Virus genome (UHGV): UHGV-0041029 | Origin: a virus | Direction: 5' to 3' (one strand) | Length of the DNA stretch: 15,376 nt | In this document: in pieces, positions 1-15,376 of the stretch | How the letters are laid out: the number at the start of each line of letters is the position of its first letter | Position numbering within the stretch: position 1 is the stretch's first letter | The notes under the pieces: generated by a model | What the model saw: only the letters and a program-made list of their open reading frames with translations | The model's database searches: none | What the model was told of the DNA's origin: nothing | Made by a program: the position numbers and the translations under genes

Positions 1-49
1 CACATGTAGGTTAGCCTCTTACGTGCCGAAAGGCAAGGAGAAGCAGGCT

Positions 50-205
50 ATGAAGCAGCAAAAGGCGATGTTAATCGCCCTGATCGTCATCTGTTTAACC
101 GTCATAGTGACGGCACTGGTAACGAGGAAAGACCTCTGCGAGGTGCGAATCCGAACCGGCCAGACGGAGGTCGCTGTCTTCACAGCTTACGAACCTGAGG
201 AGTAA
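50..205 (+). CDS. hokD: Hok/Gef-family type I toxin (small membrane-depolarising peptide), HokD/RelF-like
   Basis: 51-aa product MKQQKAMLIALIVICLTVIVTALVTRKDLCEVRIRTGQTEVAVFTAYEPEE has the Hok signature: basic N-terminus, single TM helix, conserved Cys and acidic tail. The ORF track starts at 23 but the Hok-length protein begins at the internal ATG at 50. Assignment is from recollection of the Hok family, not a search. Confidence 0.8.
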   Translation: MKQQKAMLIALIVICLTVIVTALVTRKDLCEVRIRTGQTEVAVFTAYEPEE

Positions 206-274
206 GAGACCCGGCGAGGGAGAAATCCCTCGCCACCTCTGATGTGGCAGGCATCCTCAACGCACCCGCACTTA

Positions 275-300
275 ACCCGCTTCGGCGGGTTTTTGTTTTT
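275..300 (+). terminator. Rho-independent terminator after the hok-like gene
   Basis: Stem acccgc (275-280), loop ttcg, stem gcgggt (285-290), followed by tttttgttttt. A perfect 9-bp hairpin with a GAAA tetraloop (213-234, ggcgaggga-gaaa-tccctcgcc) lies just upstream, resembling hok mRNA 3' fold-back elements. Confidence 0.65.
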
Positions 301-421
301 ATTTTCAACGCGTTTGAAGATCTGGACGGTGCCGGAATAGAATCAAAAATACTTAAGTAGCGCGCAGGGATAAGAGGGATGGTCCCTTAAAGGGGAGAGC
401 TAATTATCCGGAAGGATTCTG

Positions 422-673
422 ATGATGAACATCGAAGAACTGCGTAAAATTTTTTGTGAAGATGGCCTCTATGCTGTGTGCGTTGAAAATGGAAATCTTG
501 TTAGTCATTACCGCATTATGTGTTTGCGAAAGAATGGGGCTGCGTTAATTAATTTTGTGGATGGTCGAGTGACAGACGGATTTATCTTGCGCGAAGGTGA
601 GTTTGTCACTTCATTACAGGCACTGAAAGAGATCGGAATAAAAGCAGGCTTTTCAGCTTTTGCAGAAGAATAA
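422..673 (+). CDS. rem: Small prophage protein of unknown function, Rem-like
   Basis: 83-aa ORF with purine-rich region (ggaagg) upstream of ATGATG. Length and position (downstream of hok, upstream of the DUF968 gene) match my recollection of rem in the Qin prophage. Function unknown. Confidence 0.6.
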   Translation: MMNIEELRKIFCEDGLYAVCVENGNLVSHYRIMCLRKNGAALINFVDGRVTDGFILREGEFVTSLQALKEIGIKAGFSAFAEE

Positions 674-739
674 ACTCATCTACAATCTTGCGCGGGGCTG
701 AACTCCCGCTGAGTAACACCGTGCCACCGGAGAAAACCG

Positions 740-1018
740 ATGGCACGCAACGTAAAATATTACAATTCTGATAATTCGCCCGTTCTTGCCTGCACGCACG
801 AGCGGTATTCTCACGCATTCAAGTCTGAATGGTTCCAGCACCCTCCATGCACTGAAGAGCAGGCTGAATGGATAATTCAGTGTTACCGCAGGCGCGGATA
901 CGAGGTTAAGAAAGCTCTTAGTCTCGACTACCGTCACTGGATAATCTCAGTCAGATTGCCTTACTCCGAACGCCCACCGCGTCCGTCCCGTACATTCCAG
1001 CAACGCATCTGGAGGTAA
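740..1018 (+). CDS. Hypothetical protein (92 aa), translationally coupled to the downstream DUF968 gene
   Basis: GGAG at 727-730 sits 9 nt before the ATG at 740. The stop at 1016-1018 is one base before the GTG start of the next gene, and a GGAGG inside its 3' end serves that gene as RBS. No family recognised. Confidence 0.4.
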   Translation: MARNVKYYNSDNSPVLACTHERYSHAFKSEWFQHPPCTEEQAEWIIQCYRRRGYEVKKALSLDYRHWIISVRLPYSERPPRPSRTFQQRIWR

Positions 1019-1019
1019 C

Positions 1020-2069
1020 GTGCGGGTATTACTTCGACCTGTTCTGGTACCGGAACTCGGGCTGGTGGTCGTTAAGCCGGGCCGTGAATCCATGCCGGTA
1101 TTCCACAATACCCGGGTACTGGTGGAGCCGGAACCGAAAAGCATGCGTAATCTGCCGTCCGGGGTCGTTCCTGCCGTTCGCCAGCCGCTGGTGGAAGACA
1201 AAACATTGCTGCCGTTTTTCAGTAACGCACGGGTAATTCGTGCTGCTGGTGGTGCTGGTGCATTGTCTGACTGGCTGTTGCGCCATATTAAATCCTGCCA
1301 GTGGCCACACGGCGATTATCATCACAGCGAAACCGTTATTCACCGTTATGGTACCGGCGCAATGGTGTTGTGCTGGCACTGCGACAACCAGCTGCGTGAC
1401 CAGACATCCGAATCACTCGAGCAACTTGCTCATCAAAACCTGTCAGCATGGATGATTGACGTCATCGGTCACGCAATAAGCGGTACGCAGGAGCGTGAAT
1501 TATCTCTGGCTGAATTATCCTGGTGGGCGGTCCGCAATCAGGTGGCGGACGCGCTACCGGAAGCGGTATTACGTCGCTCGCTGGGATTACCAGCGGAAAA
1601 AAACTGCTCGGTGTACCGCGAAAGCGACATCGTACCGGGAGAGCAGACCGCCACCAGCATATTGAAACAGCGCACAAAAAATCTTGCACCGTTGCCTCAC
1701 GCCCACCAGCAACAAAACCCATCACAGGAAAAGACGGTGGTAAGCATCACCGTTGATCCAGAGTCTCCGGAATCTTTCATGAAGCTGCCTAAACGTCACC
1801 GTTGGGTTAAGGAGAAATACACACGCTGGGTTAAGACACAGCCGTGTGCTTGCTGCGGTATGCCAGCCGACGATCCGCATCATCTGATTGGTCACGGGCA
1901 GGGCGGAATGGGAACCAAAGCACATGATCTCTTTGTGTTGCCTTTGTGCAGAAAGCATCACGACGAGTTGCATACGGATACCGTGGCATTTGAAGAGAAG
2001 TATGGCTCCCAACTGGAGCTGATTTTTCGATTTATCGATCGCGCGCTGGCAATTGGTGTGCTGGCCTAA
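1020..2069 (+). CDS. ydfU: DUF968-family prophage protein with C-terminal HNH-like Cys/His motif, YdfU-like
   Basis: 349-aa ORF with GTG start. C-terminus carries CACCG...[10 protein letters not shown]...[17 protein letters not shown], a CxxC plus His-rich pattern typical of HNH/DUF968 proteins. Length matches Qin ydfU as recalled. Confidence 0.75.
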
Positions 2070-2086
2070 TTTTGTGGAGTAAGTTG

Positions 2087-2464
2087 ATGCGTGATATTCA
2101 GATGGTTCTTGAGCGTTGGGGGGCATGGGCGGCTAATAATCATGAAGATGTGACCTGGTCGTCCATTGCCGCCGGTTTTAAGGGATTAATTCCTTCAAAA
2201 GTAAGATCTCGTCCGCAATGCTGTGACGATGACGCGATGATCATTTGTGAATGTATGGCTCGCCTGAAAAAAAACAACAGCGATTTACATGATTTATTGG
2301 TGGACTATTATGTCGGCGGCATGACTTTTATGGCGCTTGCACGTAAGCATGGGCGATCTGATTGTTGGGTTGGCAGGATGCTCCAGAAAGCTGAGGGCGT
2401 AGTGGAGGGCATGCTGATGGTGTTGGATCTCCGATTGGAGATGGATGCTGATTGTTCGAAATAA
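2087..2464 (+). CDS. Putative late-gene antitermination protein Q-like (short Phage_antitermQ-type)
   Basis: 125 aa from the ATG at 2087, with GGAG 7 nt upstream; the track ORF starts at TTG 2072. Position directly downstream of DUF968 and upstream of a terminator and the lysis genes is the canonical Q slot. Cys cluster ([12 protein letters not shown]) and a helix-turn-helix-like C-terminus. Family assignment is by recollection only. Confidence 0.55.
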
Positions 2465-2562
2465 TTAAAGGAAAAGTTGCTGTCTGATTTTCATTAGTCT
2501 AACATTTTAAATGTTGGAATCGCAACGTAGTTATTATCATATAACAGCTTGTTTCCTGATTT

Positions 2563-2593
2563 AGCCAGCCTCCCCAAAGGCTGGTTTTTTTCT
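2563..2593 (+). terminator. Rho-independent terminator downstream of the Q-like gene (candidate tR'-like)
   Basis: Stem ccagcc (2565-2570), loop tccccaaa, stem ggctgg (2579-2584), then a run of 8 T. Lies between the convergent Q-like and lipocalin genes. The - strand reading lacks a U tract, so it acts mainly on + strand transcripts. Confidence 0.65.
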
Positions 2594-2619
2594 AATAAGT
2601 ATCATTTCGGGTGGGGATT

Positions 2620-3144
2620 TTATTGTTTAACCCATAATAGTTCATTGACATTGAATCCCAACTTTTGAGCGGTACGCACATAGTCTGCTTTTACATTATC
2701 TGGAATAGTTTGGGTCCTTGCCAGAATCCATAGGTATTCTCTGTTCGGACCACTGATAAGAGCATACTTATACTCATCATCCAGCTTGATTACATTATAA
2801 CCACCATAGAAGGGGCCAAAAAACGAAACTTTCAACGCTGCAGTTTTAGTATCTCCAGTAAAGTATGCTTTACCTTCGCTCTCGCTCCATTTGTTTTTCG
2901 TTGGATCGTATCCACGGTTAAGTACGCGAATCCCTCCGTCGTTCCGTTTTTCATAAGTAGCGCTGATCTGTTCCAGACCACGTTCGAACCAGTTCTCGAG
3001 GCGAGCTATTTCATACCATTTTCCGAGGTAGCGGTTGGCGTCAAAATTTGTAATCGGCTGCACACCTTTAGGTGGTGTCGGGGCCTTACATGCTATAAGA
3101 GTGAAAGAGAGTGCAATGCCAGTCAACACAGGCCATAACTTCAT
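2620..3144 (-). CDS. blc: Bacterial lipocalin Blc-like outer-membrane lipoprotein
   Basis: 174 aa. N-terminal signal with lipobox (FTLIAC-K). Lipocalin motifs shared with E. coli Blc: NFDANRYLGKWYEIAR, GKAYFTG, AALKVSFFGPFYGGYNVI, YLWILART. AGGA lies 8 nt upstream of the ATG on the - strand. Confidence 0.8.
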   Translation of the reverse strand: MKLWPVLTGIALSFTLIACKAPTPPKGVQPITNFDANRYLGKWYEIARLENWFERGLEQISATYEKRNDGGIRVLNRGYDPTKNKWSESEGKAYFTGDTKTAALKVSFFGPFYGGYNVIKLDDEYKYALISGPNREYLWILARTQTIPDNVKADYVRTAQKLGFNVNELLWVKQ

Positions 3145-3336
3145 AATAAATCCTGTACTTTTGATAGTTGAGAGTAAGTATGAAAGATAGATGAGTACGA
3201 CCGATCACTTAAAGAACTTTCCTACTATATTAGGAATAGTCAATAACAGAAAAATTGTCAGTGATGAAGCCAGAAAGGCAATTTAGTCCGTGCACTACAA
3301 AGTTTATGTGTTAATGAATTAGTCAAGGGGGAGGAA

Positions 3337-4296
3337 ATGATAAAAAAACCTGTGATTGGGATCAGCGGTTGTTTGGGCGGTTCTGCTGTTCGTTTTGATG
3401 GTGGTCACAAAAGAGATGACTTTTTAATGGACAAATTAGTGGAATGGGTAACATTCAGACCAGTATGTCCGGAAATGGCTATAGGGCTGCCAGTTCCGCG
3501 TCCTGCTCTACGACTTGTGCGCTCGAAGCAAGGAAATATACGGATGTGTTTCAGCCACGACCAGAATGAGGATGTGACAGAGAGAATGACAGAGTTTAGT
3601 CGTTCTTATATGGACAAATTAAAGGATGTATCGGGGTTTGTGGTTTGTGCTAAATCTCCCAGCTGTGGCATGGAGCGCGTGCGTGTCTATGATGAAAATG
3701 GTAATCGAGGTCGTAAAGATGGAGTGGGACTATTTACGAGCACTTTGATGGAAAAGTTTTCCTGGCTACCGGTTGAAGAGGATGGGCGATTACATGATCC
3801 AGTGCTTCGTGAGAATTTTATTGAAAGAGTTTTTGCTTTGCATGAGCTCAATCACCTTTACAAGGAGAAATTATCAAGAAGAGAGTTATTAGCTTTTCAT
3901 AGTCGTTATAAGCTTCAGTTGTTGGCGCATAGCCAGGCAGGCTATAAAGATATGGGACCATTTGTGGCTGCAATACACGAGTGGGCGGACCTTGAATCAT
4001 ACTTTGAGGTGTATCGTGATAATCTGATGGCGATTCTCAAAAAACCAGCATCACGTAAAAATCACACGAATGTGCTGATGCATATACAGGGGTATTTTAG
4101 TAATTACTTAAGTACACGCCAGCGTAAAGAGTTGAGCGAGGTTATACTTAACTATCGCTTTGGCACATTGCCTCTTCTTGCGCCGTTGACTCTGCTGAAG
4201 CATTATCTGGGTGAGTATCCTAATGATTACTTGCTTACACAGAATTACTTCGATCCCTATCCGGAAGAACTGGCTCTAAGACTGATGGTGAATTAA
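3337..4296 (+). CDS. DUF523 (TudS-like thio-nucleobase desulfidase domain) fused to DUF1722 (YbgA-like); RudS-like putative tRNA 4-thiouridine desulfidase
   Basis: 319 aa, strong RBS gggggagg before the ATG. N-terminal half has Cys in the pattern expected for the TudS [4Fe-4S] ligands (GISGC at 12, PVCPE at 44, VVCAKSPSCG at 104/110). C-terminal half resembles YbgA/DUF1722. Domain calls are by recollection. Confidence 0.65.
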   Translation: MIKKPVIGISGCLGGSAVRFDGGHKRDDFLMDKLVEWVTFRPVCPEMAIGLPVPRPALRLVRSKQGNIRMCFSHDQNEDVTERMTEFSRSYMDKLKDVSGFVVCAKSPSCGMERVRVYDENGNRGRKDGVGLFTSTLMEKFSWLPVEEDGRLHDPVLRENFIERVFALHELNHLYKEKLSRRELLAFHSRYKLQLLAHSQAGYKDMGPFVAAIHEWADLESYFEVYRDNLMAILKKPASRKNHTNVLMHIQGYFSNYLSTRQRKELSEVILNYRFGTLPLLAPLTLLKHYLGEYPNDYLLTQNYFDPYPEELALRLMVN

Positions 4297-4702
4297 CTGT
4301 ATGCGATATCATCTGAAAGTGATGAGTTCCTGTATGCAGGATATTTACAATCGTAAAAACTACGCTATGATGCTCATAGTATCAGTTTTTATAAAAATCC
4401 TGTTCACGCTAAAGAAAACATTGAGATGCAATTTAATGTTGGTAAACATACCAGCCCCAAACGATTTTATTCAATCTGTTTTTATATGAAGATATTTCAA
4501 GTGAATATTAAGAGCATATAATATTATTATTGCACGCAGCTATTATAATATAACAGATTAGTTTAATGATTTGTTTTTTGTGAGTTAAACACATGGTTTT
4601 ATAGTTGTGATGCAATGAGATTTTCCTTATTGTTGAACTGGCGAATATTGATTTTCCACCTATACTTACCTGGTGTAACCCCAATGATATCAGGTGGATA
4701 AT

Positions 4703-5416
4703 ATGCCATACATATGTTCTATCATTTTGGTGTTGAACTCGTTTGGTGTCCGAATTGGTAAAGAAGATATTTTGTTTAAAAAAGGAAATGCTGTCCTCAT
4801 TGAATACAATTTAAAAGATCTTTTTTCGTCAAATACAGATCATCTAATGATCGTAGATGTTGAGGAGAAAACAGTTAATGATTTCTTTAAAAACTACACA
4901 CTCTCACCTTTTTCTGTAAGAAGGTTTTATCCGTCATACTTGATAGTAGAATGTGAAGATTTTTCATTGTTAAAGAACTTGGTTGCATGCTTGAATTGTG
5001 ATAGCAAAACCGTGGATGTAGTTAGAAATCAAATATCACTTGCATGTCTTGCTGTCTTATCTTCAGAGAAAATAGTGCAAAGTTTTTTGTTCGGAAGTCT
5101 TAATAGCTTAGGTTGTAAAGTTAAGGCTATTATTCACTCGGATATCTCAGCGTCATGGAGACTTTGTGATATATCTTCAAGATTATATATGAGCGAGAGT
5201 TTGTTAAAAAGAAAATTAAAAGACGAAGGATTATCGTTTAGTAAATTAATTCTTGAAGAACGAATGATGATGGCGCAAAGATTATTGATCTACAGTAACC
5301 ATACTGTCGGCAAGGTGGCGGGAATATGCGGGTATGACAATGCATCATATTTTGTAAGTGTTTTTAGAGGATATTTTGGTGTGCCTCCGCACCAATATTT
5401 ATCAAGATTTTCTTAG
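4703..5416 (+). CDS. AraC/XylS-family transcriptional regulator, GadX/AppY/YdeO-like
   Basis: C-terminal double-HTH AraC signature (WRLCDISSRLYMSESLLKRKLKDEGLSFSKLI ... GYDNASYFVSVFRGYFGVPPHQY). Gene and upstream 400 bp are visibly AT-rich. Start is probably the ATG at 4703 (aggtgg upstream); the track ORF starts at GTG 4694. Confidence 0.8.
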   Translation: MPYICSIILVLNSFGVRIGKEDILFKKGNAVLIEYNLKDLFSSNTDHLMIVDVEEKTVNDFFKNYTLSPFSVRRFYPSYLIVECEDFSLLKNLVACLNCDSKTVDVVRNQISLACLAVLSSEKIVQSFLFGSLNSLGCKVKAIIHSDISASWRLCDISSRLYMSESLLKRKLKDEGLSFSKLILEERMMMAQRLLIYSNHTVGKVAGICGYDNASYFVSVFRGYFGVPPHQYLSRFS

Positions 5417-5482
5417 AAGATATGATGTGATGGCATTTTATAAAGTTATTTTTTGAAGTGTAAGATTATACGATATTTTTAG

Positions 5483-5516
5483 CTACGCCAGAATAATTGC
5501 TGGCGTTTTTCTTTTT
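5483..5516 (+). terminator. Rho-independent terminator after the AraC-family gene
   Basis: Stem acgccag (5485-5491), loop aataattg, stem ctggcgt (5500-5506), followed by tttttcttttt. Confidence 0.6.
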
Positions 5517-5606
5517 GAATAGATGTTCGGGCCTTACGCTAATGTAACTTCTTTCCTTCTTCGAACCAAACCGTGTACACCATCCGTTATCTGCGGAGGT
5601 GAGGCT

Positions 5607-5822
5607 ATGAAATCCATGGATAAGTTAACAACGGGCATCGCCTACAGCACCTCTGCAGGCAGTGCTGGCTACTGGTTTTTACAGTTGCTCGATAAAGTCA
5701 CGCCCTCACAGTGGGCGGCAATAGGTGTATTGGGTAGTCTGGTATTTGGCATGCTGACGTATCTGACAAATCTTTATTTCAAGATTAAAGAAGACAGGCG
5801 TAAGGCTGCGAGAGGAGAGTAA
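5607..5822 (+). CDS. essQ: Class II holin / pinholin (phage 21 S21-like) with dual-start motif
   Basis: 71 aa beginning MKSMDK (Met1 and Met4, the S21 antiholin/holin dual start), with ggaggtgagg RBS. Two TM segments and a basic C-terminus ([13 protein letters not shown]). The track ORF at 5523 is an in-frame N-terminal extension without RBS support. Confidence 0.85.
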
Positions 5823-5826
5823 TCCA

Positions 5827-6134
5827 ATGACTCAAGACTATGAACTGGTTGTGAAAGGAGTCCGTAATTTTGAGAATAAAGTTACGGTAACTGTAGCCTT
5901 ACAGGACAAAGAACGCTTTGACGGTGAAATTTTTGGCCTGGATGTCGCCATGGACCGTGTTGAAGGAGCTGCGCTGGAGTTTTATGAGGCAGCAGCCAGA
6001 ATGAGCGTCCGGCAAGTCTTCCTGGAAGTAGCAGAAAAATTGTCAGAAAAAGTTGAGTCTTATCTGCAGCATCAGTACTCCTTTAAGATTGAAAATCCTG
6101 CCAATAAGCACGAGCGTCCTCATCATAAATATCT

Positions 6135-6138
<4 letters not shown>
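5827..6138 (+). CDS. ydfR: Lysis-cassette protein of unknown function, YdfR-like
   Basis: 103 aa, RBS gagaggag. Wedged between holin and endolysin, with its stop overlapping the endolysin start (ATGA). Length and position match ydfR of Qin as recalled. Confidence 0.7.
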
Positions 6139-7162
<1,024 letters not shown>

Positions 7163-7407
7163 ATTAATATTAAATCGGATTATTTTTAGCGCTGAATGTG
7201 AAATTTAAATAAAAAGGACTCTTCCATGAGTCAAAATCCTTGAAATCTTAAGGGTAAGATAAAAGGTCATTAGACAGAATGACACGTTTTATTAATAAAT
7301 AAAGCTATTGTTTCATTCGTGTGTTTTTCTTTACAAAAGTAATCCTTGCTATGGTTGGTTAATCATGCGTTAATGGTGTTCTGGTTTGTTACAAAATTAT
7401 CTGAAGC

Positions 7408-7430
7408 AGTCATTGTTATAATTTTATTAT
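7408..7430 (+). promoter_or_regulatory. Candidate extended -10 promoter (TGnTATAAT) for the cold-shock gene with long 5' UTR
   Basis: tgttataat at 7414-7422 inside an AT-rich leader about 100 nt before the cspI-like start. CspA-family genes typically have long structured 5' UTRs. No convincing -35 seen. Confidence 0.3.
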
Positions 7431-7522
7431 TTGTACCTCTTGAGATTTCCTTGTTGGTTTTTCTCTCTGATATTTTTTTTCGGACCATTCTGCCCAAGGG
7501 CTAACTTCTTCAAAAGGTAATA

Positions 7523-7738
7523 ATGATGTCTAACAAAATGACTGGTTTAGTGAAATGGTTTAACCCTGAAAAAGGTTTTGGTTTCATCACGCCGAAAGAT
7601 GGTAGCAAAGATGTGTTTGTGCATTTCTCAGCTATTCAGAGCAACGATTTCAAAACGTTAACTGAGAATCAGGAAGTCGAATTTGGTATTGAGAACGGAC
7701 CTAAAGGCCCTGCAGCTGTTCATGTAGTGGCACTTTGA
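7523..7738 (+). CDS. cspI: CspA-family cold-shock protein
   Basis: [23 protein letters not shown]...VFVHFSAIQ carries the RNP1/RNP2 cold-shock domain motifs. ATGATG start, so the true start may be 7526 giving 70 aa. Symbol given from Qin-like context (followed by ynfN-like and gnsB-like genes); paralogue identity is not certain. Confidence 0.85.
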
Positions 7739-7942
7739 GGTAGAAAATATTACAAACCATATTCACTTTAGATGCCCGTGTTGCCATGGTTCTCAGTATA
7801 GAACATCATCTTTTGATGTTTCTGACAGAAATCCTTTCGGGGCAAAATGTATCTTTTGTAAATCAATGATGATTACATTTGATAATATTTCACAATACTT
7901 AAATGTTAGCCATCTGTCGTTAGATTTAAGAAAGTGAAAATG

Positions 7943-7966
7943 AAGGCTCCTTCGGGAGCTTTTTTG
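7943..7966 (+). terminator. Rho-independent terminator
   Basis: Stem ggctcc (7945-7950), loop ttcg, stem ggagct (7955-7960), followed by tttttt. Confidence 0.55.
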
Positions 7967-8084
7967 CTTAGTGTCTAGTCGATGGATACTCACATATTAC
8001 GGTAACATTATGAAAAAAATAATAGTTTTTTTTAACTCTGAACCAGCAATGGTAGTGCCAGTGATGACCGGAGTTAACACCATC

Positions 8085-8240
8085 ATGCGTGAATATCCAA
8101 ATGGCGAAACAACACACCTCACTGTAATGGCTGCAGGGTTTCCATCTCTGACCGGAGATCATAAAGTCATTTATGTAGCAGCGGATCGACATGTAACTTC
8201 AGAAGAAATTCTGGAAGCAGCAATGAGACTCTTGAATTGA
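8085..8240 (+). CDS. ynfN: Small prophage protein, YnfN-like
   Basis: 51-aa product from the ATG at 8085, with GGAG 10 nt upstream. Sits between the cspI-like and gnsB-like genes as in Qin. The same frame is open back to 7971, so a longer product cannot be excluded. Confidence 0.45.
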   Translation: MREYPNGETTHLTVMAAGFPSLTGDHKVIYVAADRHVTSEEILEAAMRLLN

Positions 8241-8412
8241 TTTGATTCTAATGCATTGATAATAAATGATAATCATCTTTATCTGTTTGTGTGAAATTTA
8301 GACCGTCGTATGTTGATTATTGCGATGTTTCATCTTATCTTTTATACGTTTGCTCCATATAATTGACACTACTGTGTACCAGGACAGTCATAACAGACTA
8401 AAAGAGGAAATG

Positions 8413-8586
8413 ATGAACATTGAAGAGTTAAAAACAAAAACAGAAGCAGATATTTCTGAATATATAACAAAAAAAATCATTGAGCTTAAGAAAAAGACCG
8501 GGAAAGAAGTTACCAGTATCCAGTTTACTGCACGGGAAAAAATGACTGGTCTTGAAAGCTATGATATCAAGATTGATTTAATCTAG
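8413..8586 (+). CDS. gnsB: GnsA/GnsB-family small protein
   Basis: 57-aa product MNIEELKTKTEADISEYITKKIIELKKKTGKEVTSIQFTAREKMTGLESYDIKIDLI matches the GnsA/GnsB family. aagagg RBS 5 nt before the ATG at 8413; the track ORF from 8320 is an unsupported extension. Confidence 0.8.
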   Translation: MNIEELKTKTEADISEYITKKIIELKKKTGKEVTSIQFTAREKMTGLESYDIKIDLI

Positions 8587-8650
8587 CATGTTTATAGTAT
8601 TAGCATCAATTTCTCATCAGATGCTATTCAACAATACAAATTACCCATAA

Positions 8651-8676
8651 ACCTCGTTTTTACGGGGTTTTGTTAT
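8651..8676 (+). terminator. Rho-independent terminator after the gnsB-like gene
   Basis: cctcgt-tttt-acgggg hairpin (one G-U pair) followed by ttttgtt. Confidence 0.45.
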
Positions 8677-8881
8677 ATTTAAACATTACCGAATAGATAT
8701 AAATCTCGATTGTCGATGGTATTGGTTGTGTGACAATACCTAGTCTTTCCGGTATGCCTGAAGAGAATACAAACGACAGATTATGTAAGGGAAACGCGCT
8801 GAAACTTTCACTCTTTCATGCTGAGTGATTTGACGTTATATTTTTAGCCGCAAGTGAAGAGCAAACGAATGGAGCGACAAA

Positions 8882-9088
8882 ATGCATAAAGATCAATACA
8901 CTGATGCCCCCTCCCAGGAGCAGGTTCGTGTAAAAACTATGCTTAATAGCACCATTTCGATGGGTTACCCGGATGTTGTAATTGCATGTATAGAACATCA
9001 AGTATCTCTGGAAGCATTCAGGGCAATTGAGGCCGCGTTAGTAAAGCACGATAAGAATACGAAGGATTATTCCCTGGTGGTTGACTGA
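8882..9088 (+). CDS. Hypothetical protein (68 aa)
   Basis: ORF with GGAG 7 nt upstream of the ATG. No family recognised. Confidence 0.4.
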
Positions 9089-9439
9089 TCACCATAACTG
9101 CTAACCATTCTGACCATTTCACAAGTGACAGAGTCAATATCGTATTCTGTCACTGTAAGGCTAATACAGTACTGCAATTCAACTACAGCAATGCCTCGTA
9201 TTTAGGTGAATTTACAATATCGTCCAGTTCGGATGCCGGCTGCATTTCTGAAGATAAGGCATTTCGGTTCGCGTATTTTCCCCTCATGCTCGTCAGTCCT
9301 GCGCGTAGTAAGAAACAGGACACTCACACTAATTTGTGTGGGCATGCTGTGATGTCCTTCTGAATTATCCCCATGCCATTATGTAAAGCTCTGTTTCAGA
9401 TGCTCGTCACGGTTGTCAGGCTGTCGGGTCCTCCCAGTG

Positions 9440-9480
9440 GGGGTCCCTGCCACGGGGCGGGAGCGTCGCGGAAAAAGACT
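9440..9480. other. Candidate cos site (cosN-like, lambda-type cohesive end)
   Basis: ccacgGGGCGGGAGCGTCGCGG (9451-9471) resembles the lambda cosN context acgGGGCGGCGACCTCGCGG. It lies about 195 bp upstream of the small-terminase start, close to the roughly 190 bp spacing in lambda as I recall it. The lambda sequence is quoted from memory. Confidence 0.4.
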
Positions 9481-9649
9481 AGTTTTTGCATTTCCATGGC
9501 GGCGGCAGCATGTTTGGTAATTTATTGATAATTAAAAGTTATTTCTCTTTTCACCTGTACAATATTTTTTCTCCCTGTTATTAGACCAGTTTGCAATTAA
9601 TTGAAATATATAAATAAACCTGATTTTCACCTGCCAGATGGAGTTGCTT

Positions 9650-10177
9650 ATGTCAAATGTGAGCGGGATCGGTGATGCTTATTACTGGAGTGTTTTTAAA
9701 ATCGCCGAGGCCTTTGGGCTTCACCGGGACACAGTAAAAAAACGGCTCCTCGCGGCCAACACTCCTGTGGCTGCGACTGTCAGGGGGAACCCCGTTTACG
9801 CCCTGCAGCATGTCGGGCCCGCCCTGTTTAGTGTGAAGCATGAGGCAGCAGACTCTGTTCATGATCCATCCCGTATGGAGCCGAAAGAGAGAAAAGACTG
9901 GTACCAGTCTGAAAATGAAAGGATCAAGCTGGAAAAGGAGCAGCGAAAACTCATCCCAGTTGATGAAGTAGTCATCGTCTATTCGTCCATGAGAAAGGCT
10001 GTCGTCCAGGTTCTGGAGACAATTCCGGATGTTCTTGAACGCGATTGCGCCCTGACTCCTCAGGCCGTCGGCGTTGTACAGCAGGCCATTGATGACCTGC
10101 GATACACTCTTCAGGAAAAATCCTACGAGGCTTGTGCTGCTGAATTAATTCCTGATGAGGAAGGAGAGAGTCTCTAG
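9650..10177 (+). CDS. Terminase small subunit (Nu1-like DNA-packaging protein)
   Basis: About 175 aa from the ATG at 9650 (GGAG 6 nt upstream). N-terminal HTH-like segment (YYWSVFKIAEAFGLHRDTVKKRL), acidic C-terminus, immediately upstream of and coupled to the large terminase. Family call from architecture and context. Confidence 0.65.
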   Translation: MSNVSGIGDAYYWSVFKIAEAFGLHRDTVKKRLLAANTPVAATVRGNPVYALQHVGPALFSVKHEAADSVHDPSRMEPKERKDWYQSENERIKLEKEQRKLIPVDEVVIVYSSMRKAVVQVLETIPDVLERDCALTPQAVGVVQQAIDDLRYTLQEKSYEACAAELIPDEEGESL

Positions 10178-10185
10178 GAGGAATA

Positions 10186-11919
10186 ATGGGTTTTTCATCA
10201 GCCCGAAATTTGGGAAGGGACATATCGGCAGGATTTTCCCCACCACGTCGCATGCCGATTTCGGAGGCTGTTAAAAAATTCATGCGTGTTCCCAAGGGGG
10301 CTGGTAACTCGGTGCCATGGGATCCTGAACTGACACCCTACATCATTGAGCCCATGAACTGCCTGGCATCGCGTGAATACGATGCGGTGATTTTTGTTGG
10401 TCCTGCGCGAACAGGGAAGACCATTGGTCTGATCGATGGATGGATTGTCTATACCATCGTTTGCGATCCTTCGGACATGCTCGTTGTGCAGATGACCGAA
10501 GATAAGGCCCGCGAGCATTCTAAAAAGCGCCTCGACAGAACGTTCAGAAGCAGTGCGGCGGTAAAGAAAAGAATGAGTCCACGTCGTAACGACAATAATG
10601 TCCATGATAAGACGTTCAGGGATGGCTCGTTCCTTAAAATTGGTTGGCCCTCGGTCAACATTATGTCGTCGTCGGATTACCGGTTTGTCGCCTTAACCGA
10701 TTACGACCGTTTTCCGGAGAATATCGACAGCGAGGGTGATGGTTTCTCCCTAGCCTCAAAACGTACCACCACATTTATGTCCGCCGGGATGACTCTGGTG
10801 GAGAGCTCGCCGGGACGTGACATCTGCGACAGCAAATGGCGACGTAAGTCGCCTCATGAAGCGCCACCGACGACTGGTATTCTTTCCCTTTACAATCGTG
10901 GTGACCGCCGCCGCTGGTACTGGCCATGTCCGCACTGCGGTGAATATTTTCAGCCAGCTATGGATGCCATGACCGGCTACCGTAATGAACCGGATCCCTT
11001 TAAAGCCAGTGAGGCGGCGTATCTACTTTGCCCGCACTGCAGCGGCATTATCACTGCGGAGAAAAAGCGTGAGCTCAATAGTGCAGGAGTCTGGTTACGT
11101 GAAGGTCAGGTCATTGATCGTAACGGCAACGTTTCCGGTGAACCGCGCCGCTCCCGTATCGCCAGTTTCTGGATGGAAGGGCCAGCTGCTGCGTATCAGA
11201 CCTGGGCGCAACTGGTTTACAAATTACTGACTGCAGAACAGGAGTATGAAGCGACAGGAAGCGAAGAAACACTCAGGGCGGTTATCAACACCGACTGGGG
11301 ATTACCTTATCTTCCTCGTGCCAGCATGGAGCAACGAAAAAGTGAACTGCTTGAGCAGCGGGCAGAGCCAGTTCCTTCCCGCAGTGTTCCGGATGGCGTT
11401 AATTTCCTTGTGGCGACAGTGGATGTGCAGGCGGGACGTCATCGCCGTTTTGTGGTTCAGGTAACGGGCTATGGCAGCCGTGGCGAACGCTGGATTATTG
11501 ATCGTTACAACATCACGCAGTCATTGCGCAGTGACTGCGACGGGGAGAGCCAGCGAATTGATCCGGCCAGCTATCCGGAAGACTGGGATGTCCTGCTGGG
11601 GAGCTGGTTTTACGACGAACTGACGTATGAAGAGCGGAGCAGTGACGGGAAATGGAGTAAGCCGGGTCGCGGTGCCAACGAAGCTTTTGACCTGATGGTG
11701 TATGCCGAGGCGCTGGTCATTCTGCATGGATACGAAAAGATCCGCTGGCCGGATGCACCGGAGTGGGCGAGCCGGGAAACCTGGCTGGAGTGTGTCCCGG
11801 ACAGTACCGAACCGTCACCCTCACCGGAGCCGGTATCCACGCCTGTTAAAAAACAAAAACGGAAGAAAACAGTAACTGACGATGTTAACCCCTGGCTGAC
11901 TTCCGGAGGATGGTTATGA
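10186..11919 (+). CDS. Terminase large subunit, lambda gpA family
   Basis: 577 aa. Walker A P-loop (VIFVGPARTGKT), Cys-rich motifs (WYWPCPHCGEYF and LLCPHCSGI) comparable to the lambda gpA CPHC region, and a C-terminal nuclease-type region. Confidence 0.85.
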   Translation: MGFSSARNLGRDISAGFSPPRRMPISEAVKKFMRVPKGAGNSVPWDPELTPYIIEPMNCLASREYDAVIFVGPARTGKTIGLIDGWIVYTIVCDPSDMLVVQMTEDKAREHSKKRLDRTFRSSAAVKKRMSPRRNDNNVHDKTFRDGSFLKIGWPSVNIMSSSDYRFVALTDYDRFPENIDSEGDGFSLASKRTTTFMSAGMTLVESSPGRDICDSKWRRKSPHEAPPTTGILSLYNRGDRRRWYWPCPHCGEYFQPAMDAMTGYRNEPDPFKASEAAYLLCPHCSGIITAEKKRELNSAGVWLREGQVIDRNGNVSGEPRRSRIASFWMEGPAAAYQTWAQLVYKLLTAEQEYEATGSEETLRAVINTDWGLPYLPRASMEQRKSELLEQRAEPVPSRSVPDGVNFLVATVDVQAGRHRRFVVQVTGYGSRGERWIIDRYNITQSLRSDCDGESQRIDPASYPEDWDVLLGSWFYDELTYEERSSDGKWSKPGRGANEAFDLMVYAEALVILHGYEKIRWPDAPEWASRETWLECVPDSTEPSPSPEPVSTPVKKQKRKKTVTDDVNPWLTSGGWL

Positions 11920-11960
11920 ATCAGAATGATATTGAAGCCATGATTCAGCGTTATGGGTGA
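11916..11960 (+). pseudogene. 5' stub (14 codons) of the gene that followed terminase, truncated by deletion
   Basis: ATG overlaps the terminase stop (ATGA), typical coupling for the next head gene. The frame stops after MNQNDIEAMIQRYG, where tape-measure homology begins in another frame. Confidence 0.3.
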
Positions 11961-12798
11961 TCAGCAGCGGCAGCGATATCAGGTACAACTGAGTCTTCGC
12001 CAGAAATACCAGCAACAGCTGGAGCAGTTGAGGCGGGATAGTGAGCAGAAAGGAATATATAACACGGATGACTACAGAAAGGCCGAGCAGGCGCTGACGG
12101 AGAGCCTGAACCGACAACTGAATGAGAATCGCCGTTACTGGCAACAGCTTGAAGTTGTGCAGGGTAACTGGAAAAACGGAGTCCTGCGTGCATTTCAGAA
12201 TTTTACCGTGGATGCAGATAATACGGCAGGAACAGCAGAACAGGTGTTCTCGTCAGCCTTCAGCAACATGGGAAATGGCCTAGCAACTTTTGTCACTACC
12301 GGCAAACTCAATTTCAAATCCTTCACCTCTTCTGTGCTGTCAGATATGGCGAAAATCCTGGCGCAGGCAACCATGATGAAATCGATAAAAGGGATTGGCA
12401 GTGTACTGGGATTTGATCTCAGCAGCCTTTCCCTGAATGCCAATGGGGGGATTTATCAGTCTGCTGATTTGAGTCGTTACAGTGGCACGGTGGTTAACCG
12501 TCCGACGTTTTTTGCTTTTGCAAAAGGCGCGGGTGTGATGGGGGAAGCGGGACCTGAAGCCATTCTGCCACTGCGTCGTGGTGCTGACGGTAAGCTGGGG
12601 GTTGTGGCGGATATTGGTGGTTCAGGTATGGCGATGTTTGCCCCGCAGTACAACATCGAGATCAATAACGATGGCACGAACGGGCAGATAGGTCCGGCTG
12701 CCCTGAAGGTGGTTTATGACCTCGGGAAAAAAGCGGCAGCGGACTTTATGCAACAGCAGGCCCGTGATGGTGGTCGGTTAAGTGGAGCATATCGGTAA
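11953..12798 (+). pseudogene. C-terminal fragment (about 280 aa) of a lambda-like tail tape measure protein (gpH)
   Basis: The C-terminus (NIEINNDGTNGQIGPAALKVVYD...ARDGGRLSGAYR) parallels the lambda gpH C-terminus (VINNDGTNGQIGPAALKAVYD...MRDGGLFSGGGR). The stop overlaps the gpM start (TAATG). No N-terminal 500+ aa present. Confidence 0.8.
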
Positions 12799-13127
12799 TG
12801 GAGACGTTTCACTGGAAAGTGCGCCCGGATATGAATGTGGTATCAGAGCCGAAAGTGGTGACAGTGAAGCTGGGCGATGGTTATGAACAGCGTCGTGCGG
12901 CGGGACTGAATAACCAGTTGTCGATTTACAGCGTGACGATACGTGTTCGTAAATGTGAACACCCATCTTTAAAAGCCTTTCTGGAACGGCACGGTGGCGT
13001 CCGCGCATTTCAGTGGACGCCACCTTATGACTGGAAGCCGATCAGGGTGGTTTGTCGTAAATGGTCGGCAAGCGTGGGGGCGCTGTGGGTAACCATAACG
13101 GCAGATTTTGAACAGGTCGTGGCATAG
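12798..13127 (+). CDS. Minor tail protein M (lambda gpM homologue)
   Basis: 109 aa, METFHWKVRPDMNVVSEPKVV...EFQWTPPYDWKPIRVVCRKWSA...DFEQVVA, collinear with lambda gpM and the same length. Confidence 0.85.
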   Translation: METFHWKVRPDMNVVSEPKVVTVKLGDGYEQRRAAGLNNQLSIYSVTIRVRKCEHPSLKAFLERHGGVRAFQWTPPYDWKPIRVVCRKWSASVGALWVTITADFEQVVA

Positions 13128-13136
13128 GAGGCCCTG

Positions 13137-13409
13137 ATGCAGGATATTTCACAGGAAACACATCATGAGACGACACGCCTCACTCAGTCAGCCCAGGTGG
13201 TGCTCTGGGAAATCGATCTGACCGAGGTAGGCGGGGATCGCTACTTTTTCTGTAATGAGCAGAACGAAAAAGGTGAGTCTGTCACCTGGCAGAGTCGGCA
13301 GTATCAGGCCTATCCCATTCAGGGGAGTGGATTTGAGATGAACGGCAAGGGCAGTGCTGCCCGTCCGACACTGACGGTCTCTAACCTGCACGGCATGATC
13401 ACCGGGATG
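13137..13409 (+). pseudogene. N-terminal fragment (about 91 aa) of minor tail protein L (lambda gpL homologue)
   Basis: MQDISQETHHETTRLTQSAQVVLWEIDLTEVGGDRYFFCNEQNEKGESVTWQSRQYQAYPIQGSGFEMNGKG...TLTVSNLHGMITGM matches the lambda gpL N-terminus. Homology stops near 13409; the open frame runs on to 13523 through unrelated sequence, which is gpJ read out of frame. Confidence 0.8.
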
Positions 13410-13876
13410 GGAATACCAACATCGCCGGTGTCACGGTGGTGTTCCGGGCTGGTGAGCAGGAGCAGACTCCGCCGGAGGGATTTGAATCCTCCGGCTCCGA
13501 GACGGTGTTGGGTACGGAAGTGAAATACGACACGCCGATCACCCGCGCCATCACGTCGGCAAACATCGACCGTCTGCGCTTTACCTTCGGTGTGCAGGCA
13601 CTGGTGGAAACCACCTCAAAGGGGGACCGGAATCCGTCGGAAGTTCGCCTGCTGGTTCAGATACAGCGTAATGGTGGCTGGGTGACGGAAAAAGACATCA
13701 CCATTAAGGGCAAAACCACCTCGCAGTATCTGGCCTCGGTGGTGGTGGATAACCTGCCGCCGCGCCCGTTTAATATCCGGATGCGCAGAATGACGCCGGA
13801 CAGCACCACAGACCAGCTGCAGAACAAAACGCTCTGGTCGTCATACACCGAAATCATCGATGTGAAACAGTGCTAT
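13409..13876 (+). pseudogene. Internal fragment of tail tip/host-specificity protein J (lambda gpJ, about residues 55-220)
   Basis: NTNIAGVTVVFRAGEQEQTPPEGFESSGSETVLGTEVKYDTPITR...[18 protein letters not shown] is near-identical to the lambda gpJ N-terminal region as recalled. It lacks the gpJ start and the C-terminal 900 or so residues. Confidence 0.8.
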
Positions 13877-14309
13877 TCCAGCTGGCTTCGTGGCTGTTTT
13901 CAACAGTGATGAGTCATCGTGGCATCTCGTTGAAGATCATCGGGGTAAAACGGTTTATGACGTGGCTTCCGGCGACGCGTTATTTATTTCTGAACTCGGC
14001 TCATTACCGGAAAATGTCACCTGGTTATCCCCGGAAGGGGAGTTTCAGAAGTGGAACGGCACAGCCTGGGTGAAAGATGCAGAAGCAGAAAAACTATTCC
14101 GGATCCGGGAGGCGGAAGAAACAAAAAACAGCCTGATGCAGGCAGCGAATGAGCATATTGCGCCACTTCAGGATGCTGTAGATCTGGAAATCGCAACGGA
14201 GGAAGAAAACTCGTTGCTGGAAGCCTGGAAAAAGTATCGGGTGTTGCTGAACCGTGTTAATACAACAACTGCACCGGATATTGAATGGCCAGTAGCACCT
14301 ATAGGGTAA
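13875..14309 (+). pseudogene. C-terminal fragment of tail fibre assembly protein (Tfa family)
   Basis: [67 protein letters not shown]... matches Tfa proteins (TfaQ/TfaE-like). Homology starts abruptly at the gpJ junction, so the N-terminal 50-60 residues are missing. An in-frame GTG/ATG could still allow a truncated product. Confidence 0.75.
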
Positions 14310-14392
14310 ATTCGTAATGATTACCTAAATACGTTATTCTTTTGTTCAAAAAGTGATTTTGCTATAGGTAGGGAGTATGTTCTTGGATTAAG

Positions 14393-14425
14393 AATAAAAA
14401 ATCGCCATGAAAGAGCTTCATGGCG
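14393..14425 (-). terminator. Rho-independent terminator for a leftward (- strand) transcript
   Basis: Perfect 9-bp hairpin cgccatgaa-agagc-ttcatggcg (14403-14425). On the - strand it is followed by a T tract (+ strand aataaaaaat, 14393-14402); on the + strand no U tract follows. Confidence 0.5.
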
Positions 14426-14902
14426 AGTACATAAACGTACAAAATGTGATGAAAGTAGAGTGGCGTAAGCCACTATATTAAGATATGACAATAGCGAACA
14501 AAAGTAAATAACATTTTATGGACGTTTAATTGTTAATTATAAAAACTAGAGTGCCCGATATTGTTTATCTTGCTTTAAAATAATGTACTCAAACCAAATT
14601 TTTGAGCTAAAAGCTCAAATAATATAAATGCAATGATAATGTTTAATAAGACAATTAGCTTGCTTTGTATTTTCATTTCGGAATACTGTTAAGTAACTTT
14701 GATGACCCTAACAATAGATCGGAATTTTCTTAGAGTCAATGGTCACTGTTTTTGTTTGCAAAGCAAATGTTTTGGTGGTTATAAGTTTTCCTAATATAGT
14801 CACCTATGCAACTTGTTCCGTGTGGAGATTAAAGGTTAAAATTTAATGCGAAGATGGAATTATAATATATTTTTTTATAATTAATTTAACCTTAACATCG
14901 TT

Positions 14903-14997
14903 GCTGGCGGCATGGAAGAAATATCGGGTCTTGCTGATATCGTGTTGGCACTTCCTTAGTGCGGTTATCGAATGGCCAGCTGTACCTGTGGGGTAAA
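14903..14997 (+). repeat. Degenerate second copy of the tfa 3' end (direct repeat of about 14217-14310)
   Basis: gcatggaagaaatatcgggtcttgctg...atcgaatggccagctgtacctgtggggtaa aligns with gcctggaaaaagtatcgggtgttgctg...attgaatggccagtagcacctatagggtaa at the end of the tfa fragment. The middle part is divergent. Confidence 0.5.
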
Positions 14998-15128
14998 AAC
15001 TTTATATGGATGCTATTTTTATAATAGCTGGTAAAAACTGGCCGAACTGAAATTCACTGTTGATAAAAAAGATGTGTTTGAGTGTATGTCATTGTTTTCT
15101 TAATGGAATCCACTAGAATGCAGCGAAT

Positions 15129-15326
15129 TTAAGAAGGTGGGTTTTTATTGGAATATAAACTACAATAATGCTCAACTCGTTCGTAGAATTGTTTTTTCTT
15201 ATTTCTTGGAATGCTAACCATTATATGCATTATGGGGGCGATACTTCCTGATAATTTACATGATGCATACATTGAAGCAATAAATTCAATATCATTGTCA
15301 TCAAAGTTAAAGCTTTCTCCGTCCAT
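15129..15326 (-). CDS. Hypothetical small protein (65 aa) in AT-rich DNA
   Basis: Only an ORF in an AT-rich region. No RBS or family support checked, and AT-rich DNA yields chance ORFs less often but not never. Confidence 0.2.
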   Translation of the reverse strand: MDGESFNFDDNDIEFIASMYASCKLSGSIAPIMHIMVSIPRNKKKQFYERVEHYCSLYSNKNPPS

Positions 15327-15376
15327 TTCAATTCCTTATGTGTTTGGCACAACTGATGCTGTATCCCATGAGAATT

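Follow-up and report, generated by a model that had tools for sequence, protein, structure and literature searches.

In the hok/sok (parB) system of plasmid R1, the full-length hok mRNA is held in a locked state, in which the tac element is paired with the fold-back inhibition element (fbi) and the Shine-Dalgarno sequence of mok is covered by ucb. Trimming of the 3' end allows tac to pair with ucb and dcb to pair with the mok Shine-Dalgarno sequence, and this translatable form is the target of Sok (PMC9841398). In phage 933W/Sp5, HokW is toxic, sokW acts as an RNase III- and Hfq-dependent antitoxin, and the pair, shown by experiment to be a type I toxin-antitoxin system, aids the release of phage Sp5; HokW, a close homolog of the Hok protein described here, is 44% identical to R1 Hok (PMC8621323). 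HokD is listed with the previously characterised toxic homologs that have served as positive controls (preprint 10.1101/2025.08.07.668861). The hokD gene of Escherichia coli K-12 lacks canonical components owing to a rearrangement (PMC12214031), and insertion of relBE has shortened the ancestral hokD from 70 to 51 codons (PMC6379469).

The window analysed here is the entire 15,376-nt stretch of UHGV-0041029, and coordinates are window positions unless an L-numbered locus is named. With a probability of about 0.9, its beginning belongs to a complete HokD/HokW-type mok/hok/sok locus, cut by the window edge, which lies in a defective Qin-like lambdoid prophage of E. coli and is subject to control of the R1 type. 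Gene identity, the presence and conservation of the elements, and both predicted RNA conformations were computed in this analysis; 3' processing, translational coupling, the action of Sok, and toxicity are taken from the published work on R1 hok/sok and hokW/sokW. Sequence upstream of the window is represented by the XH988 locus (L001), which is 100% identical to the window over positions 1-1500 and in which window base 1 corresponds to L001 6001.

The closest described relative is mokW/hokW/sokW of 933W/Sp5, for which the record annotates an in-frame 70-codon mokW, hokW, and a 71-nt antisense sokW. L001 is 94.2% identical to it at the DNA level over 416 nt and shares the 70-codon in-frame mok, the position and promoter register of Sok, the tac, ucb, dcb, and fbi boxes, and the setting in a lambdoid prophage. 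In contrast to HokW with its C-terminus VFVDYESEK, the Hok protein of the window ends with VFTAYEPEE; furthermore, the two sequences diverge inside the terminator, and the loci sit at different places in the phage genome, next to other genes. With R1 hok/sok, the locus has in common the tac/fbi pairing, ucb, dcb, the coupling to mok, a Sok with tail and hairpin, and the logic of two alternative conformations (PMC9841398), but it resides in a prophage, whereas the R1 system is a plasmid stabiliser. The features are compiled in Table 1.

Table 1. Coordinates of the hok locus elements and of selected downstream prophage genes in the window
Feature	Position	Strand	Basis
mok reading frame, codon 4 onward (5' end cut off by window)	2-205	+	open frame; 933W mokW
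3' arm of predicted Sok-target/mok Shine-Dalgarno hairpin	3-18	+	fold of 3'-shortened mRNA; Rfam RF01794 stem
Predicted Sok promoter: -35 TTGCCT (36-31), 17-nt spacer, -10 TAACCT (13-8)	8-36	-	homology to sokW; hexamers read
hok Shine-Dalgarno sequence AAGGAG, 9 nt before ATG	35-40	+	read from sequence
hok toxin gene, 51 aa, HokD-identical	50-205	+	Pfam PF01848; K-12 comparison; RefSeq annotation
TACG motif (Tyr47 codon TAC + G)	188-191	+	known TadA A-to-I site of hokC/D/E
Post-stop hairpin, 9-bp stem and GAAA loop, with outer AGAG/CUCU helix (205-208 with 237-240)	205-240	+	folds
fbi (fold-back inhibition) box	255-267	+	minimum-energy fold of full mRNA
Intrinsic terminator, 3'-terminal stem-loop of full-length hok mRNA (stem 274-291, T-run 292-300)	274-300	+	terminator scan; folds
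Q antiterminator	2072-2464		
Blc-type lipocalin (cargo/moron-like)	2620-3144	-	
YbgA-type 2-thiouracil desulfurase/DUF1722 protein (cargo/moron-like)	3337-4296		
AraC-type regulator (cargo/moron-like)	4694-5416		

The toxin gene, the mok frame, and the Sok promoter

The hok gene encodes the protein MKQQKAMLIALIVICLTVIVTALVTRKDLCEVRIRTGQTEVAVFTAYEPEE, which covers the full Hok/Gef model (PF01848) with 82.9 bits at a cut-off of 22 (E 1.2e-23) and is identical to HokD (RelF) of E. coli K-12; in genomes that are 100% identical to the window, RefSeq labels the gene hokD. The 51-aa Hok-type toxin proposed in the initial annotation is thus borne out, and the alignment that could have placed it outside the family upholds its Hok/Gef membership. 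A PADLOC scan of Hok gave no family match. For comparison with other loci, 53 loci encoding Hok relatives were gathered from other genomes, and 34 non-redundant ones with both tac and fbi were aligned together with XH988 (L001) and 933W (L003). The resulting 36 loci derive from Escherichia, Kluyvera, Citrobacter, Pantoea, Photorhabdus, and related Enterobacteriaceae. In this alignment, the hok Shine-Dalgarno sequence, which overlaps the -35 hexamer of the predicted Sok promoter on the opposite strand, is nearly invariant, and the sequence TTACGAA around Tyr47 is invariant in all loci. A-to-I editing by TadA, resulting in an exchange of Tyr for Cys, has been described for hokC, hokD, and hokE, and hokD is edited at the aligned position (PMC5630033, PMC12214031); the local fold around the TACG motif contains no significant stem (z ~0).

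Upstream of hok, the mok frame is open down to base 2 and runs off the window edge. In L001, its ATG is located 8 nt upstream of the window, and the complete ORF comprises 70 codons (L001 5993-6205) with hok in frame. This ATG is kept in 34 of the 36 loci, with a GAGG Shine-Dalgarno sequence upstream. The mok and hok frames coincide in 25 loci and differ in 9, so that the in-frame state is incidental and what is conserved is an upstream start from which translation reads across the hok start. In R1, mok is out of frame with hok. The mok-like in-frame extension that had been suggested from base 23 is therefore real as a reading frame, but its start is the ATG outside the window. The GTG at position 23 was rejected as a start codon, since the frame continues to base 2 and the conserved ATG lies beyond the edge; this GTG is a window-edge artefact, merely the first start codon available to the ORF caller inside the window.

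The leader is recognised by the Rfam sok model (RF01794). Window bases 1-55 correspond to the last third of this model with 27 bits (E 7e-4), flagged as 5'-cut, and in L001 a full match of 116.6 bits (gathering score 59) begins 120 nt ahead of the window and ends at base 55. A hok promoter-like site, TTGGCG-17-TAGAAT, ends 6 nt before this match. The consensus structure of RF01794 contains the same stem as the hairpin predicted at 3-18, in which the dcb box GCCUC (14-18) would pair with the mok Shine-Dalgarno sequence GAGGC in the processed mRNA. None of the 36 loci deviates in the GCCTCTTAC box, which is part of the leader within bases 1-35. The leader bears no annotated RNA features in the closest genomes, and mok, Sok, tac, and fbi are all unannotated. 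The tac element, the hok promoter, ucb, the mok start, and the body of Sok lie outside the window; the source genome presumably carries them as well, because the identical or 99.8%-identical genomes all do.

The antisense RNA is expected on the minus strand. The initial annotation had referred the question of a cognate antisense RNA to the sequence beyond the window edge. The RNA body would lie there, but its predicted promoter lies inside: the suggested search of the minus strand of 1-60 for a Sok-like promoter yields one at 36-8, as judged by its hexamers and by the register of sokW. The window aligns without gaps with 933W sokW, the annotated 5' end of which is located 8 nt inside mokW and hence falls on the minus strand at window base 1. 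The predicted Sok start would be at about base 1, 7 nt past the -10 hexamer, and the RNA of about 71 nt would extend upstream out of the window. A generic sigma-70 scan did not call this promoter, because its weak -10 hexamer TAACCT matches the consensus at only 3 of 6 positions. The minus-strand fold of 1-60 is insignificant (z = -0.98), as expected from the position of the Sok body outside the window. Its equivalent in L001, 5931-6001(-), is predicted to fold with a 15-nt free 5' tail, a long hairpin, and a UUUU end (z = -5.1), which is the classical shape of Sok. By computation, a putative Sok gene with promoter, tail, and hairpin is present opposite the mok start and is co-linear with the annotated sokW.

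The structured 3' end and the predicted mRNA conformations

The perfect 9-bp GAAA hairpin and the terminator that had been noted downstream of hok are confirmed. The hairpin GGCGAGGGA-GAAA-TCCCTCGCC starts 7 nt past the hok stop and consists of nine perfect pairs between 213-221 and 226-234. The terminator AACCCGC-TTCG-GCGGGTT has a 7-bp GC-rich stem, is followed by TTTGTTTTT, and represents the only terminator-like site in a 700-nt scan. Folding of the 3' region, which had been proposed as a check, shows that 200-300 is significantly structured (-39.9 kcal/mol, z = -3.27), and 0 of 200 shuffled sequences fold as well. In the aligned loci, the post-stop hairpin is found in 36/36 with 7-9 bp, usually 8, and mostly a GNNA loop, and 97% of its alignment cells are paired. 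Downstream of fbi, 22 of the 36 loci have a terminator-like hairpin, the sequence of which varies between clades.

A minimum-energy fold of the 416-nt mRNA of L001 (-175.3 kcal/mol, z = -6.78) reproduces the locked form. Nucleotides 1-12, the 5'-terminal tac sequence GGGUGCUUGAGG that precedes the window by 119-108 nt, pair with the fbi box CCUCAACGCACCC over 12 bp with one bulged C, and GCCCCAG (ucb) pairs with CUGAGGC, which holds the mok Shine-Dalgarno sequence. The fold switches after removal of the last 46-55 nt: GGG/GCUU then pairs with AAGC/CCC (tac/ucb) and GAGGC with GCCUC at 14-18. Both alternative conformations, the one with ucb on the mok Shine-Dalgarno sequence and the one with tac/ucb and mok Shine-Dalgarno/dcb pairing, are predictions. 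Regarding the claim that the 3' hairpins control the hok mRNA, the role of a structured 3' end is supported by these folds, but neither hairpin is the regulatory element. According to the folding model, the true 3' control element is fbi, which the initial annotation had not pointed out; it occupies the stretch between the hairpins and has its partner beyond the window, at the 5' end of the mRNA. By analogy with the R1 hok mRNA, the GAAA hairpin with its outer helix would protect the 3' end of the mRNA once this has been processed and become translatable.

The predicted pairings are conserved across the 36 loci. In the four helices taken together, 93.1% of the alignment cells pair compared to 47-54% with slid partners, and nine pairs are changed on both sides in a compensatory manner, a number that was reached in 0 of 500 shuffles. 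At the fourth tac/fbi pair, for instance, 23 loci have U-A and 11 have C-G. Pairing between tac and fbi was judged by folding the duplex for each sequence, and the 12-bp duplex is found in 36/36 loci with -18 to -27 kcal/mol compared to -10.3 +/- 2.9 for shuffled 3' partners. A fixed-column count, which gives 82% paired cells for the distal half, understates the distal helix because the Photorhabdus loci have no bulge and are shifted by one column.

Taken together with the processing steps described for R1, the following course of events is proposed. The promoter-like site that precedes the window by about 150 nt in the identical genomes would yield an mRNA of about 416 nt, and GGGTGCTTGAGG is predicted about 119 nt upstream of base 1 in the source contig. 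In the full-length mRNA, pairing of tac with fbi and of ucb with the mok Shine-Dalgarno region would prevent translation of both mok and hok. Slow 3' trimming would strip the terminator hairpin and fbi and would probably halt at the 9-bp GAAA hairpin. The 5' end of the trimmed mRNA would then re-pair with ucb, and the mok Shine-Dalgarno sequence would enter the dcb hairpin, which would render the mRNA translatable and expose it to Sok. Sok, as a short and unstable antisense RNA transcribed from the minus-strand promoter and crossing the mok start on its way out of the window, would block translation of mok and, by coupling, also that of hok. After loss of Sok, Hok would be produced and would depolarise the inner membrane.

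Prophage setting and variant hok loci

Window positions 1-1500 are 100% identical to several complete E. coli chromosomes, where this region carries RefSeq annotations for hokD, rem, a hypothetical gene, and ydfU. When the whole window is compared, ten genomes match it at 99.8% identity across 85% of its length. In these ten genomes, the sequence belongs to a Qin-like lambdoid prophage beside a truncated ydfJ, which corresponds to the Qin site in K-12. Besides the genes in Table 1, a lysis cassette and cold-shock genes are located downstream of hok. A promoter-like sequence, TTGAAG-18-TAGAAT, closely follows the hok terminator at 314-343 and precedes rem (422-673) by about 80 nt. In the region 10186-14309, the large terminase subunit ends at 577 aa and is immediately followed by a C-terminal fragment of the tape-measure protein, gpM, a gpL fragment, a fragment of gpJ with FNIII domain, and a tail-fibre assembly gene. 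This truncated terminase with its adjoining pieces of tail genes marks the prophage as defective. Positions 11574-13873 are missing from the closest complete genomes, which have a larger deletion there.

The relationship to the Qin hokD of K-12 is close but ends abruptly in the leader. Both loci occupy the same chromosomal prophage site on the ydfJ side and are about 99% identical at the DNA level from 14 nt before the hok ATG through fbi, the terminator, rem, and ydfU. In contrast, K-12 hokD has lost its promoter, tac, ucb, the mok start, and Sok with its promoter to the relBE insertion, whereas the window keeps the ancestral leader. Among 5426 complete E. coli genomes, screened with a query coverage of at least 80%, leaders of this hok subfamily occur in 4279 when any paralog is counted, the K-12 relE-hokD junction occurs in 1166, and the junction of the ATPase gene described below with the hok locus in 43.

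Several of the gathered loci deviate from the complete organisation. In Kluyvera sp. CHPC 1.2972 (L029, ~425-600), a 3' end of relE that is near-identical to that of K-12 leads into a gene for a different type of Hok, which shares 70% identity with HokD, and the joint lies at nearly the K-12 position, shortly ahead of the hok ATG; the relBE-hok fusion either predates both hok types or has recombined between them. The locus of E. coli ECMA0423 (L007, ~425-600) encodes an identical HokD protein and has an intact fbi, while its tac region is degenerate and has no GGGTGCTTG box, and its regulatory region may be decaying. In hokC of E. coli ECDA1023 (L017, ~770-860), foreign sequence that looks like the end of an insertion element breaks the 3' arm of the post-stop hairpin and removes fbi, presumably resembling the inactivation by an insertion element reported for K-12 hokC. 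In Photorhabdus khanii (L047, ~425-600), unrelated AT-rich sequence replaces the hok leader to about 25 nt before the ATG, which makes this another 5'-truncated hok locus that is independent of relBE.

Alternative explanations and significance

Since the Hok protein is identical to HokD, the locus could in principle have the arrangement known from K-12, in which a 5'-truncated hokD (relF) is the third gene of relB-relE-hokD, depends on the relBE promoter only, and has no mok, sok, or tac. Identity to K-12 of about 99% from base 36 to beyond 650, with the same rem and ydfU genes downstream, and the frequency of the relE-hokD junction in complete E. coli genomes agree with this arrangement. However, bases 1-35 are unrelated to the relE-hokD spacer, with similarity beginning only at base 36, and these 35 bases match the sok covariance model and contain the invariant box as well as the Sok promoter hexamers. 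The genomes that match at 99.7-100% all have an intact leader with a gene for a P-loop ATPase upstream, not relE, and the relBEF layout, with the relE stop about 70 nt before the hokD ATG and the leader replaced to about 14 nt before it, is not found here. The relBE pair that the initial annotation had considered upstream is absent from the closest genomes; it was rejected based on the K-12 alignment and the annotation of these genomes, and the K-12 arrangement is extremely improbable for this locus. The two 3' hairpins at 214-295 could alternatively represent a separate small RNA of the IsrK type and not a part of the hok mRNA. IsrK is prophage-borne, and a sub-threshold match to Rfam isrK (RF01394) was obtained with 25.7 bits (E 0.003). 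This score is half of the gathering score of 50 and reflects a generic shape of hairpin, spacer, and terminator; moreover, no promoter-like site was found between the hok stop and 214, and the spacer between the hairpins is fbi, which covaries with the hok mRNA 5' end. A small RNA of its own is thus hardly credible at this position. Matches on 209-295 to IsrK, rsmX, and other Rfam families were all rejected as far below their gathering scores and as generic hairpin and terminator shapes.

With regard to function, the locus might be structurally intact but a silent relic of its defective prophage that confers neither killing nor stabilisation nor defence. This would be in line with the deletions that riddle the host prophage, including the truncated terminase fused to tail fragments, with the degenerate tac box of L007 next to the same Hok protein, and with earlier tests of chromosomal hokA, hokB, and hokC, in which no post-segregational killing was found (summarised in preprint 10.1101/2025.08.07.668861). 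On the other hand, none of the known elements is damaged and folding predicts both alternative conformations, hokW/sokW as a close homolog is active and influences the release of phage, and the perfect preservation of the ORF and the RNA boxes in many genomes argues for selection. A silent relic is regarded as unlikely, albeit less so than any of the other alternatives. Upstream of hok, the closest genomes encode a 495-aa P-loop ATPase of the Sll1717 family (L001 4290-5777) directly before the hok promoter, for which PADLOC gives a weak candidate match to PDC-M28C (E 4e-5). It is conceivable, at rather long odds, that this ATPase and the intact hokD/sokD form a prophage island for abortive infection or retention, which might explain why the prophage remnant is retained. 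If such an island exists, the relBE insertion of K-12 would be an alternative replacement of the same slot.

The reading as a complete HokD/HokW-type mok/hok/sok locus accommodates every hok/sok element that can be assessed by computation, all of which are present, while toxicity, neutralisation by Sok, and 3' processing would be expected from the literature on the related systems. The system itself is already known, and the refinements are confined to where mok, the Sok promoter, and fbi lie and what they do, and to the recognition of the intact ancestral form. Because the first quarter of the locus is lost at the window edge, a full locus can look like an orphan toxin. Likewise, the RefSeq name 'hokD' denotes either the truncated form of K-12 or the complete ancestral mok/hok/sok locus. 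As the K-12 copy is without its regulators, the intact form is the proper choice for functional tests of hokD.

Follow-up and report, generated by a model that had tools for sequence, protein, structure and literature searches.

A predicted HNH nuclease gene and its small upstream neighbor ahead of Q in a Qin-type lambdoid prophage

The 15,376-nucleotide stretch of viral DNA that was analyzed (hereafter the window; UHGV virus genome UHGV-0041029) is part of a Qin-type Escherichia coli lambdoid prophage, and the two plus-strand genes at 740-2069 were the focus of this work. The second of these, ydfU, encodes a predicted HNH DNA-cutting enzyme whose active-site residues are intact, and the first encodes a 92-residue protein that is not a dedicated partner of DUF968 proteins. 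The best explanation as a whole, which we consider probable, is that YdfU is a recombination-associated nuclease encoded before Q and that the small ORF is a separate nin-region module, such that 740-2069 would comprise the last two delayed-early (nin-region) genes ahead of the late-gene antiterminator Q. An earlier note on this DNA had presented the 92-aa ORF and the DUF968 gene as a dedicated two-gene unit; this proposal was abandoned because most YdfU loci lacked the small ORF, which was also found in front of other gene families.

Gene order and genomic setting

Bases 400-2500 of the window occur with 100% identity in many complete E. coli chromosomes, and the RefSeq annotation of the identical loci lists rem, a hypothetical protein, ydfU (as a DUF968 domain-containing protein), and an antiterminator Q family protein. 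The gene order is hokD-rem-(92 aa)-ydfU-Q, all on the plus strand. The hokD-like toxin ORF at 23-205 (Pfam HOK_GEF, E 2e-23; hokD in the identical E. coli locus) provides context only, and rem (422-673; phrog_340 and the RefSeq annotation of the identical locus) is the gene upstream of the pair. A GGAG Shine-Dalgarno sequence at 729-732, read from the sequence and the same in K-12, is located 7 nt upstream of the ATG of the 92-aa ORF (phrog_1212), which extends over 740-1018 from ATG at 740 to TAA at 1016-1018. The ydfU gene at 1020-2069 (GTG at 1020, TAA at 2067-2069) encodes a 349-aa DUF968 His-Me finger protein and is followed 17 nt later by the Q-family antiterminator gene at 2087-2464 (Pfam Phage_antitermQ, E 8e-51, together with the annotation). 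Part or all of the 2.1-kb stretch was matched in 5213 of 5426 complete E. coli genomes, with at least 80% coverage in 385 of these. Both genes are ordinary for a lambdoid prophage and have already been catalogued.

The YdfU of the K-12 Qin prophage (b1560) was ∼91% identical over the same 349 aa, with rem upstream and a Q-family antiterminator downstream as in the window. The same 92-aa ORF and an identical junction are present upstream of the K-12 gene, but the ORF is unannotated there, and the downstream Q differs (a 130-aa antitermQ protein in the window versus the 250-aa YdfT in K-12). Farther along the window, the region between Q and the lysis genes (2620-4296) carries apparent cargo, namely a Blc-like outer-membrane lipocalin encoded on the minus strand (2620-3144) and a 319-aa YbgA-family protein that combines 2-thiouracil desulfurase and DUF1722 domains (plus strand, 3337-4296). 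An AraC-type regulator at 4694-5416 comes after the YbgA-family gene.

The neighborhoods of 80 YdfU loci were surveyed in a collection with one genome per species; their proteins were 39-99% identical to that of the window. A Q-family antiterminator was encoded downstream of YdfU in 70 of the 80 loci, and RusA was encoded on the same strand within 2.5 kb in 43. The slot before Q is taken by NinG/Rap in lambda and by YbcO-RusA in mEp237. The earlier note had suggested a nuclease-based module acting in replication, recombination, or exclusion; a recombination or DNA-processing role is likely from the genomic placement, but the idea of a dedicated pair did not hold. Some YdfU loci with 50-92% identity were situated on bins labeled Veillonella parvula (L263, JAGZPX010000007.1), Geobacteraceae, and Actinomycetes (L268, L289), which are almost certainly mis-binned contigs of enterobacterial prophages.

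Domains and relatives of YdfU

The HMM search bore out the identification of the downstream product as a DUF968 protein, with Pfam DUF968 (PF06147) scoring 258.4 bits against a gathering threshold of 27.8 and residues 160-346 aligning to model positions 1-171. PHROG 96, termed "HNH endonuclease", spanned all of YdfU, and the first 135 residues also matched the stand-alone phrog_11007. The AlphaFold (AF2) model, made with 31 diverse homologues in the alignment, had a mean pLDDT of 86.8 and was composed of three parts. The N-terminal domain (residues 1-158; 1020-1493), delineated from the alignments and predicted with pLDDT of 80-95, was of the alpha/beta type, with C93 and C118 invariant and the motif CQ...LCW(H)(H/C)DN on a beta-hairpin-helix element; the domain probably binds zinc. 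Searched against Pfam and PDB sequences, the N-domain alignment returned only noise, and no relatives were found among BFVD folds. The middle region (residues 159-257; 1494-1790) consisted of short helices and a linker, with pLDDT below 50 at residues 228-239, and covers the first half of the Pfam DUF968 model. The C-terminal His-Me (HNH) domain (residues 258-349; 1791-2066) was predicted to form a beta-beta-alpha-metal finger in which C276, C279, C310, and H314 would be the zinc ligands by position (a CCCH site) and H287/H288, D303, and H318 the catalytic or metal-binding residues.

All of these zinc-site and active-site residues were invariant in an alignment (A8) of homologues that were 36-81% identical. 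The fold, catalytic histidine at the end of beta-1, metal-binding residues, and zinc site that characterize the His-Me finger/HNH superfamily were thus all found in YdfU, and the HNH-like motif and nuclease fold put forward in the earlier note were upheld by the predicted fold, the invariant Cys/His set, and the PHROG 96 match. A PDB profile search with full-length YdfU gave no match at E values up to 1. In the 50% representative library, several proteins (P0264, P0311, P0312, P0293, and P0245) carry the N-terminal 150-300 residues of YdfU joined to tail-tip, tail-fiber, capsid, or portal domains. These fusions were rejected as a functional architecture, and they look like chimeras left by deletions in decayed prophages or like artefacts of assembly. 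Both DUF968 and DUF1364 (YbcO) had been assigned to His-Me finger group 7, and a recombination hypothesis for the DUF968 family had been published with that assignment (Jablonska et al. 2017, PMC5714182). The statement that the function of DUF968 proteins is unknown therefore stands for experimental work, with literature searches finding no experimental paper on YdfU or any DUF968 protein, but it overlooked this assignment and hypothesis.

The C-terminal 90 residues of YdfU were most similar to P1 Ref and to YbcO of DLP12. Ref is a RecA-dependent HNH nickase of 186 aa (PDB 3PLW, PF16786) with a basic disordered N-terminus, whereas in YdfU this is replaced by a folded Cys/His domain of 158 aa plus a linker; with a score of 15.2 against a cut-off of 26.9, YdfU was not placed in the Ref family RecA_dep_nuc (PF16786). 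YbcO of prophage DLP12/phage 82 (PDB 3G27, DUF1364) is the nuclease finger alone, in ∼96 aa. The lambda protein NinG/Rap (PF05766), a branch-specific endonuclease that acts as a structure-specific enzyme on branched DNA, is a His-Me finger nuclease encoded in the same nin-region slot before Q, but it belongs to His-Me group 24, unlike YdfU in group 7. YdfU had no Pfam match to PF05766, and the hhalign comparison, confined to the CxxC motif, gave a probability of 6.5%. Genes of the NinG type come after the small ORF in its mEp237-type copies.

P1 PdcB (post-doc gene B) was a full-length homologue of YdfU, with 26% identity over 349 aa, that retained the N-domain motif as CQ...LCWHHDN but had its HNH histidines replaced (HH to PY; H314 and H318 lost). 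Its gene (L259 2405-3448) follows phd-doc and is not situated before Q, and the 66-aa product of the upstream gene pdcA shows no relationship to that of the small ORF. Loss of the HNH histidines as in PdcB was also seen in the representatives P0325, P0347, and P0379. The retention of the N-domain motif in PdcB without the HNH histidines suggests that the conserved role of the family may reside in the N-domain rather than in catalysis. PhiNM1 Gp16 and phiETA Orf20, which combine an Orf/NinB-like domain with HNHc_6 (PF16784), resemble the proposed YdfU in being phage early HNH nucleases tied to recombination. YdfU did not group with these Orf(NinB)-HNH fusions, with an HNHc_6 score of 24.1 against a cut-off of 26.6 and no lambda Orf/NinB-like domain detected, and the DUF968 label that was given in 2014 to the Gram-positive Gp16/Orf20 proteins does not transfer to it. 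PhiNM1 Gp16 is a RecA-stimulated HNH nickase (PMC12817073).

In the explanation that we favor, YdfU would nick or cut DNA recombination or replication intermediates during lytic growth, filling the slot that is held by NinG/Rap or YbcO in other lambdoid phages, usually beside RusA. The C-terminal finger would serve as a zinc-stabilized His-Me (HNH) nuclease, and the N-terminal Cys/His domain would probably confer substrate or partner recognition. RusA is a Holliday-junction resolvase, and the frequent presence of YdfU alongside it makes YdfU itself unlikely to be a resolvase. The PF16786 and HNHc_6 scores below their cut-offs, as well as the PdcB relative without the HNH histidines, count against this explanation. 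The searches that found no informative relatives for the N-domain or the small protein, the His-Me nuclease genes that come next in many small-ORF lineages, and the non-significant junction hairpin (both described below) weigh against it too.

The small gene and its junction with ydfU

The 92-aa ORF is a real gene, beyond a chance ORF. Its residues 27-92 matched positions 1-66 of the phrog_1212 profile (E 5.3e-36), and it had no NCBIfam family and no Pfam family at E below 0.1. Close relatives formed 142 protein clusters in Escherichia and Shigella, with identity extending down to ∼66% among the 120 listed, and a profile search from distant members yielded 401 clusters (Salmonella, Citrobacter, Klebsiella, Enterobacter, Yersinia, Edwardsiella, and others), all named hypothetical. 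Cluster lengths in both sets were 66-92 aa; outside Escherichia the protein has 65-69 aa, and the Escherichia form carries an additional 26 residues at the N-terminus. Pairwise Nei-Gojobori analysis of five Escherichia alleles gave dN/dS of 0.10-0.17 for the conserved core (codons 27-92; 818-1015) and 0.4-1.4, for informative pairs, in the variable N-tail (codons 1-26; 740-817), consistent with strong purifying selection on the core and C-terminal tail, as judged from these alleles. AlphaFold predicted residues 1-23 to be disordered and residues 28-75 to adopt a beta-alpha-beta-beta fold with pLDDT above 90, followed by a basic, proline-rich tail of lower confidence with the end QQRIWR, in agreement with the split in dN/dS. 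No informative relatives of the small protein were found. NinF was suggested by position, and P1 PdcA by position and its 66-aa size; both were rejected with hhalign probabilities of 0.09% and ∼0.1%, respectively, and comparisons with lambda NinF, NinE, and other named Nin proteins failed to establish membership by sequence similarity. In our preferred explanation, the product would be a beta-alpha-beta-beta protein with a basic tail, encoded by an independently mobile nin-region module.

In K-12 MG1655, the 92-codon ORF is intact between rem and ydfU (NC_000913.3, ∼1644306-1644584, minus strand; locus L002 4307-4585), and its differences from the window copy are mostly synonymous. The 346-bp rem-ydfU gap of NC_000913.3 is devoid of any annotated feature, whereas the ORF is given as "hypothetical protein" by RefSeq in other strains; it thus appears to be a missed gene in the MG1655 reference annotation. 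A literature search with the K-12 peptide string found nothing. A terminator upstream of ydfU was reported to be among the strongest Rho-dependent terminators in vivo (J Biol Chem 2022, PMC9160355). If that site is in the rem-ydfU interval, it would overlap the 92-aa ORF, which would imply weak translation of the ORF in the lysogen.

The junction of the two genes was found from the sequence and the ORF list to be as the earlier note had described it, with the stop codon at 1016-1018, C1019, and the GTG at 1020 leaving a one-base gap. The GGAGG at 1011-1015, within the codons for W91 (TGG) and R92 (AGG), was likewise confirmed as the likely Shine-Dalgarno sequence of ydfU; it lies 4 nt from the GTG, a slightly short but workable spacing. 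The GTG start is supported because M1 of homologues from other genera aligns there (invariant in A8) and because the early codons exhibit only synonymous changes relative to K-12. This coupling geometry, with stop and start codons a few nucleotides apart and the Shine-Dalgarno sequence inside the upstream ORF, was shared by all Escherichia variants. The last Trp codon, together with the codon after it, provides the Shine-Dalgarno sequence of the following gene (TGG-AGG, TGG-GAG, or TGG-GGG) in the Escherichia, N15, mEp237, and Klebsiella forms, and in mEp237-type phages the junction GTGGGGGTGAGCATGGCNAA was identical whether a NinG, YbcO, or zinc-ribbon gene follows. Since the last codons of the small ORF contain the ribosome-binding site of the next gene, the ORF would also act as a translational leader for ydfU in Escherichia. 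N15 genes 40 and 41 (locus L083 3001-4136) flank a 66-aa homologue of the small ORF that is missing from the annotation, and its end, TGG GAG TAA, supplies the Shine-Dalgarno sequence for gene 41. The product of that gene resembles a 3'-5' exonuclease of the DnaQ type with a zinc ribbon fused at its C-terminus; homology of gp41 to YdfU was considered and rejected after BLASTP found nothing.

A predicted RNA hairpin, which pairs 987-993 with the GTG region and 995-1000 with the Shine-Dalgarno sequence, was conserved in eight Escherichia-type sequences. It was no more stable than shuffled controls (z −1.37), and the eight sequences showed only one-sided changes with no compensatory pairs. Translational coupling of the 92-aa ORF and ydfU is plausible from the geometry, and the hairpin has neither statistical nor covariation support. 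The most conserved DNA of the region (around 987-1026 of the window) comprises roughly the final 30 nt of the small ORF and some 40 nt at the beginning of ydfU, and it remains conserved even where the small proteins of different alleles differ by 30%. It can fold into a hairpin that would occlude the Shine-Dalgarno sequence and the GTG. Given the absence of covariation, this conservation might just as well stem from a recombination "linker" where two mosaic segments meet.

Distribution of the two genes and alternative readings

A survey of the small ORF covered 246 loci from IMG/VR, phage records, and the window, which collapsed to only 10 clusters at 90% identity. The next gene was of the YdfU type in 164 loci (Escherichia and Klebsiella subfamilies), NinG/Rap-like (∼206 aa) in 60, and YbcO-like (∼105 aa) in 19; the other three comprised one locus with a zinc-ribbon protein of 148 aa, that of N15 with the DnaQ-like gp41, and one broken case. 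Four more distant phages carried a NinG-like gene (Edno5), an unknown 175-aa ORF after a 48-nt gap (PY54), a Dcm methylase gene (Erwinia vB_EhrS_59), and an ORF for an acidic 75-aa protein (Enterobacter vB_Ecl_MII_001) in this position. A His-Me nuclease gene was next in ∼10 of the 14 lineages sampled. The small ORF often, though not always, precedes a nuclease gene, and a looser functional link between the two is conceivable on this basis, though unlikely.

From the side of YdfU, a homologue of the small ORF was found within 700 nt upstream in 10 of the 80 species-level loci; it was adjacent in seven and absent in 70. The adjacent cases were from Escherichia and Shigella at 86% identity or above, plus one contig labeled Veillonella that is probably contamination. 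The gene before ydfU in other loci was antirepressor-like (41), RusA (10), a DNA methyltransferase, or another type, mostly with ATGA overlaps. Close junctions are normal in this operon, so the tightness of the junction alone carries little information. The pair nevertheless persisted in all Escherichia/Shigella variants examined as well as in a Klebsiella lineage, and Escherichia alleles whose small proteins were only 66-73% identical retained the 1-nt gap, with differing upstream genes and with RusA and Q following. The expectation that the 92-aa ORF would be conserved beside DUF968 was therefore realized in Escherichia/Shigella and a Klebsiella lineage but not in the 70 species-level loci, and the two genes did not co-occur across lineages as an obligate two-gene nuclease system would. 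The adjacency is real, locally conserved, and lineage-specific, and the small ORF and YdfU are separate modules with recombination at the gene boundary between them, a usual feature of lambdoid mosaics.

The small protein might instead be a functional partner (a regulator, inhibitor, or targeting subunit) of the nin-region His-Me nucleases YdfU, NinG/Rap, and YbcO, with their ratio fixed by translational coupling; we regard this as unlikely. Nine of the 10 de-replicated small-ORF clusters mainly precede YdfU, NinG-like, or YbcO-like genes, Edno5 does likewise, and the next gene of N15 also appears to encode a nuclease (DnaQ-like). Conservation of the junction with its embedded Shine-Dalgarno sequence, the strong purifying selection on the core and tail, and the persistence of the pair in Escherichia although both flanks vary all speak for such a partnership. 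However, it fits poorly with the 70 species-level YdfU homologues that are without the small ORF, as well as with lambda NinG (preceded by NinF, which is unrelated to the small ORF), DLP12 YbcO, and P1 PdcB, which have other upstream genes, and with the Dcm methylase, acidic 75-aa, and 175-aa ORFs that come next in the Erwinia phage, the Enterobacter phage, and PY54. Moreover, genes of unrelated nuclease families come after small ORFs whose proteins are as much as 92% identical (NinG next in one locus, YbcO in another), an arrangement that speaks against a co-evolved interface; with ∼14 lineages, the effective sample is small.

A more specific proposal, to which we give little credence, is that the phrog_1212 protein is a hitherto unrecognized shared accessory factor of these three nucleases, with its tail (PxPSRxxQQRIW) docking onto the nuclease or a host recombination protein to set when and where it cuts and with the ratio fixed by coupling; or, in a related version, that the N-domain of YdfU and PdcB is a new DNA- or protein-recognition module that outlives the loss of HNH function. 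Directly upstream of the small ORF in mEp237 is a gene for a 199-aa protein (L084 2399-2998, mEp237_050) that by eye is DUF1367-like. The Erwinia phage vB_EhrS_59 encodes a depositor-annotated DUF1367 protein (HHpred match to lambda NinB; L247 854-1303), and three genes, in ∼1.2 kb, separate it from the small ORF downstream. The order recombination mediator, small ORF, and nuclease may thus occur in at least one phage and could hint at a shared pathway.

We also considered, by analogy, that YdfU could be a Ref-like host-directed nuclease that works with RecA filaments and cuts the host chromosome or stalled forks for phage replication or host shut-off, rather than a phage recombination enzyme. 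P1 Ref and Gp16 of the Staphylococcus aureus phage PhiNM1 offer precedents, yet YdfU scored below both Pfam cut-offs (PF16786 and PF16784), has neither the basic disordered N-terminus of Ref nor the NinB-like domain of Gp16, and gave no match to 1PC6; the consistent synteny with RusA and Q fits a nin recombination module, and we judge the host-directed role to be quite doubtful. That the pair is a toxin-immunity, exclusion, or anti-phage defense module is very improbable, for although a nuclease gene with a small, tightly coupled ORF resembles a toxin-antitoxin layout and hokD (and, in K-12, relBE) is nearby, neither protein matched a PADLOC family, which argues against a known defense role, the two genes do not form an obligate pair, other phages have the small ORF in front of non-toxic genes, and across many genera ydfU belongs to the core early operon ahead of Q, not to a moron or accessory site.

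With the nuclease prediction already published and the gene pairing lineage-specific, our preferred explanation, a recombination-associated YdfU nuclease with a separate small module ahead of it, is unsurprising to a phage specialist. The targets of the DUF968/DUF1364 nucleases nonetheless constitute a gap in the well-studied lambda nin recombination module, beside Orf, Rap, and RusA, and identifying them could also account for the toxicity of the silent prophage genes of this region under Rho inhibition. As a by-product, the analysis revealed that the MG1655 annotation misses an intact 92-codon gene under purifying selection. YdfU and the ORF that precedes it are present in most sequenced E. 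coli, as counted by matches to part or all of the 2.1-kb stretch.

Follow-up and report, generated by a model that had tools for sequence, protein, structure and literature searches.

A probable composite blc-rudS-araC moron between Q and the holin gene of a Qin-type lambdoid prophage

Here we describe a three-gene cargo cassette in the late region of a lambdoid prophage, identified in the viral genome UHGV-0041029 (15,376 nucleotides; this whole stretch is referred to as the window). The cassette occupies positions 2620-5416 and comprises a blc-like lipocalin gene on the minus strand, followed by rudS and the gene of an AraC-family regulator on the plus strand. The cassette is widespread and built from known gene families; as a case of host-fitness genes carried by a phage, it is sound but rather ordinary. 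Taken as a whole, and including the workings proposed below, we consider it probable that it represents a composite lysogenic-conversion cassette in the cargo site between Q and the holin gene S, in which a blc-rudS pair has been combined with a PatE-like regulator.

Results

Architecture of the Q-to-holin interval

The prophage of the window is decayed and of the Qin type, with a truncated terminase gene and tail genes that are present as fragments only. Pfam and NCBIfam matches bear out the original prediction that three open reading frames of the lipocalin, RudS and AraC families are located here, and Pfam matches combined with ORF positions place them, again as predicted, between a Q21-family antiterminator gene on the left and a holin gene on the right (Table 1). 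Gene starts are those that RefSeq assigns to a 99.9% identical copy in another Qin-type prophage (L001): the TTG-initiated ORF of Q spans 2072-2464 with the annotated start at 2087, the regulator may start at 4694 or 4703 (240 or 237 aa) with the latter annotated, and the holin ORF spans 5523-5822, of which 5607-5822 is annotated as the 71-aa gene. In the same copy, Q is labelled 'antiterminator Q family protein', in line with a phmmer match to the Q21 structures 6P18/6JNX, and the holin, the first lysis gene and the right-hand edge of the cassette, is annotated as essD.

Table 1 Features of the Q-to-holin interval, with positions in the window.
Feature	Position	Strand	Basis or description
Q21-family late antiterminator Q, 125 aa	2087-2464	+	PF06530 at 8e-51
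Candidate pR' region	2436-2505	+	two weak promoter candidates
tR'-like intrinsic terminator	2563-2594	+	9-bp G+C-rich stem, then T-run
blc-like outer-membrane lipocalin lipoprotein, 174 aa	2620-3144	-	Lipocalin_2 (PF08212) at 2.5e-42
Intergenic region between divergent blc and rudS, 192 bp	3145-3336		presumed promoter site for both
rudS, TudS(DUF523)-DUF1722 fusion, 319 aa	3337-4296	+	PF04463 + PF08349
AT-rich spacer, ~31% GC, variable among alleles	4297-4702		composition profile
PatE-like AraC-family regulator, 237 aa	4703-5416	+	HTH_18 + HTH_AraC domains
Terminator-like hairpin between regulator gene and holin	5485-5510	+	7-bp stem, then T-run
Class II (P21-type) holin EssQ/EssD, 71 aa	5607-5822	+	PF04971 at 6e-34

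The base composition of the cargo departs from that of the phage backbone, as is characteristic of morons. In the composition profile, the GC content is 0.48-0.56 in the phage genes on either side, 0.38-0.46 over blc and rudS (42-46% as gene values) and as low as 0.31-0.35 across the regulator gene and the spacer that precedes it (4200-5600). The originally proposed island limits of 2594-5520 fit the cargo well, with the tR'-like terminator ending at ~2594 and a second hairpin at 5485-5510; the former folds with -14.9 kcal/mol (z-score -4.2, none of 200 shuffles being as stable) and the latter with -11.3 kcal/mol (z-score -2.7). Two candidates are available for pR', namely TGGAGA-18-AATAAT at 2436-2465 (9/12 matches in the consensus scan) and TTGCTG-17-TAACAT at 2477-2505 (7/12 matches, read by eye from the sequence). 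Throughout the region the consensus scan detected 11 promoter-like sites compared to 10.1 +/- 3.6 in shuffles, i.e. no excess, the best being TTTACA-16-TATGAT at 4344-4371 (10/12 matches) in the spacer ahead of the regulator gene.

The RudS protein

RudS consists of a PF04463 domain (DUF523/2-thiouracil desulfurase; residues 7-149, 5.5e-40) and a PF08349 domain (DUF1722; residues 192-309, 7.2e-40), with cysteines at positions 12, 44 and 110 as well as at 71 and 104. According to Table 1 of PMC11417400, Cys12, Cys44 and Cys110 are the [4Fe-4S] cluster ligands in RudS_vir and RudS_ST, and the protein of the window is hence predicted to be a [4Fe-4S] tRNA 4-thiouridine desulfidase. It is 92% identical to RudS_vir (H3V29_gp66) of Escherichia phage 1H12, with which it shares length, TudS-DUF1722 architecture and the three ligand positions; phage 1H12 bears the same Q-blc-rudS-araC-holin cassette, the rudS gene of the window representing another allele (dS 0.29). 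According to PMC11417400, overexpression of RudS_vir lowered tRNA s4U, and cells overexpressing RudS had a shorter growth delay after UVA, although RudS_vir, while well expressed, was less active as a tRNA desulfidase than the other RudS proteins. Given this comparatively low activity, RudS might have little physiological effect, or might in reality act on a different substrate.

A second, 72% identical rudS is found in another lambdoid lineage (L086-L091), where it occurs alone in the early nin-like region and is oriented like the replication genes, RusA and Q. In E. coli B, most of rudS is gone through an IS3-associated deletion.

The lipocalin and the divergent spacer

The lipocalin scores 310.7 bits against the NCBIfam model NF007786 'outer membrane lipoprotein Blc', above the cutoff of 267, and matches the PDB Blc structures 3MBT/1QWD at ~1e-66. 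Its N-terminus, MKLWPVLTGIALSFTLIAC followed by KAP, contains, as read from the sequence by eye, the lipobox LIAC with Cys19 and, at the sorting position +2, a lysine rather than an aspartate, as expected of a lipoprotein destined for the outer membrane. E. coli Blc (b4149, located by ampC) has the Lipocalin_2 fold and the lipoprotein signal in common with the phage protein, with 57% identity between the two (K-12 Blc, aligned over the full length). By contrast, identity rises to 75-78% with a second, rudS-linked lipocalin found in Enterobacter, Leclercia and Citrobacter sedlakii, and the phage lipocalin is on this comparison assigned as an orthologue of the rudS-linked protein and not as a copy of the host blc. 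Lysophospholipids or fatty acids are the ligands of E. coli Blc, which is made in stationary phase or under stress. Among 19 gut lambda phages, more than 50% have been reported to carry blc as a moron (PMC6969025).

The blc-rudS spacer had been read as a divergent promoter region. At the threshold of the consensus scan, no sigma-70 match was detected in 3145-3336, so that the segment is better described as a conserved spacer with palindromes, and it is the gene orientation that leads us to presume blc and rudS promoters here. The spacer is ~95% conserved across cassette alleles and contains the palindrome TTCCTACTA/TATTAGGAA at 3219-3236 and AAATTG-21 nt-CAATTT at 3252-3284; a strong Shine-Dalgarno sequence, GGGGGAGG, precedes the ATG of rudS.

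Origin of the blc-rudS pair

Comparison with chromosomal loci of other enterobacteria indicates that the blc-rudS pair was taken from a stress locus of the arrangement blc|MlrA-like merR|transthyretin-like|rudS, the MerR regulator having been left behind. About 20 chromosomal loci are arranged as blc(-)|merR|[ttr]|rudS, with blc and rudS divergent in the same orientation as in the cassette, and Salmonella orf242-orf319 is a published MerR-RudS example. In 24 of 41 species loci, rudS is linked to a lipocalin that shares 67-79% identity with the phage Blc, compared to the 57% of E. coli's own protein. In C. sedlakii, blc is located directly beside rudS, with a spacer of 188 bp vs 192 bp in the window. 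The cassette differs from the chromosomal locus in that its spacer cannot be aligned with the Citrobacter intergenic region, in that neither a merR or transthyretin gene nor a remnant of either was found within it, and in having gained an unrelated AraC regulator, of which no homologue was found in the 41 enterobacterial chromosomal rudS loci. The regulator is hence, as judged by its AT-richness and by a family that is confined to E. coli as far as named matches show, a part of separate origin.

The AraC-family regulator

The original prediction had described the regulator as GadX/AppY-like, of which the AraC-family assignment holds and the closest kinship does not. The nearest relative is ECs_0287 of Sakai (48% identity over the full length), the counterpart of PatE/Z0321 as defined by position in Sp1/CP-933H rather than by comparison with the PatE sequence, while full-length identity is 33% to GadW, 30% to AppY and 29% to YdeO, and 35% to a 265-aa E. 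coli AraC protein without gene name (P0026). The best NCBIfam matches are YdeO and GadX, both far below the equivalog cutoffs (112.3 bits vs 348 and 89.9 vs 500, respectively), which together with the 30% identity to AppY rules out orthology to any of the three; the protein is best classified as a relative of YdeO, GadX and AppY with the Sakai PatE counterpart as its closest kin.

In agreement with membership of the PatE/Psr-type class, the regulator is prophage-encoded and has a C-terminal double HTH and a GadX/YdeO-like N-terminal domain. With PatE (Z0321, CP-933H/Sp1) and PsrA/PsrB of EHEC it shares a length of ~240 aa, an AT-rich gene and the C-terminal AraC-type HTH. Whereas the genes of these proteins lie beside effector loci or at the end of a prophage, that of the window regulator is in the Q-S interval, with blc and rudS as neighbours. 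Prophage AraC regulators of this kind have been studied before, with PatE and PsrB activating gadE/hdeA (PMC10877973); PatE is an activator of acid resistance in EHEC, and patE is RpoS-dependent.

The regulator family is a narrow one, with E. coli the source of all named matches. Within the cassette, the regulator is the most divergent and most often broken member, with alleles at 99, 85 and 76% identity and annotated frameshifts in a lambda-type prophage by bio (L002) and in a third backbone (L003). Homology to the 1H12-type allele breaks off between 4511 and 4608, i.e. in the spacer before the regulator gene.

Distribution, linkage and selection

E. coli is said to be without RudS homologues in PMC11417400. 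In contrast, 1154 of 5426 complete E. coli genomes match the cassette, with at least 80% of its length covered in 883, and it is missing from ~79%. It is seen in at least three prophage backbones and at different attachment sites, the carriers including a Qin-type prophage at rspB, the lambda-type prophage by bio and the third backbone, and also in the isolated phages 1H12, Lambda_ev* and IdasGreatGrand. Among the IMG/VR loci, 36 of 42 hold the cassette (scored as blc or the regulator adjoining rudS), and the order Q-blc(-)-rudS-araC-holin is invariant wherever the locus sequence is long enough; the synteny comparison originally suggested for Q-to-S regions consequently yields a constant gene order across several backbones and attachment sites.

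Linkage of the cassette to a single Q21-type Q/pR' allele is strict. The pR'/tR' segment at 2465-2619 (155 bp) is present in 1113 genomes, which roughly coincide with those that carry the cassette, and Q is co-inherited, with homology to other cassette-bearing prophages starting at 2045-2052, just 5' of Q. Related prophages hold other cargo at this site, marking the cassette as dispensable. The Qin prophage of K-12 has ydfU and essQ in common with the window, but another Q plus cspF/cspB, with homology breaking off at 2069 and picking up again at 5578; DLP12 holds quuD-nmpC-essD, with the corresponding breaks at 2446 and 5587.

All three genes are under purifying selection, with dN/dS values, taken between alleles with dS of 0.2-0.6, of 0.11 for blc (vs phage 1H12), 0.14 for rudS and 0.21 for the regulator. 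Intact copies account for 32/34, 34/35 and 22/27 of the viral loci, respectively, and the fact that the regulator is broken in about a fifth of its copies suggests that its benefit is conditional. The selection, the high intactness of the genes and their absence from K-12 Qin and DLP12 fit the moron/lysogenic-conversion reading that had been put forward.

Discussion

The cassette shares its site, from Q/pR'/tR' to the holin, with stx of Stx phages, nmpC of DLP12 and cspB/cspF of K-12 Qin. It differs from these cargoes in being neither a toxin nor a porin or cold-shock gene, and in consisting of three genes, one of them on the opposite strand, tied to a single Q21-type Q/pR' allele. As in Stx phages, cargo on the sense strand of the Q-S interval would be expected to share the late transcript.

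Based on the gene identities, position, mobility, Q/pR' linkage, selection and chromosomal ancestry described above, we infer the following course of expression and phenotype. In the lysogen, transcripts from pR' would end at the tR'-like terminator as long as Q is lacking, which would insulate the cassette and leave the three genes to rely on promoters of their own. Blc would be exported to the outer membrane as a lipoprotein and help in the upkeep of envelope lipids, while RudS would strip the sulfur of 4-thiouridine from host tRNA, thereby reducing near-UV tRNA crosslinking and growth delay. The regulator, probably silent until stress or stationary phase, may turn on the host acid-resistance genes gadE and hdeAB by analogy with PatE and PsrA/B; at an identity of no more than 48% to the PatE counterpart of Sakai, it is not guaranteed to have targets in common with it. 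Upon induction, the architecture suggests that Q-modified RNA polymerase would pass tR', the cassette and the 5485-5510 hairpin into the holin gene. Such late read-through would be antisense to blc and sense to rudS and the regulator gene, which would in this way join the late transcript, as stx does in Stx phages. Functional relatives such as 1H12 must transcribe their lysis genes through the cassette, and rudS and the regulator gene would be sense to the late transcript there, in line with the original proposal. In the source strain of the window late induction may have ceased, as the prophage is decayed.

Several other explanations were weighed against this one. Rather than benefiting the lysogen, rudS may mainly be a helper of the lytic cycle, a reading that we regard as rather unlikely. 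UV induces lambdoid prophages and near-UV crosslinks s4U8 to C13 with stalling of translation as a result; RudS, supplied by the Q-antiterminated late transcript or, in the other lineage, by the early transcript, would keep new tRNA free of s4U in irradiated cells and spare the synthesis of late proteins. In favour of this, rudS has the orientation of the late transcript and is located directly 5' of the lysis genes, the L086-L091 lineage has gained rudS separately and in its early region, and phage rudS lacks its chromosomal partner MerR and would need phage-supplied or constitutive transcription. On the other hand, the late phase is short relative to tRNA turnover, we know of no repair of already crosslinked tRNA by RudS, and the cassette stays intact in many defective prophages including that of the window, which fits a host benefit better. 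The enzymatic data of PMC11417400 bear on both sides, through the UVA phenotype of RudS overexpression and the comparatively low tRNA activity of RudS_vir, respectively. Also doubtful is a related reading in which the whole cassette is a near-UV/photo-oxidative stress module, where RudS would erase host tRNA s4U on UV induction, Blc would guard lipids and the regulator would reprogramme stress genes; with RudS in the Q-dependent late transcript, late translation might then escape the brake of s4U crosslinks and stringent response. If so, the gain of rudS by the second lineage would represent convergent selection for phage control of tRNA modification.

Cor and Llp are lipoproteins that exclude superinfecting phages by masking or changing a receptor or the envelope, and Blc might act likewise in phage-phage competition, the other genes being accessory. 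This is very unlikely, in spite of the lipobox and the opposite-strand transcription of its own: none of the three proteins matched a PADLOC defence model, Blc has no tie to a known phage receptor, and its orthology to a housekeeping-type, rudS-linked lipocalin points to an inherited physiological role. Many lambdoid morons are outer-membrane proteins, and membrane proteins predominate among lambda morons (Mathieu et al., PMC6969025), in keeping with the competition idea. That the genes are non-functional hitch-hikers, kept only through their position between Q and the lysis genes when the late module recombines, is hardly credible. Such passengers could account for the strict linkage to one Q/pR' allele, the frameshifted or disrupted regulator in a sizeable minority of copies and the loss of most of rudS in E. 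coli B, but not readily for dN/dS of 0.11-0.21 at substantial synonymous divergence, for blc and rudS intact in 94-97% of viral loci, or for the independent gain of rudS by another phage lineage. Finally, the notion that these are core chromosomal genes flanking the prophage is refuted: other Enterobacteriaceae do have blc and rudS homologues on the chromosome, and nothing was found in support of the notion itself, whereas phage genes on both sides, different attachment sites across several backbones, packaged genomes of free phages and the ~79% of complete E. coli genomes without the block place the genes inside the prophage, as originally proposed. We therefore favour the lysogenic-conversion cassette as outlined above.

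The combination had initially not been recognised as a described unit, which appears to hold for the three genes together and not for the parts. No paper treating blc, rudS and the regulator as one unit was found in the literature searched. Jamontas et al. 2024 treats the RudS enzyme in isolation, with 'lipocalin' occurring 0 times and no mention of the neighbouring regulator or the Q-S position in the available passages (PMC11417400). The three-gene combination thus appears to be undescribed in that literature, while blc as a moron, the RudS_vir assay and the PatE/Psr-type class are already published.

Identity of the cargo genes and layout of the prophage

The original prediction had recognised a Blc-like lipocalin, a RudS-like protein and an AraC-type regulator between the antiterminator gene Q and the holin gene, and these identifications are upheld by Pfam domains, the NCBIfam cutoff for Blc and the AraC domains of the regulator. 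The lipocalin carries the lipobox LIAC with Cys19 followed by Lys, and the RudS-type protein has cysteines at positions 12, 44 and 110, which are listed as cluster ligands in RudS proteins (PMC11417400). The start of the regulator follows RefSeq, as annotated in a copy with 99.9% identity. In PHROGs, all three proteins fall in phage families of 'unknown function'.

Features of the window in gene order, with signals and RNA elements
Feature	Position	Strand	Remarks
HokD and Rem			first in gene order, before YdfU
YdfU (DUF968)			between HokD/Rem and Q
Antiterminator Q	2087-2464		125 aa
Candidate pR' promoters	2436-2465; 2477-2505		weak
Intrinsic terminator	2563-2594		-14.9 kcal/mol, z = -4.2
Blc-like lipocalin	2620-3144	-	Lipocalin_2; above NCBIfam cutoff for outer-membrane lipoprotein Blc
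blc-rudS spacer	3145-3336		192 bp
Inverted repeat TTCCTACTA/TATTAGGAA	3219-3236		possible operator
Inverted repeat AAATTG-21 nt-CAATTT	3252-3284		possible operator
RudS-type protein	3337-4296	+	DUF523/TudS domain fused to DUF1722
AraC-family regulator	4703-5416	+	31-35% GC stretch
Terminator-like hairpin	5485-5510		immediately before holin
P21-type holin	5607-5822
YdfR (DUF1327), lysozyme, Rz-like protein (DUF2514)			after holin
cspA-type thermoregulator leader	7368-7784	+	RF01766, 110 bits; precedes cspI
CspI, with thermoregulator leader	7523/7526-7738		after Rz-like protein
Structural region	9638-14309		small terminase subunit, truncated large terminase, tail-gene fragments, tail-fibre assembly gene; end of gene order
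Small terminase subunit	9638-10177
ORF at expected position of tail-fibre assembly gene	13890-14309
IS009	14071-14269	+	RF02111, full-length Rfam match, 212 bits

Phage genes lie on both flanks of the cassette, which places the cargo inside the prophage. The prophage itself, which makes up the 15.4-kb window and is a Qin-type lambdoid element of E. coli, is defective, as its structural region is heavily deleted: the small terminase is followed by a large-terminase ORF of 577 aa, compared to about 700 aa in an intact relative (L001, the Qin-type context beside rspB), and then by a 281-aa ORF, short tail-gene ORFs and the tail-fibre assembly gene, the 3' part of whose expected ORF is overlapped by the IS009 match. 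A second AT-rich cargo stretch, with cspI, ynfQ, ynfN and a gnsB-like gene, is located downstream of the lysis genes and contains the cspA-type leader. This leader and IS009 are the only matches in an Rfam scan of the whole window at gathering threshold, with none inside the cassette region. ARAGORN found no tRNA genes; such genes are present in the Q-S regions of some Stx phages.

Late-control region and intergenic signals

Q is a member of the Q21 family (PF06530; PDB 6P18). The two candidate pR' promoters lie upstream of the strong intrinsic terminator, which is found about 100 nt past the Q stop codon, where tR' is to be expected. A divergent promoter had been proposed in the blc-rudS spacer, but the spacer has zero matches to the sigma-70 consensus, and the number of promoter-like sites across the region is not above that of shuffled sequence. 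The spacer is nonetheless strongly conserved among cassette alleles, and its two conserved inverted repeats are possible operator sites, as judged from sequence. The AAATTG-21 nt-CAATTT repeat superficially resembles an MlrA-type site, a resemblance to which we give no weight. The spacer could not be aligned to its chromosomal Citrobacter equivalent when a shared operator was sought.

Distribution and linkage to Q

The 3058-bp Q-to-holin interval has matches in 1154 of the 5426 complete E. coli genomes (in 883, at least 80% of the interval is covered) and falls into three allele classes, at 99% identity or above, about 94% and about 91%. Carriers include three prophages, one near-complete and Qin-type next to rspB, one lambda-type next to the bio operon and a third, lambda-like, with iss/bor, as well as phage isolates, namely 1H12, ten infant-gut Lambda_* phages and IdasGreatGrand. 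Among IMG/VR viral contigs encoding a close RudS, 36 of 42 hold the cassette, and the order Q-blc(-)-rudS-araC-holin is invariant wherever the contig has enough sequence. Two of 1217 cassette places are in records classified as plasmid and not as chromosome, which may be phage-plasmids or misassigned replicons.

Homology to cassette-bearing relatives starts at 2045-2052, just upstream of Q, and stops in the holin, and the 155-bp pR'/tR' segment is present in 1113 genomes, essentially the cassette's own genome set. Hence, Q, the promoter region and the cargo move as one module. The Qin prophage of K-12 has flanks in common with the window (ydfU to 2069, essQ from 5578), with a different Q and cspF/cspB instead of the cassette, while DLP12 combines a related Q (84% nucleotide identity) with nmpC and essD. 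The presence of other cargo in these prophages identifies the cassette as dispensable cargo at a known cargo site.

Origin of the cassette

In a scan with each bacterial species represented by a single genome, RudS homologues with 66-76% identity were detected in Citrobacter, Enterobacter, Leclercia, Lelliottia, Kluyvera, Klebsiella and Raoultella, among others. Upstream of rudS, on the opposite strand, 24 of the 41 species loci encode a lipocalin that shares 67-79% identity with the phage Blc, far above the 57% identity between the phage protein and E. coli's own Blc. In Enterobacter and relatives, an MlrA-like MerR gene and a transthyretin-family gene are situated between blc and rudS, whereas in Citrobacter sedlakii blc and rudS adjoin across a 188-bp spacer, in a phage-like arrangement. 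No homologue of the AraC regulator is encoded in the 41 RudS species loci, and the intergenic regions of the window hold no remnants of the merR or transthyretin genes. The regulator family is narrow, with E. coli as the source of every source-named match; the closest studied relative is ECs_0287 of Sakai prophage Sp1 (48% full-length identity), which by locus position alone corresponds to PatE (Z0321) of EHEC prophage CP-933H. Identity to YdeO, AppY and GadW is only 29-33%, and the regulator scores far under the YdeO and GadX equivalog cutoffs. Judged from these comparisons, the cassette is a composite of a chromosomal blc-rudS pair without its own regulator and an AT-rich regulator gene that came from another source.

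The order blc(-), MlrA-like MerR gene, transthyretin-family gene and rudS is conserved in Enterobacter, Leclercia, Lelliottia and relatives (L019 5019-7960 and about 20 other species loci, among them L016, L023-L028, L031-L035, L039, L040, L044, L047 and L048). The chromosomal lipocalin-RudS linkage hints at a shared stress regulon.

A second lambdoid lineage (IMG/VR contigs L086-L091; Q 44-45% identical) carries a solitary rudS, 72% identical, without blc or the AraC gene (e.g. L088 5001-5960). Here, the gene lies within the early nin-like region, flanked by DnaT/DnaC-like/DUF977 genes on one side and by RusA, DUF968 and Q on the other, and looks like an independent capture by temperate phages.

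Selection and intactness

Comparing the window allele to that of phage 1H12, dN/dS is 0.11 for blc (dS 0.21), 0.14 for rudS (dS 0.29) and 0.21 for the regulator (dS 0.59), next to 0.08 for Q (dS 0.26) and 0.09 for the holin (dS 0.69). Intact copies among viral loci number 32 of 34 for blc, 34 of 35 for rudS and 22 of 27 for the regulator, which carries an annotated frameshift in two of three E. coli contexts examined in detail. Together, these values indicate that the cassette genes are kept by selection, with the regulator the most expendable of the three.

Discussion

Based on the combined data, a lysogenic-conversion cassette is the best-supported reading, and the predicted cargo or moron module was in this respect largely right. 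In the lysogen, the layout of the terminator past Q should insulate the cassette from pR'. Upon induction, lambdoid biology and the gene layout suggest that Q-modified polymerase would transcribe the full 3 kb on its way to the lysis genes, generating a late transcript that reads rudS and the regulator gene in the sense direction and blc in antisense. Blc would go to the outer membrane and help to maintain lipid homeostasis of the envelope, RudS would reduce the s4U content of tRNA and thereby near-UV damage to translation, and the regulator may hook into host acid-stress genes. As patE is RpoS-dependent, the regulator probably stays silent until cells meet stress or enter stationary phase.

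Other explanations fare less well. That these are core chromosomal genes flanking the prophage is refuted by the genome distribution, the phage flanks, the several backbones and attachment sites and the occurrence in viral loci, including free phages. Pure hitch-hiking of the three genes is contradicted by the dN/dS values, and a role in exclusion or defence finds no support, as PADLOC models return no match for any of the three proteins. Alternatively, rudS may chiefly serve the phage by sustaining translation in UV-induced cells. The solitary rudS in the early nin-like region of the second lineage speaks for such a role, which is compatible with lysogenic conversion; we nevertheless consider it unlikely.

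The novelty originally claimed was overstated, since all components belong to known families, two are published from the same cassette and the site is a textbook moron location. blc is among the morons in more than 50% of 19 gut lambda phages (Mathieu et al. 2020, PMC6969025). The whole cassette is present in 1H12, whose rudS (H3V29_gp66; product 92% identical to the window RudS) was synthesised as "RudS_vir" by Jamontas et al. 2024 (PMC11417400); its overexpression lowered tRNA 4-thiouridine, less than other RudS enzymes did, and overexpression of Pseudomonas putida RudS_KT shortened the UVA growth delay. The lipocalin and its linkage to RudS are absent from that paper, as are the regulator and the Q-S position from the passages of it covered here. 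Among prophage-encoded regulators, PatE, PsrA and PsrB are established activators of gadE/hdeA (review PMC10877973). No description of the three-gene combination as one unit was found in the open-access literature, where a paper on the APEC prophage phiv142-3 and two further candidates proved to have no bearing on it. What appears new is the recognition that the three genes form a fixed unit linked to a single Q21-type late-control allele, its prevalence (about 21% of the complete E. coli genomes), the derivation from an enterobacterial blc-merR-ttr-rudS locus and the independent rudS capture by another phage lineage.

The understanding of lambdoid phages is unchanged, as all the gene families, their location and this type of cargo were known before. 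Since about one-fifth of complete E. coli genomes carry the cassette, its genes form a common yet overlooked component of accessory stress functions in the species. The regulator represents a new branch of the PatE/Psr group, prophage regulators that tie into host acid resistance, and 1H12 and relatives offer a clean natural system for asking whether a temperate phage gains from editing host tRNA modification. The presence of RudS in carriers also makes prophage status worth considering in near-UV, solar-disinfection and tRNA-thiolation work on E. coli. These carriers correct the statement of Jamontas et al. 2024 that E. coli has no RudS homologues (PMC11417400), which holds for K-12, while E. 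coli B keeps only a stump; BL21(DE3) was the host in the published RudS UVA assay (PMC11417400). Strains of the E. coli B lineage, including BL21 derivatives, retain this Q together with an intact blc (C41(DE3), L094 3623-6212; also H69, H89 and H91), and their rudS ends after about 49 codons, adjoining an IS3 element.

Follow-up and report, generated by a model that had tools for sequence, protein, structure and literature searches.

A blc-type outer-membrane lipocalin gene carried together with a rudS-like gene as cargo of a Qin/lambda-like Escherichia coli prophage

The presence of a minus-strand gene between the Q antiterminator gene and the lysis genes of the viral genome UHGV-0041029 raises the question of what this gene encodes, where it was acquired and whether it is carried as a functional gene. 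In the window, which is the whole stretch of 15,376 nucleotides analysed, the interval 2620-3336 had been described by the initial annotation as a Blc-family lipocalin moron, convergent with Q and divergent from a RudS-like gene. Within this interval only 2620-3144 codes, and 3145-3336 is a 192-bp divergent intergenic region. According to the open reading frame list, the blc gene (minus strand, stop codon at 2620-2622, ATG at 3142-3144) encodes a predicted 174-aa outer-membrane lipocalin lipoprotein precursor, whose translated start reads MKLWPVLTGIALSFTLIAC followed by KAPTPP. The family was borne out by the profile PRK10477/NF007786 of NCBIfam, 'outer membrane lipoprotein Blc' (310.7 bits against a cutoff of 267, positions 1-174 of 176 in the profile), by Pfam Lipocalin_2 (PF08212; E 2.5e-42, 144.7 bits against a cutoff of 24) and by the E. 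coli Blc structures 3mbt, 1qwd and 2aco in the PDB (E 1e-65 to 1e-66). Moreover, the open reading frame coordinates and Pfam matches agreed with the proposed orientation, as Q (2072-2464, plus strand) belongs to the 82/DLP12 QuuD-like family (PF06530 Phage_antitermQ, E 8e-51; RefSeq 'antiterminator Q family protein') and the RudS-like gene (3337-4296, plus strand) encodes a TudS desulfidase fused to DUF1722 (2-thiour_desulf 5.5e-40, DUF1722 7.2e-40). The cargo status also held, since the order Q, blc (minus strand), rudS and lysis genes was found in isolated phages as well, e.g. Lambda_2E9 and IdasGreatGrand, and blc was reported as a moron in more than 50% of the lambda-like gut coliphages of Mathieu et al. 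2020 (Nat Commun, PMC6969025). The prophage gene is annotated in RefSeq, being present in about 20% of complete E. coli genomes, and its PHROGs family, phrog_2809, is labelled there as 'unknown function'. The minus-strand gene is confirmed as an intact blc, an outer-membrane lipocalin cargo gene of a Qin/lambda-like E. coli prophage, and as phage cargo it was already known, both annotated and published.

A clear lipobox with a signal peptide had also been claimed, and at the sequence level this was recovered. The motif LIAC (L16-I17-A18-C19, codons at 3088-3099, minus strand) was matched by a regular expression, K2 lies in the n-region and the h-region had a mean Kyte-Doolittle value of 1.86. 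In the alignment of 30 homologues, M1, K2, L16, A18 and C19 were invariant, and Cys19 is the sole cysteine of the prophage protein. Signal peptidase II is predicted from the lipobox to cleave before this residue and leave it acylated. Under the +2 rule, a residue other than Asp at position +2 predicts sorting to the outer membrane; in the prophage Blc this residue is Lys, which would give the protein a Lol-sorted, outer-membrane location. Furthermore, the lipocalin fold, whose absence had been named as a refutation, was present in the AlphaFold model built from the 30-sequence alignment (pLDDT 78.5), with eight strands and a helix at 149-161; its top Foldseek matches in the PDB were 2aco, 1qwd and 3mbt (TM 0.85-0.96, rmsd 1.1-1.7 Å). 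This model was used instead of the single-sequence one, which was poor (pLDDT 46).

The ligand pocket was taken as the 19 residues that in the E. coli protein approach heme or vaccenate to within 4 Å (list from PMC8177097). A total of 16 of them were identical in the prophage protein, the other three being the conservative changes V60I, K77R and V130I, compared with 78 of the 136 non-pocket residues, so that identity to E. coli Blc reached 84% in the pocket vs. 57% on the surface. E. coli Blc binds heme (PMC8177097), and its ligand and role are disputed between lysophospholipid and heme, and between dimer and monomer (PMC8177097 for the heme side). As the eight-stranded barrel of E. coli Blc is predicted with a nearly unchanged pocket, the prophage Blc would most likely bind lysophospholipids or fatty acids, or possibly tetrapyrroles, on the side of the outer membrane that faces the periplasm. 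However, the allele of the window has W at position 52, a residue of the pocket entrance that is R in nearly all other sequences, and its ligand behaviour may therefore differ.

The initial annotation had treated the gene as a prophage copy of chromosomal blc, which was not borne out. The prophage Blc shares 94 of 155 residues (61%) with the host Blc linked to ampC, while its identity to a second, rudS-linked Blc clade was 72-79%; accordingly, the neighbour-joining tree nested the phage proteins in the latter clade, far from the native sugE-blc-ampC clade. This second clade was sampled through 11 species genomes having a Blc at least 72% identical, from Enterobacter species, Leclercia, Buttiauxella, Huaxiibacter, Raoultella and Kosakonia. 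A RudS 70-73% identical to that of the prophage was encoded near blc in ten of them, Kosakonia being the one in which no such match was found near the clade Blc, and in nine of these ten an MlrA-like MerR regulator gene lay between blc and rudS. The typical layout has blc divergent from the regulator gene, often uraH, and rudS. The same blc-regulator-rudS locus was carried by an E. coli plasmid of 303 kb, beside integrases and IS26, and by metagenome contigs, while the more distant Blc genes (loci L019-L087) had no RudS gene up to a distance of 8 kb.

In the phages, both genes were found as a unit. The order Q-blc-RudS-orf62-AraC was kept in 80 of 80 IMG/VR loci wherever the contig reached, and blc never occurred without rudS. 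Moreover, blc and rudS were similar in G+C content (43.4% and 43.1%) and in GC3 (41% vs. 40%), differing from their chromosomal homologues (51-60% G+C) and from the flanking phage genes for DUF968 and the terminase (54% each). The description as a moron hence stands as far as a cargo gene is meant, but not a lone one, as the gene order in the 80 loci and the synteny of the clade make blc one arm of a blc-rudS cassette. Both genes were probably captured together from an accessory locus of Enterobacter type, with the regulator gene and uraH lost in the phage. Synonymous sites were saturated between phage blc and all its chromosomal relatives, which implies that none of the sampled relatives was the direct donor and that the capture is old. 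This joint capture with the RudS-like gene, together with the loss of the regulator, is the one new point beyond the published cargo gene, as neither the rudS link nor the chromosomal source locus was noted by Mathieu et al. 2020 (PMC6969025).

The divergent intergenic region (3145-3336) holds several candidate signals for the expression of blc. On the minus strand, a candidate Shine-Dalgarno sequence (AGGA, 3151-3154) is preceded by a candidate sigmaS-type -10 element, CATACTTA (3175-3182), which aligned with CTACACTTA, present 5′ of the chromosomal blc genes linked to rudS and 5′ of the native E. coli blc, the latter with a similar spacing to the ATG. The two differ at positions -13 and -12, and the element appeared degenerate in phage alleles (CATACT or AATACT vs. 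TACACT in the native and chromosomal elements). In addition, no minus-strand promoter upstream of blc in 3145-3336 passed a strict sigma-70 scan. Further upstream, the palindrome TTCCTAC-TATA-TTAGGAA (3219-3236) forms the only strongly conserved non-coding element common with the chromosomal blc-merR intergenic regions, matching at 19 of 23 positions with Buttiauxella; it is a candidate element with a mismatch in the commonest phage allele, and no second copy that could point to a regulator was found in the prophage window, immunity region included. The 128 bp located 5′ of blc were as conserved among phage alleles as the coding sequence. On the rudS-proximal side, only weak and ambiguous matches to the regions upstream of chromosomal rudS were obtained with MAFFT and local alignments, and for this weak non-coding homology the junction of the merR/uraH deletion is not precisely placeable.

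On the other side of blc, the signals are oriented for late transcription. A tR'-like intrinsic terminator on the plus strand (2563-2593) was identified by a terminator scan, having a 9-bp GC-rich stem and then a T7 tract (AGCCAGCCTCCCCAAAGGCTGGTT followed by TTTTTCT; folding dG -14.9 kcal/mol), and it was conserved in Lambda_2E9. On its minus-strand side the hairpin is followed by CTAAATC, lacking a U tract, and the scan yielded no minus-strand intrinsic terminator for blc, the sole hairpin being oriented for the plus strand. The hairpin at 2563-2586 was also considered as a terminator imported with blc, which was ruled out because the 3′ flank of blc is unlike the chromosomal 3′ flanks. Between Q and the terminator, the segment 2465-2562 (plus strand) is presumed by its position to contain the late promoter pR'; it includes a palindrome with 10-nt arms (2498-2518) and showed weak sigma-70-like matches only. 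To find the pR' and qut sites, the segment was compared with 434B, whose DLP12-type Q is 85% identical in nucleotides up to window position 2446, but homology ends there, 18 nt short of the Q stop codon, and is followed by unrelated DNA; furthermore, Rfam had no match in 2400-3400. With a plus-strand terminator placed between Q and the 3′ end of blc, late read-through antisense to blc, as initially proposed, fits the geometry and would occur on induction. However, the prophage of the window is defective, its truncated terminase being fused region-wise to a tape-measure fragment, and a productive late programme is thus absent from it. In the opposite direction, unterminated blc transcription into tR', pR' and Q might possibly dampen leaky late expression.

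Purifying selection was evident among the phage alleles of blc, with dN/dS of 0.07-0.24 for alleles up to 5.5% diverged, and it lends at most indirect support to a presumed expression from the repressed prophage and a benefit for the host. All 84 phage or prophage copies examined were intact, and blc was kept in the degraded prophage of the window. The gene is dispensable, as at the same site phages having a Q 85% identical and lacking blc carried other cargo or none after Q (nmpC in 434B/DLP12; ev243 and the PhiR series), with homology ending at position 2446. If blc were a neutral hitch-hiker, carried along with Q/pR' and rudS and having no independent function in E. coli, its tight linkage to the 3′ end of Q and the pR'-tR' segment would be accounted for, given that the segment 2440-2619 was found in 1113 genomes with identity bands mirroring those of blc (about 1135 records), and so would the roughly 8% of genomic blc copies that are truncated or interrupted, IS insertions among these. 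Nevertheless, the intactness of the sampled phage copies, the dN/dS values, the conserved 5′ region and the retention in a degraded prophage make this reading very improbable. The supposition that a lone blc was duplicated from the host ampC-linked gene and inserted by itself in reverse orientation agrees with the same family, the same length and the collinear numbering shared with E. coli Blc, and with the native gene that E. coli has at sugE-blc-ampC. Yet the data obtained here already contradict it and make it barely credible, given the lower identity to that protein than to the rudS-linked clade, the position in the tree, the constant company of rudS in the viral loci and the matching G+C and GC3 of the two genes.

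Llp and Cor are outer-membrane lipoproteins that act in superinfection exclusion or receptor masking, and a similar benefit to the phage, rather than lipid handling for the host, might be envisaged for Blc, which is likewise a predicted outer-membrane lipoprotein and presumably expressed from the prophage; moreover, the same lambda-like gut coliphages commonly carry morons for membrane proteins, sie among them (PMC6969025). Against this, the pocket was more conserved than the surface, which argues for small-ligand binding being retained rather than for a new protein-protein function, the closest relatives are chromosomal and outside any phage context, and PADLOC gave no match for Blc, RudS, orf62 or the AraC-like protein, so that a role of this kind appears quite unlikely. 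Another proposal concerns both genes as a functional pair derived from a light or photo-oxidative stress locus, with the phage spreading a de-regulated version; the task of RudS would be to remove s4U, a near-UV chromophore, from tRNA, and that of Blc to trap damaged lipids or photosensitising tetrapyrroles. Such a pair would be in line with the linkage of blc and rudS to an MlrA-like MerR regulator in one Blc clade, with heme binding by E. coli Blc (PMC8177097), and with the frequent location of RudS genes in MerR/LitR light-responsive operons, the RudS of E. cloacae adjoining a MerR regulator (PMC11417400). Conversely, the two genes are linked in a single enterobacterial clade only, RudS being absent from the 8 kb around the more distant Blc genes, light sensing by this MlrA-like regulator is without support and the regulator is absent from the phage copy; in addition, the literature and the supplement of the RudS paper were searched for a link of lipocalins to RudS or to light and nothing was found, a lipocalin never being mentioned in that paper or its supplement (PMC11417400). 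The photo-stress pair is considered unlikely. The broader idea is that of a co-selected pair from a stress locus controlled by an MlrA-like MerR regulator, the stress possibly being near-UV or photo-oxidative; lambdoid phages would have captured the pair, removed the regulator and carried the two genes into about one fifth of E. coli. This idea is unlikely too, if slightly less so.

The explanation considered likely as a whole is that of a functional blc, carried as a moron between Q/tR' and the lysis genes and co-captured with rudS. Its source would be the layout found in Enterobacter-type bacteria, where blc is divergent from the mlrA-like merR gene, often uraH, and rudS, the phage version having neither the regulator gene nor uraH. 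As lysogenic-conversion cargo of Qin/lambda-like coliphages, blc would provide the lysogen with a second, 61%-identical Blc, exported by Sec, lipid-modified and probably anchored in the outer membrane, where it may have an envelope or lipid role during lysogeny. In the lysogen, blc would be transcribed from its own putative promoter in the 192-bp intergenic region, and tR' would shield it from the constitutive late promoter. Upon induction, the Q-modified RNA polymerase would read through tR' and cross blc antisense on its way to rudS, the AraC-like gene and the lysis genes.

Since the cargo gene was already annotated and published, the finding of blc changes little by itself. However, about 20% of complete E. 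coli genomes carry a prophage-borne second Blc paralogue together with a RudS-type tRNA 4-thiouridine desulfidase, while E. coli is said to lack RudS in the RudS literature (PMC11417400). Moreover, lysophosphatidylethanolamine in the gut and inflammation of the host respond to the native blc allele, and studies of such alleles could for this reason be confounded by an additional Blc that is widespread and varies at its pocket entrance (R52 or W52). If the reading as a co-selected pair were true, lysogens would constitutively have both an enzyme erasing s4U from tRNA and a second lipocalin in the outer membrane, neither of them present in laboratory E. coli.

Among known systems, the lambda-like gut coliphages of Mathieu et al. 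2020 (PMC6969025; Lambda_2E9, LR595860, and phage 1H12, NC_049947) carry the same gene, with 95% amino-acid identity, and as in the window Q is followed by blc on the minus strand, the YbgA/RudS gene and the lysis genes. In contrast to these, the allele of the window has R52W, G65E, P145Q, K150N, V60I and V130I, and it resides in a defective Qin-like prophage instead of an isolated phage. The chromosomal E. coli Blc (1QWD, 2ACO, 3MBT) resembles the prophage protein in family, length, Cys19 lipobox, fold and pocket residues, while belonging to another clade and having ampC and sugE as partners instead of rudS; the prophage protein lacks Cys131 and has W, not R, at 52 and N at 84 instead of G or E. 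The closest relatives remain the rudS-linked paralogues of Enterobacter, Leclercia, Buttiauxella, Huaxiibacter, Raoultella and the 303-kb E. coli plasmid (72-79%), in which blc is likewise divergent from rudS, with the upstream palindrome-like block and the -10-like element conserved; they differ in keeping the MlrA-like MerR gene and usually uraH between both genes, and in their higher G+C content. Outer-membrane protein morons located on the opposite strand of the late region, as blc is, are also represented by nmpC/lc of DLP12 and PA-2 and by bor of lambda. In particular, in the DLP12-derived part of 434B the related Q is immediately followed by the porin gene nmpC on the opposite strand, and Lambda_2E9 has a minus-strand bor behind Rz, these being cell-envelope genes crossed antisense by late transcription; however, the porin and the Bor lipoprotein belong to families unrelated to Blc, and both are single genes and not a divergent two-gene cassette. 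Another blc mobilised in E. coli is the one beside blaCMY-2 on plasmids (blaCMY-2-blc-sugE, Citrobacter-derived). The plasmid matches found at about 66% nucleotide identity, annotated as 'lipocalin family protein', are presumably of this context, that is, members of the ampC-linked clade mobilised by insertion sequences as passengers of the beta-lactamase gene. Finally, the phiLM21-like prophages of Sinorhizobium meliloti (PMC12429752), likened here by description, represent an independent case of lipocalin-family prophage cargo in unrelated hosts and phages.

The blc gene consists of one long minus-strand ORF at 2620-3144, which starts with ATG and encodes 174 amino acids (MKLWPVLTGIALSFTLIACKAPTPPKGV...). 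The Blc-like outer-membrane lipocalin proposed in the initial annotation was borne out by matches of its product to Pfam Lipocalin_2 (E-value 2.5e-42), to the NCBIfam model of outer-membrane lipoprotein Blc from end to end (310.7 bits, curated cutoff 267), and to the PDB sequences of E. coli Blc, with 3mbt, 1qwd and 2aco as the best, collinear and gap-free hits (E-value around 1e-66). A single-sequence AlphaFold model of phage Blc was poor (pLDDT 46), while the one built from a 30-sequence alignment reached a pLDDT of 78.5, displayed eight strands and a C-terminal helix, and superposed on E. coli Blc (Foldseek TM 0.85-0.96, rmsd 1.1-1.7 Å), the next matches being plant TIL, ApoD and bilin-binding lipocalins. 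Moreover, the clear lipobox previously described was present, the N-terminus comprising K2, a hydrophobic core and LIAC with Cys19 as the sole cysteine; M1, K2, L16, A18 and C19 were invariant across the homologues in the 30-sequence alignment. As both a modelled lipocalin fold and a signal-peptide sequence were found, the lipocalin observation is confirmed. The lysine at residue +2 predicts sorting to the outer membrane by the +2 rule.

On the plus strand, a DUF968 (ydfU-like) gene upstream of blc and a Q antiterminator gene (PF06530) ending at 2464 were mapped, followed beyond blc by rudS (3337-4296, TudS and DUF1722 domains), a 62-aa ORF (orf62, 4301-4489) and a YdeO/GadX-like AraC-family regulator gene (4694-5416; best NCBIfam match YdeO, 112 bits, below cutoff). 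This ORF and Pfam map agreed with the orientation originally assigned to blc, convergent with Q and divergent from the RudS-like gene. A P21-type holin, DUF1327, lysozyme and Rz lie on the lysis side beyond the AraC-like gene. No family match was found for orf62, which is absent from chromosomal blc-rudS loci. The AraC-like regulator, encoded in DNA of 31-35% GC, is only 77% identical to its counterpart in the isolated phage Lambda_2E9, and its region appears to be a moron in its own right, richer in AT. A near-identical prophage annotated in RefSeq is Qin-like, with int, xis, dicB, ydfA, hokD, rem, ydfU, Q, blc, a gene for a 'YbgA family protein', one for an HTH protein, essD, rrrQ, rzpQ and cspI. 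Typical Qin cargo was also seen in the window, namely a cspI-like cold-shock gene (7523-7738), spanned with its leader by a cspA thermoregulator (Rfam, 110 bits; 7368-7784, plus strand), and an ORF of the GnsA/GnsB toxin family (8320-8586). Furthermore, the IS009 sRNA family was matched with 212 Rfam bits at 14071-14269 (plus strand), inside or adjoining a tail-fibre assembly gene. The prophage of the window is defective (10186-12798, plus strand): the terminase large subunit is shortened to 577 aa, its nuclease domain being incomplete, and is directly followed by a C-terminal tape-measure fragment and then by gpM-like, truncated gpL-like (minor tail) and tail-fibre assembly genes, the head and most tail genes being missing. 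Only 10 genomes cover at least 80% of the window.

The blc module itself was detected by megablast in 1156 of the 5426 complete E. coli genomes, and blc as the sole query matched some 1135 records with identities of at least 90%. PGAP names the prophage gene product 'outer membrane lipoprotein Blc' or 'lipocalin family protein', 12 phage records carry the gene as 'Lipocalin Blc', and PHROGs places the protein in phrog_2809, of unknown function. Prophage blc had thus already been annotated and published as a cargo gene; Mathieu et al. describe it as a moron carried by more than 50% of their lambda-like gut coliphages (PMC6969025). Overall, the observation holds and its first interpretation is essentially correct; the new points are modest, namely the origin in a rudS-linked Blc clade, the co-capture with rudS, the loss of an MlrA-like regulator and the fixed linkage to an allele of Q and of pR', the presumed late promoter. 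A 2113-bp contig of a 'Candidatus Nanosynbacter' MAG (L008, JARKOR010000135.1) contained phage blc at 96% and Q at 98%, and is almost certainly mis-binned E. coli prophage DNA. In a study of E. coli adaptive evolution (PMC3764026), 'SNPs' were reported for a hypothetical protein along with blc and quuQ in the same evolved isolates; these may be changes in the prophage module rather than in native blc.

Identity, phylogeny and synteny exclude that phage blc was copied from the host gene. Phage Blc shares 94 of 155 residues (61%) with native E. coli Blc, encoded in the locus sugE-blc-ampC, and 72-79% with its closest non-phage relatives; in a neighbour-joining tree, the phage alleles nest within a rudS-linked clade that is well separated from the native, ampC/sugE-linked one. 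In all three metagenome-derived homologues, blc was divergent from genes for an MlrA-like MerR regulator (Pfam MerR_1, MlrA_helical and MlrA_C), a transthyretin/HIUase (uraH-like) protein and RudS. Among the 11 genomes of a species-representative collection whose Blc reaches 72% identity or more, 10 had RudS on the divergent side (six Enterobacter species, Leclercia, Buttiauxella, Huaxiibacter and Raoultella), 70-73% identical to phage RudS, nine of them with the MerR regulator in between, and no RudS was found within 8 kb of the more distant Blc genes of that collection. A 303-kb E. coli plasmid (L171, NZ_CP081678, 52918-61246) carries a truncated blc divergent from MerR-uraH-YbgA(RudS)-AAA ATPase, with integrases and IS26 adjoining, and this gene set recurs, together with a transposase, on a metagenome contig (L003). 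In the phage, blc and rudS share an unusual composition, with 43.4% GC (GC3 41%) and 43.1% GC (GC3 40%), respectively, compared to 51-60% GC in the chromosomal homologues. The order Q, blc, RudS, orf62, AraC was constant in all 80 IMG/VR loci, as far as the contigs reach, and the Q 3' end with the pR'-tR' segment was found in 1113 genomes, falling into identity bands (417, 586 and 110 records) that parallel those of blc (391, 634 and 110). The simplest reading is that blc and the divergent merR-(uraH)-rudS were captured once, long ago, that the regulator and uraH were lost, and that the remainder is now inherited en bloc with this Q allele. As the 3' flank of blc has no similarity to those of its chromosomal relatives, the captured DNA ends at or just past the stop codon; and since synonymous sites are saturated between phage blc and all of these relatives, either the donor is absent from databases or the capture is ancient.

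That blc is a neutral hitch-hiker is disfavoured by the intactness of its copies and by purifying selection: all 84 extracted phage or prophage copies were intact 174-codon ORFs, and pairwise dN/dS between phage alleles diverging by up to 5.5% was 0.07-0.24, with small counts (5-9 non-synonymous and 19-20 synonymous differences in the deepest pairs). Regarding the 19 residues within 4 Å of the ligand listed by Bozhanova et al. (PMC8177097), 16 are identical between phage and E. coli Blc and three differ conservatively (V60I, K77R and V130I), against 57% identity outside the pocket. Given this conservation above the rest of the protein, ligand binding has probably been retained, the candidate ligands of E. 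coli Blc being either lysophospholipids and fatty acids or else heme, with a Kd in the low micromolar range. A possible role in superinfection exclusion is not favoured, because conservation is higher in the pocket than on the surface and no defence-system match was obtained with PADLOC. The allele group of the window (W52/E65/Q145/N150, around 35 of the 84 copies) presents the derived changes R52W, G65E, P145Q and K150N, and the other main phage group shows R52/G65/P145/K150, the combination seen in every chromosomal relative. Codon 52 (2989-2991, minus strand), Trp in the window, corresponds to R52, which is placed at the pocket entrance (Zou et al.) and is nearly invariant in relatives. Position 84 is Asn in phage Blc; the G84E variant of E. 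coli Blc has been linked to inflammatory bowel disease (Zou et al.), and the native blc of E. coli CB6837 (locus L170, 2889-3422) encodes this E84 (PDREMW).

A functional Blc-RudS pair acting under light or photo-oxidative stress is only suggested, by the blc-rudS linkage and by a report associating RudS with light-responsive MerR/LitR operons (PMC11417400); the linkage is limited to one Blc clade, and that paper and its supplement make no mention of a lipocalin. RudS is given there as present in S. typhimurium and not in E. coli, but a RudS-architecture gene rides the prophage module in around 20% of complete E. coli genomes, which suggests that many natural strains may have a phage-borne tRNA s4U eraser.

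We infer that blc is expressed from the 192-bp blc/rudS intergenic region, where a strict promoter scan returned no minus-strand promoter. Two upstream elements are shared with the chromosomal relatives, although non-coding similarity is otherwise weak. One is a candidate -10, CATACTTA (3175-3182, minus strand), aligning with CTACACTTA of the rudS-linked loci, which also appears some 30 nt ahead of the native blc of E. coli; this element resembles a CTATACT-type sigmaS -10. In the phage gene, positions -13 and -12 differ, and Lambda_2E9 reads AATACT. The other is the palindrome block TTCCTAC-TATA-TTAGGAA (3219-3236), with 19 of 23 positions matching Buttiauxella and no second copy within the prophage. 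It could serve as an operator for the MlrA-like regulator that was lost, or be a -10 (TATAGT in the phage vs. TATACT in chromosomal loci); in the commonest phage allele the palindrome is broken at one position. Among phage alleles, the 128 bp preceding blc match the coding sequence in conservation, and the 72 bp on the rudS side are about threefold more variable.

The sole strong hairpin between Q and the blc stop (2563-2586, dG -14.9) leads into T7 on the plus strand and into no U tract on the minus strand, and is therefore a tR'-like terminator serving the plus strand. For the same reason, it was ruled out as the terminator of blc itself. Comparison with DLP12-type Q regions did not reveal pR'/qut, as homology stops at 2446 and gives way to unrelated DNA. 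A near-perfect palindrome, TCTAACATTT-t-AAATGTTGGA (2498-2518, plus strand), situated between Q and this terminator, may be part of pR'/qut or of a short terminated transcript. The lysis genes lie 3 kb past the Q terminator, behind the minus-strand blc, rudS, orf62, the AraC-like gene and a second plus-strand terminator (5485-5506), and the isolated phages Lambda_2E9 with its relatives and IdasGreatGrand have the same gene order. This geometry, with a plus-strand terminator after Q and the lysis genes beyond blc, agrees with the earlier proposal that late read-through would be antisense to blc. In the isolated phages, late transcription would presumably cross blc in this way, as for bor and nmpC. 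Both are precedents for an oppositely oriented envelope-protein gene: in the part of 434B derived from DLP12, nmpC follows a related Q on the opposite strand, and bor is found on the minus strand after Rz.

Follow-up and report, generated by a model that had tools for sequence, protein, structure and literature searches.

The intact, ATG-initiated open reading frame of 319 codons that occupies exactly positions 3337–4296 (+) of the window (i.e., the whole 15,376-nucleotide stretch of virus genome UHGV-0041029 analysed here) encodes a protein with all the sequence and structural hallmarks of RudS, the iron-sulfur desulfidase that erases light-sensitive 4-thiouridine (s4U) from tRNA. As a whole, our explanation is that a RudS-type s4U8 desulfidase is carried in a captured moron cassette with a putative role in lysogenic conversion, and we consider it very probably correct. 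The architecture, residues, N-terminal fold, selection and 92% identity to an assayed protein were established in this analysis, and the chemistry and the in vivo drop in s4U are taken from the literature. The features of the region are listed below.

2072–2464 (+): late-gene antiterminator Q, upstream edge of the moron slot (Pfam Phage_antitermQ, E=8e-51)
2563–2586 (+): intrinsic-terminator-like hairpin with T-run, ~100 nt past Q (terminator scan)
2620–3144 (−): blc-like gene for an outer-membrane lipocalin lipoprotein, divergent from rudS (Pfam Lipocalin_2, NCBIfam)
3219–3236 (no strand): 18-bp palindrome TTCCTACTA/TATTAGGAA in the blc-rudS divergent spacer (repeat search)
3325–3334 (+): purine-rich Shine-Dalgarno region AAGGGGGAGG upstream of the rudS ATG (sequence reading)
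3337–4296 (+): rudS, TudS-DUF1722 fusion, predicted tRNA 4-thiouridine desulfidase (ATG ORF, Pfam)
3355–3783 (+): TudS/DUF523 catalytic domain, residues 7–149 (Pfam, phmmer against 6Z92, conservation, Foldseek)
3910–4263 (+): DUF1722 domain, residues 192–309 (Pfam; all-helical in the AlphaFold2 model)
4694–5416 (+): AraC-family (YdeO/GadX-like) regulator, third cassette gene (Pfam HTH_18/HTH_AraC)
5485–5506 (+): another terminator-like hairpin, past the AraC-like gene and ahead of the holin (terminator scan)
5523–5822 (+): holin of the P21 S type, downstream edge of the moron slot (Pfam Phage_holin_2_1)

Domain architecture and predicted structure of the rudS product

Two Pfam families were matched over their entire profiles. 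PF04463 (2-thiour_desulf, i.e., DUF523/TudS) covered residues 7–149 (profile positions 1–141 of 141, E=5.5e-40, 137 bits against a cut-off of 34.7), and PF08349 (DUF1722) covered residues 192–309 (profile positions 1–117 of 117, E=7.2e-40, 136 bits against a cut-off of 22.5). A TudS/DUF523 domain fused to DUF1722 is the RudS architecture, and the preliminary description, which had proposed this fusion, was confirmed by the two full-length matches at E values of about 1e-40. Furthermore, the protein matched PHROG 3275 over its full length (743 bits). A stand-alone TudS could be ruled out because the product has 319 amino acids and a full DUF1722 domain. TudS (PDB 6Z92) is like the rudS product in its fold, three-Cys [4Fe-4S] site, Glu and Ser-x-Ser, but it is a single domain of ~150–166 amino acids that uses free thiouracil or 4-thio-UMP as substrate and does not lower tRNA s4U, whereas the rudS product adds DUF1722. 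On the other hand, E. coli YbgA (b0707) is a stand-alone DUF1722 protein that resembles the C-terminal half; it lacks the catalytic domain and has no effect on s4U (PMC11417400). An assignment to YbgA was rejected as well, given that the score against the NCBIfam equivalog model NF007549 (~169 amino acids) was 189.6 bits, below the cut-off of 237, and that the match was limited to residues 161–315 of 319 (model positions 10–164 of 169). The RefSeq name of the product, ‘YbgA family protein’, understates it.

The AlphaFold2 model, built from a 104-sequence alignment, had a mean pLDDT of 95.8 and a pTM of 0.92. When it was searched against the PDB with Foldseek, only the TudS entries 6Z92, 6Z93, 6Z96 and 6ZW9 were retrieved with a probability of 1.00, and superposition gave target-normalised TM scores of 0.70–0.74 with an rmsd of 3.3–3.7 Å over ~158 columns. 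The predicted N-terminal fold thus superposes on TudS, the check that the preliminary description had suggested. For the DUF1722 half, the PDB search returned no solved counterpart, and all non-TudS matches had E ≥ 0.2. This all-helical domain is credited with tRNA binding in the RudS paper (PMC11417400).

Catalytic and putative tRNA-binding residues

According to its translation, the rudS product has cysteines at positions 12, 44, 71, 104 and 110. Their conservation was assessed across 140 relatives, full-length representatives of clusters at 50% identity, all of which are 35–56% identical to the rudS product. Cys12, Cys44 and Cys110 were cysteine in 138, 138 and 136 of the 140 relatives, respectively, and phmmer aligned them to Cys10, Cys43 and Cys104 of TudS (6Z92). 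Cys104, by contrast, was cysteine in only 10 of 140, in a column made up mostly of Lys or Met, and at Cys71 the commonest residues were Val, Ile, Leu and Arg, with Cys outside the top four. Positions 12, 44, 104 and 110 had all been put forward as TudS-type cysteines. Three of them stand as family-conserved, but Cys104 has to be dropped: the residue equivalent to TudS Cys104 is Cys110, within the SPSCG motif, and Cys104 of the rudS product is therefore not a ligand.

The remaining catalytic positions were conserved to a similar extent, namely Glu46 (139/140), Ser107 (139/140), Ser109 (133/140) and Arg55 (138/140). Among the candidates for tRNA binding, Arg19 was kept in 138 of 140 relatives and Arg240 in 80. 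The column of Phe20 held Tyr in 64 and Phe in 58 relatives, that of Asp21 held Asp in 104 and Asn in 35, and that of Ser239 held Thr in 75 and Ser in 40, so that Phe20, Asp21, Ser239 and Arg240 are all common family residues at their columns. These positions can be compared with RudS_KT (Pseudomonas putida PP_0741), to which the rudS product is ~40–45% identical. C17/C49/C114 of RudS_KT correspond to C12/C44/C110, E51 to E46, R60 to R55, S111/S113 to S107/S109, R24 to R19, and S243/R244 to S239/R240, whereas Tyr25 and Asn26 are replaced by Phe20 and Asp21, both common variants in the family. The sequences P0131 and P0139 carry C17/C49/E51/R60/S111/S113/C114/R244 in RudS_KT numbering in the matching columns, which ties the mutation-validated residues of RudS_KT to the rudS product. 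Arg24, Tyr25, Asn26, Ser243 and Arg244 of RudS_KT have been implicated in tRNA binding, and the Cys mutants assayed in the RudS paper showed a loss of activity (PMC11417400).

A closely related phage protein with published activity

The rudS product and gp66 of Escherichia phage 1H12 (H3V29_gp66) are identical at 292 of 319 positions (92%) in a gapless alignment, and none of the 27 substitutions alters a key residue. This gp66 is the ‘RudS_vir’ of Jamontas et al. (NAR 2024), in which Cys12, Cys44 and Cys110 were noted as conserved; its gene was synthesised and over-expressed in E. coli, and tRNA s4U fell (PMC11417400). Six RudS proteins including RudS_vir lowered E. coli tRNA s4U 4.7- to 26-fold by HPLC-MS/MS, and neither stand-alone TudS nor E. 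coli YbgA did so (PMC11417400). Given that gp66 is 92% identical and has been assayed at the bench, the identification made in the preliminary description is correct and the phage-borne form has already been tested; the presence of both domains, the conservation of ligands and catalytic residues and the TudS-like fold all agree with it. That the allele in the window would likewise lower s4U is supported by its 92% identity to RudS_vir. Phage-borne RudS has thus already been published, and since the family, its mechanism and a near-identical copy are known, the identification by itself brings no new biology.

RudS_vir and the rudS product are alike in their length of 319 amino acids, Cys ligands, catalytic residues and Q – blc(−) – rudS – AraC-like – holin gene order, and the window region is 91% identical in nucleotide sequence to phage 1H12 (NC_049947). 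They differ in their setting: the gene described here belongs to a Qin-like prophage that is defective and occupies the ydfJ site, and that of RudS_vir to a viable Jouyvirus/lambda-like phage. The AraC-like neighbour is also more divergent, being only 77% identical to 1H12 gp67.

The published behaviour of RudS_vir bears on another reading of the gene, in which the protein would serve TudS-like salvage or detoxification of free 4-thiouracil, 4-thiouridine and 4-thio-UMP from tRNA turnover, with intact tRNA as at most a secondary substrate. RudS_vir had the shortest lag of all RudS proteins when a uracil auxotroph was grown on 4-thiouracil, and its tRNA desulfidation was comparatively low for its protein level (PMC11417400). 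The catalytic domain also has the TudS fold, and stand-alone TudS recycles 4-thio-UMP (PMC10611767). Nevertheless, no RudS, RudS_vir included, equalled TudS in supporting growth, and all of them lowered tRNA s4U (PMC11417400). DUF1722 and the putative tRNA-binding residues Arg19, Ser239 and Arg240 have moreover been kept under selection in the rudS product. We regard salvage as improbable and prefer s4U8 desulfidation of tRNA.

The moron cassette and its prophage

The genes in the window run in the order hokD/rem, a DUF968 gene, antiterminator Q, blc (−), rudS and the AraC-family regulator, followed by the P21-type holin, a DUF1327 gene, lysozyme, an Rz-like gene and cspI with a cspA-type 5' leader; terminase and tail-gene fragments close the window. 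RefSeq annotation of near-identical loci agrees on antiterminator Q; it names the holin essD and starts it at ~5607. The Blc of the window scored 310.7 bits against the NCBIfam Blc subfamily (cut-off 267), and the top NCBIfam match of the AraC-like gene, whose GC content is 31–35%, was YdeO, under its cut-off. The preliminary description had located rudS next to the lysis genes. It does occupy the slot that a lambdoid prophage has between Q and the holin, but the AraC-family gene at 4694–5416 separates it from the holin. No tRNA genes or Rfam families were detected near rudS, and the two Rfam matches in the window are both elsewhere.

Near-identical DNA (99.7–99.9%) was found in E. coli chromosomes, where it forms a Qin-like prophage between rspB and ydfJ. 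The prophage of the window is clearly defective: the gene for its terminase large subunit breaks off inside the nuclease domain, and immediately behind it come genes or gene pieces for the C-terminal part of a tape-measure protein, a gpM-like minor tail protein, truncated gpL and gpJ, and a tail-fibre assembly protein. The window prophage has neither portal nor capsid genes. As rudS is intact in a prophage without head and tail genes, a benefit to the host is favoured, though by an indirect argument.

The cassette order Q(+) – blc(−) – rudS(+) – AraC-like(+) – holin(+) was observed in essentially all members of a proviral set of 80 IMG/VR loci and also in phage 1H12. It occurs on at least two backbones, one Qin-like (with the DUF968 and DUF1327 genes) and one lambda/DLP12-like (ninB...rusA-ylcG-Q, essD-rrrD-rzpD). 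With a GC content of 31–45%, the cassette is poorer in GC than the phage genes on either side (~50%). Morons are known from this slot, between Q and the holin, in other lambdoid phages, such as stx in Stx phages and cspB/cspF in the Qin prophage of K-12. Those morons and the rudS cassette are alike in their slot past the late promoter and terminator, their low GC content and their phage-dispensable cargo, but the cargo itself, a tRNA-modification eraser with a lipocalin and a regulator, sets the rudS cassette apart.

Origin of the cassette

Outside E. coli phages, the nearest relatives of the rudS product are the chromosomal RudS proteins of Citrobacter, Kluyvera, Klebsiella, Enterobacter, Leclercia and Pectobacterium (66–76% identical). 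Its length and architecture are shared with chromosomal RudS such as RudS_ST/ORF319 (STM1389) of Salmonella and the RudS of Enterobacter cloacae. Of 62 loci representing enterobacterial species, 41 encode a Blc homologue (67–79% identical to the Blc of the window) upstream of rudS on the opposite strand; Citrobacter sedlakii and Citrobacter sp. JGM124 resemble the phage in having no gene between blc and rudS. The blc-rudS pair represents an ancestral arrangement on the chromosomes of Enterobacteriaceae. Given that this divergent pair is common in enterobacterial chromosomes and directly adjacent in two Citrobacter, it probably entered the phage as a unit from such a chromosome.

The surroundings of the pair differ among hosts. 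In Enterobacter cloacae, a MerR/MlrA-type regulator gene and a transthyretin-like gene lie between blc and rudS, in agreement with the RudS paper, which remarked on the MerR neighbour (PMC11417400). The rudS cluster of Citrobacter braakii includes genes for a short-chain dehydrogenase, an amine oxidase, a DUF1365 protein and a cyclopropane-fatty-acid synthase. A 175-amino-acid unannotated gene upstream of rudS in that species was considered as a possible lipocalin and rejected, as BLASTP against the Blc of the window gave no match. The phage cassette has neither the E. cloacae nor the C. braakii set of neighbours and carries the AraC-family gene instead; its blc-rudS intergenic DNA is also unrelated to the chromosomal versions. 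During capture, the MerR/MlrA-type regulator would have been lost, with a YdeO/GadX-like AraC-family gene now present in its stead.

Selection, intactness and spread in E. coli

Against the 1H12 allele, rudS had a dN/dS of 0.14 (dS 0.29), and against a second E. coli allele the dN/dS was 0.27; the gene is under purifying selection. An intact 319-codon ORF was present in 79 of the 80 proviral loci, and the eight key residues were kept in 79/79. Across 5426 complete E. coli genomes, rudS was found in 1136 (~21%), of which 1064 had ≥80% of the gene length. Both the 2024 RudS paper (PMC11417400) and a 2026 review state that E. coli is without RudS. Disrupted copies were also seen. In a BL21(DE3) derivative, rudS is cut by IS3 after codon 49 (147 bp), and YSP8-1 has a rudS with an IS1 insertion. 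BL21(DE3) is the strain background in which s4U was measured in the RudS paper (PMC11417400).

These disrupted copies, together with the defective state of the window prophage and the RefSeq label, would fit the view that rudS is a functionless passenger, a decaying remnant or a mere ‘YbgA family protein’. We consider this very improbable. The intact ORFs and retained key residues in the proviral loci, the low dN/dS values and the large number of genomes with most of the gene argue against decay, and the YbgA score lies below its cut-off and concerns the C-terminal half only. The conservation data have already largely refuted this view, leaving a functional s4U desulfidase as the reading we follow.

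Expression signals

In the 192-bp blc-rudS spacer (3145–3336), no sigma-70-like promoter reached the threshold of a scan in which the total of promoter-like sites equalled the shuffle expectation. The hairpin at 2563–2586 appears to occupy the expected site of the late-operon tR', and Q-modified polymerase would pass from there through blc (antisense), rudS and the regulator gene into the lysis genes. Low-GC morons of this kind are often silenced by H-NS. The 18-bp palindrome at 3219–3236 is identical in phage 1H12 and is a possible candidate operator. An operator shared with the chromosomal blc-rudS loci was rejected, as the spacers of Citrobacter sedlakii and Citrobacter sp. JGM124 failed to align; the palindrome is specific to the phage cassette.

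The preliminary description had further connected the gene with UV, the SOS response and prophage induction, a hypothesis for which the sequence gave no support. A LexA/SOS box upstream of rudS was sought and rejected. The pattern CTGT-N8-ACAG with one mismatch had 7 matches in the window against 4.7 expected, and none of the LexA-like sites lay in the blc-rudS spacer, the nearest being within coding sequence. The window and the annotated loci near-identical to it contain neither MerR/LitR nor photolyase genes, and the prophage is defective. Such a light-responsive context is typical of RudS and not defining; the RudS_KT gene, for example, lies in a LitR/photolyase light-inducible operon (PMC11417400). 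Beyond the single test of RudS_vir in 2024, no paper in the collection that we searched connects RudS or DUF1722 with prophage biology. A paper on orf6/orf10 of APEC phiv142-3 was also considered and is unrelated.

Proposed function of rudS

In the mechanism that we propose, Cys12, Cys44 and Cys110 would hold a [4Fe-4S] cluster, the fourth iron of which would bind the thiocarbonyl sulfur of s4U. Glu46, Ser107, Ser109 and Arg55 would then catalyse the exchange of sulfur for oxygen, converting s4U to uridine, with the helical DUF1722 domain docking the tRNA. In a lysogen, rudS would supply an s4U eraser to E. coli, whose chromosome has only the DUF1722 half (YbgA), and s4U erasure would be expected to reduce near-UV tRNA cross-linking, growth delay and the stringent response. 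E. coli that over-expresses RudS_KT has a shorter growth delay under UVA, and s4U8-C13 cross-linking has been argued to drive the stringent response (PMC11417400). Lysogenic conversion is therefore the most likely role of rudS.

Given its position downstream of pR'/tR', rudS would also be read along with the late genes upon induction. An alternative is that its main role lies in the lytic cycle. Under this alternative, Q-antiterminated RNA polymerase starting at pR' would transcribe rudS with the lysis genes, like Stx, and s4U would be stripped after induction by sunlight or UV so that late protein synthesis is spared cross-linking and the ppGpp response. The gene points the same way as Q and the lysis genes, it is downstream of the terminator-like hairpin at the expected position of tR', its slot has been kept in the 80 proviral loci and in the viable phages 1H12 and IdasGreatGrand, and the promoter scan revealed no strong promoter dedicated to it. 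However, an enzyme expressed late would come after much of the translation in need of protection, and repair of already cross-linked tRNA by RudS is not known. Furthermore, rudS is intact and under purifying selection in prophages incapable of making particles, and no LexA box or other UV-linked element accompanies it. A lytic role, in our view possible but rather unlikely, is thus the weaker explanation, as it fits the position of the gene but not its retention in dead prophages, and lysogenic conversion is preferred.

Implications for E. coli and its temperate phages

The labels ‘YbgA family’ in RefSeq and ‘unknown function’ in PHROGs could be upgraded for this protein. The cassette also raises the question of why temperate phages keep, between Q and the lysis genes, a gene for an s4U eraser along with those for a lipocalin and a regulator of the AraC type. 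A tentative and rather doubtful answer is that blc-rudS-AraC constitutes a lysogenic-conversion module that alters the near-UV response of about one-fifth of E. coli strains, and that additionally protects phage translation, from the late promoter, after sunlight-triggered induction. If this is true, carriers of the module would contain less s4U in their tRNA and show a shorter growth delay under UVA and a smaller burst of ppGpp, and this would be the first temperate phage to reprogram host tRNA modification as a fitness trait. The textbook view of E. coli as an organism without RudS would then be overturned. Given that prophage-borne rudS is present in 1136 of 5426 E. coli genomes, strain-dependent s4U and UVA physiology in this species may have a simple genetic basis.

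Prophage-borne rudS in E. coli

E. coli has been stated to be without RudS, the tRNA 4-thiouridine (s4U) desulfidase, both in the study describing the family (Jamontas et al., NAR 2024, PMC11417400) and in a 2026 review. Contrary to this published absence, the prophage-borne rudS of the window (3337-4296) was present in 1136 of the 5426 complete E. coli genomes (21%). By nucleotide identity, these copies fell into three allele classes, at ≥99% (407 genomes), 95-99% (619 genomes) and 90-95% (110 genomes).

The Q-blc-rudS cassette was also observed in Nico21(DE3), a BL21(DE3) derivative (locus L091, NZ_CP053600.1). An IS3 element interrupts rudS there after 147 bp (4001-4147 of the locus), and the copy of this derivative is therefore dead. 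The s4U measurements of Jamontas et al. were made in a BL21(DE3) strain background (PMC11417400).

rudS loci assigned to other taxa

Homologous loci were also found under other taxon names. In bins labelled 'Candidatus Nanosynbacter sp.', the cassette lies on two short contigs, L144 (JARKOR010000151.1) and L149 (JARKOR010000135.1), which hold Q, blc, rudS, the AraC-like gene and the holin gene at 85-98% protein identity to the E. coli prophage cassette; this occurrence is almost certainly bin contamination. Three Salmonella enterica contigs (L006-L008) encode a RudS with 73% identity. Here, rudS adjoins a PF01171 gene (311 aa), itself beside a DEAD-box helicase gene, and judged by position the two look like ttcA (tRNA 2-thiocytidine synthetase) and dbpA. 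Since the neighbourhood includes an integrase fragment as well as a DUF1367 phage gene, the Salmonella copy likewise appears to be a prophage remnant.

Decay of the prophage and Rfam matches

The prophage in the window is defective, with a remnant region at 10186-14309. Its terminase large subunit (577 aa) is truncated inside the nuclease domain, where 123 of 294 profile positions were matched, and is directly followed by a C-terminal fragment of the tape-measure protein, a gene for a gpM-like minor tail protein, a gpL fragment (64/206), gpJ reduced to a single FNIII-A domain, and a gene for tail-fibre assembly. No portal, capsid or tail-tube genes are left in the prophage. Two Rfam matches were located in the window:

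7368-7784, + strand, cspA thermoregulator (110 bits, E=6.7e-28)
14071-14269, + strand, IS009 (RF02111), full-length match (212 bits)

The former covers both the coding region and the 5' leader of a cold-shock gene resembling cspI (7523-7738), which sits 3' of the lysis cassette; the latter falls within the tail-fibre assembly gene (13890-14309).

Genes and spacer flanking rudS

Two features flank rudS:

3219-3236, blc-rudS intergenic region, 18-bp near-perfect palindrome (TTCCTACTA/TATTAGGAA)
4694-5416, + strand, AraC-family regulator gene, 3' of rudS (31-35% GC)

The best NCBIfam matches of the AraC-family gene were YdeO, GadX and HilD, each below cut-off; its product matched PHROG 1450 and shared 77% identity with gp67 of Escherichia phage 1H12. 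It may be a member of the Psr/PatE acid-resistance and T3SS regulators encoded by EHEC prophages. The palindrome, a possible operator, is identical in sequence in phage 1H12 and was absent from chromosomal blc-rudS spacers. In the window, the lipocalin gene blc occupies 2620-3144 on the minus strand. On chromosomes, the blc/rudS pair was found at L097, L116, L143 and about 38 further species loci, with Blc identities of 67-79%. In Enterobacter, blc and rudS are separated by two genes, one MerR/MlrA-like and one transthyretin-like, neither of which occurs in the phage cassette. As a divergent pair, blc and rudS represent an ancestral chromosomal arrangement in Enterobacteriaceae.

Follow-up and report, generated by a model that had tools for sequence, protein, structure and literature searches.

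The Qin prophage of E. coli K-12 carries the genes cspI-ynfQ-ynfR-ynfN-gnsB (b1552, b4724, b4749, b1551 and b1550). The K-12 cspI gene is a known cold-shock gene that is induced on temperature downshift (PMC13271884, citing Wang et al. 1999), and its 5' UTR has been shown experimentally to be a protein-independent RNA thermometer (PMC13271884). An SPA-tagged YnfR (YnfR-SPA) is strongly induced by cold shock in K-12 (PMC6001520), and overexpression of gnsA or gnsB leads to more unsaturated fatty acids and restores growth in the cold (bioRxiv 10.1101/2024.03.27.586906). The K-12 chromosome also has the cluster cspG-ymcF-ymcE-gnsA, which is outside any prophage late region. Here a csp gene is followed, exactly 10 nt past its stop codon, by an ATT-initiated gene of the YmcF family and then by a gene of the GnsA/GnsB family. 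Two other described loci are relevant to the flanking region. The right end of phage lambda has the order Rz, bor, p78, p79 and cos, and the prophage DLP12 has rzpD, borD, ybcV, ybcW and nohD.

The window analyzed here is the whole 15,376 nt stretch of UHGV virus genome UHGV-0041029. Its interval 7163-9100 very probably represents a cspI-ynfQ-(ynfR remnant)-ynfN-gnsB cold-shock "moron" cassette that lies in the late region of a defective, Qin-like prophage of the lambdoid type, with a ybcW/lambda p79 backbone ORF after it; this assessment includes the way of working proposed below. Judged by sequence comparison, the cassette is a copy nearly identical to the one in K-12 Qin, and the chromosomal cluster cspG-ymcF-ymcE-gnsA is its paralogue. 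It has already been described, including in RefSeq annotation, and is not new. The features of the interval are as follows.

7346-7374, plus strand: putative cspI sigma-70 promoter read from the sequence, with a -35 element TTGCTA (7346-7351), a 17-nt spacer and a TG-extended -10 element TGcGTTAAT (7366-7374)
7381-7525 (start approximate), plus strand: cspI 5' untranslated leader, an RNA thermometer of the cspA type
7526-7738, plus strand: cspI, cold-shock protein CspI, 70 aa
7737-7740, plus strand: Shine-Dalgarno-like GAGG for ynfQ, read from the sequence, 8 nt before the ATT and overlapping the TGA that ends cspI (7736-7738)
7749-7937, plus strand: ynfQ/ymcF-family gene with ATT start, encoding a 62-aa C4 zinc-ribbon cold-shock microprotein
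7940-7978, plus strand: truncated ynfR small ORF, 12 codons compared with 21 in K-12, starting 2 nt past the ynfQ stop and spanning the terminator hairpin
7942-7965, plus strand: intrinsic terminator-like hairpin (GC-rich stem, UUCG loop) with T6, directly after ynfQ
8010-8240, plus strand: ynfN, 76-aa full-length form
8413-8586, plus strand: gnsB, 57 aa, GnsA/GnsB family
8649-8680, plus strand: terminator-like hairpin with a T-rich tail after gnsB, from a consensus scan (9-bp stem, 4 GC pairs)
8882-9088, plus strand: 68-aa ORF, homologue of lambda p79 (NP_597782) and of E. coli DLP12 YbcW

Gene order and strand are the same as in K-12 Qin, where the cassette is similarly placed downstream of essQ-ydfR-rrrQ-rzpQ. 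The amino acid sequence identities to the K-12 proteins are 100% for CspI (79% to CspG), 94% for YnfQ (69% to YmcF), 94% for YnfN over the 51 aa of the K-12 protein and 93% for GnsB (65% to GnsA). The cspI leader is 97% identical, and the 10-nt gap between cspI and ynfQ, the ATT start and the terminator hairpin are identical in both. Two genes differ. The ynfR ORF in the window is cut to 12 codons by a TAT to TAG change at codon 13 in the alignment with K-12, and ynfN is intact at 76 aa, whereas in K-12 the loss of 1 nt from a T8 run has removed the N-terminus of YnfN. The downstream regions are also different: the window continues with the ybcW/p79-like ORF and a DUF1441 small terminase gene, but K-12 Qin with ydfO-ynfO-nohA. 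Compared with the chromosomal cluster, the AGG that overlaps the csp stop codon is shared. However, the middle gene ymcE is unrelated to ynfN, and it overlaps the end of ymcF where the window has a terminator.

The cassette is widespread. At least 80% of the interval is covered at places in 1068 of 5426 complete E. coli genomes, so that about one fifth of these carry this prophage-borne copy of a host cold-shock module. The best E. coli matches are 100% identical across the full interval, and many copies are at 100%. On identical copies RefSeq annotates cspI, ymcF, a "too short" CDS, ynfN, gnsB and a hypothetical protein, at positions that match exactly. The arrangement of csp-ymcF followed by ynfN and/or gns recurs in loci of Escherichia, Shigella, Citrobacter, Trabulsiella, Yokenella and Scandinavium. 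Searches of NCBIfam gave no family for YnfN, GnsB, the 68-aa ORF or the small terminase, the PADLOC defence-system models gave a generic CSD match for CspI only, and the cassette genes are absent from the Weaver 2019 preprint and from the TetRP paper.

cspI and its leader

The cspI product matches PF00313 at positions 1-65 of 66 (E = 1.7e-31). It consists of a single cold-shock domain of about 70 aa with the RNP1 (KGFGFI) and RNP2 (VFVHF) motifs, in agreement with an earlier note on this DNA that had placed a CspA-family gene here. The same note had described a long AT-rich leader, and this is also supported. The Rfam model RF01766 (cspA thermoregulator) matches positions 7368-7784 with 110.1 bits (gathering threshold 78) and E = 1.4e-28, and the final ~160 nt before cspI differ from K-12 in only 3 places. 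The leader is thus of the long structured 5' UTR type of the cspA thermoregulator.

The putative promoter is preceded by an AT-rich upstream region at about 7280-7345. It, too, falls within the part that is 97% identical to the sequence upstream of cspI in K-12. The promoter was not listed by a consensus promoter scan because its -10 element is without an A at position 2. The -10 region resembles that of the cspA promoter (TGgCTTAAT). In a lysogen, transcription from this cspA-type promoter would produce an mRNA with a leader of about 145 nt acting as an RNA thermometer. At 37 C the ribosome-binding site and the start codon of cspI would be masked by the leader, which would refold in the cold and so allow CspI to be translated, as shown for the nearly identical K-12 leader.

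ynfQ and its ATT start

The segment between cspI and the terminator (7739-7942) is the gene of a known 62-residue zinc-ribbon protein of the ynfQ/ymcF family that had been overlooked owing to its rare ATT start. The ORF at 7749-7937 is absent from the list of open reading frames because it starts with ATT, and the earlier note had regarded the segment as untranslated and unexplained; on that reading it would be a long 3' UTR or a small RNA before the terminator. The plus strand indeed has no ATG, GTG or TTG ORF of 30 aa or more in this segment, which ends in a terminator like many small RNAs derived from 3' UTRs. The coding properties are nevertheless clear. The translated sequence matches the Pfam YmcF-like family PF23641 over its full length (positions 1-62 of 62) with 116.5 bits (cut-off 27) and E = 6.2e-34. 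RefSeq calls identical copies of 7749-7937 a CDS with an ATT start, "cold shock small protein YmcF", and the 131 homologues found have this name wherever the source gives one. Codon periodicity is pronounced: among 75 distinct homologous sequences the third position is variable in 46 of 47 codons and the second in 17 of 47. The frame is free of stop codons in 81 of 81 copies, and in 18 loci an ATG is found at the same codon position. D'Lima et al. (2017) also reportedly detected the protein with an ATT start in K-12 and its accumulation after cold shock. Probing of the segment for small-RNA features had been suggested in the note, and an Rfam E-value search of 6500-9800 detected the cspA thermoregulator model and no other family. 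A small or structured RNA at this position was rejected on this basis, and such an explanation is unnecessary. From these sequence comparisons the coding signature already refutes the untranslated reading, to which we assign next to no probability.

The protein of about 62 aa has a four-cysteine core, HFRCPCCHGSQYR ... GAKCIFCK. In 27 aligned members Cys9, Cys12 and Cys37 are invariant and Cys34 is nearly so. The AlphaFold model has a pLDDT of 75.6 overall and above 90 over residues ~11-40, and shows four short strands together with Cys9/12/34/37. A fold search with this model gave weak generic zinc-ribbon matches only, TFIIE-alpha and a chain of a eukaryotic 60S ribosomal protein among them, and none had an E below 0.4. 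A profile search of PDB sequences gave nothing meaningful, and NCBIfam gave only a sub-threshold match, to the ECs_2282 CxxC family. The case carries a lesson for annotation, in that a genuine, conserved gene was taken for unexplained non-coding DNA on account of its ATT start; ORF finders limited to ATG, GTG and TTG miss such genes.

The start codons were compared in 80 related loci and the window, i.e., 81 copies. Where an intact csp ORF ends 9-10 nt upstream (50 related loci and the window), all 51 copies start with ATT (47) or ATC (4) and never with ATG, and in all 51 a T[AG]AGG motif overlaps the csp stop codon. ATG starts are present in 18 of the 80 related loci, all of them among the 30 loci without an intact csp, but the association is phylogenetically clustered and represents about three independent ATG lineages (Klebsiella/Raoultella, Silvania/Leclercia and C. 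sedlakii). Upstream of the ATG in Klebsiella and Raoultella, the 3' end of csp can still be recognized in decayed form. The other 12 loci without an intact csp retain ATT (Pseudescherichia, Atlantibacter and Citrobacter sp. NCU1), which shows that coupling is not strictly required for the persistence of ATT.

This comparison suggests that translation of ynfQ is coupled to that of csp. Ribosomes that end cspI at the TGA would be positioned on the GAGG that overlaps it, and a fraction of them may re-initiate 10 nt downstream at the weak ATT (7749), which would give a small, cold-linked amount of YnfQ; the coupling step is drawn from the comparative data. Both the ATT start and the cold induction of YnfQ have reportedly been published for K-12.

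A stronger form of the proposal is that the ATT or ATC start acts as a "coupling lock". Only ribosomes fresh from termination on the csp gene 9-10 nt upstream would make the microprotein, whose output in the cold would then be a small and constant share of Csp synthesis. Lineages without csp would have needed a change of the start to ATG for the gene to stay expressed. We hold this form tentatively and would put its chances somewhat below even. IF3 discriminates against AUU and reportedly rises in the cold, which would oppose initiation at ATT and is a point against the proposal. The AUU-initiated genes infC and pcnB of E. coli are established functional analogies, with a near-cognate start and low, regulatable initiation. 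However, the AUU of infC serves autoregulation of IF3, whereas the comparative pattern of ynfQ/ymcF points to a dependence on the upstream csp ORF. If true, the coupling lock would be a clear case from nature in which the identity of a start codon co-evolves with translational coupling. The strict association of near-cognate starts with an intact upstream csp is the sole new element of this analysis; it is a modest one and leads to a testable hypothesis on translation of the microprotein.

A different connection between the two genes would be a CspI-YnfQ fusion produced by a +1 ribosomal frameshift like that of prfB, at CUU UGA G (7733-7739). The cspI gene ends in CTT TGA G, a shift-prone heptamer core shared with prfB, and ynfQ is in the +1 frame, which is open from 7728 onwards with no stop codon between. 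The motif, however, is not conserved. Most of the 51 csp-adjacent copies end in CTC, GTA, CGC, CGT or CAC followed by TAA or TGA, and K-12 cspG, upstream of ymcF, ends in CTC TAA in place of the CTT TGA of cspI in the window. In 8 loci the gap is 9 nt, which places ymcF in the csp frame and not in the +1 frame, and the 18 loci with ATG have stand-alone copies without csp. There is no AGGGGG-like stimulator 3 nt upstream of the CTT, where the sequence is GTAGTGGCA, and the Pfam model begins exactly at the ATT codon. The shift site and the open +1 frame are present, but the frameshift fusion was rejected on these comparative grounds and is extremely improbable. Re-initiation coupled to csp is the preferred reading.

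Terminator read-through, ynfN and gnsB

The hairpin and T6 at 7942-7965 agree with the terminator that the note had placed after the csp gene. The stem has 9 bp, and a 61-nt segment folds with -15.4 kcal/mol. The terminator scan reported this stem on the minus strand. The truncated ynfR ORF that spans the hairpin is annotated by PGAP as a pseudo-CDS, "too short". Most transcripts would stop at the hairpin and T6, and read-through would carry ynfN and gnsB. Read-through into ynfN-gnsB is proposed because the tagged YnfR is cold-induced in K-12 and the ynfR ORF spans the terminator; the cold YnfR signal could alternatively come from an unrecognized internal promoter.

The two small proteins noticed earlier as YnfN-like and GnsB-like are what they appeared to be. 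YnfN matches phrog_3425 over positions 1-76 of 76 (E = 1e-55). Its AlphaFold model (pLDDT 88) has five strands and a C-terminal helix, and a fold search of the PDB gave no match with E < 0.2. GnsB matches PF08178 with 114.5 bits (cut-off 27) and E = 2.1e-33, and matches the GnsA structures PDB 4xo1 and 4xo2 with E of about 1e-19. GnsB made from read-through transcripts may act on the membrane, where it raises the content of unsaturated fatty acids when overexpressed.

The family PF08178 is titled "GnsA/GnsB toxin of bacterial toxin-antitoxin system", PGAP names gnsB "addiction module toxin", and the small upstream ORF ynfN has an antitoxin-like position. Thus ynfN-gnsB might represent an addiction module that stabilizes the prophage rather than a pair of genes for cold or membrane physiology. 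Several properties make this improbable. YnfN is not a homologue of YmcE, the proposed partner of GnsA; a forced alignment has 20% identity, and YnfN as a YmcE-like antitoxin was rejected. K-12 has an N-terminally truncated ynfN beside an intact gnsB, and gnsB is frameshifted in a near-identical prophage. Overexpressed gnsA or gnsB rescues growth and causes no arrest (bioRxiv 10.1101/2024.03.27.586906). The distance between ynfN and gnsB is 172 nt, without overlap, and the pair has no PADLOC match. A function in cold or membrane physiology is the preferred reading for these genes.

The 68-aa ORF and the role of the cassette

The 68-aa ORF has a good ribosome-binding site, as the note had stated, with GGAG 8 nt upstream of the ATG. 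It had been left there as unassigned, with a database search suggested, and that search places it in the lambda p79/YbcW family. Identity is 79% over all 68 residues both to lambda NP_597782 and to K-12 YbcW, and phrog_657 is matched at positions 1-68 of 68 (E = 4.6e-48). The family is present in 40 phage records, lambda included. Pfam, NCBIfam and PADLOC gave no match to this ORF. A relationship to K-12 YnfO was considered and rejected, as there is no similarity. The homologues listed are all at least 74% identical, and many of them are error-laden copies of lambda DNA on contigs of about 3.5 kb. On sequence and position the ORF belongs to the lambdoid backbone and precedes the packaging genes. 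As in lambda and DLP12, a p79/YbcW-type ORF is found at the same place and on the same strand, and the small terminase gene follows after a few hundred bases. The differences are that the minus-strand bor and p78 (borD and ybcV) are replaced in the window by the plus-strand cold-shock cassette, and that the small terminase is of the DUF1441 type and not Nu1/Noh-like.

The cluster of cold-shock and small-protein genes noticed earlier does lie between the spanin gene and the packaging genes, in the stretch where bor and p78 are found in lambda. The 68-aa ORF is not part of an insert in the bor slot, being the homologue of lambda's own p79. The cos site named in the title of the note was not located, and a search for the lambda cosN 12-mer found it absent from the window. 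The description of the cluster as host-physiology genes is reasonable, in the sense of morons, for cspI, a known cold-shock gene with a thermometer 5' UTR, and for gnsB, which affects fatty acids and growth in the cold, but it does not apply to the 68-aa ORF.

During lytic growth the cassette genes would also be read in the Q-antiterminated late transcript, as their strand and position indicate. They share the strand of the late genes and are located between the lysis genes and the packaging genes, downstream of a Q antiterminator gene. Cold-shock proteins form a phage protein family (phrog_729), and several of the recurring csp-ymcF cassettes in related loci, e.g., in Citrobacter and Yokenella, adjoin lysis and terminase genes. 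These observations are compatible with a cassette that chiefly serves the phage, with CspI as an RNA chaperone/antiterminator and its partners, made from the Q-dependent late transcript, keeping late mRNA translatable in the cold. We consider this rather unlikely as the chief role. That the cassette has a cspA-type leader and thermometer of its own implies that it is expressed from the lysogen, and it is retained in defective prophages that are unable to make particles (terL is truncated), as in K-12 Qin. A chromosomal paralogue also exists outside any prophage. Expression from the lysogen in the cold is the preferred reading, and the host and phage roles of the cassette are not mutually exclusive.

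The ynfQ gene downstream of cspI

Positions 7739–7942, which the earlier note had taken for untranslated sequence, contain a 62-residue gene that begins at ATT 7749, as seen from a full-length Pfam match, a codon-position bias and a RefSeq CDS. Frame 0 is open from 7728 up to the TGA at 7935–7937 and encodes ...ITNHIHFRCPCCHGSQYRTS...GAKCIFCKS.... The ORF listing missed the gene for want of an ATG, GTG or TTG ahead of an internal Met-Met. It accounts for the sole element of interval 7163–9100 that had been called unexplained.

Features annotated by RefSeq in an identical copy, converted to window positions
7526–7738, cspI, 70 aa
7749–7937, "cold shock small protein YmcF" (ynfQ), 62 aa
7940–7978, pseudo-CDS flagged "too short", 12 codons
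8010–8240, ynfN, 76 aa
8413–8586, gnsB, 57 aa
8882–9088, hypothetical protein, 68 aa
9638–10177, DUF1441 small terminase, 179 aa

The product from ATT 7749 matches PF23641 (YmcF-like) from end to end (positions 1–62 of 62; 116.5 bits, cut-off 27). The aa sequence identity is 94% to K-12 YnfQ and 69% to YmcF; in the K-12 annotation ynfQ and ymcF are 10 nt past cspI and cspG and have ATT starts. A protein search gave 131 homologues, essentially all in Enterobacteriaceae, and those named by their sources are labelled "cold shock small protein YmcF" or "cold-shock protein". A comparison of 75 distinct homologous DNA sequences shows variation at the third position in 46 of 47 codons vs 17 of 47 at the second. 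The frame has no stops in any of the 81 copies (80 related loci and the window), and the other five frames are rarely stop-free. This pattern of variation, together with the open frame, indicates that 7749–7937 is a protein-coding gene under purifying selection. D'Lima et al. 2017 is said to be the primary report of YmcF and YnfQ, two nonannotated cold-shock microproteins whose ATT start codons were mapped; YnfQ was reportedly cold-induced and started at ATT, and the report is cited elsewhere in connection with AUU initiation.

The predicted fold of YnfQ is that of a small zinc ribbon with four cysteines. The model has pLDDT >90 over residues ~11–40 and a disordered C-terminal tail. Foldseek gave weak matches only (E ≥ 0.4), to zinc-ribbon proteins, e.g., a eukaryotic 60S ribosomal protein chain and TFIIE-alpha, and a sequence search of the PDB found no solved relative. 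Three loci assigned in public records to a Veillonella parvula MAG, a Mucilaginibacter MAG and Chryseobacterium sp. (L005, L035 and L072) carry csp-ymcF of the E. coli or Scandinavium type, probably through binning or contamination errors.

The ynfQ start codon and the upstream csp gene

Start codons and reading frames were compared in the 80 related loci, one genome per species. At the position aligned to ATT 7749, 59 copies (the window among them) have ATT, 4 have ATC and 18 have ATG. All csp-adjacent copies have ATT or ATC (51/51), and all ATG copies are without an intact csp (18/18). Of these 51, 43 are separated from the end of the intact csp ORF by 10 nt and the other 8 by 9 nt. A conserved T[AG]AGG overlaps the csp stop, 8–9 nt ahead of the ynfQ/ymcF start, and its AGG core would act as a Shine-Dalgarno sequence.

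A CspI-YnfQ frameshift fusion was considered because cspI ends in CTT TGA G, a prfB shift site, and ynfQ is in the +1 frame. As a feature of the family it is rejected. The gap is 9 or 10 nt, so the relative frame of csp and ynfQ is not conserved; the last csp codon may be CTT, CTC, GTA, CGC, CGT or CAC, with TAA or TGA as stop; and the 18 ATG genes stand alone.

The ymcF homologues of Klebsiella and Raoultella start with ATG and have upstream a stop-ridden but recognisable remnant of the csp 3' end (GTCCCTGCGGTAGTGAATGTTGTAGCA; loci L031, L032, L037, L039, L044, L047, L052–L054, L060–L063 and L075). This indicates that in these lineages csp decayed before, or together with, the switch of the start codon from ATT to ATG. 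ATT is kept without an intact csp in 12 loci, from Pseudescherichia, Atlantibacter and Citrobacter sp. NCU1; a 29-codon remnant ORF in Atlantibacter ends at the same 10-nt distance. We read the start-codon pattern, behind which are only about three independent ATG lineages, as termination-reinitiation coupling, whereby translation of ynfQ would be coupled to that of cspI.

This association of near-cognate starts with an intact csp gene upstream is the sole new piece, and represents a modest, testable hypothesis. All genes of 7163–9100 have a RefSeq annotation and fall into named or catalogued families, i.e., the finding is otherwise already known. Among known systems, the K-12 Qin cassette is closest (same gene order, 93–100% protein identity), followed by its paralogue, the chromosomal cspG-ymcF-ymcE-gnsA of K-12.

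Expression of the cassette and its small proteins

The proposed CspA-family gene is cspI (PF00313, E=1.7e-31; 100% identity with K-12 CspI). Its long AT-rich leader is present and is more than AT-rich: the Rfam cspA thermoregulator model matches 7368–7784 (110 bits; gathering score 78). The 360 nt upstream of cspI are 97% identical to K-12, and the 5'UTR differs at three positions. K-12 cspI is cold-inducible, and its nearly identical 5'UTR is a protein-independent RNA thermometer (PMC13271884). A putative cspI promoter consists of a -35 TTGCTA (7346–7351) and a TG-extended -10 GTTAAT (7369–7374), from which transcripts would start near 7381. This start is consistent with the cspI leader of ~145 nt reportedly described by Wang et al. 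1999. Between rzpQ and this promoter is a hairpin, GACTCTTCCATGAGTC (7217–7232), which is conserved in K-12 and has a terminator score on the minus strand only, where a T-run follows.

The terminator noted downstream of csp is found at 7942–7965, as a UUCG-looped hairpin and a T6 run behind it. In K-12, the 21-codon ynfR starts 2 nt past the ynfQ stop and runs across this hairpin. Tagged K-12 YnfR is strongly induced on cold shock (PMC6001520), which implies that transcripts pass the terminator in the cold. The window ynfR is shortened to 12 codons by TAT → TAG, and the peptide is therefore probably dispensable. A consensus scan found no convincing promoter between the terminator and ynfN; thus read-through is the simplest source of ynfN and gnsB expression. 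The cassette may additionally be expressed from a Q-dependent late transcript. Csp-mediated antitermination at the terminator before ynfN would fit what is established for CspA-family proteins.

The YnfN-like protein is the full-length 76-aa form (phrog_3425 positions 1–76 of 76). K-12 YnfN, in contrast, is annotated as 51 aa from an internal Met because a T8 run close to the 5' end has lost 1 nt, as a comparison of window positions 8010–8090 shows. The YnfN model (pLDDT 88) has five strands and a C-terminal helix, with no significant match in the PDB. Assignment of the GnsB-like protein is borne out by PF08178 (E=2e-33), a match to the solved GnsA structure and 93% identity with K-12 GnsB. 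Overexpression of gnsA or gnsB increases unsaturated fatty acids and rescues low-temperature growth (bioRxiv 10.1101/2024.03.27.586906). In strain EF7-18-58, whose prophage is otherwise 99.8% identical, gnsB (8910–9085, window 8413–8586) is annotated as frameshifted and ynfN is intact, an arrangement that argues against an obligatory toxin-antitoxin relationship.

The 68-aa ORF and the prophage

The 68-aa ORF has the good RBS ascribed to it (GGAG, 8 nt ahead of ATG) but is not unassigned. It aligns end to end with lambda p79 (NP_597782, lambda 47738–47944) and YbcW of K-12 DLP12, at 79% identity to each, and has a full-length match to phrog_657; there is no family match in Pfam, NCBIfam or PADLOC. 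It has no similarity to K-12 YnfO, which was considered as a relative. The homologues listed are all at least 74% identical. Hundreds of slightly divergent ones (e.g., proteins P0142, P0175 and P0230) are on ~3.5-kb ENA contigs; they resemble error-containing copies of the lambda right end, possibly a sequencing control, and inflate the apparent size of the family. The ORF shares its position and orientation with p79 in lambda and ybcW in DLP12, where bor and p78 (ybcV in DLP12), both on the minus strand, precede it. The cluster had been placed in the lambda bor slot; this is true of the cold-shock cassette, which replaces bor and p78, but the 68-aa ORF belongs to the lambdoid backbone.

The window represents a defective E. 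coli prophage of the lambdoid, Qin-like type. The annotated gene order in the near-identical EF7-18-58 copy is hokD, rem, ydfU, Q antiterminator, lipocalin, ybgA, HTH protein, essD, ydfR, rrrQ, rzpQ, cspI, ymcF, ynfN, gnsB, hypothetical protein, DUF1441 protein and a large terminase that lacks its C-terminus and is fused to tail-fibre remnants. The window terminase ORF (10186–11919) is only 577 aa. Its counterpart in the near-identical genome carries the PGAP tag "missing C-terminus" and runs straight into tail-protein and tail-fibre-assembly remnants (window ~11950–14300), which makes this a defective prophage, as K-12 Qin is. A search of the whole window for the lambda cosN 12-mer found no copy. 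The 550 nt separating the p79-like ORF from the DUF1441 small terminase are AT-rich except for a GC-rich patch at 9410–9510, which could be a candidate cos or terminase-binding region of this phage type.

A match to 7163–9100 is found in 2644 of 5426 complete E. coli genomes, and at least 80% of the interval is covered by a single place in 1068; the best matches are full length with 100% identity. In several E. coli genomes (among H1–H5, genome matches to the interval) the match is split into two pieces ~1.3 kb apart because of an IS2/IS3-family insertion inside the 1.9-kb cassette.

Follow-up and report, generated by a model that had tools for sequence, protein, structure and literature searches.

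A probable λ-type cohesive-end site in a decayed lambdoid prophage of the Escherichia coli Qin locus

The cos–terS region

We analyzed a stretch of 15,376 nucleotides from a viral genome (UHGV-0041029), referred to here as the window. It begins at hokD, and the left arm of the prophage to which it belongs lies outside it. A compact packaging region is followed by the genes for a small and a damaged large terminase and by fragments of tail genes, as listed below. Coordinates are those of the window, offsets with a plus sign are in mature-genome numbering, and slashes within sequences mark predicted nicks.

9426–9432, plus strand: cosQ-equivalent heptamer GGGTCCT (packaging-termination signal), identical to the λ heptamer
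9452–9471, plus strand: cosN core, ACG/GGGCGGGAGCGT/CGCGG, assigned from its unique pattern, record termini, λ identity and low polymorphism
9455–9466, plus strand: predicted 12-nt 5' cohesive end, GGGCGGGAGCGT, from the λ alignment
9467–9487, plus strand: conserved segment adjoining cosN, CGCGGAAAAAGACTAGTTTTT, at the position of λ I2
9488–9512 (+34 to +58), plus strand: candidate TerS-binding box at the R3-equivalent position, GCATTTCCATGGCGGCGGCAGCATG, aligning with the ATTTYCATGCTGTCAGCAGCAGGT block of other genera
9518–9530 (+64 to +76), minus strand: predicted IHF site, TATCAATAAATTA, an exact match to the consensus WATCAANNNNTTR
9548–9557 (+94 to +103), plus strand: copy a of the direct repeat TTTTCACCTG, a candidate R-type repeat at the R2-equivalent position
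9624–9633 (+170 to +179), plus strand: copy b of TTTTCACCTG, a candidate R-type repeat just before terS
9650–10177, plus strand: terS, intact, small terminase (DUF1441/PF07278; Pfam E = 1.7e-44)
10186–11919, plus strand: terL, gpA-type large terminase with an in-frame internal deletion of 366 bp (junction 11595–11598; Pfam, BLASTP and blastn)
11952–13875, plus strand: tail-gene fragments (tape-measure C-terminus, gpM, gpL fragment and gpJ fragment; blastn against Tritos, Pfam)

An earlier note on this DNA had proposed a candidate cos site at a λ-like distance before the small terminase, centered on a 12-mer that, flanked by ACG and CGCGG, resembles λ cosN. The 12-mer is indeed present, in the context ...ccacg/GGGCGGGAGCGT/cgcgg..., and its surroundings align with λ; the alignment that the note had called for showed the cosQ heptamer, ACG/GGGCGG and T/CGCGG to be common to the window and λ. 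Compared with λ GGGCGGCGACCT, the 12-mer is identical at eight of 12 bases. Bases 1–6 agree throughout (6/6), all four differences fall within bases 7–12 (at bases 7, 8, 9 and 11), and the CG dinucleotides flanking the nicks (ACG/ and /CGCGG) are the same as in λ. These are the traits by which λ-like cohesive ends have been defined, namely significant identity to the λ 12-mer with conservation of bp 1–6 and of the nick-flanking CG dinucleotides, bases 7–12 being the naturally variable half of the overhang in λ-like phages (Feiss et al.). The pattern ACGGGGCGGN6CGCGG had a single match in the 15.4 kb when both strands were searched with up to two mismatches (0.01 expected).

The records of two related phages, cdtI (AB285204) and Tritos (OV696610), have position 9455 as their first base and 9454 as their last. 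Tritos is functional, with virions and plaques described in the Tritos paper. From the depositors' chosen record start and the alignment to λ, we infer that the top strand is nicked at 9454/9455 and the bottom strand at 9466/9467. The Tritos paper contains no cos or terminus analysis, the Ayreon announcement predicted cos packaging from TerL phylogeny only, and a full-text literature search for GGGCGGGAGCGT returned as its sole match an unrelated mammalian promoter paper. A promoter and terminator scan of 9000–9800 found nothing, and a reading of the region as a transcription signal was dropped on that account.

The cosQ-equivalent heptamer starts 29 bp before the predicted top-strand nick, compared with 30 bp in λ (λ 48473–48479), and is also found in cdtI, Tritos, HannyBb, PhiR40_1, mEp460, mEp213 and CP-1639. 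Downstream of cosN, the elements can be compared with the λ-like cosB, in which the TerS-binding R sequences are arranged in the order R3, I1, R2 (inverted), R1, with λ R3 at about bp 48–65. The box at 9488–9512 may be a place at which TerS binds. The search for an IHF site between 9470 and 9650, also suggested in the note, yielded the exact consensus match at 9518–9530, one of two in the window (0.99 expected over the whole 15.4 kb). The two copies of TTTTCACCTG are the only ones in the window and both are direct; they were spotted by eye and confirmed by script, and were not reported by an automated repeat search with a 6-nt seed.

Two ATG codons lie near the expected start of terS, at 9638 (+184) and 9650 (+196). 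We favor the latter, which has a GGAG Shine–Dalgarno sequence at 9641–9644, gives the conserved MSNV... N-terminus and agrees with the Tritos and PGAP annotations; it lies 195 bp from the 12-mer, in line with the distance of about 195 bp originally noted. For comparison, λ Nu1 starts at bp 191. TerS is identical to that of cdtI (179/179 residues) and has no significant similarity to λ Nu1 by BLASTP (E = 4.6). Searching PDB sequences with a profile turned up no more than a weak MarR match (E = 0.022). The AlphaFold model has an N-terminal helix–turn–helix and a β-hairpin, for which the best, weak, Foldseek matches were winged helix–turn–helix domains of the MerR/RacA/BldC type (E about 0.1, TM-target about 0.6); the structure of Nu1 was absent from the 50 best matches.

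The region thus shares with λ cos a 12-nt GGGCGG-type end, the flanking CG dinucleotides, GGGTCCT about 30 bp upstream, an IHF-consensus site between cosN and terS, a terS start at about +190 to +196 and a gpA-type TerL, whereas λ R sequences are not recognizable in its cosB and its TerS is of the DUF1441 type, not significantly similar to Nu1. On this comparison of sequences, the resemblance to λ cosN is one of homology and not of chance. We put at close to nine in ten the probability that 9426–9650 is a true λ-type cohesive-end site (cosQ, cosN and cosB) that descends from a lambdoid phage of the cdtI/Tritos type and survives in a decayed Qin-locus prophage of E. coli. The homology to λ cosQ and cosN supports the initial proposal of a cos site, as do the ends of the cdtI and Tritos records and the conservation described below.

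Variation within E. coli and across genera

The cos region was found in 2048 of 5426 complete E. coli genomes, in up to seven places per genome. Across 57 E. coli haplotypes, the cosQ/cosN/IHF layout was the least polymorphic part of the region. None of the seven cosQ sites varied, compared with 13 of 19 in the adjoining cosQ–cosN spacer; the cosN core had two singletons in 20 positions, the predicted IHF site had none of its 13 positions polymorphic, and the segment from copy b of TTTTCACCTG towards the ATG had one singleton in 27 positions. Constraint on copy a is doubtful because it is polymorphic within E. coli (4/11 sites variable).

An alignment-based scan of species-representative genomes revealed a footprint in other genera. 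The arrangement CCACG/GGGCGGNNNNNN/CGCGGRAAAMGGCTNGTTTT, lying 153–198 bp upstream of a DUF1441-type terS and with the IHF consensus at +64, was observed in Erwinia, Morganella, Proteus, Providencia, Rahnella, Xenorhabdus and Phytobacter. The CGCGGRAAAMGGCTNGTTTT element was kept in 11 DUF1441-terS loci from eight genera, and the IHF consensus in these cos regions was exact at +64 in six of 11, with four more having at most one mismatch at +62 to +64. Overhang bases 7–12 were variable across genera as well. Other genera carry a CACCT/AGGTG motif at the same offset as copy a of TTTTCACCTG, and CACCT at +174 is kept in Morganella, Proteus, Providencia, Rahnella and Xenorhabdus. Their cosB is built from TGTCA (+46), the IHF site (+64), TGACA (+102) and TGTCA (+122), and these TGTCA/TGACA repeats are mostly absent from the window. 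At the cosQ position, natural variation across genera is between GGGTCCT and GGTACTCC. When IMG/VR was scanned with TerS, the loci obtained were all at or near 100% identity.

Three sites set this copy of cos apart from some or all of its relatives. Position 9478 is A in the window and G in the cross-genus alignment, A being a common E. coli allele that several haplotypes, among them the most frequent, carry. The T-run at 9565–9570 has undergone a rare 1-bp contraction (T6 instead of T7), which also occurs in other E. coli loci. Position 9579 has a private C→T change, at a base that is invariably C in 84 other E. coli loci; the change falls in the only TGTCA of the cdtI-type cosB, and a TGTCA occupies the R1-equivalent offset in other genera. 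Either the change at 9579 or the T-run contraction could impair function.

Deletions in a Qin-locus prophage

The element is a decayed lambdoid prophage of the Qin locus: it is collinear with an intact lambdoid phage except for deletions (blastn against Tritos), and it adjoins ydfJ (comparison with strain LWY6). Qin-locus prophages of strains LWY6 and FDAARGOS_1077 are 98%–99.8% identical to the window, have the same gene order, also adjoin ydfJ and carry other, independent deletions. Window segments 1–11573 and 13874–15376 are 99.7% identical to the LWY6 prophage, which stops just before ydfJ, is about 24.5 kb long (roughly half of the 46.4-kb Tritos genome) and has int, xis, exo, cI-like and cro-like genes, as is ordinary for a lambdoid prophage. 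We rejected common descent of the terL deletions in LWY6 and the window, as their breakpoints differ (11573 and 11598, respectively). The three independent deletion variants of the locus all keep cos and terS.

Relatives with complete genomes share the cos–terS region at 97%–99% identity and TerS at 100% (cdtI; Tritos; HannyBb, PP925841). They differ from the window in being complete phages of 45–47 kb with a full-length TerL (699 aa in cdtI), whereas the window has the terL deletion, no head genes and the private C→T at 9579.

The large terminase is gpA-type (PF05876 and PF20454; 24% identity to λ gpA). By BLASTP, residues 1–471 correspond to cdtI 1–471 and residues 469–577 to cdtI 594–699, leaving out cdtI residues from about 472 to 593, a loss of 122 residues from the GpA nuclease domain that includes AVDSGG, which aligns with λ WDTGG. 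The GpA_ATPase domain is full by Pfam, and GpA_nuclease is split in two stretches, the better of which covers profile positions 1–123 of 294. The large terminase of the window is therefore neither of full length nor in possession of its whole nuclease domain. The deleted DNA corresponds to Tritos 2146–2507 (blastn), and the junction has microhomology. It had been suggested that both terminase subunits are retained; this is true of TerS, and TerL survives only without this part of its nuclease domain.

Further right, window 11952–13410 corresponds to Tritos 11929–13387 and window 13406–13875 to Tritos 15331–15800 (blastn), with Pfam matches to Tape_meas_lam_C, Phage_min_tail, partial Phage_tail_L and FNIII-A_GpJ. 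The three deletion junctions relative to Tritos each have 2–4 bp of microhomology. Judged from the alignment to Tritos, at least three illegitimate-recombination deletions have occurred in the element, and it is because of these that the head genes are missing; the portal, capsid and most tail genes have been deleted. Their absence had thus been recognized correctly, and its cause is random scarring and not design. Given these losses, from the TerL nuclease domain as well as from the head and tail genes, the cos site cannot act autonomously in this element, and the remnant cannot package itself.

Function of the retained site and alternative readings

In an intact phage, by extension from λ, the DUF1441 small terminase would bind the cosB repeats (9488–9637) and IHF would bend the DNA at 9518–9530. 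The gpA-type large terminase would thereby be placed to nick at 9454/9455 and 9466/9467, leaving the 12-nt 5' ends GGGCGGGAGCGT. Packaging would proceed rightward, in the direction from terS to terL, with cosQ (9426–9432) serving termination when the motor arrives from the left. Because the cos DNA of the window is nearly intact, the terminase of a cdtI-type phage, whether co-resident or superinfecting, can probably still cut it in trans; productive transduction would in that case need a second compatible cos at capsid-sized spacing.

Such helper-dependent packaging has a proposed precedent in the O157 Sakai prophages Sp4 and Sp14, for which packaging of Sp4 in trans has been published as a proposal. 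Sp4 resembles the window in being defective, in having a disabled terminase gene and in sharing its cos with other prophages; it differs in that an IS disrupts its small subunit, whereas the window has an in-frame deletion in the large one. By analogy, packaging through a common cos is possible in principle where a cdtI-type phage is co-resident, and the kept cos could then permit occasional mobilization of the remnant. This would be relevant to the spread of prophage-borne genes and is not new in principle. Gifsy-2 has the same layout with a different overhang (GGTGGC...); we considered it as the nearest characterized relative and set it aside, since the overhang differs and it adds little.

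An alternative that we judge unlikely, while giving it some weight, is that cos is present merely by descent and is no longer cut even in trans, having been inactivated by the changes at 9579, 9565–9570 and 9478. The private C→T, in the only TGTCA of the cdtI-type cosB, is consistent with this, as is the density of differences from Tritos, which is higher in the 195-bp cos region (four differences) than in the next 1949 bp of coding DNA (eight; Fisher p = 0.018). The 401-bp cos region moreover had no perfect match in any of the complete E. coli genomes searched (best 99.8%). But divergence is expected to be faster in non-coding than in coding DNA anyway, and both A at 9478 and the T6 run recur elsewhere in E. 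coli. The cosQ, cosN core, IHF site and box b are all the same as in functional phages, and in N15 a single R3 is enough for packaging.

We regard as quite improbable the idea that an intact cos and terS, with an ATPase-proficient, nuclease-deleted TerL, may be kept for the benefit of host or element. The module might act as a decoy or dominant-negative against incoming cdtI-type phages, or as an in-situ packaging start from which a co-resident cdtI-type phage takes up chromosomal DNA rightward of the prophage (the ydfJ side), towards another compatible cos. Points that fit a retained module are the persistence of cos and terS in three deletion variants, a TerS 100% identical to that of active phages, and a terL deletion that is in frame.

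The suggestion of a satellite-like mobilizable element, which keeps cos and terminase genes, dispenses with head genes and lives by packaging into helper capsids, is highly improbable. It draws on the combination of intact cos and terS with absent head genes, again retained in all three Qin-locus variants. It also draws on the terminase-defective Sp4, which was packaged, probably by the terminase of Sp14 with its identical cos, and on the co-resident copies of cos in some E. coli genomes. The scars, however, also cut terL, the tape-measure gene, gpL and gpJ, which points to decay and not streamlining, and satellite hallmark genes were absent from the window and from the homologous LWY6 and FDAARGOS_1077 loci. 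Under the packaging-size rules of λ, neither a monomer nor a dimer of a prophage of ~24.5 kb, the size of that in LWY6, would fit well.

The closest model for such an element would be the cos-type PICIs (EcCICFT073 and relatives), which depend on the helper phage's capsid and terminase. These share λ-like cosQ and cosN with the window. They are otherwise built differently: PICIs lack both a phage-type cosB and terminase genes and encode Rpp where TerS would be, whereas the window has a full phage-type cosB, terS where cos-type PICIs have rpp, and a damaged terL, and is collinear with the Tritos late region. The satellite-like configuration that had been proposed is not supported; the site is of a known kind, in an ordinary relic and not a purpose-built satellite. 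The remaining possibility, a chance likeness to λ cosN in a non-coding spacer that plays no part in packaging, has nothing in its favor beyond the shortness of the motif first noted and is excluded because the pattern was found once against 0.01 expected; the termini of two phage records also fall exactly at 9454/9455, and eight genera keep the layout at a distance from terS that hardly varies.

The λ-type cohesive-end site of the Qin-locus prophage matters mainly for annotation. With it, cos and the origin of the mature genome can be placed in the cdtI/Tritos/HannyBb group as well as in hundreds of Qin-locus prophages of E. coli. A modest by-product is the cross-genus alignment, which is a usable consensus for finding cos in DUF1441-terS prophages of the Enterobacterales. 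Finally, we noted that current annotations place spurious "hypothetical proteins" over cos.

The cos site and the ends of related phage genomes

The cos site at 9455 is a genuine one of λ type; it comes from a known phage lineage and survives as a relic within a defective prophage at the Qin locus. Deposited phage genomes already have their ends at this same sequence. Megablast of positions 9300–9700 against such genomes identified three close relatives: HannyBb (99%), Tritos (98.4%), and cdtI (97.6%). The cdtI and Tritos records both start at query base 156 (window 9455), and the alignment places their ends, ...CCTGCCACG, at ...9454 of the window and their starts, GGGCGGGAGCGTCGCGG..., at 9455 onward. 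The HannyBb record was opened at another point and is continuous across the cos junction. Tritos (prophage 3 of LF82) is a working phage, with virions seen by electron microscopy and plaques on MG1655.

Features of the window around the cos site
9426–9432: GGGTCCT heptamer at the cosQ position
9455–9466: 12-mer, predicted 5' cohesive end of cosN
9518–9530: exact IHF consensus
9548–9557 and 9624–9633: direct repeat, copies a and b
9638–10177: ORF of terS, small terminase, DUF1441 (Pfam)
10186–11919: terL, large terminase, Pfam GpA_ATPase, with GpA_nuclease in two stretches, the best covering profile positions 1–123 of 294
Downstream of terL: tape-measure C-terminus, gpM, partial gpL, gpJ fragment, and tail-fibre assembly protein (Pfam)

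The window sequence around the 12-mer reads ...CCTGCCACG GGGCGGGAGCGT CGCGGAAAAAG... The λ-derived pattern ACGGGGCGGN6CGCGG (two or fewer mismatches, both strands) occurred once in the 15.4-kb window, compared with an expectation of 0.01 from shuffles, and the search thus identified a single cos. The earlier note had proposed a candidate cos site here, about 195 bp before the small-terminase ATG. Its coordinates and distance are correct (the ATG at 9650 is +196, counting base 9455 as +1), and the cos interpretation is supported by homology to λ, the termini of the cdtI and Tritos records, and conservation. Where the nicks fall, which contacts TerS and IHF make, and that the site can be cut in trans are inferred.

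When the window and λ were aligned by anchoring at the nick, both had GGGTCCT upstream (λ 48473–48479), with 29 bp from heptamer start to nick in the window versus 30 bp in λ, and both had the left nick ACG/GGGCGG and the right nick T/CGCGG (slash, nick). The overhangs have four mismatches (bases 7, 8, 9, and 11), and the small terminase starts at +196 in the window versus bp 191 for λ Nu1. Such 12-base 5' ends define the λ-like phages, in which conservation covers the left half of the overhang, the CG dinucleotides that flank it, and cosQ, and overhang bases 7–12 are naturally variable, for example, in N15 and Gifsy-1 (Feiss et al.). At the sequence level, the window cos matches this description exactly.

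We noted that the virion-derived assembly of mEp460_4F5 (L012, LR595868; bases 1–30) begins CCACGGGGCGGGAGCGCGGAAAAAGG; its first base falls 5 bp to the left of where the nick is predicted, and three bases are missing from the overhang's right edge, a pattern resembling an assembly artefact at a physical cos end. Small "hypothetical protein" CDSs are annotated over cosQ, cosN, and cosB in HannyBb (L003 1407–1806); these and a window ORF (9373–9528) overlap the hypervariable cosQ–cosN spacer, and all are probably spurious.

Conservation within Escherichia coli and across genera

Polymorphism was assessed in 80 IMG/VR prophage loci (TerS ~100% or 100% identity) and four reference loci from E. 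coli, reduced to 57 haplotypes of modal length.

Polymorphic sites among the 57 haplotypes
Upstream of cosQ: all sites, mosaic boundary
cosQ: 0 of 7
cosQ–cosN spacer: 13 of 19
cosN core: 2 of 20, both singletons
IHF site: 0 of 13
Box b (repeat copy b) to terS ATG: 1 of 27, a singleton

Every locus spanning the junction passed the motif filter, and the invariance of cos is therefore not a product of the selection step. The window carries a private C→T at 9579, invariant C in all 84 other E. coli loci, which changes the only TGTCA of the cdtI-type cosB to TGTTA. Functional phages also differ from the window at 9565–9570, where it has a rare T6 allele, and at 9478, where it has an A allele common in E. 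coli. Of 5426 complete E. coli genomes, 2048 carry the cos–terS region, in as many as seven places in one genome, and some genomes therefore hold co-resident copies; a perfect match to the 401-bp cos region was not found in the complete E. coli genomes of the collection (best 99.8%).

An alignment of 22 DUF1441 small terminases (47%–88% identity) was used to fetch 64 loci from species-representative genomes. The motif CCACG/GGGCGGNNNNNN/CGCGGRAAAMGGCTNGTTTT lies 153–198 bp upstream of terS in seven other genera (Erwinia, Morganella [two species], Proteus, Providencia [two species], Rahnella, Xenorhabdus, and Phytobacter), with overhang bases 1–6 invariant and bases 7–12 freely variable. The IHF consensus (YAANNNNTTGATW, top strand) is exact at +64 in six of 11 aligned cos regions and has at most one mismatch at +62 to +64 in four further sequences. 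In the whole 15.4-kb window the consensus matches exactly only twice (0.99 expected by chance), at 9518–9530 and, upstream of gnsB, at 8249–8261 on the minus strand. The Morganella, Proteus, Providencia, Rahnella, and Xenorhabdus loci carry TGTCA/TGACA at +46 (forward), +102 (inverted), +122 (forward), and +178 (inverted), and most also at +191 (forward). The IHF site falls between the first two of these pentamers, and the arrangement reproduces the λ order R3-I1-R2(inverted)-R1. An extra inverted TGTCA/TGACA pair overlaps the terS ribosome-binding site in cos regions L102–L121.

At the cosQ position, ∼30 bp before the nick, DUF1441-terS prophages of Morganella, Proteus, Providencia, Rahnella, Xenorhabdus, and Phytobacter (L102, L106, L107, L111, L113, L114, L121, and L139) have GGTACTCC, not GGGTCCT, as does Salmonella Gifsy-2 (L160 385–395). 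The literature consulted describes cosQ as invariant among λ-like phages; in this wider family, cosQ therefore does vary naturally.

cosB and the small terminase

The cdtI-type cosB is defined only in part. The repeat TTTTCACCTG is present in the window only as direct copies a (+94) and b (+170), at offsets coinciding with AGGTG/CACCT motifs of other genera. E. coli loci differ in copy a (variants TTTTCAGCTG and TTTTTACCTG), and we therefore do not claim it as a binding site. A block at +34 to +58, the R3-equivalent position, aligns with a conserved block of other genera.

The first downstream ORF has 179 codons from 9638 and a second in-frame ATG at 9650. The latter is the likely terS start, since it is preceded by GGAG (9641–9644), gives the MSNV... 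N-terminus common to diverged homologues, and is used by the Tritos and RefSeq annotations. Window and cdtI TerS are identical (179/179); significant sequence similarity to λ Nu1 was not found. The AlphaFold model (mean pLDDT 76) has an N-terminal helix-turn-helix (HTH) and β-hairpin followed by long helices. Its best structural matches were weak (MerR/RacA/BldC-type winged HTH domains, ∼50 residues), as was a MarR match in a profile search; model and matches are consistent with a Nu1-like DNA-binding mode without establishing it.

Deletions and possible packaging in trans

TerL has 577 aa in the window versus 699 aa in cdtI, with residues 1–471 matching cdtI 1–471 and residues 469–577 matching cdtI 594–699. 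Window 9455–11598 corresponds to Tritos 1–2145 (99.4%) and 11595–11954 to Tritos 2508–2867, an in-frame loss of 366 bp (122 codons; junction 11595–11598). The deleted segment includes AVDSGG, aligned with WDTGG in the nuclease half of λ gpA. In RNase-H-like terminase nucleases, a conserved acidic residue in that strand is catalytic, and the window nuclease is therefore predicted to be dead. Also absent is Tritos 2868–11928 (9.06 kb; junction 11952–11954), comprising the rest of the gpW-like adaptor gene, the portal, capsid, neck, and tail-tube genes, and most of the tape-measure gene, which fuses the gpW-like gene start to the tape-measure C-terminus. Loss of Tritos 13388–15330 (1.9 kb; junction 13406–13410) joins gpL' to gpJ'. 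Microhomology of 2–4 bp, the hallmark of illegitimate recombination, is present at each of the three junctions.

Genes in the left two thirds of the window (hokD, ydfU, Q, morons, holin, ydfR, rrrQ, rzpQ, cspI, ynfN, gnsB, and a ybcW-like gene) are collinear both with the late region of Tritos and with Qin-locus prophages adjoining ydfJ in E. coli LWY6 and FDAARGOS_1077, which have different, independent deletions downstream of terS. The window, LWY6, and FDAARGOS_1077 variants alike keep cos and terS. The left breakpoint of the LWY6 deletion region (L008 21648–23705) corresponds to window 11573, and FDAARGOS_1077 (L159 12575–17015) has a full-length terL and a portal'–tape-measure' fusion.

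The satellite-like reading of the earlier note, in which the arrangement is what packaging by a helper would require, is not supported and does not describe an adaptation: the element is a decaying prophage with a damaged terL, and the process that removed the head genes also shredded its tail genes. In the characterised cos-type satellites of E. coli (PICIs), cosQ and cosN are present but a phage cosB is not, Rpp is encoded where phages have TerS, and terminase genes are absent. The window element differs from them in kind. Packaging in trans needs only cos in cis. The terminase-defective prophage Sp4 was detected in particles by Asadulghani et al., who credited its packaging to the terminase of Sp14, a prophage with an identical cos. 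By analogy with λ, termination of packaging would require a second cosQ–cosN downstream, and the window has one cos only. The homologous LWY6 prophage is ∼24.5 kb, roughly half of the 46.4-kb Tritos genome; by λ packaging-size limits, neither a monomer nor a dimer of it would fit well.

Finally, we noted moron-like genes between the Q antiterminator and the lysis cassette, encoding a Blc lipocalin, a YbgA-family protein, and an HTH protein (2620–3144, minus strand; 3337–4296, plus; 4694–5416, plus), the HTH gene within a stretch of 31%–34% GC.

Follow-up and report, generated by a model that had tools for sequence, protein, structure and literature searches.

In a decayed lambdoid prophage of E. 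coli, the stub of a W-like head-tail joining gene runs straight into the part of a gpH-like tape measure gene (H) that encodes the last 281 residues. We set the probability at about 0.8 that the deletion junction between them, hereafter junction 1, was left behind when one illegitimate, microhomology-mediated event deleted 9,053 bp from a lambdoid prophage at ydfJ. The sequence analysed, which we call the window, is the whole 15,376-nt (15.4-kb) stretch of UHGV virus genome UHGV-0041029, and it lies at the E. coli Qin/ydfJ locus. The deletion would have run from W codon 13 to H codon 740/741 with the crossover in a shared TAT, and would in one step have taken away all head genes, those for the tail tube and its chaperones, and the part of H coding for residues 1-740. 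Since a near-identical intact relative exists, the microhomology is 3 bp long, foreign DNA is absent and the H-side site joins many partners, one illegitimate deletion is the simplest account.

Anatomy of the remnant and of junction 1

Nine complete E. coli genomes match the window at 99.7-99.8%, one block excepted. Their annotation lists hokD, rem, ydfU, the Q antiterminator, a lipocalin, YbgA, an HTH protein, essD, ydfR, rrrQ, rzpQ, cspI, ymcF, ynfN, gnsB, a DUF1441 protein (small terminase), a large terminase, tail fragments and tfa, followed by a truncated ydfJ and by ydfI. The Qin position is the 5' end of ydfJ, where prophage size ranges from 11 to 97 kb depending on the strain (PMC6379469). 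A cos end is found at about window position 9455, which aligns to base 1 of the linear genome of phage Tritos, upstream of an intact small-terminase-like gene (9638-10177, plus strand; DUF1441, Pfam PF07278). The cargo between the Q antiterminator and the lysis cassette (2620-5416) consists of the lipocalin gene, on the minus strand, and genes for a YbgA-family protein and an HTH protein, which we take not to be part of the K-12 Qin prophage. Rfam places a cspA thermoregulator (RF01766) at 7368-7784, in front of cspI, and IS009 (RF02111) at 14071-14269, inside the tfa gene, both above the gathering score.

When compared with phage genomes by megablast, window positions 9500-11954 match Tritos and cdtI at 99%, over the small and large terminase genes followed by a 70-aa 'Ad1'/W-like gene, and positions 11952-13875 match H, M, L and J of mEp460-like phages at 97-98%. 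The two sides of the junction thus have different phages as their best database matches, which would fit an assembly artefact, or a mosaic joint whose left arm came from a cdtI/Tritos-like phage and whose right arm came from an mEp460-like one. Either origin is extremely improbable, however, as the intact prophage of E. coli LT2-3 has both arms collinear at 99.8-100% identity and many assemblies made independently (NCBI, ENA, Logan) contain the junction. This prophage (NZ_CM141449.1), which occupies the same chromosomal locus, is the best reference, with an identity of 99.7% over window positions 1-11598, 100% over 11595-11954 and 98.4% over 11952-13410. It is otherwise intact and carries an IS1 with a 9-bp target duplication, for which window positions 14831-14839 represent the empty site.

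The W stub is a 14-codon ORF on the plus strand (11916-11960) that translates as MNQNDIEAMIQRYG followed by a stop, and its start forms an ATGA overlap with the end of the large terminase (TerL) ORF at 10186-11919. Its first 13 codons are identical to those of the 70-aa W-like gene of Tritos ('Ad1')/cdtI and of the LT2-3 prophage, and are followed by GGG TGA, read out of frame from H. The first-pass annotation had counted 14 remaining codons of this gene; that number is right for the ORF, whereas the native codons kept are 13 of 70. With a caret marking the joint, junction 1 reads ...CAGCGTTAT^GGGTGATCAG..., and the parental sequences are ...CGTTAT^ACGG for W and ...GGGTAT^GGGT for H. As these agree only in TAT, which belongs to W codon 13 on one side and to H codon 740/741 on the other, the crossover is confined to positions 11952-11954, so that a breakpoint first judged locatable within about 40 bp is indeed locatable, at the finer resolution of 3 bp. 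The flanks differ from LT2-3 at 0 of 360 bp to the left and 1 of 454 bp to the right, and the junction holds no inserted bases, IS, att-like repeat or long repeat, the shared bases being TAT only.

Between the two junction flanks LT2-3 has 9,053 bp that are absent from the window. This block begins with the rest of W, the portal, a ClpP-protease/major-capsid fusion, a DUF2190 cement protein and a Gifsy-2-type head-tail protein, and continues with a Z-like protein, the U and V (tube) proteins, the chaperones G and T and H codons 1-740. A tblastn search of the window with all LT2-3 late proteins detected no portal, protease/capsid, cement, head-tail, Z, U, V, G, T, I, K, Lom or stf, and found as remaining pieces W 1-13, H 741-1021, a complete M, L 1-92, J 56-212 and tfaQ 50-193. 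The absence of portal and capsid matches is what the first-pass annotation had anticipated from such a search, and the loss of portal, protease, capsid, head-tail and tube genes that it described is confirmed. A sheath gene, which it had counted among the losses, was never there to lose, because the tails are of the siphovirus type. Alignment to an intact relative, which it had suggested as a way of defining the breakpoint and any microhomology, has supplied both, namely the TAT at 11952-11954 and the 9,053 bp missing relative to LT2-3.

The H' ORF (11953-12798, plus strand) starts at the native Met741 and covers the final 281 codons of a lambda-type tape-measure gene whose full product has 1021 aa, with 100% amino acid identity to LT2-3 H. 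It carries the Tape_meas_lam_C domain (PF09718, E = 2.4e-23, H' residues 71-145) and aligns to residues 566-851 of lambda gpH in PDB 8iyk; only residues 741-1021 of LT2-3 H being present, the N-terminal chaperone-binding and coiled-coil ruler regions are missing. The jump of homology into the last 280 or so residues of a tape measure was thus read correctly from the start, the tblastn match covering H 741-1021 at 100% amino acid identity with PF09718 inside it. Pfam, tblastn and the gpH alignment all identify the 281-aa ORF as a truncated tape measure and not as a complete protein of some other family. At window position 12282, H' has a synonymous base that is unique to the window and contig L010 among the sequences compared; it differs in LT2-3, 569R4, FDAARGOS_1077 and ECCWS199 and in the window-type contigs L008, L009, L011, L012, L013 and L016.

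The ATG of Met741 overlaps the stop codon of the stub (ATGGGTGA). Translational reinitiation of H' from this overlap is conceivable from the sequence; no Shine-Dalgarno sequence precedes the ATG, and a promoter scan found no promoter-like site within about 240 bp of junction 1. Most likely H' and the downstream M, L' and J' are inert leftovers, although the retained ATG and its overlap with the stop codon of the stub are a point against an inert H', some translation and function of which are conceivable.

The large terminase (GpA family; 10186-11919, plus strand) was first taken to be apparently full-length, which is wrong. Pfam and alignments to Tritos and LT2-3 reveal an in-frame deletion of 122 codons (366 bp) whose junction, with GCTG as microhomology, lies at 11595-11598, and TerL has 577 aa in the window as against 699 aa in LT2-3. 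The ATPase domain PF05876 is complete (profile positions 2-247 of 247). The nuclease domain PF20454 (GpA_nuclease) is interrupted, profile positions 1-123 of 294 being followed by a second stretch; in LT2-3 TerL (699 aa) both domains are complete. All window-type contigs share the 577-aa product. A terL breakpoint common to the window and ECCWS199 was considered and rejected, as ECCWS199 continues for 106 bp further and its alignment to the window ends at 11598 only because of the window's own deletion.

Downstream of H', the gpM-like minor tail gene (12798-13127, plus strand) is complete, with full-length PF05939 and 100% amino acid identity to LT2-3 M. Of the gpL-like gene, according to Pfam and tblastn, only the first 92 codons are left (13137-13412, plus strand). 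Junction 2 (13406-13410, a 5-bp overlap) joins L codon 92 to J codon 56 with 1,943 bp missing, and leads into a gpJ fragment of residues 56-212 with an FNIII-A domain (13406-13875, plus strand; Pfam, tblastn). Junction 3 (13874-13875) joins J codon 212 to codon 50 of a tfaQ-like tail fibre assembly gene with 6,951 bp missing; residues 50-193 of the latter remain (13875-14309, plus strand; Pfam, tblastn). The late-region loss totals 18.3 kb relative to LT2-3. Positions 14898-14993 hold a second, diverged C-terminal fragment of a tail-fibre-assembly gene, with 56% amino acid identity to tfaQ residues 162-193, which is probably a relic of an invertible tail-fibre segment; the invertase gene pinQ, present in relatives, is absent from the window.

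Distribution of the allele and its sisters at the Qin locus

Exact junction 1 was found in none of 5,426 complete E. coli genomes, nor do these contain the window's set of four junctions. The terminase end and this part of H lie less than 800 bp apart in only two of the 5,426, both with other joints. Among NCBI draft genomes, ENA metagenomes and Logan assemblies, however, at least 24 contigs encode the identical 281-aa H'. All ten loci fetched from this set (L008-L017) have an identical junction 1 and, as far as each contig reaches, the gene order 577-aa TerL, H', M, L', J', tfa'; four extend into ydfJ-ydfI, and a 9,424-bp stretch of one of the ten, contig QRYU01000025.1 of GCA_003464415.1, matches the window without a difference. 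Since an identical junction occurs in so many contigs, it is neither an assembly artefact nor a private mutation, and represents a heritable allele. A search for the exact junction in contigs representing one genome per species gave no match, which is uninformative, as E. coli has only one representative in that set. One ENA scaffold (L009, LIUN22-1...scaffold_657, 10137-12846) has the right end of the remnant followed by an integrase, DUF1233 and ydfE in place of ydfJ-ydfI, which could be a mis-join at an att repeat, a tandem or excised form, or a different arrangement.

Other remnants at the locus have different joints. The EF7-18-58 type (L003 14572-14850, and eight similar complete genomes) is 99.7-99.8% identical to the window elsewhere, and its TerL is cut at the equivalent of window position 11573 and joined to a 46-codon stf fragment and an intact tfa; neither this allele nor that of the window is derivable from the other. 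The FDAARGOS type has a portal::H and an H::stf joint, and the ECCWS199 type an additional TerL::W deletion. As these lineages decayed by different routes, prophage grounding at the Qin locus happened repeatedly.

A recurrent breakpoint in the tape-measure gene

The H-side end of junction 1 is not random, nor is it confined to the window allele. At the same locus, FDAARGOS_1077 has portal codon 64 joined to H, ...GCCCGTTA^TGGGTGATC, with the H-side end as in the window, and this portal::H joint is found in ten further complete genomes, one metagenome contig and one IMG/VR contig. H' and H residues 591-890 were each used to query protein databases, and the many fusion proteins retrieved were traced to their contigs, where junctions were read at the DNA level. 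The T-A-T at H codon 740/741 is a junction for at least 13 partners, of which nine leftward and three rightward ones are in E. coli and one is in Salmonella. Where the C-terminal part of H is kept (right-retaining junctions), the left partners are W codon 13 (CGTTAT^GGG), portal codon 64 (CGTTA^TGGG), H codon 297 (GGCGGTAT^GGG), TerS codon 75 (CCGTATGG^GTGA), TerL codon 100 (CTCGTT^ATGGG), T codon 78 (ACGGGAT^GGG), TerL at about codon 370 (GCGGTTAT^GGG), an HTH_36 protein (CAGGGT^ATGGG) and a partner in P0080 (CCGGAT^ATGGG). Where H up to Gly740 is kept instead (left-retaining junctions), it is joined to stf, J and K. The Salmonella junction, GCCCGT^ATGGGCGATCAG, connects codon 81 of a Z-like gene with the counterpart of Met741 in an H allele that is only 56% identical. 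Every crossover lies within the three bases T-A-T, which overlap the Met741 codon or directly precede it, with 1-6 bases of microhomology; a break at GGGT^ATGG fits every junction whose original left-hand sequence is known, and seven partners form in-frame fusions with the C-terminal part of H.

As an unbiased set, we scanned IMG/VR with the right flank of H and obtained 120 loci, of which 86 have a full H, 30 an H cut by the end of the locus and 4 a truncated H. Two of these four break at the T-A-T, one of the portal::H type and one with an in-frame internal deletion of H that joins about codon 297 to codon 741. Three other positions in H' recur as well: G857/K858 (window 12303/12304, H' codons 117/118) with five partners, V891/L892 (12405/12406, H' codons 151/152) with six left and at least five right partners, and V921/N922 (12495/12496, H' codons 181/182), at GTT^AAC, with several. 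V891/L892 is used in both polarities, and it is there that H' of FDAARGOS_1077 is joined to stf. Breakpoints in H that were used only once were also seen, so the recurrence is not simply a search bias. No tape-measure deletion hotspot, nor a single 3-base site with many partners, was found described in the literature.

The portal::H joint bears on whether junction 1 arose in one step. An older deletion from portal codon 64 to H codon 741, of the type still carried by FDAARGOS_1077 and 10 other complete genomes, might have come first, followed by a 365-bp deletion between CGTTAT 6-bp repeats that produced the W'::H' joint. The identical H-side end of the two junction types is in keeping with such a history, as are left sides that both end in CGTTA(T) and the common chromosomal locus; moreover, the presence of CGTTAT both at W codons 12-13 and at the portal::H joint means that the anatomy itself permits two steps, a counter-point to a single deletion. 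Such a sequence of events is nonetheless unlikely, as the window flanks are of the LT2-3 type right up to the junction and lack the FDAARGOS-type SNPs at 11921, 11933 and 12054, every portal::H carrier found has the other SNP type with host flanks diverged by 1.3-1.5%, and the H site joins 11 other partners, so that shared descent is not needed for the coincidence. Relative to the window type, portal::H carriers have 8 mismatches in 360 bp and 8 in 454 bp, scattered and not patchy, and ydfJ-ydfI is 1.3-1.5% divergent. Given this difference in SNP background and host flank, the portal::H and window-type deletions are independent events, and we return to a single deletion as the preferred origin of junction 1.

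We tentatively suggest that in lambdoid prophages of E. coli and Salmonella the tape-measure gene holds a few nucleotide-precise fragile sites that are preferred end points of prophage-grounding deletions, although we consider this somewhat less probable than its negation. On the same tentative footing, the strongest of them would be GTGGGT^ATGGGT at Gly740/Met741, the others being G857/K858, V891/L892 and V921/N922, and breakage or a replication template switch might be far commoner there than elsewhere. The recurrent site sits between two tandem hexamers, GTGGGT^ATGGGT in E. coli and ATGGGG^ATGGGC in Salmonella, and forms the centre of a 13-base mirror repeat, GTGGGTATGGGTG. A DNA hairpin is predicted there with the arms GATATCGC and GCGATATC and the TAT in its apical loop (-11.9 kcal/mol, z = -2.2, a weak signal), and the W partner site is likewise in a predicted hairpin loop (z = -2.4). 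Seven of 12 breakpoints are in predicted hairpin loops compared with 21% of background positions, a lead only, as the test was chosen post hoc. The left partners resemble C-G-K-(K)-T^AT, a likeness that is not separable from microhomology to GGGT^AT. Fragility at these sites could be caused by hairpin-loop or repeat structure, or by a nuclease or nickase, so far unrecognised, that attacks prophage DNA at a specific sequence.

Among site-specific recombinases and nucleases (Int, invertase, HUH, restriction, homing), no cognate enzyme was identified. A cytosine at -4 of the left partners, the signature of type IA topoisomerases, was present at six of six junctions and failed in three added later. 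No Chi that could protect the right end occurs in H' in the required orientation, and the site does not resemble a phage cos end. An IS insertion at the site was looked for in IMG/VR as an H left flank ...GGGTAT followed by foreign DNA, and none was found, with a pattern that is blind to breaks after GGGT or GGGTA, which occur in draft assemblies. Restriction sites (BclI, EcoRV, EcoP15I, HpaI) and a type I-E PAM/protospacer were rejected by sequence inspection alone, as cut positions or retained sequences do not fit. The protein P0140 of one Logan contig is an H fragment whose reading frame shifts by -1 within the GGG run, precisely at the recurrent site (…ATV VWVISSGSD…); this points either to slippage at the tandem hexamers or to an error in sequencing.

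Alternatively, the position of the junction could have been shaped by selection, remnants being kept when the C-terminal tape-measure module is still expressed, either by termination-reinitiation at Met741 (ATGGGTGA) or through in-frame fusions; the benefit could lie in translation of downstream tail-tip genes, or in hindering infecting lambdoid phages as they assemble tails or deliver their DNA. Consistent with this, the Met741 ATG is kept in every right-retaining junction, the stop of the stub overlaps it in both out-of-frame types, the in-frame fusions involve seven partners, and H' corresponds roughly to the C-terminal third of lambda gpH (residues 566-851). We regard selection as quite an improbable cause, however, since any upstream in-frame end point would do, which leaves the nucleotide precision unexplained, since the site is also used in the opposite polarity, with loss of the C-terminal module, and since the ATG has no Shine-Dalgarno sequence before it.

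Origin of junction 1 and comparison with known systems

Under our preferred reading of junction 1 as the scar of one deletion, the H site would be a fragile point whose broken or stalled end was rejoined wherever 1-6 bases of microhomology were available, probably by end joining or template switching. Three accompanying deletions (terL, -366 bp; L-to-J, -1,943 bp; J-to-tfa, -6,951 bp) would, together with it, have turned an LT2-3-like prophage into a non-inducible remnant without particle production, in which Q and the lysis, cold-shock and cargo genes upstream stayed in place. We infer both the single step and the joining mechanism from the sequences compared, among which, as a further counter-point, no intermediate was found that would order the four deletions. 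Should grounding deletions indeed stop at only a few exactly defined positions, prophages would not decay by a random walk, and the cause of the recurrence, be it DNA structure, a nuclease or selection acting on the C-terminal module of the tape measure, would be testable with simple constructs. Recurrent sites could also serve as marks for counting independent domestication events in enterobacterial genomes.

By itself, junction 1 is an ordinary, textbook scar of prophage decay and adds one more remnant allele to the Qin locus. With Qin (Kim) of K-12 the window shares the integration locus, a truncated ydfJ beside ydfI, and the gene set hokD, rem, ydfU, Q, essD/ydfR/rrrQ/rzpQ, cspI, ynfN and gnsB; in contrast to Qin, cos, TerS and a crippled TerL are retained in the window allele, together with pieces of H, M, L, J and tfa. 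Compared with lambda gpH (853 aa; PDB 8iyk/8iyl/8k35), H' shares the Tape_meas_lam_C domain and aligns to gpH 566-851, whereas its parent tape measure has 1021 aa, of which only the last 281 residues are kept in the window. RecA-independent illegitimate recombination, or alternative end joining, in E. coli produces large deletions at microhomologies of a few base pairs, and hotspots for it exist in the formation of lambda-bio transducing phages. The junctions described here resemble that process in their 1-6 bp of microhomology, absence of inserted DNA, large deletions and hotspots, and differ from it in that one site of three bases serves at least 13 partners, in either polarity and in alleles from two species. 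To the first-pass annotation the analysis adds the precise breakpoint, the terminase deletion and, in E. coli and Salmonella prophages, a recurrent, bidirectional and nucleotide-precise site in H.

Follow-up and report, generated by a model that had tools for sequence, protein, structure and literature searches.

A stretch of 15,376 nucleotides from the virus genome UHGV-0041029 (hereafter, the window) carries the beginning of a minor tail protein L gene that runs directly into the interior of a tail tip gene J, and this raises the question of how two genes that are separated by K and I in intact relatives came to be joined, and why at that particular base. Gene content and sequence matches identify the window as a defective lambdoid prophage that occupies the Qin locus of Escherichia coli, on the ydfJ side. 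In a whole-window megablast against several E. coli chromosomes, positions 1–11573 and 13874–15376 are 99.7–99.8% identical to ydfJ-adjacent Qin remnants, such as that of strain EF7-18-58, and the contigs that carry the same prophage with its four deletion scars run on into ydfJ, ydfI, ydfZ and rspR. Common to the window and Qin are hokD, rem, ydfU, the Q antiterminator, the essD/ydfR/rrrQ/rzpQ group, cspI, ynfN, gnsB and a tfa gene adjoining ydfJ, and both Qin (with its relatives Rac, DLP12 and e14) and the window are lambdoid prophages in which most morphogenetic genes have gone through deletions. In contrast to Qin, the variant in the window retains a DUF1441-type small terminase gene, a shortened large terminase gene, the intact gene M and the gene fragments H', L' and J'. 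In related prophages at this locus, too, genes for a DUF1441 small terminase and a large terminase are found along with tfa, and ydfJ comes next.

Positions 2620–5416 form a cargo block that the window has in common with related Qin variants: a lipocalin gene on the reverse strand, a YbgA-family gene and a gene for an AraC-type regulator, located after the Q antiterminator and before the lysis genes. In an ENA metagenome scaffold (L258, positions 10240–16387), a cluster of integrase, excisionase, exonuclease and dicB genes stands to the right of the four-scar remnant instead of ydfJ, a layout that suggests an inversion or another rearrangement at the prophage end. The apparently intact prophage of the same type in isolate 362 (loci L007/L008) served as the reference map, and three intact relatives (L004, L008 and L011, the last from strain 504838), each of which has L, K, I and J in order, were used for the comparisons below.

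The L–J junction and the fragments that it joins

Window positions 11952–13410 align without gaps to the H–M–L region of the intact relatives, with identities of 98.8% (L004), 98.4% (L011) and 97.5% (L008), and positions 13406–13875 match their J genes at 99.8% over 470 nt (L011), 97.2% (L004) and 96.2% (L008); J' is also 99.8% identical to the J gene that strain ZYB62 carries in its Qin prophage. In the alignment, the match to L is exact up to 13410 and the match to the closest J allele is exact from 13406, this allele, that of L011, reading ...GGACAGTGATGGGAATACC at the joint and being equal to the window from 13406 on. The breakpoint thus lies within a 5-bp overlap, in accordance with the sequence-only reading of this DNA, which had held it to be resolvable to a few bases, and alignment with the L–K–I–J region gave no continuous homology to a single gene across 13395–13425. 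No bases are inserted at the joint, where every base can be assigned to L or J, and GATGG is present as a single copy, with both flanks contiguous and co-oriented in L004, L008 and L011, which is the configuration of a microhomology deletion. A check for direct repeats at the breakpoint, which the same reading had called for, returned either this 5-bp repeat or an imperfect one that matches at 8 of the 10 bases around the joint (ACCGGGATGG versus ACAGTGATGG). Under random joining, a microhomology of at least 5 bp has a chance of 0.0046, and the perfect microhomology would drop to 2 bp if the J gene of the true parent had GAG, and not GAT, at codon 56. Among longer direct repeats flanking the deleted segment, none fits the endpoints; longer imperfect repeats lie inside the interval and are unused. 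An IS-mediated deletion was considered and rejected, since neither an insertion sequence nor an IS end is found at the joint.

The missing stretch measures 1,943 bp with respect to L011, 1,948 bp with respect to L004 and 1,949 bp with respect to L008, and comprises codons 92–232 of L, the whole of K and I, and codons 1–55 of J. The comparison with these three relatives confirms that the C-terminus of L, K, I and the N-terminus of J have been lost, as had been proposed, and shows that the first estimate of the fusion point (L codon 91, J codon 55 or so) was right to one or two codons. On the left side, the frame that opens at 13137 encodes gpL residues 1–91 (...TLTVSNLHGMITGM) and then diverges (BLASTP against lambda-type L, E = 7e-55), its last L codon being the ATG of M91 at 13407–13409, which agrees with the end near 13409 given for the gpL-like frame. 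On the right side, the frame from 13409 encodes gpJ residues 57–212, with 152 identities in 156 positions (97%) to lambda-type J, and the earlier claim that a different frame carries the gpJ interior after the breakpoint is borne out. L codons start at 13137+3n and J codons at 13406+3n and, thus, the two genes are out of frame; the microhomology falls on J codon 56, and sequence specific to J begins with codon 57.

Homology to full-length gpL (about 232 aa) stops at residue 91, where 37 wrong-frame J residues follow, so that L' lacks the C-terminal half of the protein. Identity to J opens at nucleotide 166, which leaves J' without the N-terminal residues 1–55 and the start codon of gpJ, and stops at nucleotide 635 (codon 212), from where tfa sequence takes over, which leaves it without the central and C-terminal domains of gpJ and, with them, the receptor-binding end. 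A J' ORF of 129 aa is called after the fusion ORF, and PF24801 (FNIII-A_GpJ) is recorded for this called ORF. L' and J' are pseudogene fragments, neither of which can make a functional tail protein, and the prophage has thereby lost its tail-tip module. Compared with the tail-tip genes of lambda, L' and J' are clear orthologues and the H–M–L...J order is kept, the match to lambda gpL being 67% over the BLASTP alignment, in which the real match is confined to residues 1–91. Unlike lambda, the remnant lacks K, I and the tail-tip assembly parts of L and J, and a working tail module is impossible. The features of the region are collected in Table 1.

Table 1. Positions of the genes, gene fragments and joint discussed in the text, in window coordinates.
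Feature	Position	Strand	Description	Evidence
Large terminase gene	10186..11919	+	In-frame 366-bp internal deletion, GCTG overlap at 11595–11598; product shortened from 699 to 577 aa	
H'	11952..12798	+	3' part of the tape measure gene	PF09718 Tape_meas_lam_C
M	12798..13127	+	Minor tail protein gene, 109 aa, intact, directly upstream of L'	PF05939; colinear with intact relatives
L'	13137..13410	+	5' portion of gene L (minor tail protein), codons 1–91 and first base of codon 92	DNA identity, BLASTP, PF05100 Phage_tail_L on identical product
Fusion ORF	13137..13523	+	128 aa: 91 L residues and 37 wrong-frame J residues (GIPTSPVSRWCSG...)	Stop at 13521–13523
Junction microhomology GATGG	13406–13410	+	Present in both parents, crossover inside	Three-way alignment with L011, L004, L008
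J'	13406..13875	+	Internal piece of the tail tip gene J, J nucleotides 166–635, codons 56–212	Frame differs from that of L'
tfa'	13874..14309	+	Tail fibre assembly gene without its 5' end	PF02413 Caudo_TAP

Occurrence of the junction and further scars of the prophage

An exact look-up of the fusion protein returned 24 contigs, and NCBI nr lists the protein, seen on 13 contigs, under the name 'phage minor tail protein L [Escherichia coli]'. Eight contigs were examined, six from NCBI draft genomes, one from an ENA metagenome and one from a Logan assembly, and all of them have the junction 61-mer together with the four-scar structure, with 99.86–99.98% identity over 8–10 kb and 1–14 differences among them. 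Since the same junction is found in at least eight independently assembled public contigs, it is not an assembly artefact, and the L–J junction is a real feature of this prophage at exactly the position given. A chimeric contig joining two prophage copies might have been suspected, because many E. coli genomes have several copies of L and J and the joint occurs in none of 5,426 complete E. coli genomes, nor did an exact 27-mer across it match GTDB species representatives or JGI metagenome contigs. Nevertheless, the 61-mer and the 10-kb structure recur across contigs from various projects and assemblers, and a 5-bp overlap is far below any assembler k-mer, which reduces the probability of a chimera practically to nothing. 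The four-scar combination is likewise absent from the 5,426 complete genomes searched, and the L–J scar marks a narrow E. coli lineage.

A search of genome contigs with a 17-mer J anchor was unspecific and gave mostly chance matches and lambda-derived sequence in unrelated species. Near-identical lambda L–J sequence was seen in unrelated assemblies (L028, L048, L057, L104, L131 and others, among them assemblies of Neobacillus, Chromatium and Paenibacillus), all copies being 96.17% identical to the J fragment of the window, and it is probably lambda DNA contamination.

With respect to the isolate 362 reference, the window has four internal deletions, located in the large terminase gene, between W and H, between L and J, and between J and tfa. 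The deletion in the large terminase gene is easily missed, as the ORF stays open to its native stop codon. At the W–H scar, codon 13 of a W-like gene is joined to H through a TAT overlap at 11952–11954, with about 9,064 bp missing with respect to L008, and at the J–tfa scar, J nucleotide 635 is joined to the interior of tfa at 13875. At least four scars in one prophage fit a stepwise prophage decay, a kind of decay that is well documented in general (PMC6379469).

Several of these ends are also found elsewhere. The H-side end of the W–H scar is common to a junction between a portal gene (nucleotide 192) and H, both reading CGT^TATGGG (the caret marks the joint), and this portal–H junction, found in FDAARGOS_1077 and in 10 or more further complete genomes, is much commoner than the W–H form; the latter may have arisen by a secondary deletion of 359 bp between CGTTAT repeats. 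Strain A21005-2, considered as a possible source of a third left partner at this H-side end, breaks 70 nt away. The J635 end also occurs in the Rac remnant of FDAARGOS_1337, where tfa resumes 15 bp earlier, between TATT repeats, and strain MB06233 ends J 2–3 nt past 635 with a different partner. Moreover, strains are found with every one of the four possible combinations of the J166 and J635 scars. In two sister Qin remnants (L002 at 13571/13572 and L003 at 13574/13575, equivalent to 11573 in the window), the large terminase gene is broken at the same TA (..CCGGCCAGCTA^), and the right partners differ, being the 3' end of stf in one and a capsid protease gene in the other. Some likenesses were also spotted post hoc among the end sequences: the retained right-hand ends GATGGG (J166), TATGGG (H) and GTATGG (a third H junction, in strain 14EC033, L005 at about 4150) resemble each other, the retained left-hand ends in the large terminase gene and at J635 both finish in GCTA, and ACAGTG precedes both J anchors. 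All of these may be due to chance.

Recurrent use of J nucleotide 166

The base at which J begins in the window is also the J boundary of junctions with six further left partners, namely Nu1/nohQ, ynaK, gpZ, two portal types and gpFI, the last with a boundary that reads 165, because its partner has a T there as well. With the window counted in, J nucleotide 166 has seven left partners, and one fixed endpoint with variable partners is the pattern of a deletion hotspot. The best E. coli match to the junction query was the Qin prophage of ZYB62, in which a Nu1-type small terminase gene (nohQ) is joined at the same J base, and this match ran 3 bases beyond the J boundary. Two more complete genomes have the nohQ–J166 joint, on J alleles that lie 3–4% apart, and one further such joint was found among 133 matches. 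The ynaK–J166 joint occurs in 30 complete genomes and, when J nucleotides 169–206 were searched for in an unselected sample of 120 metagenome contigs, the sole truncated J started at 166 and was joined to ynaK of Rac. The reciprocal product, in which J would be kept up to nucleotide 165, was found in none of 120 matches of an IMG/VR sample.

The 41-residue out-of-frame tail of the fusion ORF was also used as a phmmer probe against 1.84 billion protein cluster representatives. Because intact J closes the frame of the probe with a TGA at nucleotides 140–142, any ORF that bears the tail must enter J via a junction within about 20 codons after it. The probe detected five proteins, four of them with other N-terminal partners (gpZ-like, a lambda-type portal, a second portal type and gpFI-like), and the tail begins at the same codon in all four. 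At the DNA level, these joints read ...aagctggg^GATGGG, ...atgcggga^GAGGGG, ...gcagcgga^GAGGGG and ...aatgcgct^GATGGG. The partner parents all have G or GA at the crossover, with overlaps of 5, 3, 3, 2, about 1, 2 and 2–3 bp, and the shared G or GA is compatible with a 2-bp crossover and equally with minimal microhomology. Furthermore, several of the J166 genes, including the portal–J and FI–J ones, are otherwise full-length, as expected for one-step deletions from intact prophages. The sharing of the breakpoint is partly a matter of ascertainment, given that BLAST ranks junctions with the same anchor first; the observations on L002/L003, L006, the metagenome sample and the protein probe were not selected on the anchor.

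Around J166, no hairpin or cruciform is predicted (DNA fold z = −1.3, with a weak 9-nt inverted repeat and a 67-nt spacer). Inspection by eye against consensus sequences gave no convincing match to Chi, Ter/Tus, matS, IS1 or IS10 ends, a Pin/Din-invertase site, the gyrase consensus or a type I-E PAM geometry, and no att-like sequence was recognised by eye. Literature searches found no description of a J166 hotspot. With these data, J165/166 (ACAGT^GA(T/G)GGGAATACC) might be proposed, tentatively and with rather more doubt than confidence, as a sharply defined, one-sided deletion hotspot of lambdoid J genes, where a site-specific agent sets a DNA end that is then joined to variable upstream positions. 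The end could stem from nicking or breakage of the DNA, from arrest of a replication fork, from a cut of the topoisomerase type or from a defence nuclease, and it would be joined upstream through 1–5 bases of homology, so that head and tail genes could be erased in one step. If J165/166 is such a hotspot, the L–J scar would be the smallest of the series known so far, and the H-side end TATGGG may be a second site of this kind.

Origin of the scar and its meaning

Positions 13406–13410 are, very probably, the scar of a deletion of about 1.95 kb in the tail operon of a defective Qin-locus lambdoid prophage, the ends of which were joined at the GATGG microhomology. Co-oriented flanks that are contiguous in relatives, a single copy of the 5-bp repeat and the lack of filler or IS sequence constitute the signature of microhomology-mediated illegitimate recombination and, from this anatomy of the scar, slipped mispairing, template switching or end joining is the likely mechanism. 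The segment from L codon 92 to J codon 55 was lost and the ends were joined at GATGG with nothing inserted, and the event was probably begun by something that fixed a DNA end at J165/166, as nicking, breakage or the arrest of a replication fork would do. The choice of the J-side end is non-random, and the recurrence of J166 is unexpected under random joining; thus, a simple microhomology picture is incomplete.

Deletions that depend on short homology, by illegitimate recombination or slipped mispairing, are known in E. coli, and the L–J deletion resembles them in being bounded by a short direct repeat of which one copy is kept without filler. However, in contrast to plain microhomology joining, its J end is common to at least six other deletions, to the nucleotide. 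Two further known systems are comparable. Bierne, Ehrlich and Michel reportedly described deletion hotspots at arrested replication forks (terB/Tus) in EMBO J in 1991, while the b deletions of lambda that are promoted by Int start at attP, a site-specific recombinase acting on secondary sites. As in the J166 set, one endpoint is fixed to the nucleotide in both and the other is variable, the two being joined through 2–10 bp of homology. Nevertheless, J166 differs from both systems in that no Ter-like, att-like, Din-invertase-like, Chi or IS-end sequence was recognised there in a comparison by eye. The L–J deletion is in itself ordinary, an instance of a well-known kind, and its unusual point is the reused J end.

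Another possible origin for part of this recurrence is that the L–J and Nu1/nohQ–J joints are not independent, one having been made from the other by a second event across the older scar. The window and ZYB62 are identical from 13403, that is, also over the 3 bases (CGG) to the left of the J boundary, and carry the same J allele, with 1 mismatch in 473 positions; pure breakage at 166 does not explain the shared CGG, which hints that one junction was derived from the other. Intact nohQ reads CTCGACGGGATCCCC and has 6 bp in common with the window joint and only 3 bp with intact J, so that the straddling microhomology would have been CGGGAT (nohQ against a window-type joint) or CGGGATGG (L against a nohQ–J joint). 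A like pattern is found at the W–H scar, where the window and the common portal–H junction agree in CGT, and straddling overlaps of 6–8 bp would explain why identity runs on leftwards past these two anchors, by CGG in one case and by CGT in the other. However, the small terminase of the window is of the DUF1441 type and not nohQ, so that direct descent needs an extra module swap, and J of ZYB62 reaches to about nucleotide 1070, whereas that of the window ends at 635. The portal–J and FI–J joints, lying in otherwise full-length J genes, are those expected from one-step deletions, and a coincidence of 3 bases has a chance of 1/64 and could be luck. Altogether, a nested origin of the two joints seems unlikely.

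It could also be considered that the L and J sides came from two molecules, a different prophage, an incoming phage or a transduced fragment having supplied one of them by homology-facilitated illegitimate recombination, in which one homologous crossover would be combined with one microhomology joint. The best relative does differ between the two sides, being L004 for L and L011 together with ZYB62 for J, and the four combinations of the J166 and J635 scars require recombination or recurrence. Recombination of this type has been documented in E. coli at 3x10^-10 per recipient (PMC3240628), and an exchange of DNA between temperate phages and defective prophages does take place (PMC3945230). Such a frequency is very low, though, L011 alone has both sides, with the identities given above and at the right spacing, so that one parent is enough, and a homologous crossover in J would have restored L–K–I–J; an origin from two molecules seems somewhat less probable still than a nested one. 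Much further down the scale comes a fusion gene that functions and is under selection, or a site of programmed frameshifting, which the annotation of the 128-aa ORF by gene callers and the 129-aa J' ORF with FNIII-A_GpJ after it might bring to mind. The two parts are out of frame and the 37-residue tail is the wrong frame of J, L is without its C-terminal 141 residues, J' has lost the N terminus and over 900 residues at the C-terminal end, and not only K and I but also most head and tail genes (all those between W and the 3' part of H) are absent, all of which makes a functional product very improbable.

With a one-step microhomology deletion as the preferred origin, the L–J junction alone shows the loss of tail-tip genes in the Qin prophage of one E. 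coli lineage and is useful mainly as a lineage marker, and the gene annotated as 'minor tail protein L' is a pseudogene, which is a warning for annotation. The reused J end has a wider bearing. Prophage decay is usually pictured as random deletion followed by a filter of selection and, if it is true that seven deletions end at one base, part of this decay would be sequence-directed, and the agent that cuts or stalls DNA at J166 would be identifiable directly in a lysogen.

Follow-up and report, generated by a model that had tools for sequence, protein, structure and literature searches.

Cryptic and defective prophages reportedly undergo genetic decay by deletion. Structural genes are lost stepwise in such decaying prophages, while lysis, cold-shock and regulatory genes are kept together with the flanks of the attachment sites. 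In Escherichia coli K-12, the aaaD'/'tfaD joint of DLP12 and the nohQ'/J' joint of Qin are scars of this kind (a slash denotes the point of joining throughout), and the joint between the tail gene J and the tail fibre chaperone gene tfa that is described here is an ordinary prophage deletion scar of the same type. It is found in a 15,376-nucleotide stretch of DNA (UHGV virus genome UHGV-0041029, hereafter the window), which is the right arm of an E. coli lambdoid prophage remnant located at the Qin site, on the ydfJ side. The window harbors four deletion joints, namely in the terminase interior and at gpW/tape measure, gpL/J and, lastly, J/tfa. The three upstream joints have microhomologies of 3-5 bp, and the four deletions together leave an immobile remnant with neither capsid nor tail. 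Cargo atypical of a phage is situated between the Q antiterminator and the lysis genes (window 3337-5416, corresponding to L005 4837-6916), i.e. one gene of the YbgA/DUF1722 family, one for an AraC-type regulator and, on the opposite strand, one for a lipocalin.

As a reference for the missing DNA, we employed an apparently complete lambdoid prophage of strain CFSAN061769 (L003), situated at the same chromosomal site as the window and with the gene order terminase, portal, protease/capsid, tail genes, tape measure, M, L, K, I, J, lom, stf, tfaQ. A blastn comparison of the two gave five colinear blocks (Table 1). Between the last two of these, the window lacks L003 positions 13728-20981, or 7,254 bp, a length that should be taken as approximate since that of the tail fibre gene varies (3,279 nt in L001 versus 3,531 nt in L003). 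The absent DNA comprises J codons 213-1159 (947 residues), the Ail/Lom gene, the 3.5-kb side tail fibre gene, for which (L003 17304-20834) the window has no counterpart, and the first 49 codons of tfaQ. An initial annotation, made from the sequence alone, had read the region as a fusion of the J interior to the tfa interior with some 900 J residues, lom-type genes and the whole side tail fibre gene gone, and the comparison with L003 bears this out as one clean deletion that runs between J nt 635 and tfa nt 147-149. The J' fragment is 99.8% identical to the Qin-site alleles of L003 and L009, and the 1,067 nt downstream of 'tfa are 100% identical to L003; as both flanks are thus near-identical native Qin-site alleles, the deletion took place in situ. 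The J/tfa junction is hereby confirmed as a real, ordinary deletion scar in a decaying lambda-like E. coli prophage. In all probability, it stems from one in-situ deletion of ~7.25 kb by illegitimate recombination in a prophage at the Qin site, the fragments of which are now pseudogenes. We infer a single step, in which the DNA from J nt 636 to tfaQ nt 146-148 would have been lost via homology-independent illegitimate recombination and the ends joined across the 2-bp TA microhomology. J was thereby deprived of its receptor-binding two-thirds, and lom, stf and the start of tfaQ disappeared.

Across the joint, around 13865-13895, the plus strand reads ...GAAATCATCGATGTGAAACAGTGCTA/TTCCAGCTGGCTTCGTGGCTG..., and inspection of this sequence revealed no IS, att site or repeat at the joint. 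The J homology, initially placed as far as 13876 with the residues EIIDVKQCY, ends at 13875, and those residues are indeed read in the J frame; the codon at 13874-13876 is TAT (Tyr), in which TA derives from J (TAC) and the last T from tfa. The middle region of Tfa, expected in another frame from about 13878, was likewise recovered, as the frame of 13866 encodes TfaQ from residue 50 onward, starting at 13875/13878. Both pieces hold recognizable domains. J' encodes essentially the whole FNIII-A domain (Pfam PF24801, FNIII-A_GpJ, E = 2e-43, profile positions 3-125 of 126), while 'tfa matches Caudo_TAP (Pfam PF02413, E = 4.5e-44, 150.2 bits against a gathering cutoff of 22.1) over profile positions 1-130 of 131. 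In the intact, 193-aa Tfa this domain occupies residues 72-191, so that all of it is kept in the 'tfa piece, which matches the intact tfaQ of L001 (WP_023356408.1) at 100% and that of L003 at 99.1% identity. No single intact gene runs across the interval: functional phages are colinear in J through the position of the joint, and the 91 nt around the joint were not found in one piece in any complete E. coli genome, the sole match of at least 80% being a different J'/'tfa joint with 15 extra bases. A second, degenerate C-terminal remnant of a tfa gene (tfaX-like) is located at about 14894-14998, in the AT-rich right end; window positions 14894-14976 show 75-83% similarity to K-12 tfaD/tfaX. Being found also in the intact reference, this remnant is older than the deletion.

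Table 1. Features of the window and of the intact reference prophage L003, and the partners joined to the two recurrent J endpoints.
Feature	Sequence	Position	Strand	Details
blastn block 1	window	11511-11598		L003 1-88
blastn block 2	window	11595-11954		L003 451-810
blastn block 3	window	11952-13410		L003 9861-11319 (98.1%)
blastn block 4	window	13406-13875		L003 13258-13727 (99.8%)
blastn block 5	window	13874-15376		L003 20980-22482 (99.7%); tfaQ nt 147 to end plus prophage right end
Terminase joint	window	11595-11598		microhomology GCTG; 362 bp lost inside large terminase gene
Joint of small post-terminase ORF and tape-measure C-terminus	window	11952-11954		microhomology TAT; ~9 kb lost
gpL' fragment	window	13137..13410	+	N-terminal 274 nt of minor tail protein L; L003 gpL at 11046-11744
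gpL'/J' joint	window	13406-13410		microhomology GATGG
J' fragment	window	13406..13875	+	J nt 166-635 (codons 56-212); 99.8% identity to L003 13258-13727
J'-frame ORF	window	13436..13909	+	GTG start, 157 aa; through joint into 11 out-of-frame codons; stop TGA 13907-13909
J/tfa deletion joint	window	13874..13875		2-bp microhomology TA; J GTGC-TA-CCCG, tfaQ CAGA-TA-TTCC; from overlapping blastn blocks, three-way alignments and parental sequences
'tfa remnant	window	13876..14309	+	tfaQ nt 149-582 (codons 50-193 and stop); 100% to L001 6003-6436
Longest tfa-frame ORF	window	13890..14309	+	GTG start, 139 aa, TfaQ residues 55-193; stop 14307-14309; from ORF listing
Native prophage right end, spared by the deletion	window	14310..15376	+	100% to L003 21416-22482
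J	L003	13093-16572		
lom	L003	16640-17239		
stf	L003	17304-20834		
tfaQ	L003	20834-21415		followed by same right flank and ydfJ
Right partner of J nt 635	window	tfa nt 147		
Right partner of J nt 635	L002	tfa nt 132		Rac site
Right partner of J nt 635	L135	J nt 984		
Right partner of J nt 635	L237	J nt 1564		metagenome contig
Right partner of J nt 635	L133	J nt 2723		
Right partner of J nt 635	L136			collagen-like stf repeat
Right partner of J nt 635	L131			sequence without gene name
Right partner of J nt 635	L007			att-lambda site, strain MB06233; 328-nt sequence without gene name
Left partner of J nt ~163	L009, L124; also L007			nu1'; L009 and L124 are K-12-type Qin remnants
Left partner of J nt ~163	window			gpL'
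Left partner of J nt ~163	L164			gpT'
Left partner of J nt ~163	L160, L214			ParB-like gene fragment
Left partner of J nt ~163	L237			sequence without gene name

More interesting than the joint itself is the repeated use of its endpoint. J nt 635 is joined to at least eight different right partners, that of the window included, in J genes that are 78-97% identical to the J of the window. The joints in L131, L133, L135 and L136 were obtained from IMG/VR by pattern scans for the 20-nt sequence that precedes the joint, with the next base differing from J; in control scans, two conserved 20-mers from elsewhere in J gave no joints, but SNP variants or nothing. The evidence on nt 635 comes partly from such searches aimed at the site, and in a sample not selected for it only one of ~10 right truncations ends at J nt 635. 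The left end of the window's J', at J nt ~163-166, is reused as well, with at least five left partners, and among ~225 IMG/VR J loci unselected for this site three of the four distinct left truncations start at nt 163-166. The two positions flank the segment encoding FNIII-A on either side. This reuse spans independent remnants, different chromosomal sites and J lineages that are only ~78% identical, and nearly every complete E. coli genome also has an intact J. A literature search found no description of recurrent, nucleotide-precise prophage deletion endpoints.

Many endpoints in J fall directly after TA, namely at L003 J nt ~634/635, 982, 1551/1552, 1562/1563, 1775/1776, 2318/2319 and 2721, with J nt 1776 occurring with two different partners (in L142 and L028). 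Of the 12 TACC sites in J, four serve as breakpoints and are cut as TA/CC; TA makes up only 3.5% of the J dinucleotides. All five J nt 635 partners with parental sequence available are also preceded by TA, which should not be counted as independent evidence, since an end finishing in TA tends to give TA microhomology with any partner. On the tfa side, nt 147 is shared by two joints, i.e. that of the window and the aaaD'/'tfaD joint of K-12 DLP12. It was considered as a third hot spot with multiple partners, but the scan gave no third partner, and chance is a plausible explanation for the sharing, as tfa may hold two dozen TA sites (an estimate, not a count).

Since J nt 635 is reused in so many independent remnants, it can be argued that the break there was not random, and "simple random illegitimate recombination" may be incomplete as an explanation. 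A serious, if tentative, possibility is that a fixed, sequence-determined DNA end exists at J nt 635 (...AAACAGTGCTA/CCCG), which would refine rather than exclude the reading of the joint as an in-situ deletion. On an equally tentative footing, a break or stalled 3' end at this nucleotide could be joined to any downstream site after TA (or CTA, or TGCTA), making the window one of a set of nested rightward deletions. That the J' end is fixed and the far end varies, with 2-5 nt of microhomology at the terminus, is what would be expected from a DNA end or stalled 3' terminus at a defined nucleotide, and the number of right partners in diverged J lineages, the blank control 20-mers, the similar behavior of J nt ~163 and the other TA/ ends in J all point in this direction. 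The pattern also resembles nested deletions beside a transposable element, but no element remains. More generally, a few nucleotide-precise sites in J (nt ~163, nt 635 and other TA/CC sites) might serve as reusable endpoints, from which deletions extend outward to partners with 2-5 nt of shared terminal microhomology, for an unrecognized activity that breaks DNA or transfers strands at specific sequences, be it of host, phage or mobile element origin, and helps disarm prophages, with the joint of the window as one of its products; this we regard as rather doubtful.

Against a fixed end stands, firstly, that no enzyme or element was found to account for it, in addition to the partly site-targeted nature of the evidence on nt 635. 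DNA folding around the sites was no better than that of shuffled sequences (z = -1.7 to +0.9), so that a hairpin or quasi-palindrome at the hot sites was rejected, a 6-bp inverted repeat (CAGTGC...GCACTG) being weak. Nor are the sites natural mosaic boundaries between J lineages, as functional phages of both the ~96% and the ~79% lineages are colinear over J nt 1-1000. An IS insertion followed by an IS-associated deletion was also considered; no IS or other insertion was found in ~230 J loci or at tfa nt 147, although an excised IS would leave no trace. IS1 copies do occur near tfaQ in two strains, at the 3' end of the gene or downstream of it, not at the breakpoint. Comparison by eye with Pin/Gin/Hin crossover sites, the lambda att core, EcoKI, RuvC, IS5 (YTAR) and IS630 (CTAG) sequences gave no convincing match. 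RusA cuts 5' of CC, but as a source of the endpoints it fits the TA/CC subset only. To our knowledge, none of the candidates IS-excision-linked deletions (IEE), TA-targeting IS630-family elements, secondary sites of recombinases and RusA-type cutting fits all sites. The in-frame sequence upstream of J in L160 and L214, considered as an alternative J N-terminus, turned out to be the ParB-like gene fragment.

The reading as one in-situ deletion also has to be weighed against an origin in two steps, in which a Rac-type joint of J nt 635 to tfa nt 132 was transferred by gene conversion into a prophage at the Qin site, 15 bp then being lost by slippage between TATT repeats (CTATTGCACCACCAGATATTCC to CTATTCC). 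The remnant L002 does share the J endpoint, its tfa part starts exactly 15 nt earlier, and the additional 15 nt have a 4-nt direct repeat at either end. We nevertheless consider this origin very improbable, because the flanks of L002 have diverged from those of the window by 2.4% in J' and 6.5% in 'tfa (identities of 97.6% and 93.5%, respectively) and the flanks of the window are native to Qin: on both sides it agrees with Qin-site alleles at 99.8-100% identity right to the joint, and this agreement extends to diagnostic SNPs 10-45 nt away from it. The many types of partner at J nt 635 further show that this nucleotide has often been involved in independent events.

What the two fragments of the in-situ deletion could still encode depends on the reading frames at the joint. 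Because the frames of the two genes do not match across the joint, J and Tfa are not fused into one protein. An in-frame TGA stop (13863-13865) lies just upstream of the longest tfa-frame ORF, and the first start codon after it is the GTG at 13890; of the in-frame GTG/ATG codons initially proposed at this position, the GTG is thus present, while the nearest ATG (13909-13911) is out of frame. No Shine-Dalgarno sequence precedes this GTG (...TTCCAGCTGGCTTC GTG), and a consensus scan of the plus strand over 13300-14500 found no sigma-70-like promoter. The accompanying suggestion that a truncated Tfa chaperone domain could still be made therefore fares less well: Caudo_TAP is complete, but the ribosome binding site, the promoter, a joining of the J' frame to that of tfa, the N-terminal 54 residues of Tfa and the cognate fibre gene are missing, stf being absent from the window. 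The full-length frame, upstream fibre gene and expression signals of a functional Tfa chaperone are consequently all three lacking. As for gpJ, with its hub, FNIII and C-terminal receptor-binding regions in one frame of ~1,150 aa, codons 56-212 alone remain. Gene callers annotate the 139-aa ORF as a gene in matching public contigs, and PGAP labels equivalent fragments elsewhere as pseudogenes. J' and 'tfa are best read as pseudogene fragments, of which residual expression would be possible by read-through only, and translation from GTG 13890 would yield a Tfa that lacks its N-terminus and has no fibre left to fold.

These observations also bear on the notion that the remnant has been kept for a useful product, i.e. 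a free-standing Caudo_TAP protein started at GTG 13890 or an FNIII-A domain made on its own by the J' ORF. Both fragments hold complete Pfam domains, every contig with the 139-aa ORF has it uninterrupted and unchanged, and in K-12 DLP12 a tfa fragment with the same start nucleotide continues the reading frame of a terminase N-terminus, giving a 247-aa ORF. The conservation of the ORF is, however, uninformative on selection, because the contigs are 99.87-100% identical overall. In a review of Tfa structure (PMC9608196, citing North et al. 2019), these chaperones are described as modular, a variable N-terminal domain binding the fibre and a conserved C-terminal helical domain driving trimerization. 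By that account, the N-terminal 49-54 residues missing from the 'tfa of the window belong to the fibre-binding part. With the fibre gene gone as well, and a GTG start preceded directly by an in-frame stop, retention for a useful product appears very improbable.

The joint is absent from 5,426 complete E. coli genomes, and two scans of the GTDB species representatives did not find it either. In the same 5,426 genomes, megablast matched window positions 13874-15376 at 99.7-99.9% identity to the 3' portion of tfaQ together with the sequence that follows it, a stretch situated at the right end of prophages adjoining ydfJ-ydfI-ydfZ-rspR-ydfG-dcp, i.e. the Qin site. None of these genomes contains the whole window; the best matches cover 85%, and the genomes concerned have another deletion (terminase/stf C-terminus) with tfa intact. 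By looking up the 139-aa ORF, we found the identical joint in at least five records (L238-L242), namely four NCBI draft assemblies (GCA_900499095.1, GCA_003464415.1, GCA_019841005.1 and GCA_958324925.1) and one ENA metagenome. Over a length of 11,487 nt, L240 does not differ from the window (100% identity), and downstream lie ydfJ, ydfI, ydfZ, rspR, ydfG and dcp. Because the identical sequence recurs in these records, the joint is real rather than an artefact, and as a 2-bp overlap cannot produce a mis-join in a de Bruijn graph, a chimera of assembly or sequencing can practically be dismissed. The joint marks one E. coli lineage. In the metagenome scaffold (L239, positions 12200-20420), the remnant is followed by an integrase, not ydfJ, and by a second Rac/Qin-like early region with DicB, YdfE, Cro and YdaT-type genes, an arrangement that suggests tandem or rearranged prophages at the Qin site.

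Taken alone, the joint is no more than a record of how the tail fibre module disappeared from one Qin-type prophage. It is of use for annotation, in which both fragments should be given as pseudogenes, and as a lineage marker. If the reuse of nt 163, nt 635 and TA/CC holds, prophage inactivation and domestication would become a testable question on one DNA transaction instead of a sum of random deletions, and the reuse would offer a moderately unexpected hint at the way in which prophages become disarmed.

Certain joints in known remnants are close to that of the window. In the FDAARGOS_1337 remnant at the Rac site (L002), K, I and J(1-635)/'tfa are found beside the sit operon, with the same gene pair, J endpoint, TA microhomology and out-of-frame state as in the window. 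It differs in its prophage site, in a tfa part that starts 15 nt earlier, in an intact J N-terminus and in flanks that are 2.4-6.5% diverged. Another J'/'tfa remnant, in strain 01G17CRGN001 near prfC (L006 5336-7623), has other breakpoints (J nt 511 and tfa nt ~318) and directly adjoins genes for a reverse transcriptase and a SLATT-domain protein, which look like a retron-type defence pair at a prophage end. The K-12-type Qin remnant (nohQ' joined to J'/stfQ ... tfaQ pinQ; L009 of strain ZYB62 and L124) belongs to the same site and prophage family as the window, and its J fragment has the same start (~163-166) and is 99.8% identical to the window's J'. Its left partner is the lambda-type small terminase gene nu1, whereas that of the window is gpL', and its J continues to nt 1070 and is followed by an intact tfaQ and then pinQ, while in the window J ends at nt 635, tfa is truncated and there is no pin. 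In K-12 DLP12, where aaaD'/'tfaD is likewise a deletion scar in a lambdoid remnant, the tfaD part begins at the same nucleotide as in the window (TA/TTCCAGCTGG, tfa nt 147-149) with TA/TAT microhomology, both halves are PGAP pseudogenes, and a tfaX-like second tfa remnant follows downstream, as in the window. The left partner is here terminase codon 103 instead of J, the prophage is at a different chromosomal site (the argU/appY side), the tfa allele is just 94.7% identical and the joint is in frame, in contrast to the out-of-frame joint of the window. In a K-12-type DLP12 (L004 3696-4439), aaaD' (terminase codons 1-103) and 'tfaD accordingly form an uninterrupted ORF of 247 codons, annotated as two pseudogenes. 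As a whole, the decay of the window is of the same kind as that of cryptic prophages in general.

Follow-up and report, generated by a model that had tools for sequence, protein, structure and literature searches.

The 3' regions of tail-fibre genes are classic switch sites, and invertible tail-fibre switches are known from Mu (G), P1 (C) and e14 (P). Morons are extra genes with their own promoter and terminator that are inserted between conserved phage genes. The right end of the Qin prophage of E. coli K-12 reads tfaQ-pinQ-ydfK-ynfT-ydfJ'. Lambdoid prophages are also known to encode small RNAs (sRNAs), such as Esr41 and PasA-D (PMC5286369, PMC8550237). YncL (b4598), a small stress-response membrane protein of K-12, is induced by heat shock and minimal medium, depolarises the membrane when it is produced (PMC12542507), and is an RseP substrate in vivo (PMC10470546).

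The window (the whole stretch of 15,376 nucleotides analysed here) is the right arm of a defective, Qin-like prophage of the lambdoid type that is integrated in E. coli ydfJ. K-12 Qin belongs to the same prophage family and occupies the same integration site; identity is 95% in tfaQ and 92% over the final ~500 bp before ydfJ'. Between these two stretches, K-12 Qin carries 1.7 kb of pinQ-ydfK-ynfT where the present array has 1.46 kb made up of module 1, tfa', module 2 and tfa''. As read from sequence homology, the order of the locus is tfa, module 1, tfa', module 2, tfa'', prophage end. The tfa gene (13890–14309, plus strand), which encodes the tail-fibre assembly protein (Pfam Caudo_TAP, E = 3.7e-44), is N-terminally truncated, with a gpJ fragment fused at ~13874; a TfaQ of 193 aa is annotated in relatives. 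The terminal region had been described as AT-rich, and the fall in GC is clear: from 0.49–0.61 over 13200–14250 to 0.29–0.36 over 14250–15300, that is, from ~0.5 to ~0.3 past the tfa stop codon. This AT-rich prophage end consists of stacked remnants of earlier tail-fibre gene exchanges. Taking its parts jointly, we consider it probable that the region from the tail-fibre genes to attR is an accretion zone of a Qin-like defective lambdoid prophage, that its tail-fibre modules were replaced serially, and that module 1 is a leftward moron.

The clearest trace of replacement is the repetition of the tfa 3' end. The original prediction placed a degenerate second copy at 14903–14997; the copy is genuine and slightly longer (tfa', 14891–14997, plus strand; blastn against the tfa 3' end, E = 6e-10), and is a degraded remnant of an older tfa allele, corresponding to its last ~105 nt. 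Two pairs of direct repeats, 14211–14250/14898–14937 (85% identity) and 14275–14310/14962–14997 (81%), share an offset of 687 nt, and tfa' stands in direct, not inverted, orientation relative to tfa. RefSeq annotates the tfa' of one deeply diverged copy of the locus (L007) as a frameshifted partial tail-fibre assembly pseudogene. A third relic, tfa'', lies ~150–380 bp past the window end; in another copy (L001) the Rfam IS009 model places it at 7648–7839, with clear sequence homology over ~7765–7880. Counted by IS009 and blastn, tfa 3' copies number three in L001, three in L007 and two in a further locus, L063. The relics differ in their left breakpoints and carry frame-disrupting changes. The suggestion that an earlier tail-fibre module left the tfa 3' copy behind as a recombination footprint is supported, the copy being one of three stacked relics, but to speak of a 'lost' module is misleading, as the relics record additions and replacements and not simple loss.

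IS009 (RF02111) itself calls for comment. Its full model fits 14071–14269, inside tfa, with 212 bits (gathering threshold, 117 bits), and the tfa' relic matches at 14882–14957 with only 33 bits (E = 1.4e-5). At every locus examined, IS009 was the coding 3' end of tfa (its last ~200 nt) or a pseudogene relic of it, and nothing here points to an independent RNA gene. This coincidence with tfa bears on studies that count IS009 as a 'structured RNA' near prophage sRNAs.

One mechanism would account for the relics. Each tail-fibre replacement would join incoming DNA of the form '...stf-tfa-downstream moron' inside the resident tfa, and each event would leave behind the old tfa 3' end together with the old downstream moron; repeated joins inside the resident tfa would thereby build up the array found here, as far as the prophage end. 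The order of these events is a parsimony argument. Identity is patchy along the region, which shows later homologous exchange.

Module 1 (14311–14888, the right edge at ~14888, with limits set by homology) is an AT-rich segment that always lies directly 3' of a tfa 3' end. We found it 3' of tfa in 831 of 5426 complete E. coli genomes, as well as in three sequenced, named lambdoid phages (mEp332, ev099 and PhiR70_1). It also occupies this position at other integration sites, where the next element is an AraC-family gene, sitDCBA or tfa'. Homology stops at 14855 in the sitDCBA context and at 14888 in the AraC context, and runs on in the tfa' context; the minimal shared form is 14311–14855. The arrangement tfa, module 1, sitD occurs in only 20 little-studied genomes, with no well-studied strain among them.

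The minimal module holds a promoter-like site, an open reading frame (ORF) and a terminator, and on this anatomy module 1 looks like a self-contained leftward moron, whose predicted transcript would comprise a 33-aa hydrophobic ORF, a ~180-nt 3' untranslated region (3'UTR) and the terminator. The sigma-70 promoter-like site TTGACT-17-TATTGT (14711–14739, minus strand) was found by consensus scan with 9/12 matches and has a predicted start near 14704. L007, an 80%-identical copy, keeps the -35 and has TATCGT as its -10. Sigma-70 consensus matches are not enriched over shuffles in the region, and the promoter evidence is weak. The other end of the unit is better defined. A leftward terminator had been proposed at 14393–14425, and both the terminator scan and the hairpin energy place a Rho-independent terminator at 14426–14393 on the minus strand: a stem (14426–14402) of 11 pairs, five of them G-C, with a 3-nt loop in the scan and -14.4 kcal/mol, then a U-tract (14401–14393). 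The stem is followed by UUUUUUAUU down to ~14393, and the scan reports the 11 pairs plus TTTTTTATTC. We take the terminator to be one-directional because the plus strand has no T-run. It is kept in every copy examined. The unannotated leftward unit that it was expected to serve, entering from the right, has a plausible counterpart in the predicted unit of the 33-aa ORF.

Compared with phage morons in the sense of Hendrix and Juhala (for example, lambda lom and bor), module 1 has the same compact build with a promoter-like site and a strong terminator 3' of the gene, an aberrant composition (30% GC against about 50%), a predicted orientation against the late operon, and a presence/absence distribution among related prophages and phages, being absent from K-12 Qin. 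It differs in its predicted cargo, which is a 33-aa peptide and not a typical virulence or exclusion protein.

The original prediction also allowed for a short toxin-like ORF below the 60-aa cut-off. Such an ORF exists: it is an unannotated 33-aa ORF, MKIQSKLIVLLNIIIAFILFELLAQKFGLSTLF (14575–14676, minus strand), recognized by conservation, selection and HMM comparison as encoding a predicted YncL-like, single-pass small membrane protein. It is intact in 82 of 82 copies (58/58 from genomes and viromes, 24/24 from metagenomes). Compared with L007, it has 19 substitutions, 12 of them synonymous, and no indel; pN/pS is 0.14 in its own frame (frame 0) versus 0.42 and 5.7 in the other frames (binomial P = 4.7e-5). 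The adjoining spacer has 10 gap columns and 63% identity. This pattern points to purifying selection on the ORF, in a signal that rests essentially on one deep comparison (the L007 lineage), as diversity is low, with four protein variants.

Similarity to YncL is well above chance. The NCBIfam YncL model (NF000537) matches the peptide with 25 bits (E = 1.3e-5, aligned over positions 1–28 of 30); because this is below the curated equivalog cutoff of 35 bits, we regard the peptide as a relative of YncL and not as an equivalog. Eleven of 31 residues are identical to K-12 YncL in register (M1, S5, V9, L10, N12, A16, L19, F20, L22, F27 and G28), and the ungapped BLOSUM62 score is 60, against 19.9 +/- 4.0 for shuffles, none of which (0/5000) reached 60. 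The two proteins share a length of ~31–33 aa and, close to the C-terminus, an F-G pair preceded by a basic residue. They also share a single hydrophobic span (best 19-aa Kyte-Doolittle window, 2.54 for the 33-aa peptide and 2.15 for YncL), so that the predicted peptide has the family traits of ~30 aa, one hydrophobic transmembrane span and in-register residues. The genes differ in their setting: yncL sits between patD and ortT in K-12, whereas the 33-aa ORF lies 3' of tfa in prophage or phage DNA, and yncL has the Shine-Dalgarno sequence (SD) AAGGTGG, whereas none was found upstream of the 33-aa ORF in any lineage. The 33-aa ORF further differs by its long conserved 3'UTR, and yncL has no nucleotide similarity to module 1 outside the ORF. 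YnfT, the small protein of K-12 Qin, is unrelated in sequence to the 33-aa peptide.

Searches for copies of greater divergence added no further lineage. A core 18-mer gave only chance matches in non-enterobacterial genomes among GTDB species representatives, and no lineage beyond the same four in IMG/VR. A codon-degenerate pattern for the first 12 residues recovered 24 metagenome contigs, which encode the same three variants of the peptide. HMMER against 1.84 billion representatives returned only the 33-aa protein itself and one 43-aa frameshift variant, and the peptide string had no match in a literature search. Gene callers nearly always miss the ORF, and RefSeq has no annotation for the region.

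A second small leftward gene is suggested by module 2, which starts at 14998 and here ends with the window at 15376; relatives continue for ~150–270 bp to the start of tfa''. Module 2 is present in 591 of the 5426 genomes, and in L063 it lies 3' of a tfa fragment without module 1. It contains a 65-aa orphan ORF (15129–15326, minus strand; RefSeq 'hypothetical protein' WP_001421370.1) with a conserved AAGGA 7 nt upstream of its ATG. Against the L063 homologue, pN/pS is 0.36 in frame 0 only (P = 0.003), consistent with purifying selection. All homologues are from E. coli, and no Pfam, NCBIfam or PHROG family matched; a resemblance to GlgS was dismissed (E = 0.037, 14 bits versus the 105-bit cutoff).

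The most conserved part of module 1 lies outside its ORF. The last 83 nt of the predicted transcript (14392–14474, minus strand), a 3'UTR element or candidate sRNA, consist of a 5' hairpin (14473–14460), a ~34-nt unpaired U/A-rich stretch and the GC-rich terminator with its U-run, which is the usual anatomy of an Hfq-type sRNA. The block is 94–95% identical in deep comparisons, against 63–68% with indels for its flanks and 81% for the ORF, and it accompanies the 33-aa ORF in every copy. The fold of 14480–14388 has z = -6.7, and the single stem change, G-C to G-U at 14469, is compatible only with a minus-strand RNA.

These features favour a reading in which the product of module 1 is RNA, with the 83-nt 3' end acting as a regulatory sRNA of the Hfq type, either transcribed from a promoter of its own or processed out of the 3'UTR, and the ORF secondary or part of a dual-function transcript. 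The known prophage sRNAs of pathogenic E. coli (Esr41 and PasA-D) are similar in being leftward, terminator-ended, ~80 nt long and located in intergenic lambdoid prophage DNA. We consider this reading possible but on balance doubtful. No Rfam family matched the block: the Esr41 model (RF02676) gave 15.6 bits versus 102 and MicC (RF00121) 23.4 versus 90, and both identities were rejected as sub-threshold matches riding on the terminator. Upstream of the block, the -10-like TAATAT lacks an accompanying -35 and is not kept in L007; there are no compensatory pair changes; the three lineages are about equidistant in the block, so that gene conversion could mimic constraint; and the codon-position pattern of the ORF would be left unexplained. 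Identity with PasB was likewise rejected, as PasB of E2348/69 lies between gpJ and a gene for a tail assembly protein, and its probe sequence is different, that sequence not being visible, in a check by eye only, in the 14390–14704 transcript. PasB has been reported to be flanked by IS009 matches (Storz-lab preprint, bioRxiv 10.64898/2026.05.13.724894).

More speculatively, the module 1 transcript might be a dual-function RNA that encodes a YncL-like depolarising peptide and whose 83-nt 3' end serves either as an Hfq-dependent sRNA or in a fold-back onto the start codon, a combination that we think rather unlikely. If true, ~15% of complete E. coli genomes would contain lambdoid phages with such an RNA, and in the fold-back variant the 83-nt end would gate translation at the SD-less start codon, as in type I toxin mRNAs.

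Could the region instead be non-functional filler, AT-rich spacer DNA in decay, with small ORFs that arose by chance and a terminator that does no more than shield the tail genes from outside transcription? AT-rich DNA of this kind has many short ORFs on both strands, the 33-aa ORF has no SD and annotation is lacking, as this account would expect. We nevertheless judge it improbable, as both ORFs show frame-specific purifying selection, indels fall in the neighbouring spacers and not in the ORFs, the similarity to YncL is far above that of shuffles, and module 1 is kept in sequenced, named phages. The alternative minus-strand ORFs, 14803–14708 and 14491–14321, are by comparison broken by stops or frameshifts in other copies and were rejected.

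An account of module 1 as a type I toxin-antitoxin-like locus, with a hydrophobic toxin kept untranslated by fold-back of its mRNA or by an antisense RNA, seems to us a little-favoured option. It draws on the small size and hydrophobicity of the peptide, on the depolarisation of cells that produce its relative YncL (PMC12542507), on the missing SD, and on the minimum-free-energy fold of the 315-nt RNA, in which pairing between the conserved 3' block and the region of the start codon recalls the fold-back of hok. However, the centroid structure lacks this predicted long-range pairing, which amounts to 6–7 AU-rich base pairs. Consensus scans, whose negatives are weak evidence of absence, gave no convincing antisense (plus-strand) promoter-terminator pair over the ORF; YncL is not classed as a toxin; and no known type I family matched in Pfam, NCBIfam or Rfam.

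The imperfect inverted repeat noted earlier at the junction of module 1 and tfa' (14826–14895) is present in the letters, with a 9-nt perfect core (AAGGTTAAA/TTTAACCTT), but its significance is not detectable: it is absent from the output of the repeat scan, and 14822–14900 folded as DNA has z = -1.06, with 37 of 200 shuffles folding as well, which is not above chance for DNA of 30% GC. Both this repeat and the second tfa end could be taken for what is left of a Pin/Gin-type invertible tail-fibre switch, an idea encouraged by the position of tail-fibre 3' regions as switch sites and of pinQ at the equivalent place in K-12 Qin. We regard this idea as highly improbable and largely refuted: the tfa copies all run in the same direction, and no inverted segment of tail-fibre genes was found; a Pfam scan of 14 ORFs of the window (every ORF of at least 157 aa plus four shorter ones) gave no recombinase-family match; and the window has no Gin/Hin-type crossover consensus at up to 3 mismatches and no homology to the pinQ segment of K-12. 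In these searches, the locus shows neither the adjacent serine invertase nor the inverted segments bounded by crossover sites that mark Gin/Pin/Cin/Hin switches.

Under the preferred reading of module 1 as a leftward moron in an accretion zone, a sigma-70-like promoter near 14739–14711 would drive a ~310-nt leftward mRNA that would encode the 33-aa single-pass, YncL-related membrane peptide, continue through a ~180-nt 3'UTR and stop at 14426–14393. The terminator would also protect tfa from antisense readthrough by leftward transcription. The peptide may, by analogy with YncL, insert in the inner membrane, partly depolarise it and so alter the physiology of the lysogen.

The prophage-end array is ordinary phage mosaicism and does not overturn current understanding. 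Its stacked tfa relics are a readable record of serial replacement, from which the succession of recombination events in Qin-like prophages could be worked out. Its first module adds a small gene that annotation misses and that is widespread, with 831 of the 5426 complete E. coli genomes and several sequenced lambdoid phages carrying it. As a phage-borne relative of a chromosomal stress peptide, the predicted product would offer a natural handle on YncL-type function, for example in lysogen physiology, exclusion or persistence.

The window covers the right portion of a Qin-like lambdoid prophage, much reduced by deletion, from an E. coli other than K-12, and is an ordinary mosaic prophage arm. 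Pfam matches among the scanned ORFs comprised DUF968 (ydfU), antiterminator Q, a lipocalin, a YbgA-like protein, an AraC-type HTH protein, lysozyme, the Rz-like DUF2514, DUF1441 and the large terminase subunit. Beyond these lie an ORF for a minor tail protein (Phage_min_tail) and pieces of three further tail genes, for the tape-measure protein, tail protein L and gpJ. At ~13874 the gpJ piece is joined to a tfa truncated at its N-terminus (Pfam Caudo_TAP, E = 3.7e-44), and in close relatives the region is adjoined by a truncated ydfJ, the Qin attachment site. In no genome of the collection searched did the window occur as one uninterrupted stretch; the top matches had 85% coverage and 99.8% identity. 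At 11953–13909, a truncated large terminase is succeeded by remnants of the tape-measure C-terminus, of tail protein L and of gpJ (FNIII-A), and the closest complete genomes (85% window coverage) lack ~2 kb of this stretch. A lipocalin (Blc-like) gene (2620–3144, minus strand), opposite in direction to the neighbouring phage late-regulatory genes, is likely another moron of the same prophage.

Directly past the tfa stop at 14309, GC content drops from 0.49–0.61 to 0.29–0.36, in line with the AT-rich end described in the original prediction. The leftward terminator claimed there was also recovered: a minus-strand stem (14426–14402, 11 pairs, −14.4 kcal/mol) is followed by UUUUUUAUU. Because the plus strand has no T-run, this hairpin terminates leftward transcription only, and from its sequence features it is a strong, unidirectional terminator. 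Of 5426 complete E. coli genomes, 831 carry the surrounding segment (module 1, 14311–14888) immediately 3′ of a tfa stop, and phages mEp332, ev099 and PhiR70_1 have it in the same position. Copies of the module occupy several integration sites with differing downstream DNA, namely an AraC-family gene (homology to 14888), sitDCBA (to 14855) or, as in the window, a tfa relic. This distribution indicates a separable module, and the minimal form common to all contexts (14311–14855) includes a promoter-like site, an ORF and the terminator.

Further features were seen in individual copies. In strain LT2-3 (locus L072, ~800–1570), IS1 is inserted in module 1 at the equivalent of ~14810, a position rightward of the promoter-like site that leaves the ORF intact; HCP6S3_I1 is similar. 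A weak match to the Shigella sRNA family CssrB (L003, 5440–5624; 33.6 bits versus 76, E = 0.004) straddles the junction of module 1 with sitD-proximal DNA and is not present in the window. Three AraC-linked loci (L002 5866–5917, L006 4866–4917 and L063 5113–5164, minus strand) share a sub-threshold match of ~40 bits to an unrelated plastid 3′UTR model, suggesting that the DNA separating the post-tfa modules from the AraC-family gene contains a conserved hairpin.

The ORF of module 1 has 33 codons (14676–14575, minus strand) and encodes MKIQSKLIVLLNIIIAFILFELLAQKFGLSTLF. No copy was disrupted among 58 from genomes, phages and viromes and 24 from metagenomes, and these 82 encode only four peptide variants. 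Compared with its deepest lineage (L007, whose prophage occupies the intS/tRNA-Arg site), it carries 19 substitutions and no indels (codon positions 7:1:11; 12 synonymous), with pN/pS of 0.14 in its own frame versus 0.42 and 5.7 in the others (binomial P = 4.7e-5). The adjoining spacer has 63% identity and 10 gap columns. Competing module 1 ORFs are broken in other copies. The NCBIfam model of YncL, a small stress-response membrane protein of E. coli K-12, matched the peptide at E = 1.3e-5, with a score of 25 bits that falls short of the 35-bit cutoff. An in-register alignment with K-12 YncL, as read from the K-12 genome, has 11 identities over 31 residues, and none of 5000 composition-preserving shuffles (19.9 ± 4.0) reached its ungapped BLOSUM62 score of 60. 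At the sequence level, the ORF is conserved and its small product is a relative of YncL. RefSeq has no feature under module 1, the peptide matched no Pfam or PHROG family, it sits in a two-member, nameless cluster of the protein collection, and a HMMER search against the whole library returned just the peptide itself and one frameshift variant. Whereas yncL has the Shine–Dalgarno sequence AAGGTGG, the 33-codon ORF has none, the weak point of the gene reading. Upstream lies a sigma-70-like site (TTGACT-17-TATTGT, 14739–14711), a consensus match only; L007 keeps the −35, and its −10 is changed to TATCGT. At the equivalent place K-12 Qin (L011, 2391–2504) has a small hydrophobic protein of its own, YnfT (37 aa), with no sequence relation to this one, so a tiny membrane peptide is encoded in both Qin right-end variants.

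At its 3′ end the predicted transcript has an 83-nt block (14474–14392) that is 94–95% identical in comparisons in which the flanks reach 63–68% and the ORF 81%. This block is predicted to fold (z = −6.7) with a hairpin on the 5′ side, ~34 nt of unpaired U/A-rich sequence and the terminator; its sole stem change, at 14469, turns G-C into G-U on the minus-strand RNA. This layout is that of an Hfq-type sRNA or of a functional 3′UTR element, and the block may be regarded as a candidate sRNA. However, it matched no curated RNA family and has no conserved promoter of its own, and the three lineages are equidistant within it, so that gene conversion could also account for its identity. Matches to Esr41 and MicC were at chance level. 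A pairing between the start-codon region and the 3′ block, seen in the minimum-free-energy structure predicted for the 315-nt RNA and absent from the centroid structure, is speculative. In locus L008, sequence left of ~14465 (window equivalent) resembles the divergent L007 lineage and sequence right of it the L009 lineage, which places a clean recombination breakpoint at the block's 5′ edge.

The second tfa 3′ end of the original prediction is borne out by two repeat blocks at a common 687-nt offset (85% and 81% identity; blastn E = 6e-10). The Rfam IS009 model matched inside tfa (14071–14269, 212 bits) and again at 14882–14957 (33 bits, E = 1.4e-5). After this relic (tfa′, 14891–14997) a second AT-rich segment, module 2, begins. 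It contains a 65-aa ORF (15326–15129, minus strand), 'hypothetical' in RefSeq, with AAGGA kept 7 nt upstream of its ATG and pN/pS of 0.36 against its homologue in L063, a third prophage, in its own frame only (P = 0.003); no Pfam, NCBIfam or PHROG family was found for this orphan limited to E. coli. Module 2 extends past the window in close relatives such as L001, where clear tfa homology restarts ~270 bp beyond the window end. This third relic, tfa″ (IS009 model 7648–7839; clear homology ~7765–7880), is more decayed. At 7648–7880 (~150–380 bp past the window end) it has an internal stop, and directly after it, at the start of the segment common with K-12 Qin, lies a hairpin with a 12-bp stem (CCGCAGAACGTT...AACGTTCTGCGG). 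The final ~500 bp common to K-12 Qin follow, then ydfJ′; in K-12 Qin, by contrast, pinQ-ydfK-ynfT stands in place of the entire array. L007 has the same array, with module 1 just 80% identical versus 96–97% for tfa′; module 1 is lacking from L063, which carries a tfa fragment, module 2 (75% identical) and tfa″. The left breakpoints of the two relics differ, and both carry frame-disrupting changes.

An inversion-system footprint, one option of the original prediction, was rejected: the tfa repeats are direct, none of 14 window ORFs scanned against Pfam matched a recombinase family, the window yielded no crossover-like consensus, and no homology to K-12 pinQ was found. The inverted repeat at 14826–14895 is at chance level (fold z = −1.06; 37 of 200 shuffles fold equally well) and was not among the repeats listed by a repeat search of the window. 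The simplest reading of the array is serial replacement of the tail-fibre module, in which incoming 'tfa plus downstream moron' DNA would each time have been joined within the resident tfa; homologous exchange among prophages may afterwards have spread and patched it. IS009, listed as 'Gene' in Rfam, was the tfa coding 3′ end or a pseudogene relic in every locus examined (window, L001, L003, L006, L007 and L063), and tallies of IS009 near prophage sRNAs probably count merely tail-fibre assembly genes. The sRNA PasB is reported as flanked by IS009 (bioRxiv 10.64898/2026.05.13.724894); identity with it was rejected, as in E2348/69 PasB lies between a gene for a tail assembly protein and gpJ.

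YncL is induced by heat shock and minimal medium, and its production leads to sublethal depolarisation and nucleoid condensation (PMC12542507); RseP cleaves it in vivo (PMC10470546). The prophage or phage would use a promoter of its own to make a leftward mRNA of ~310 nt, and the 33-aa peptide would insert in the inner membrane and may modulate membrane potential as YncL does. The terminator could additionally guard tfa from antisense transcription out of downstream cargo such as sitDCBA. The putative phage-borne gene for a YncL-like small protein is the one useful new annotation from the window.
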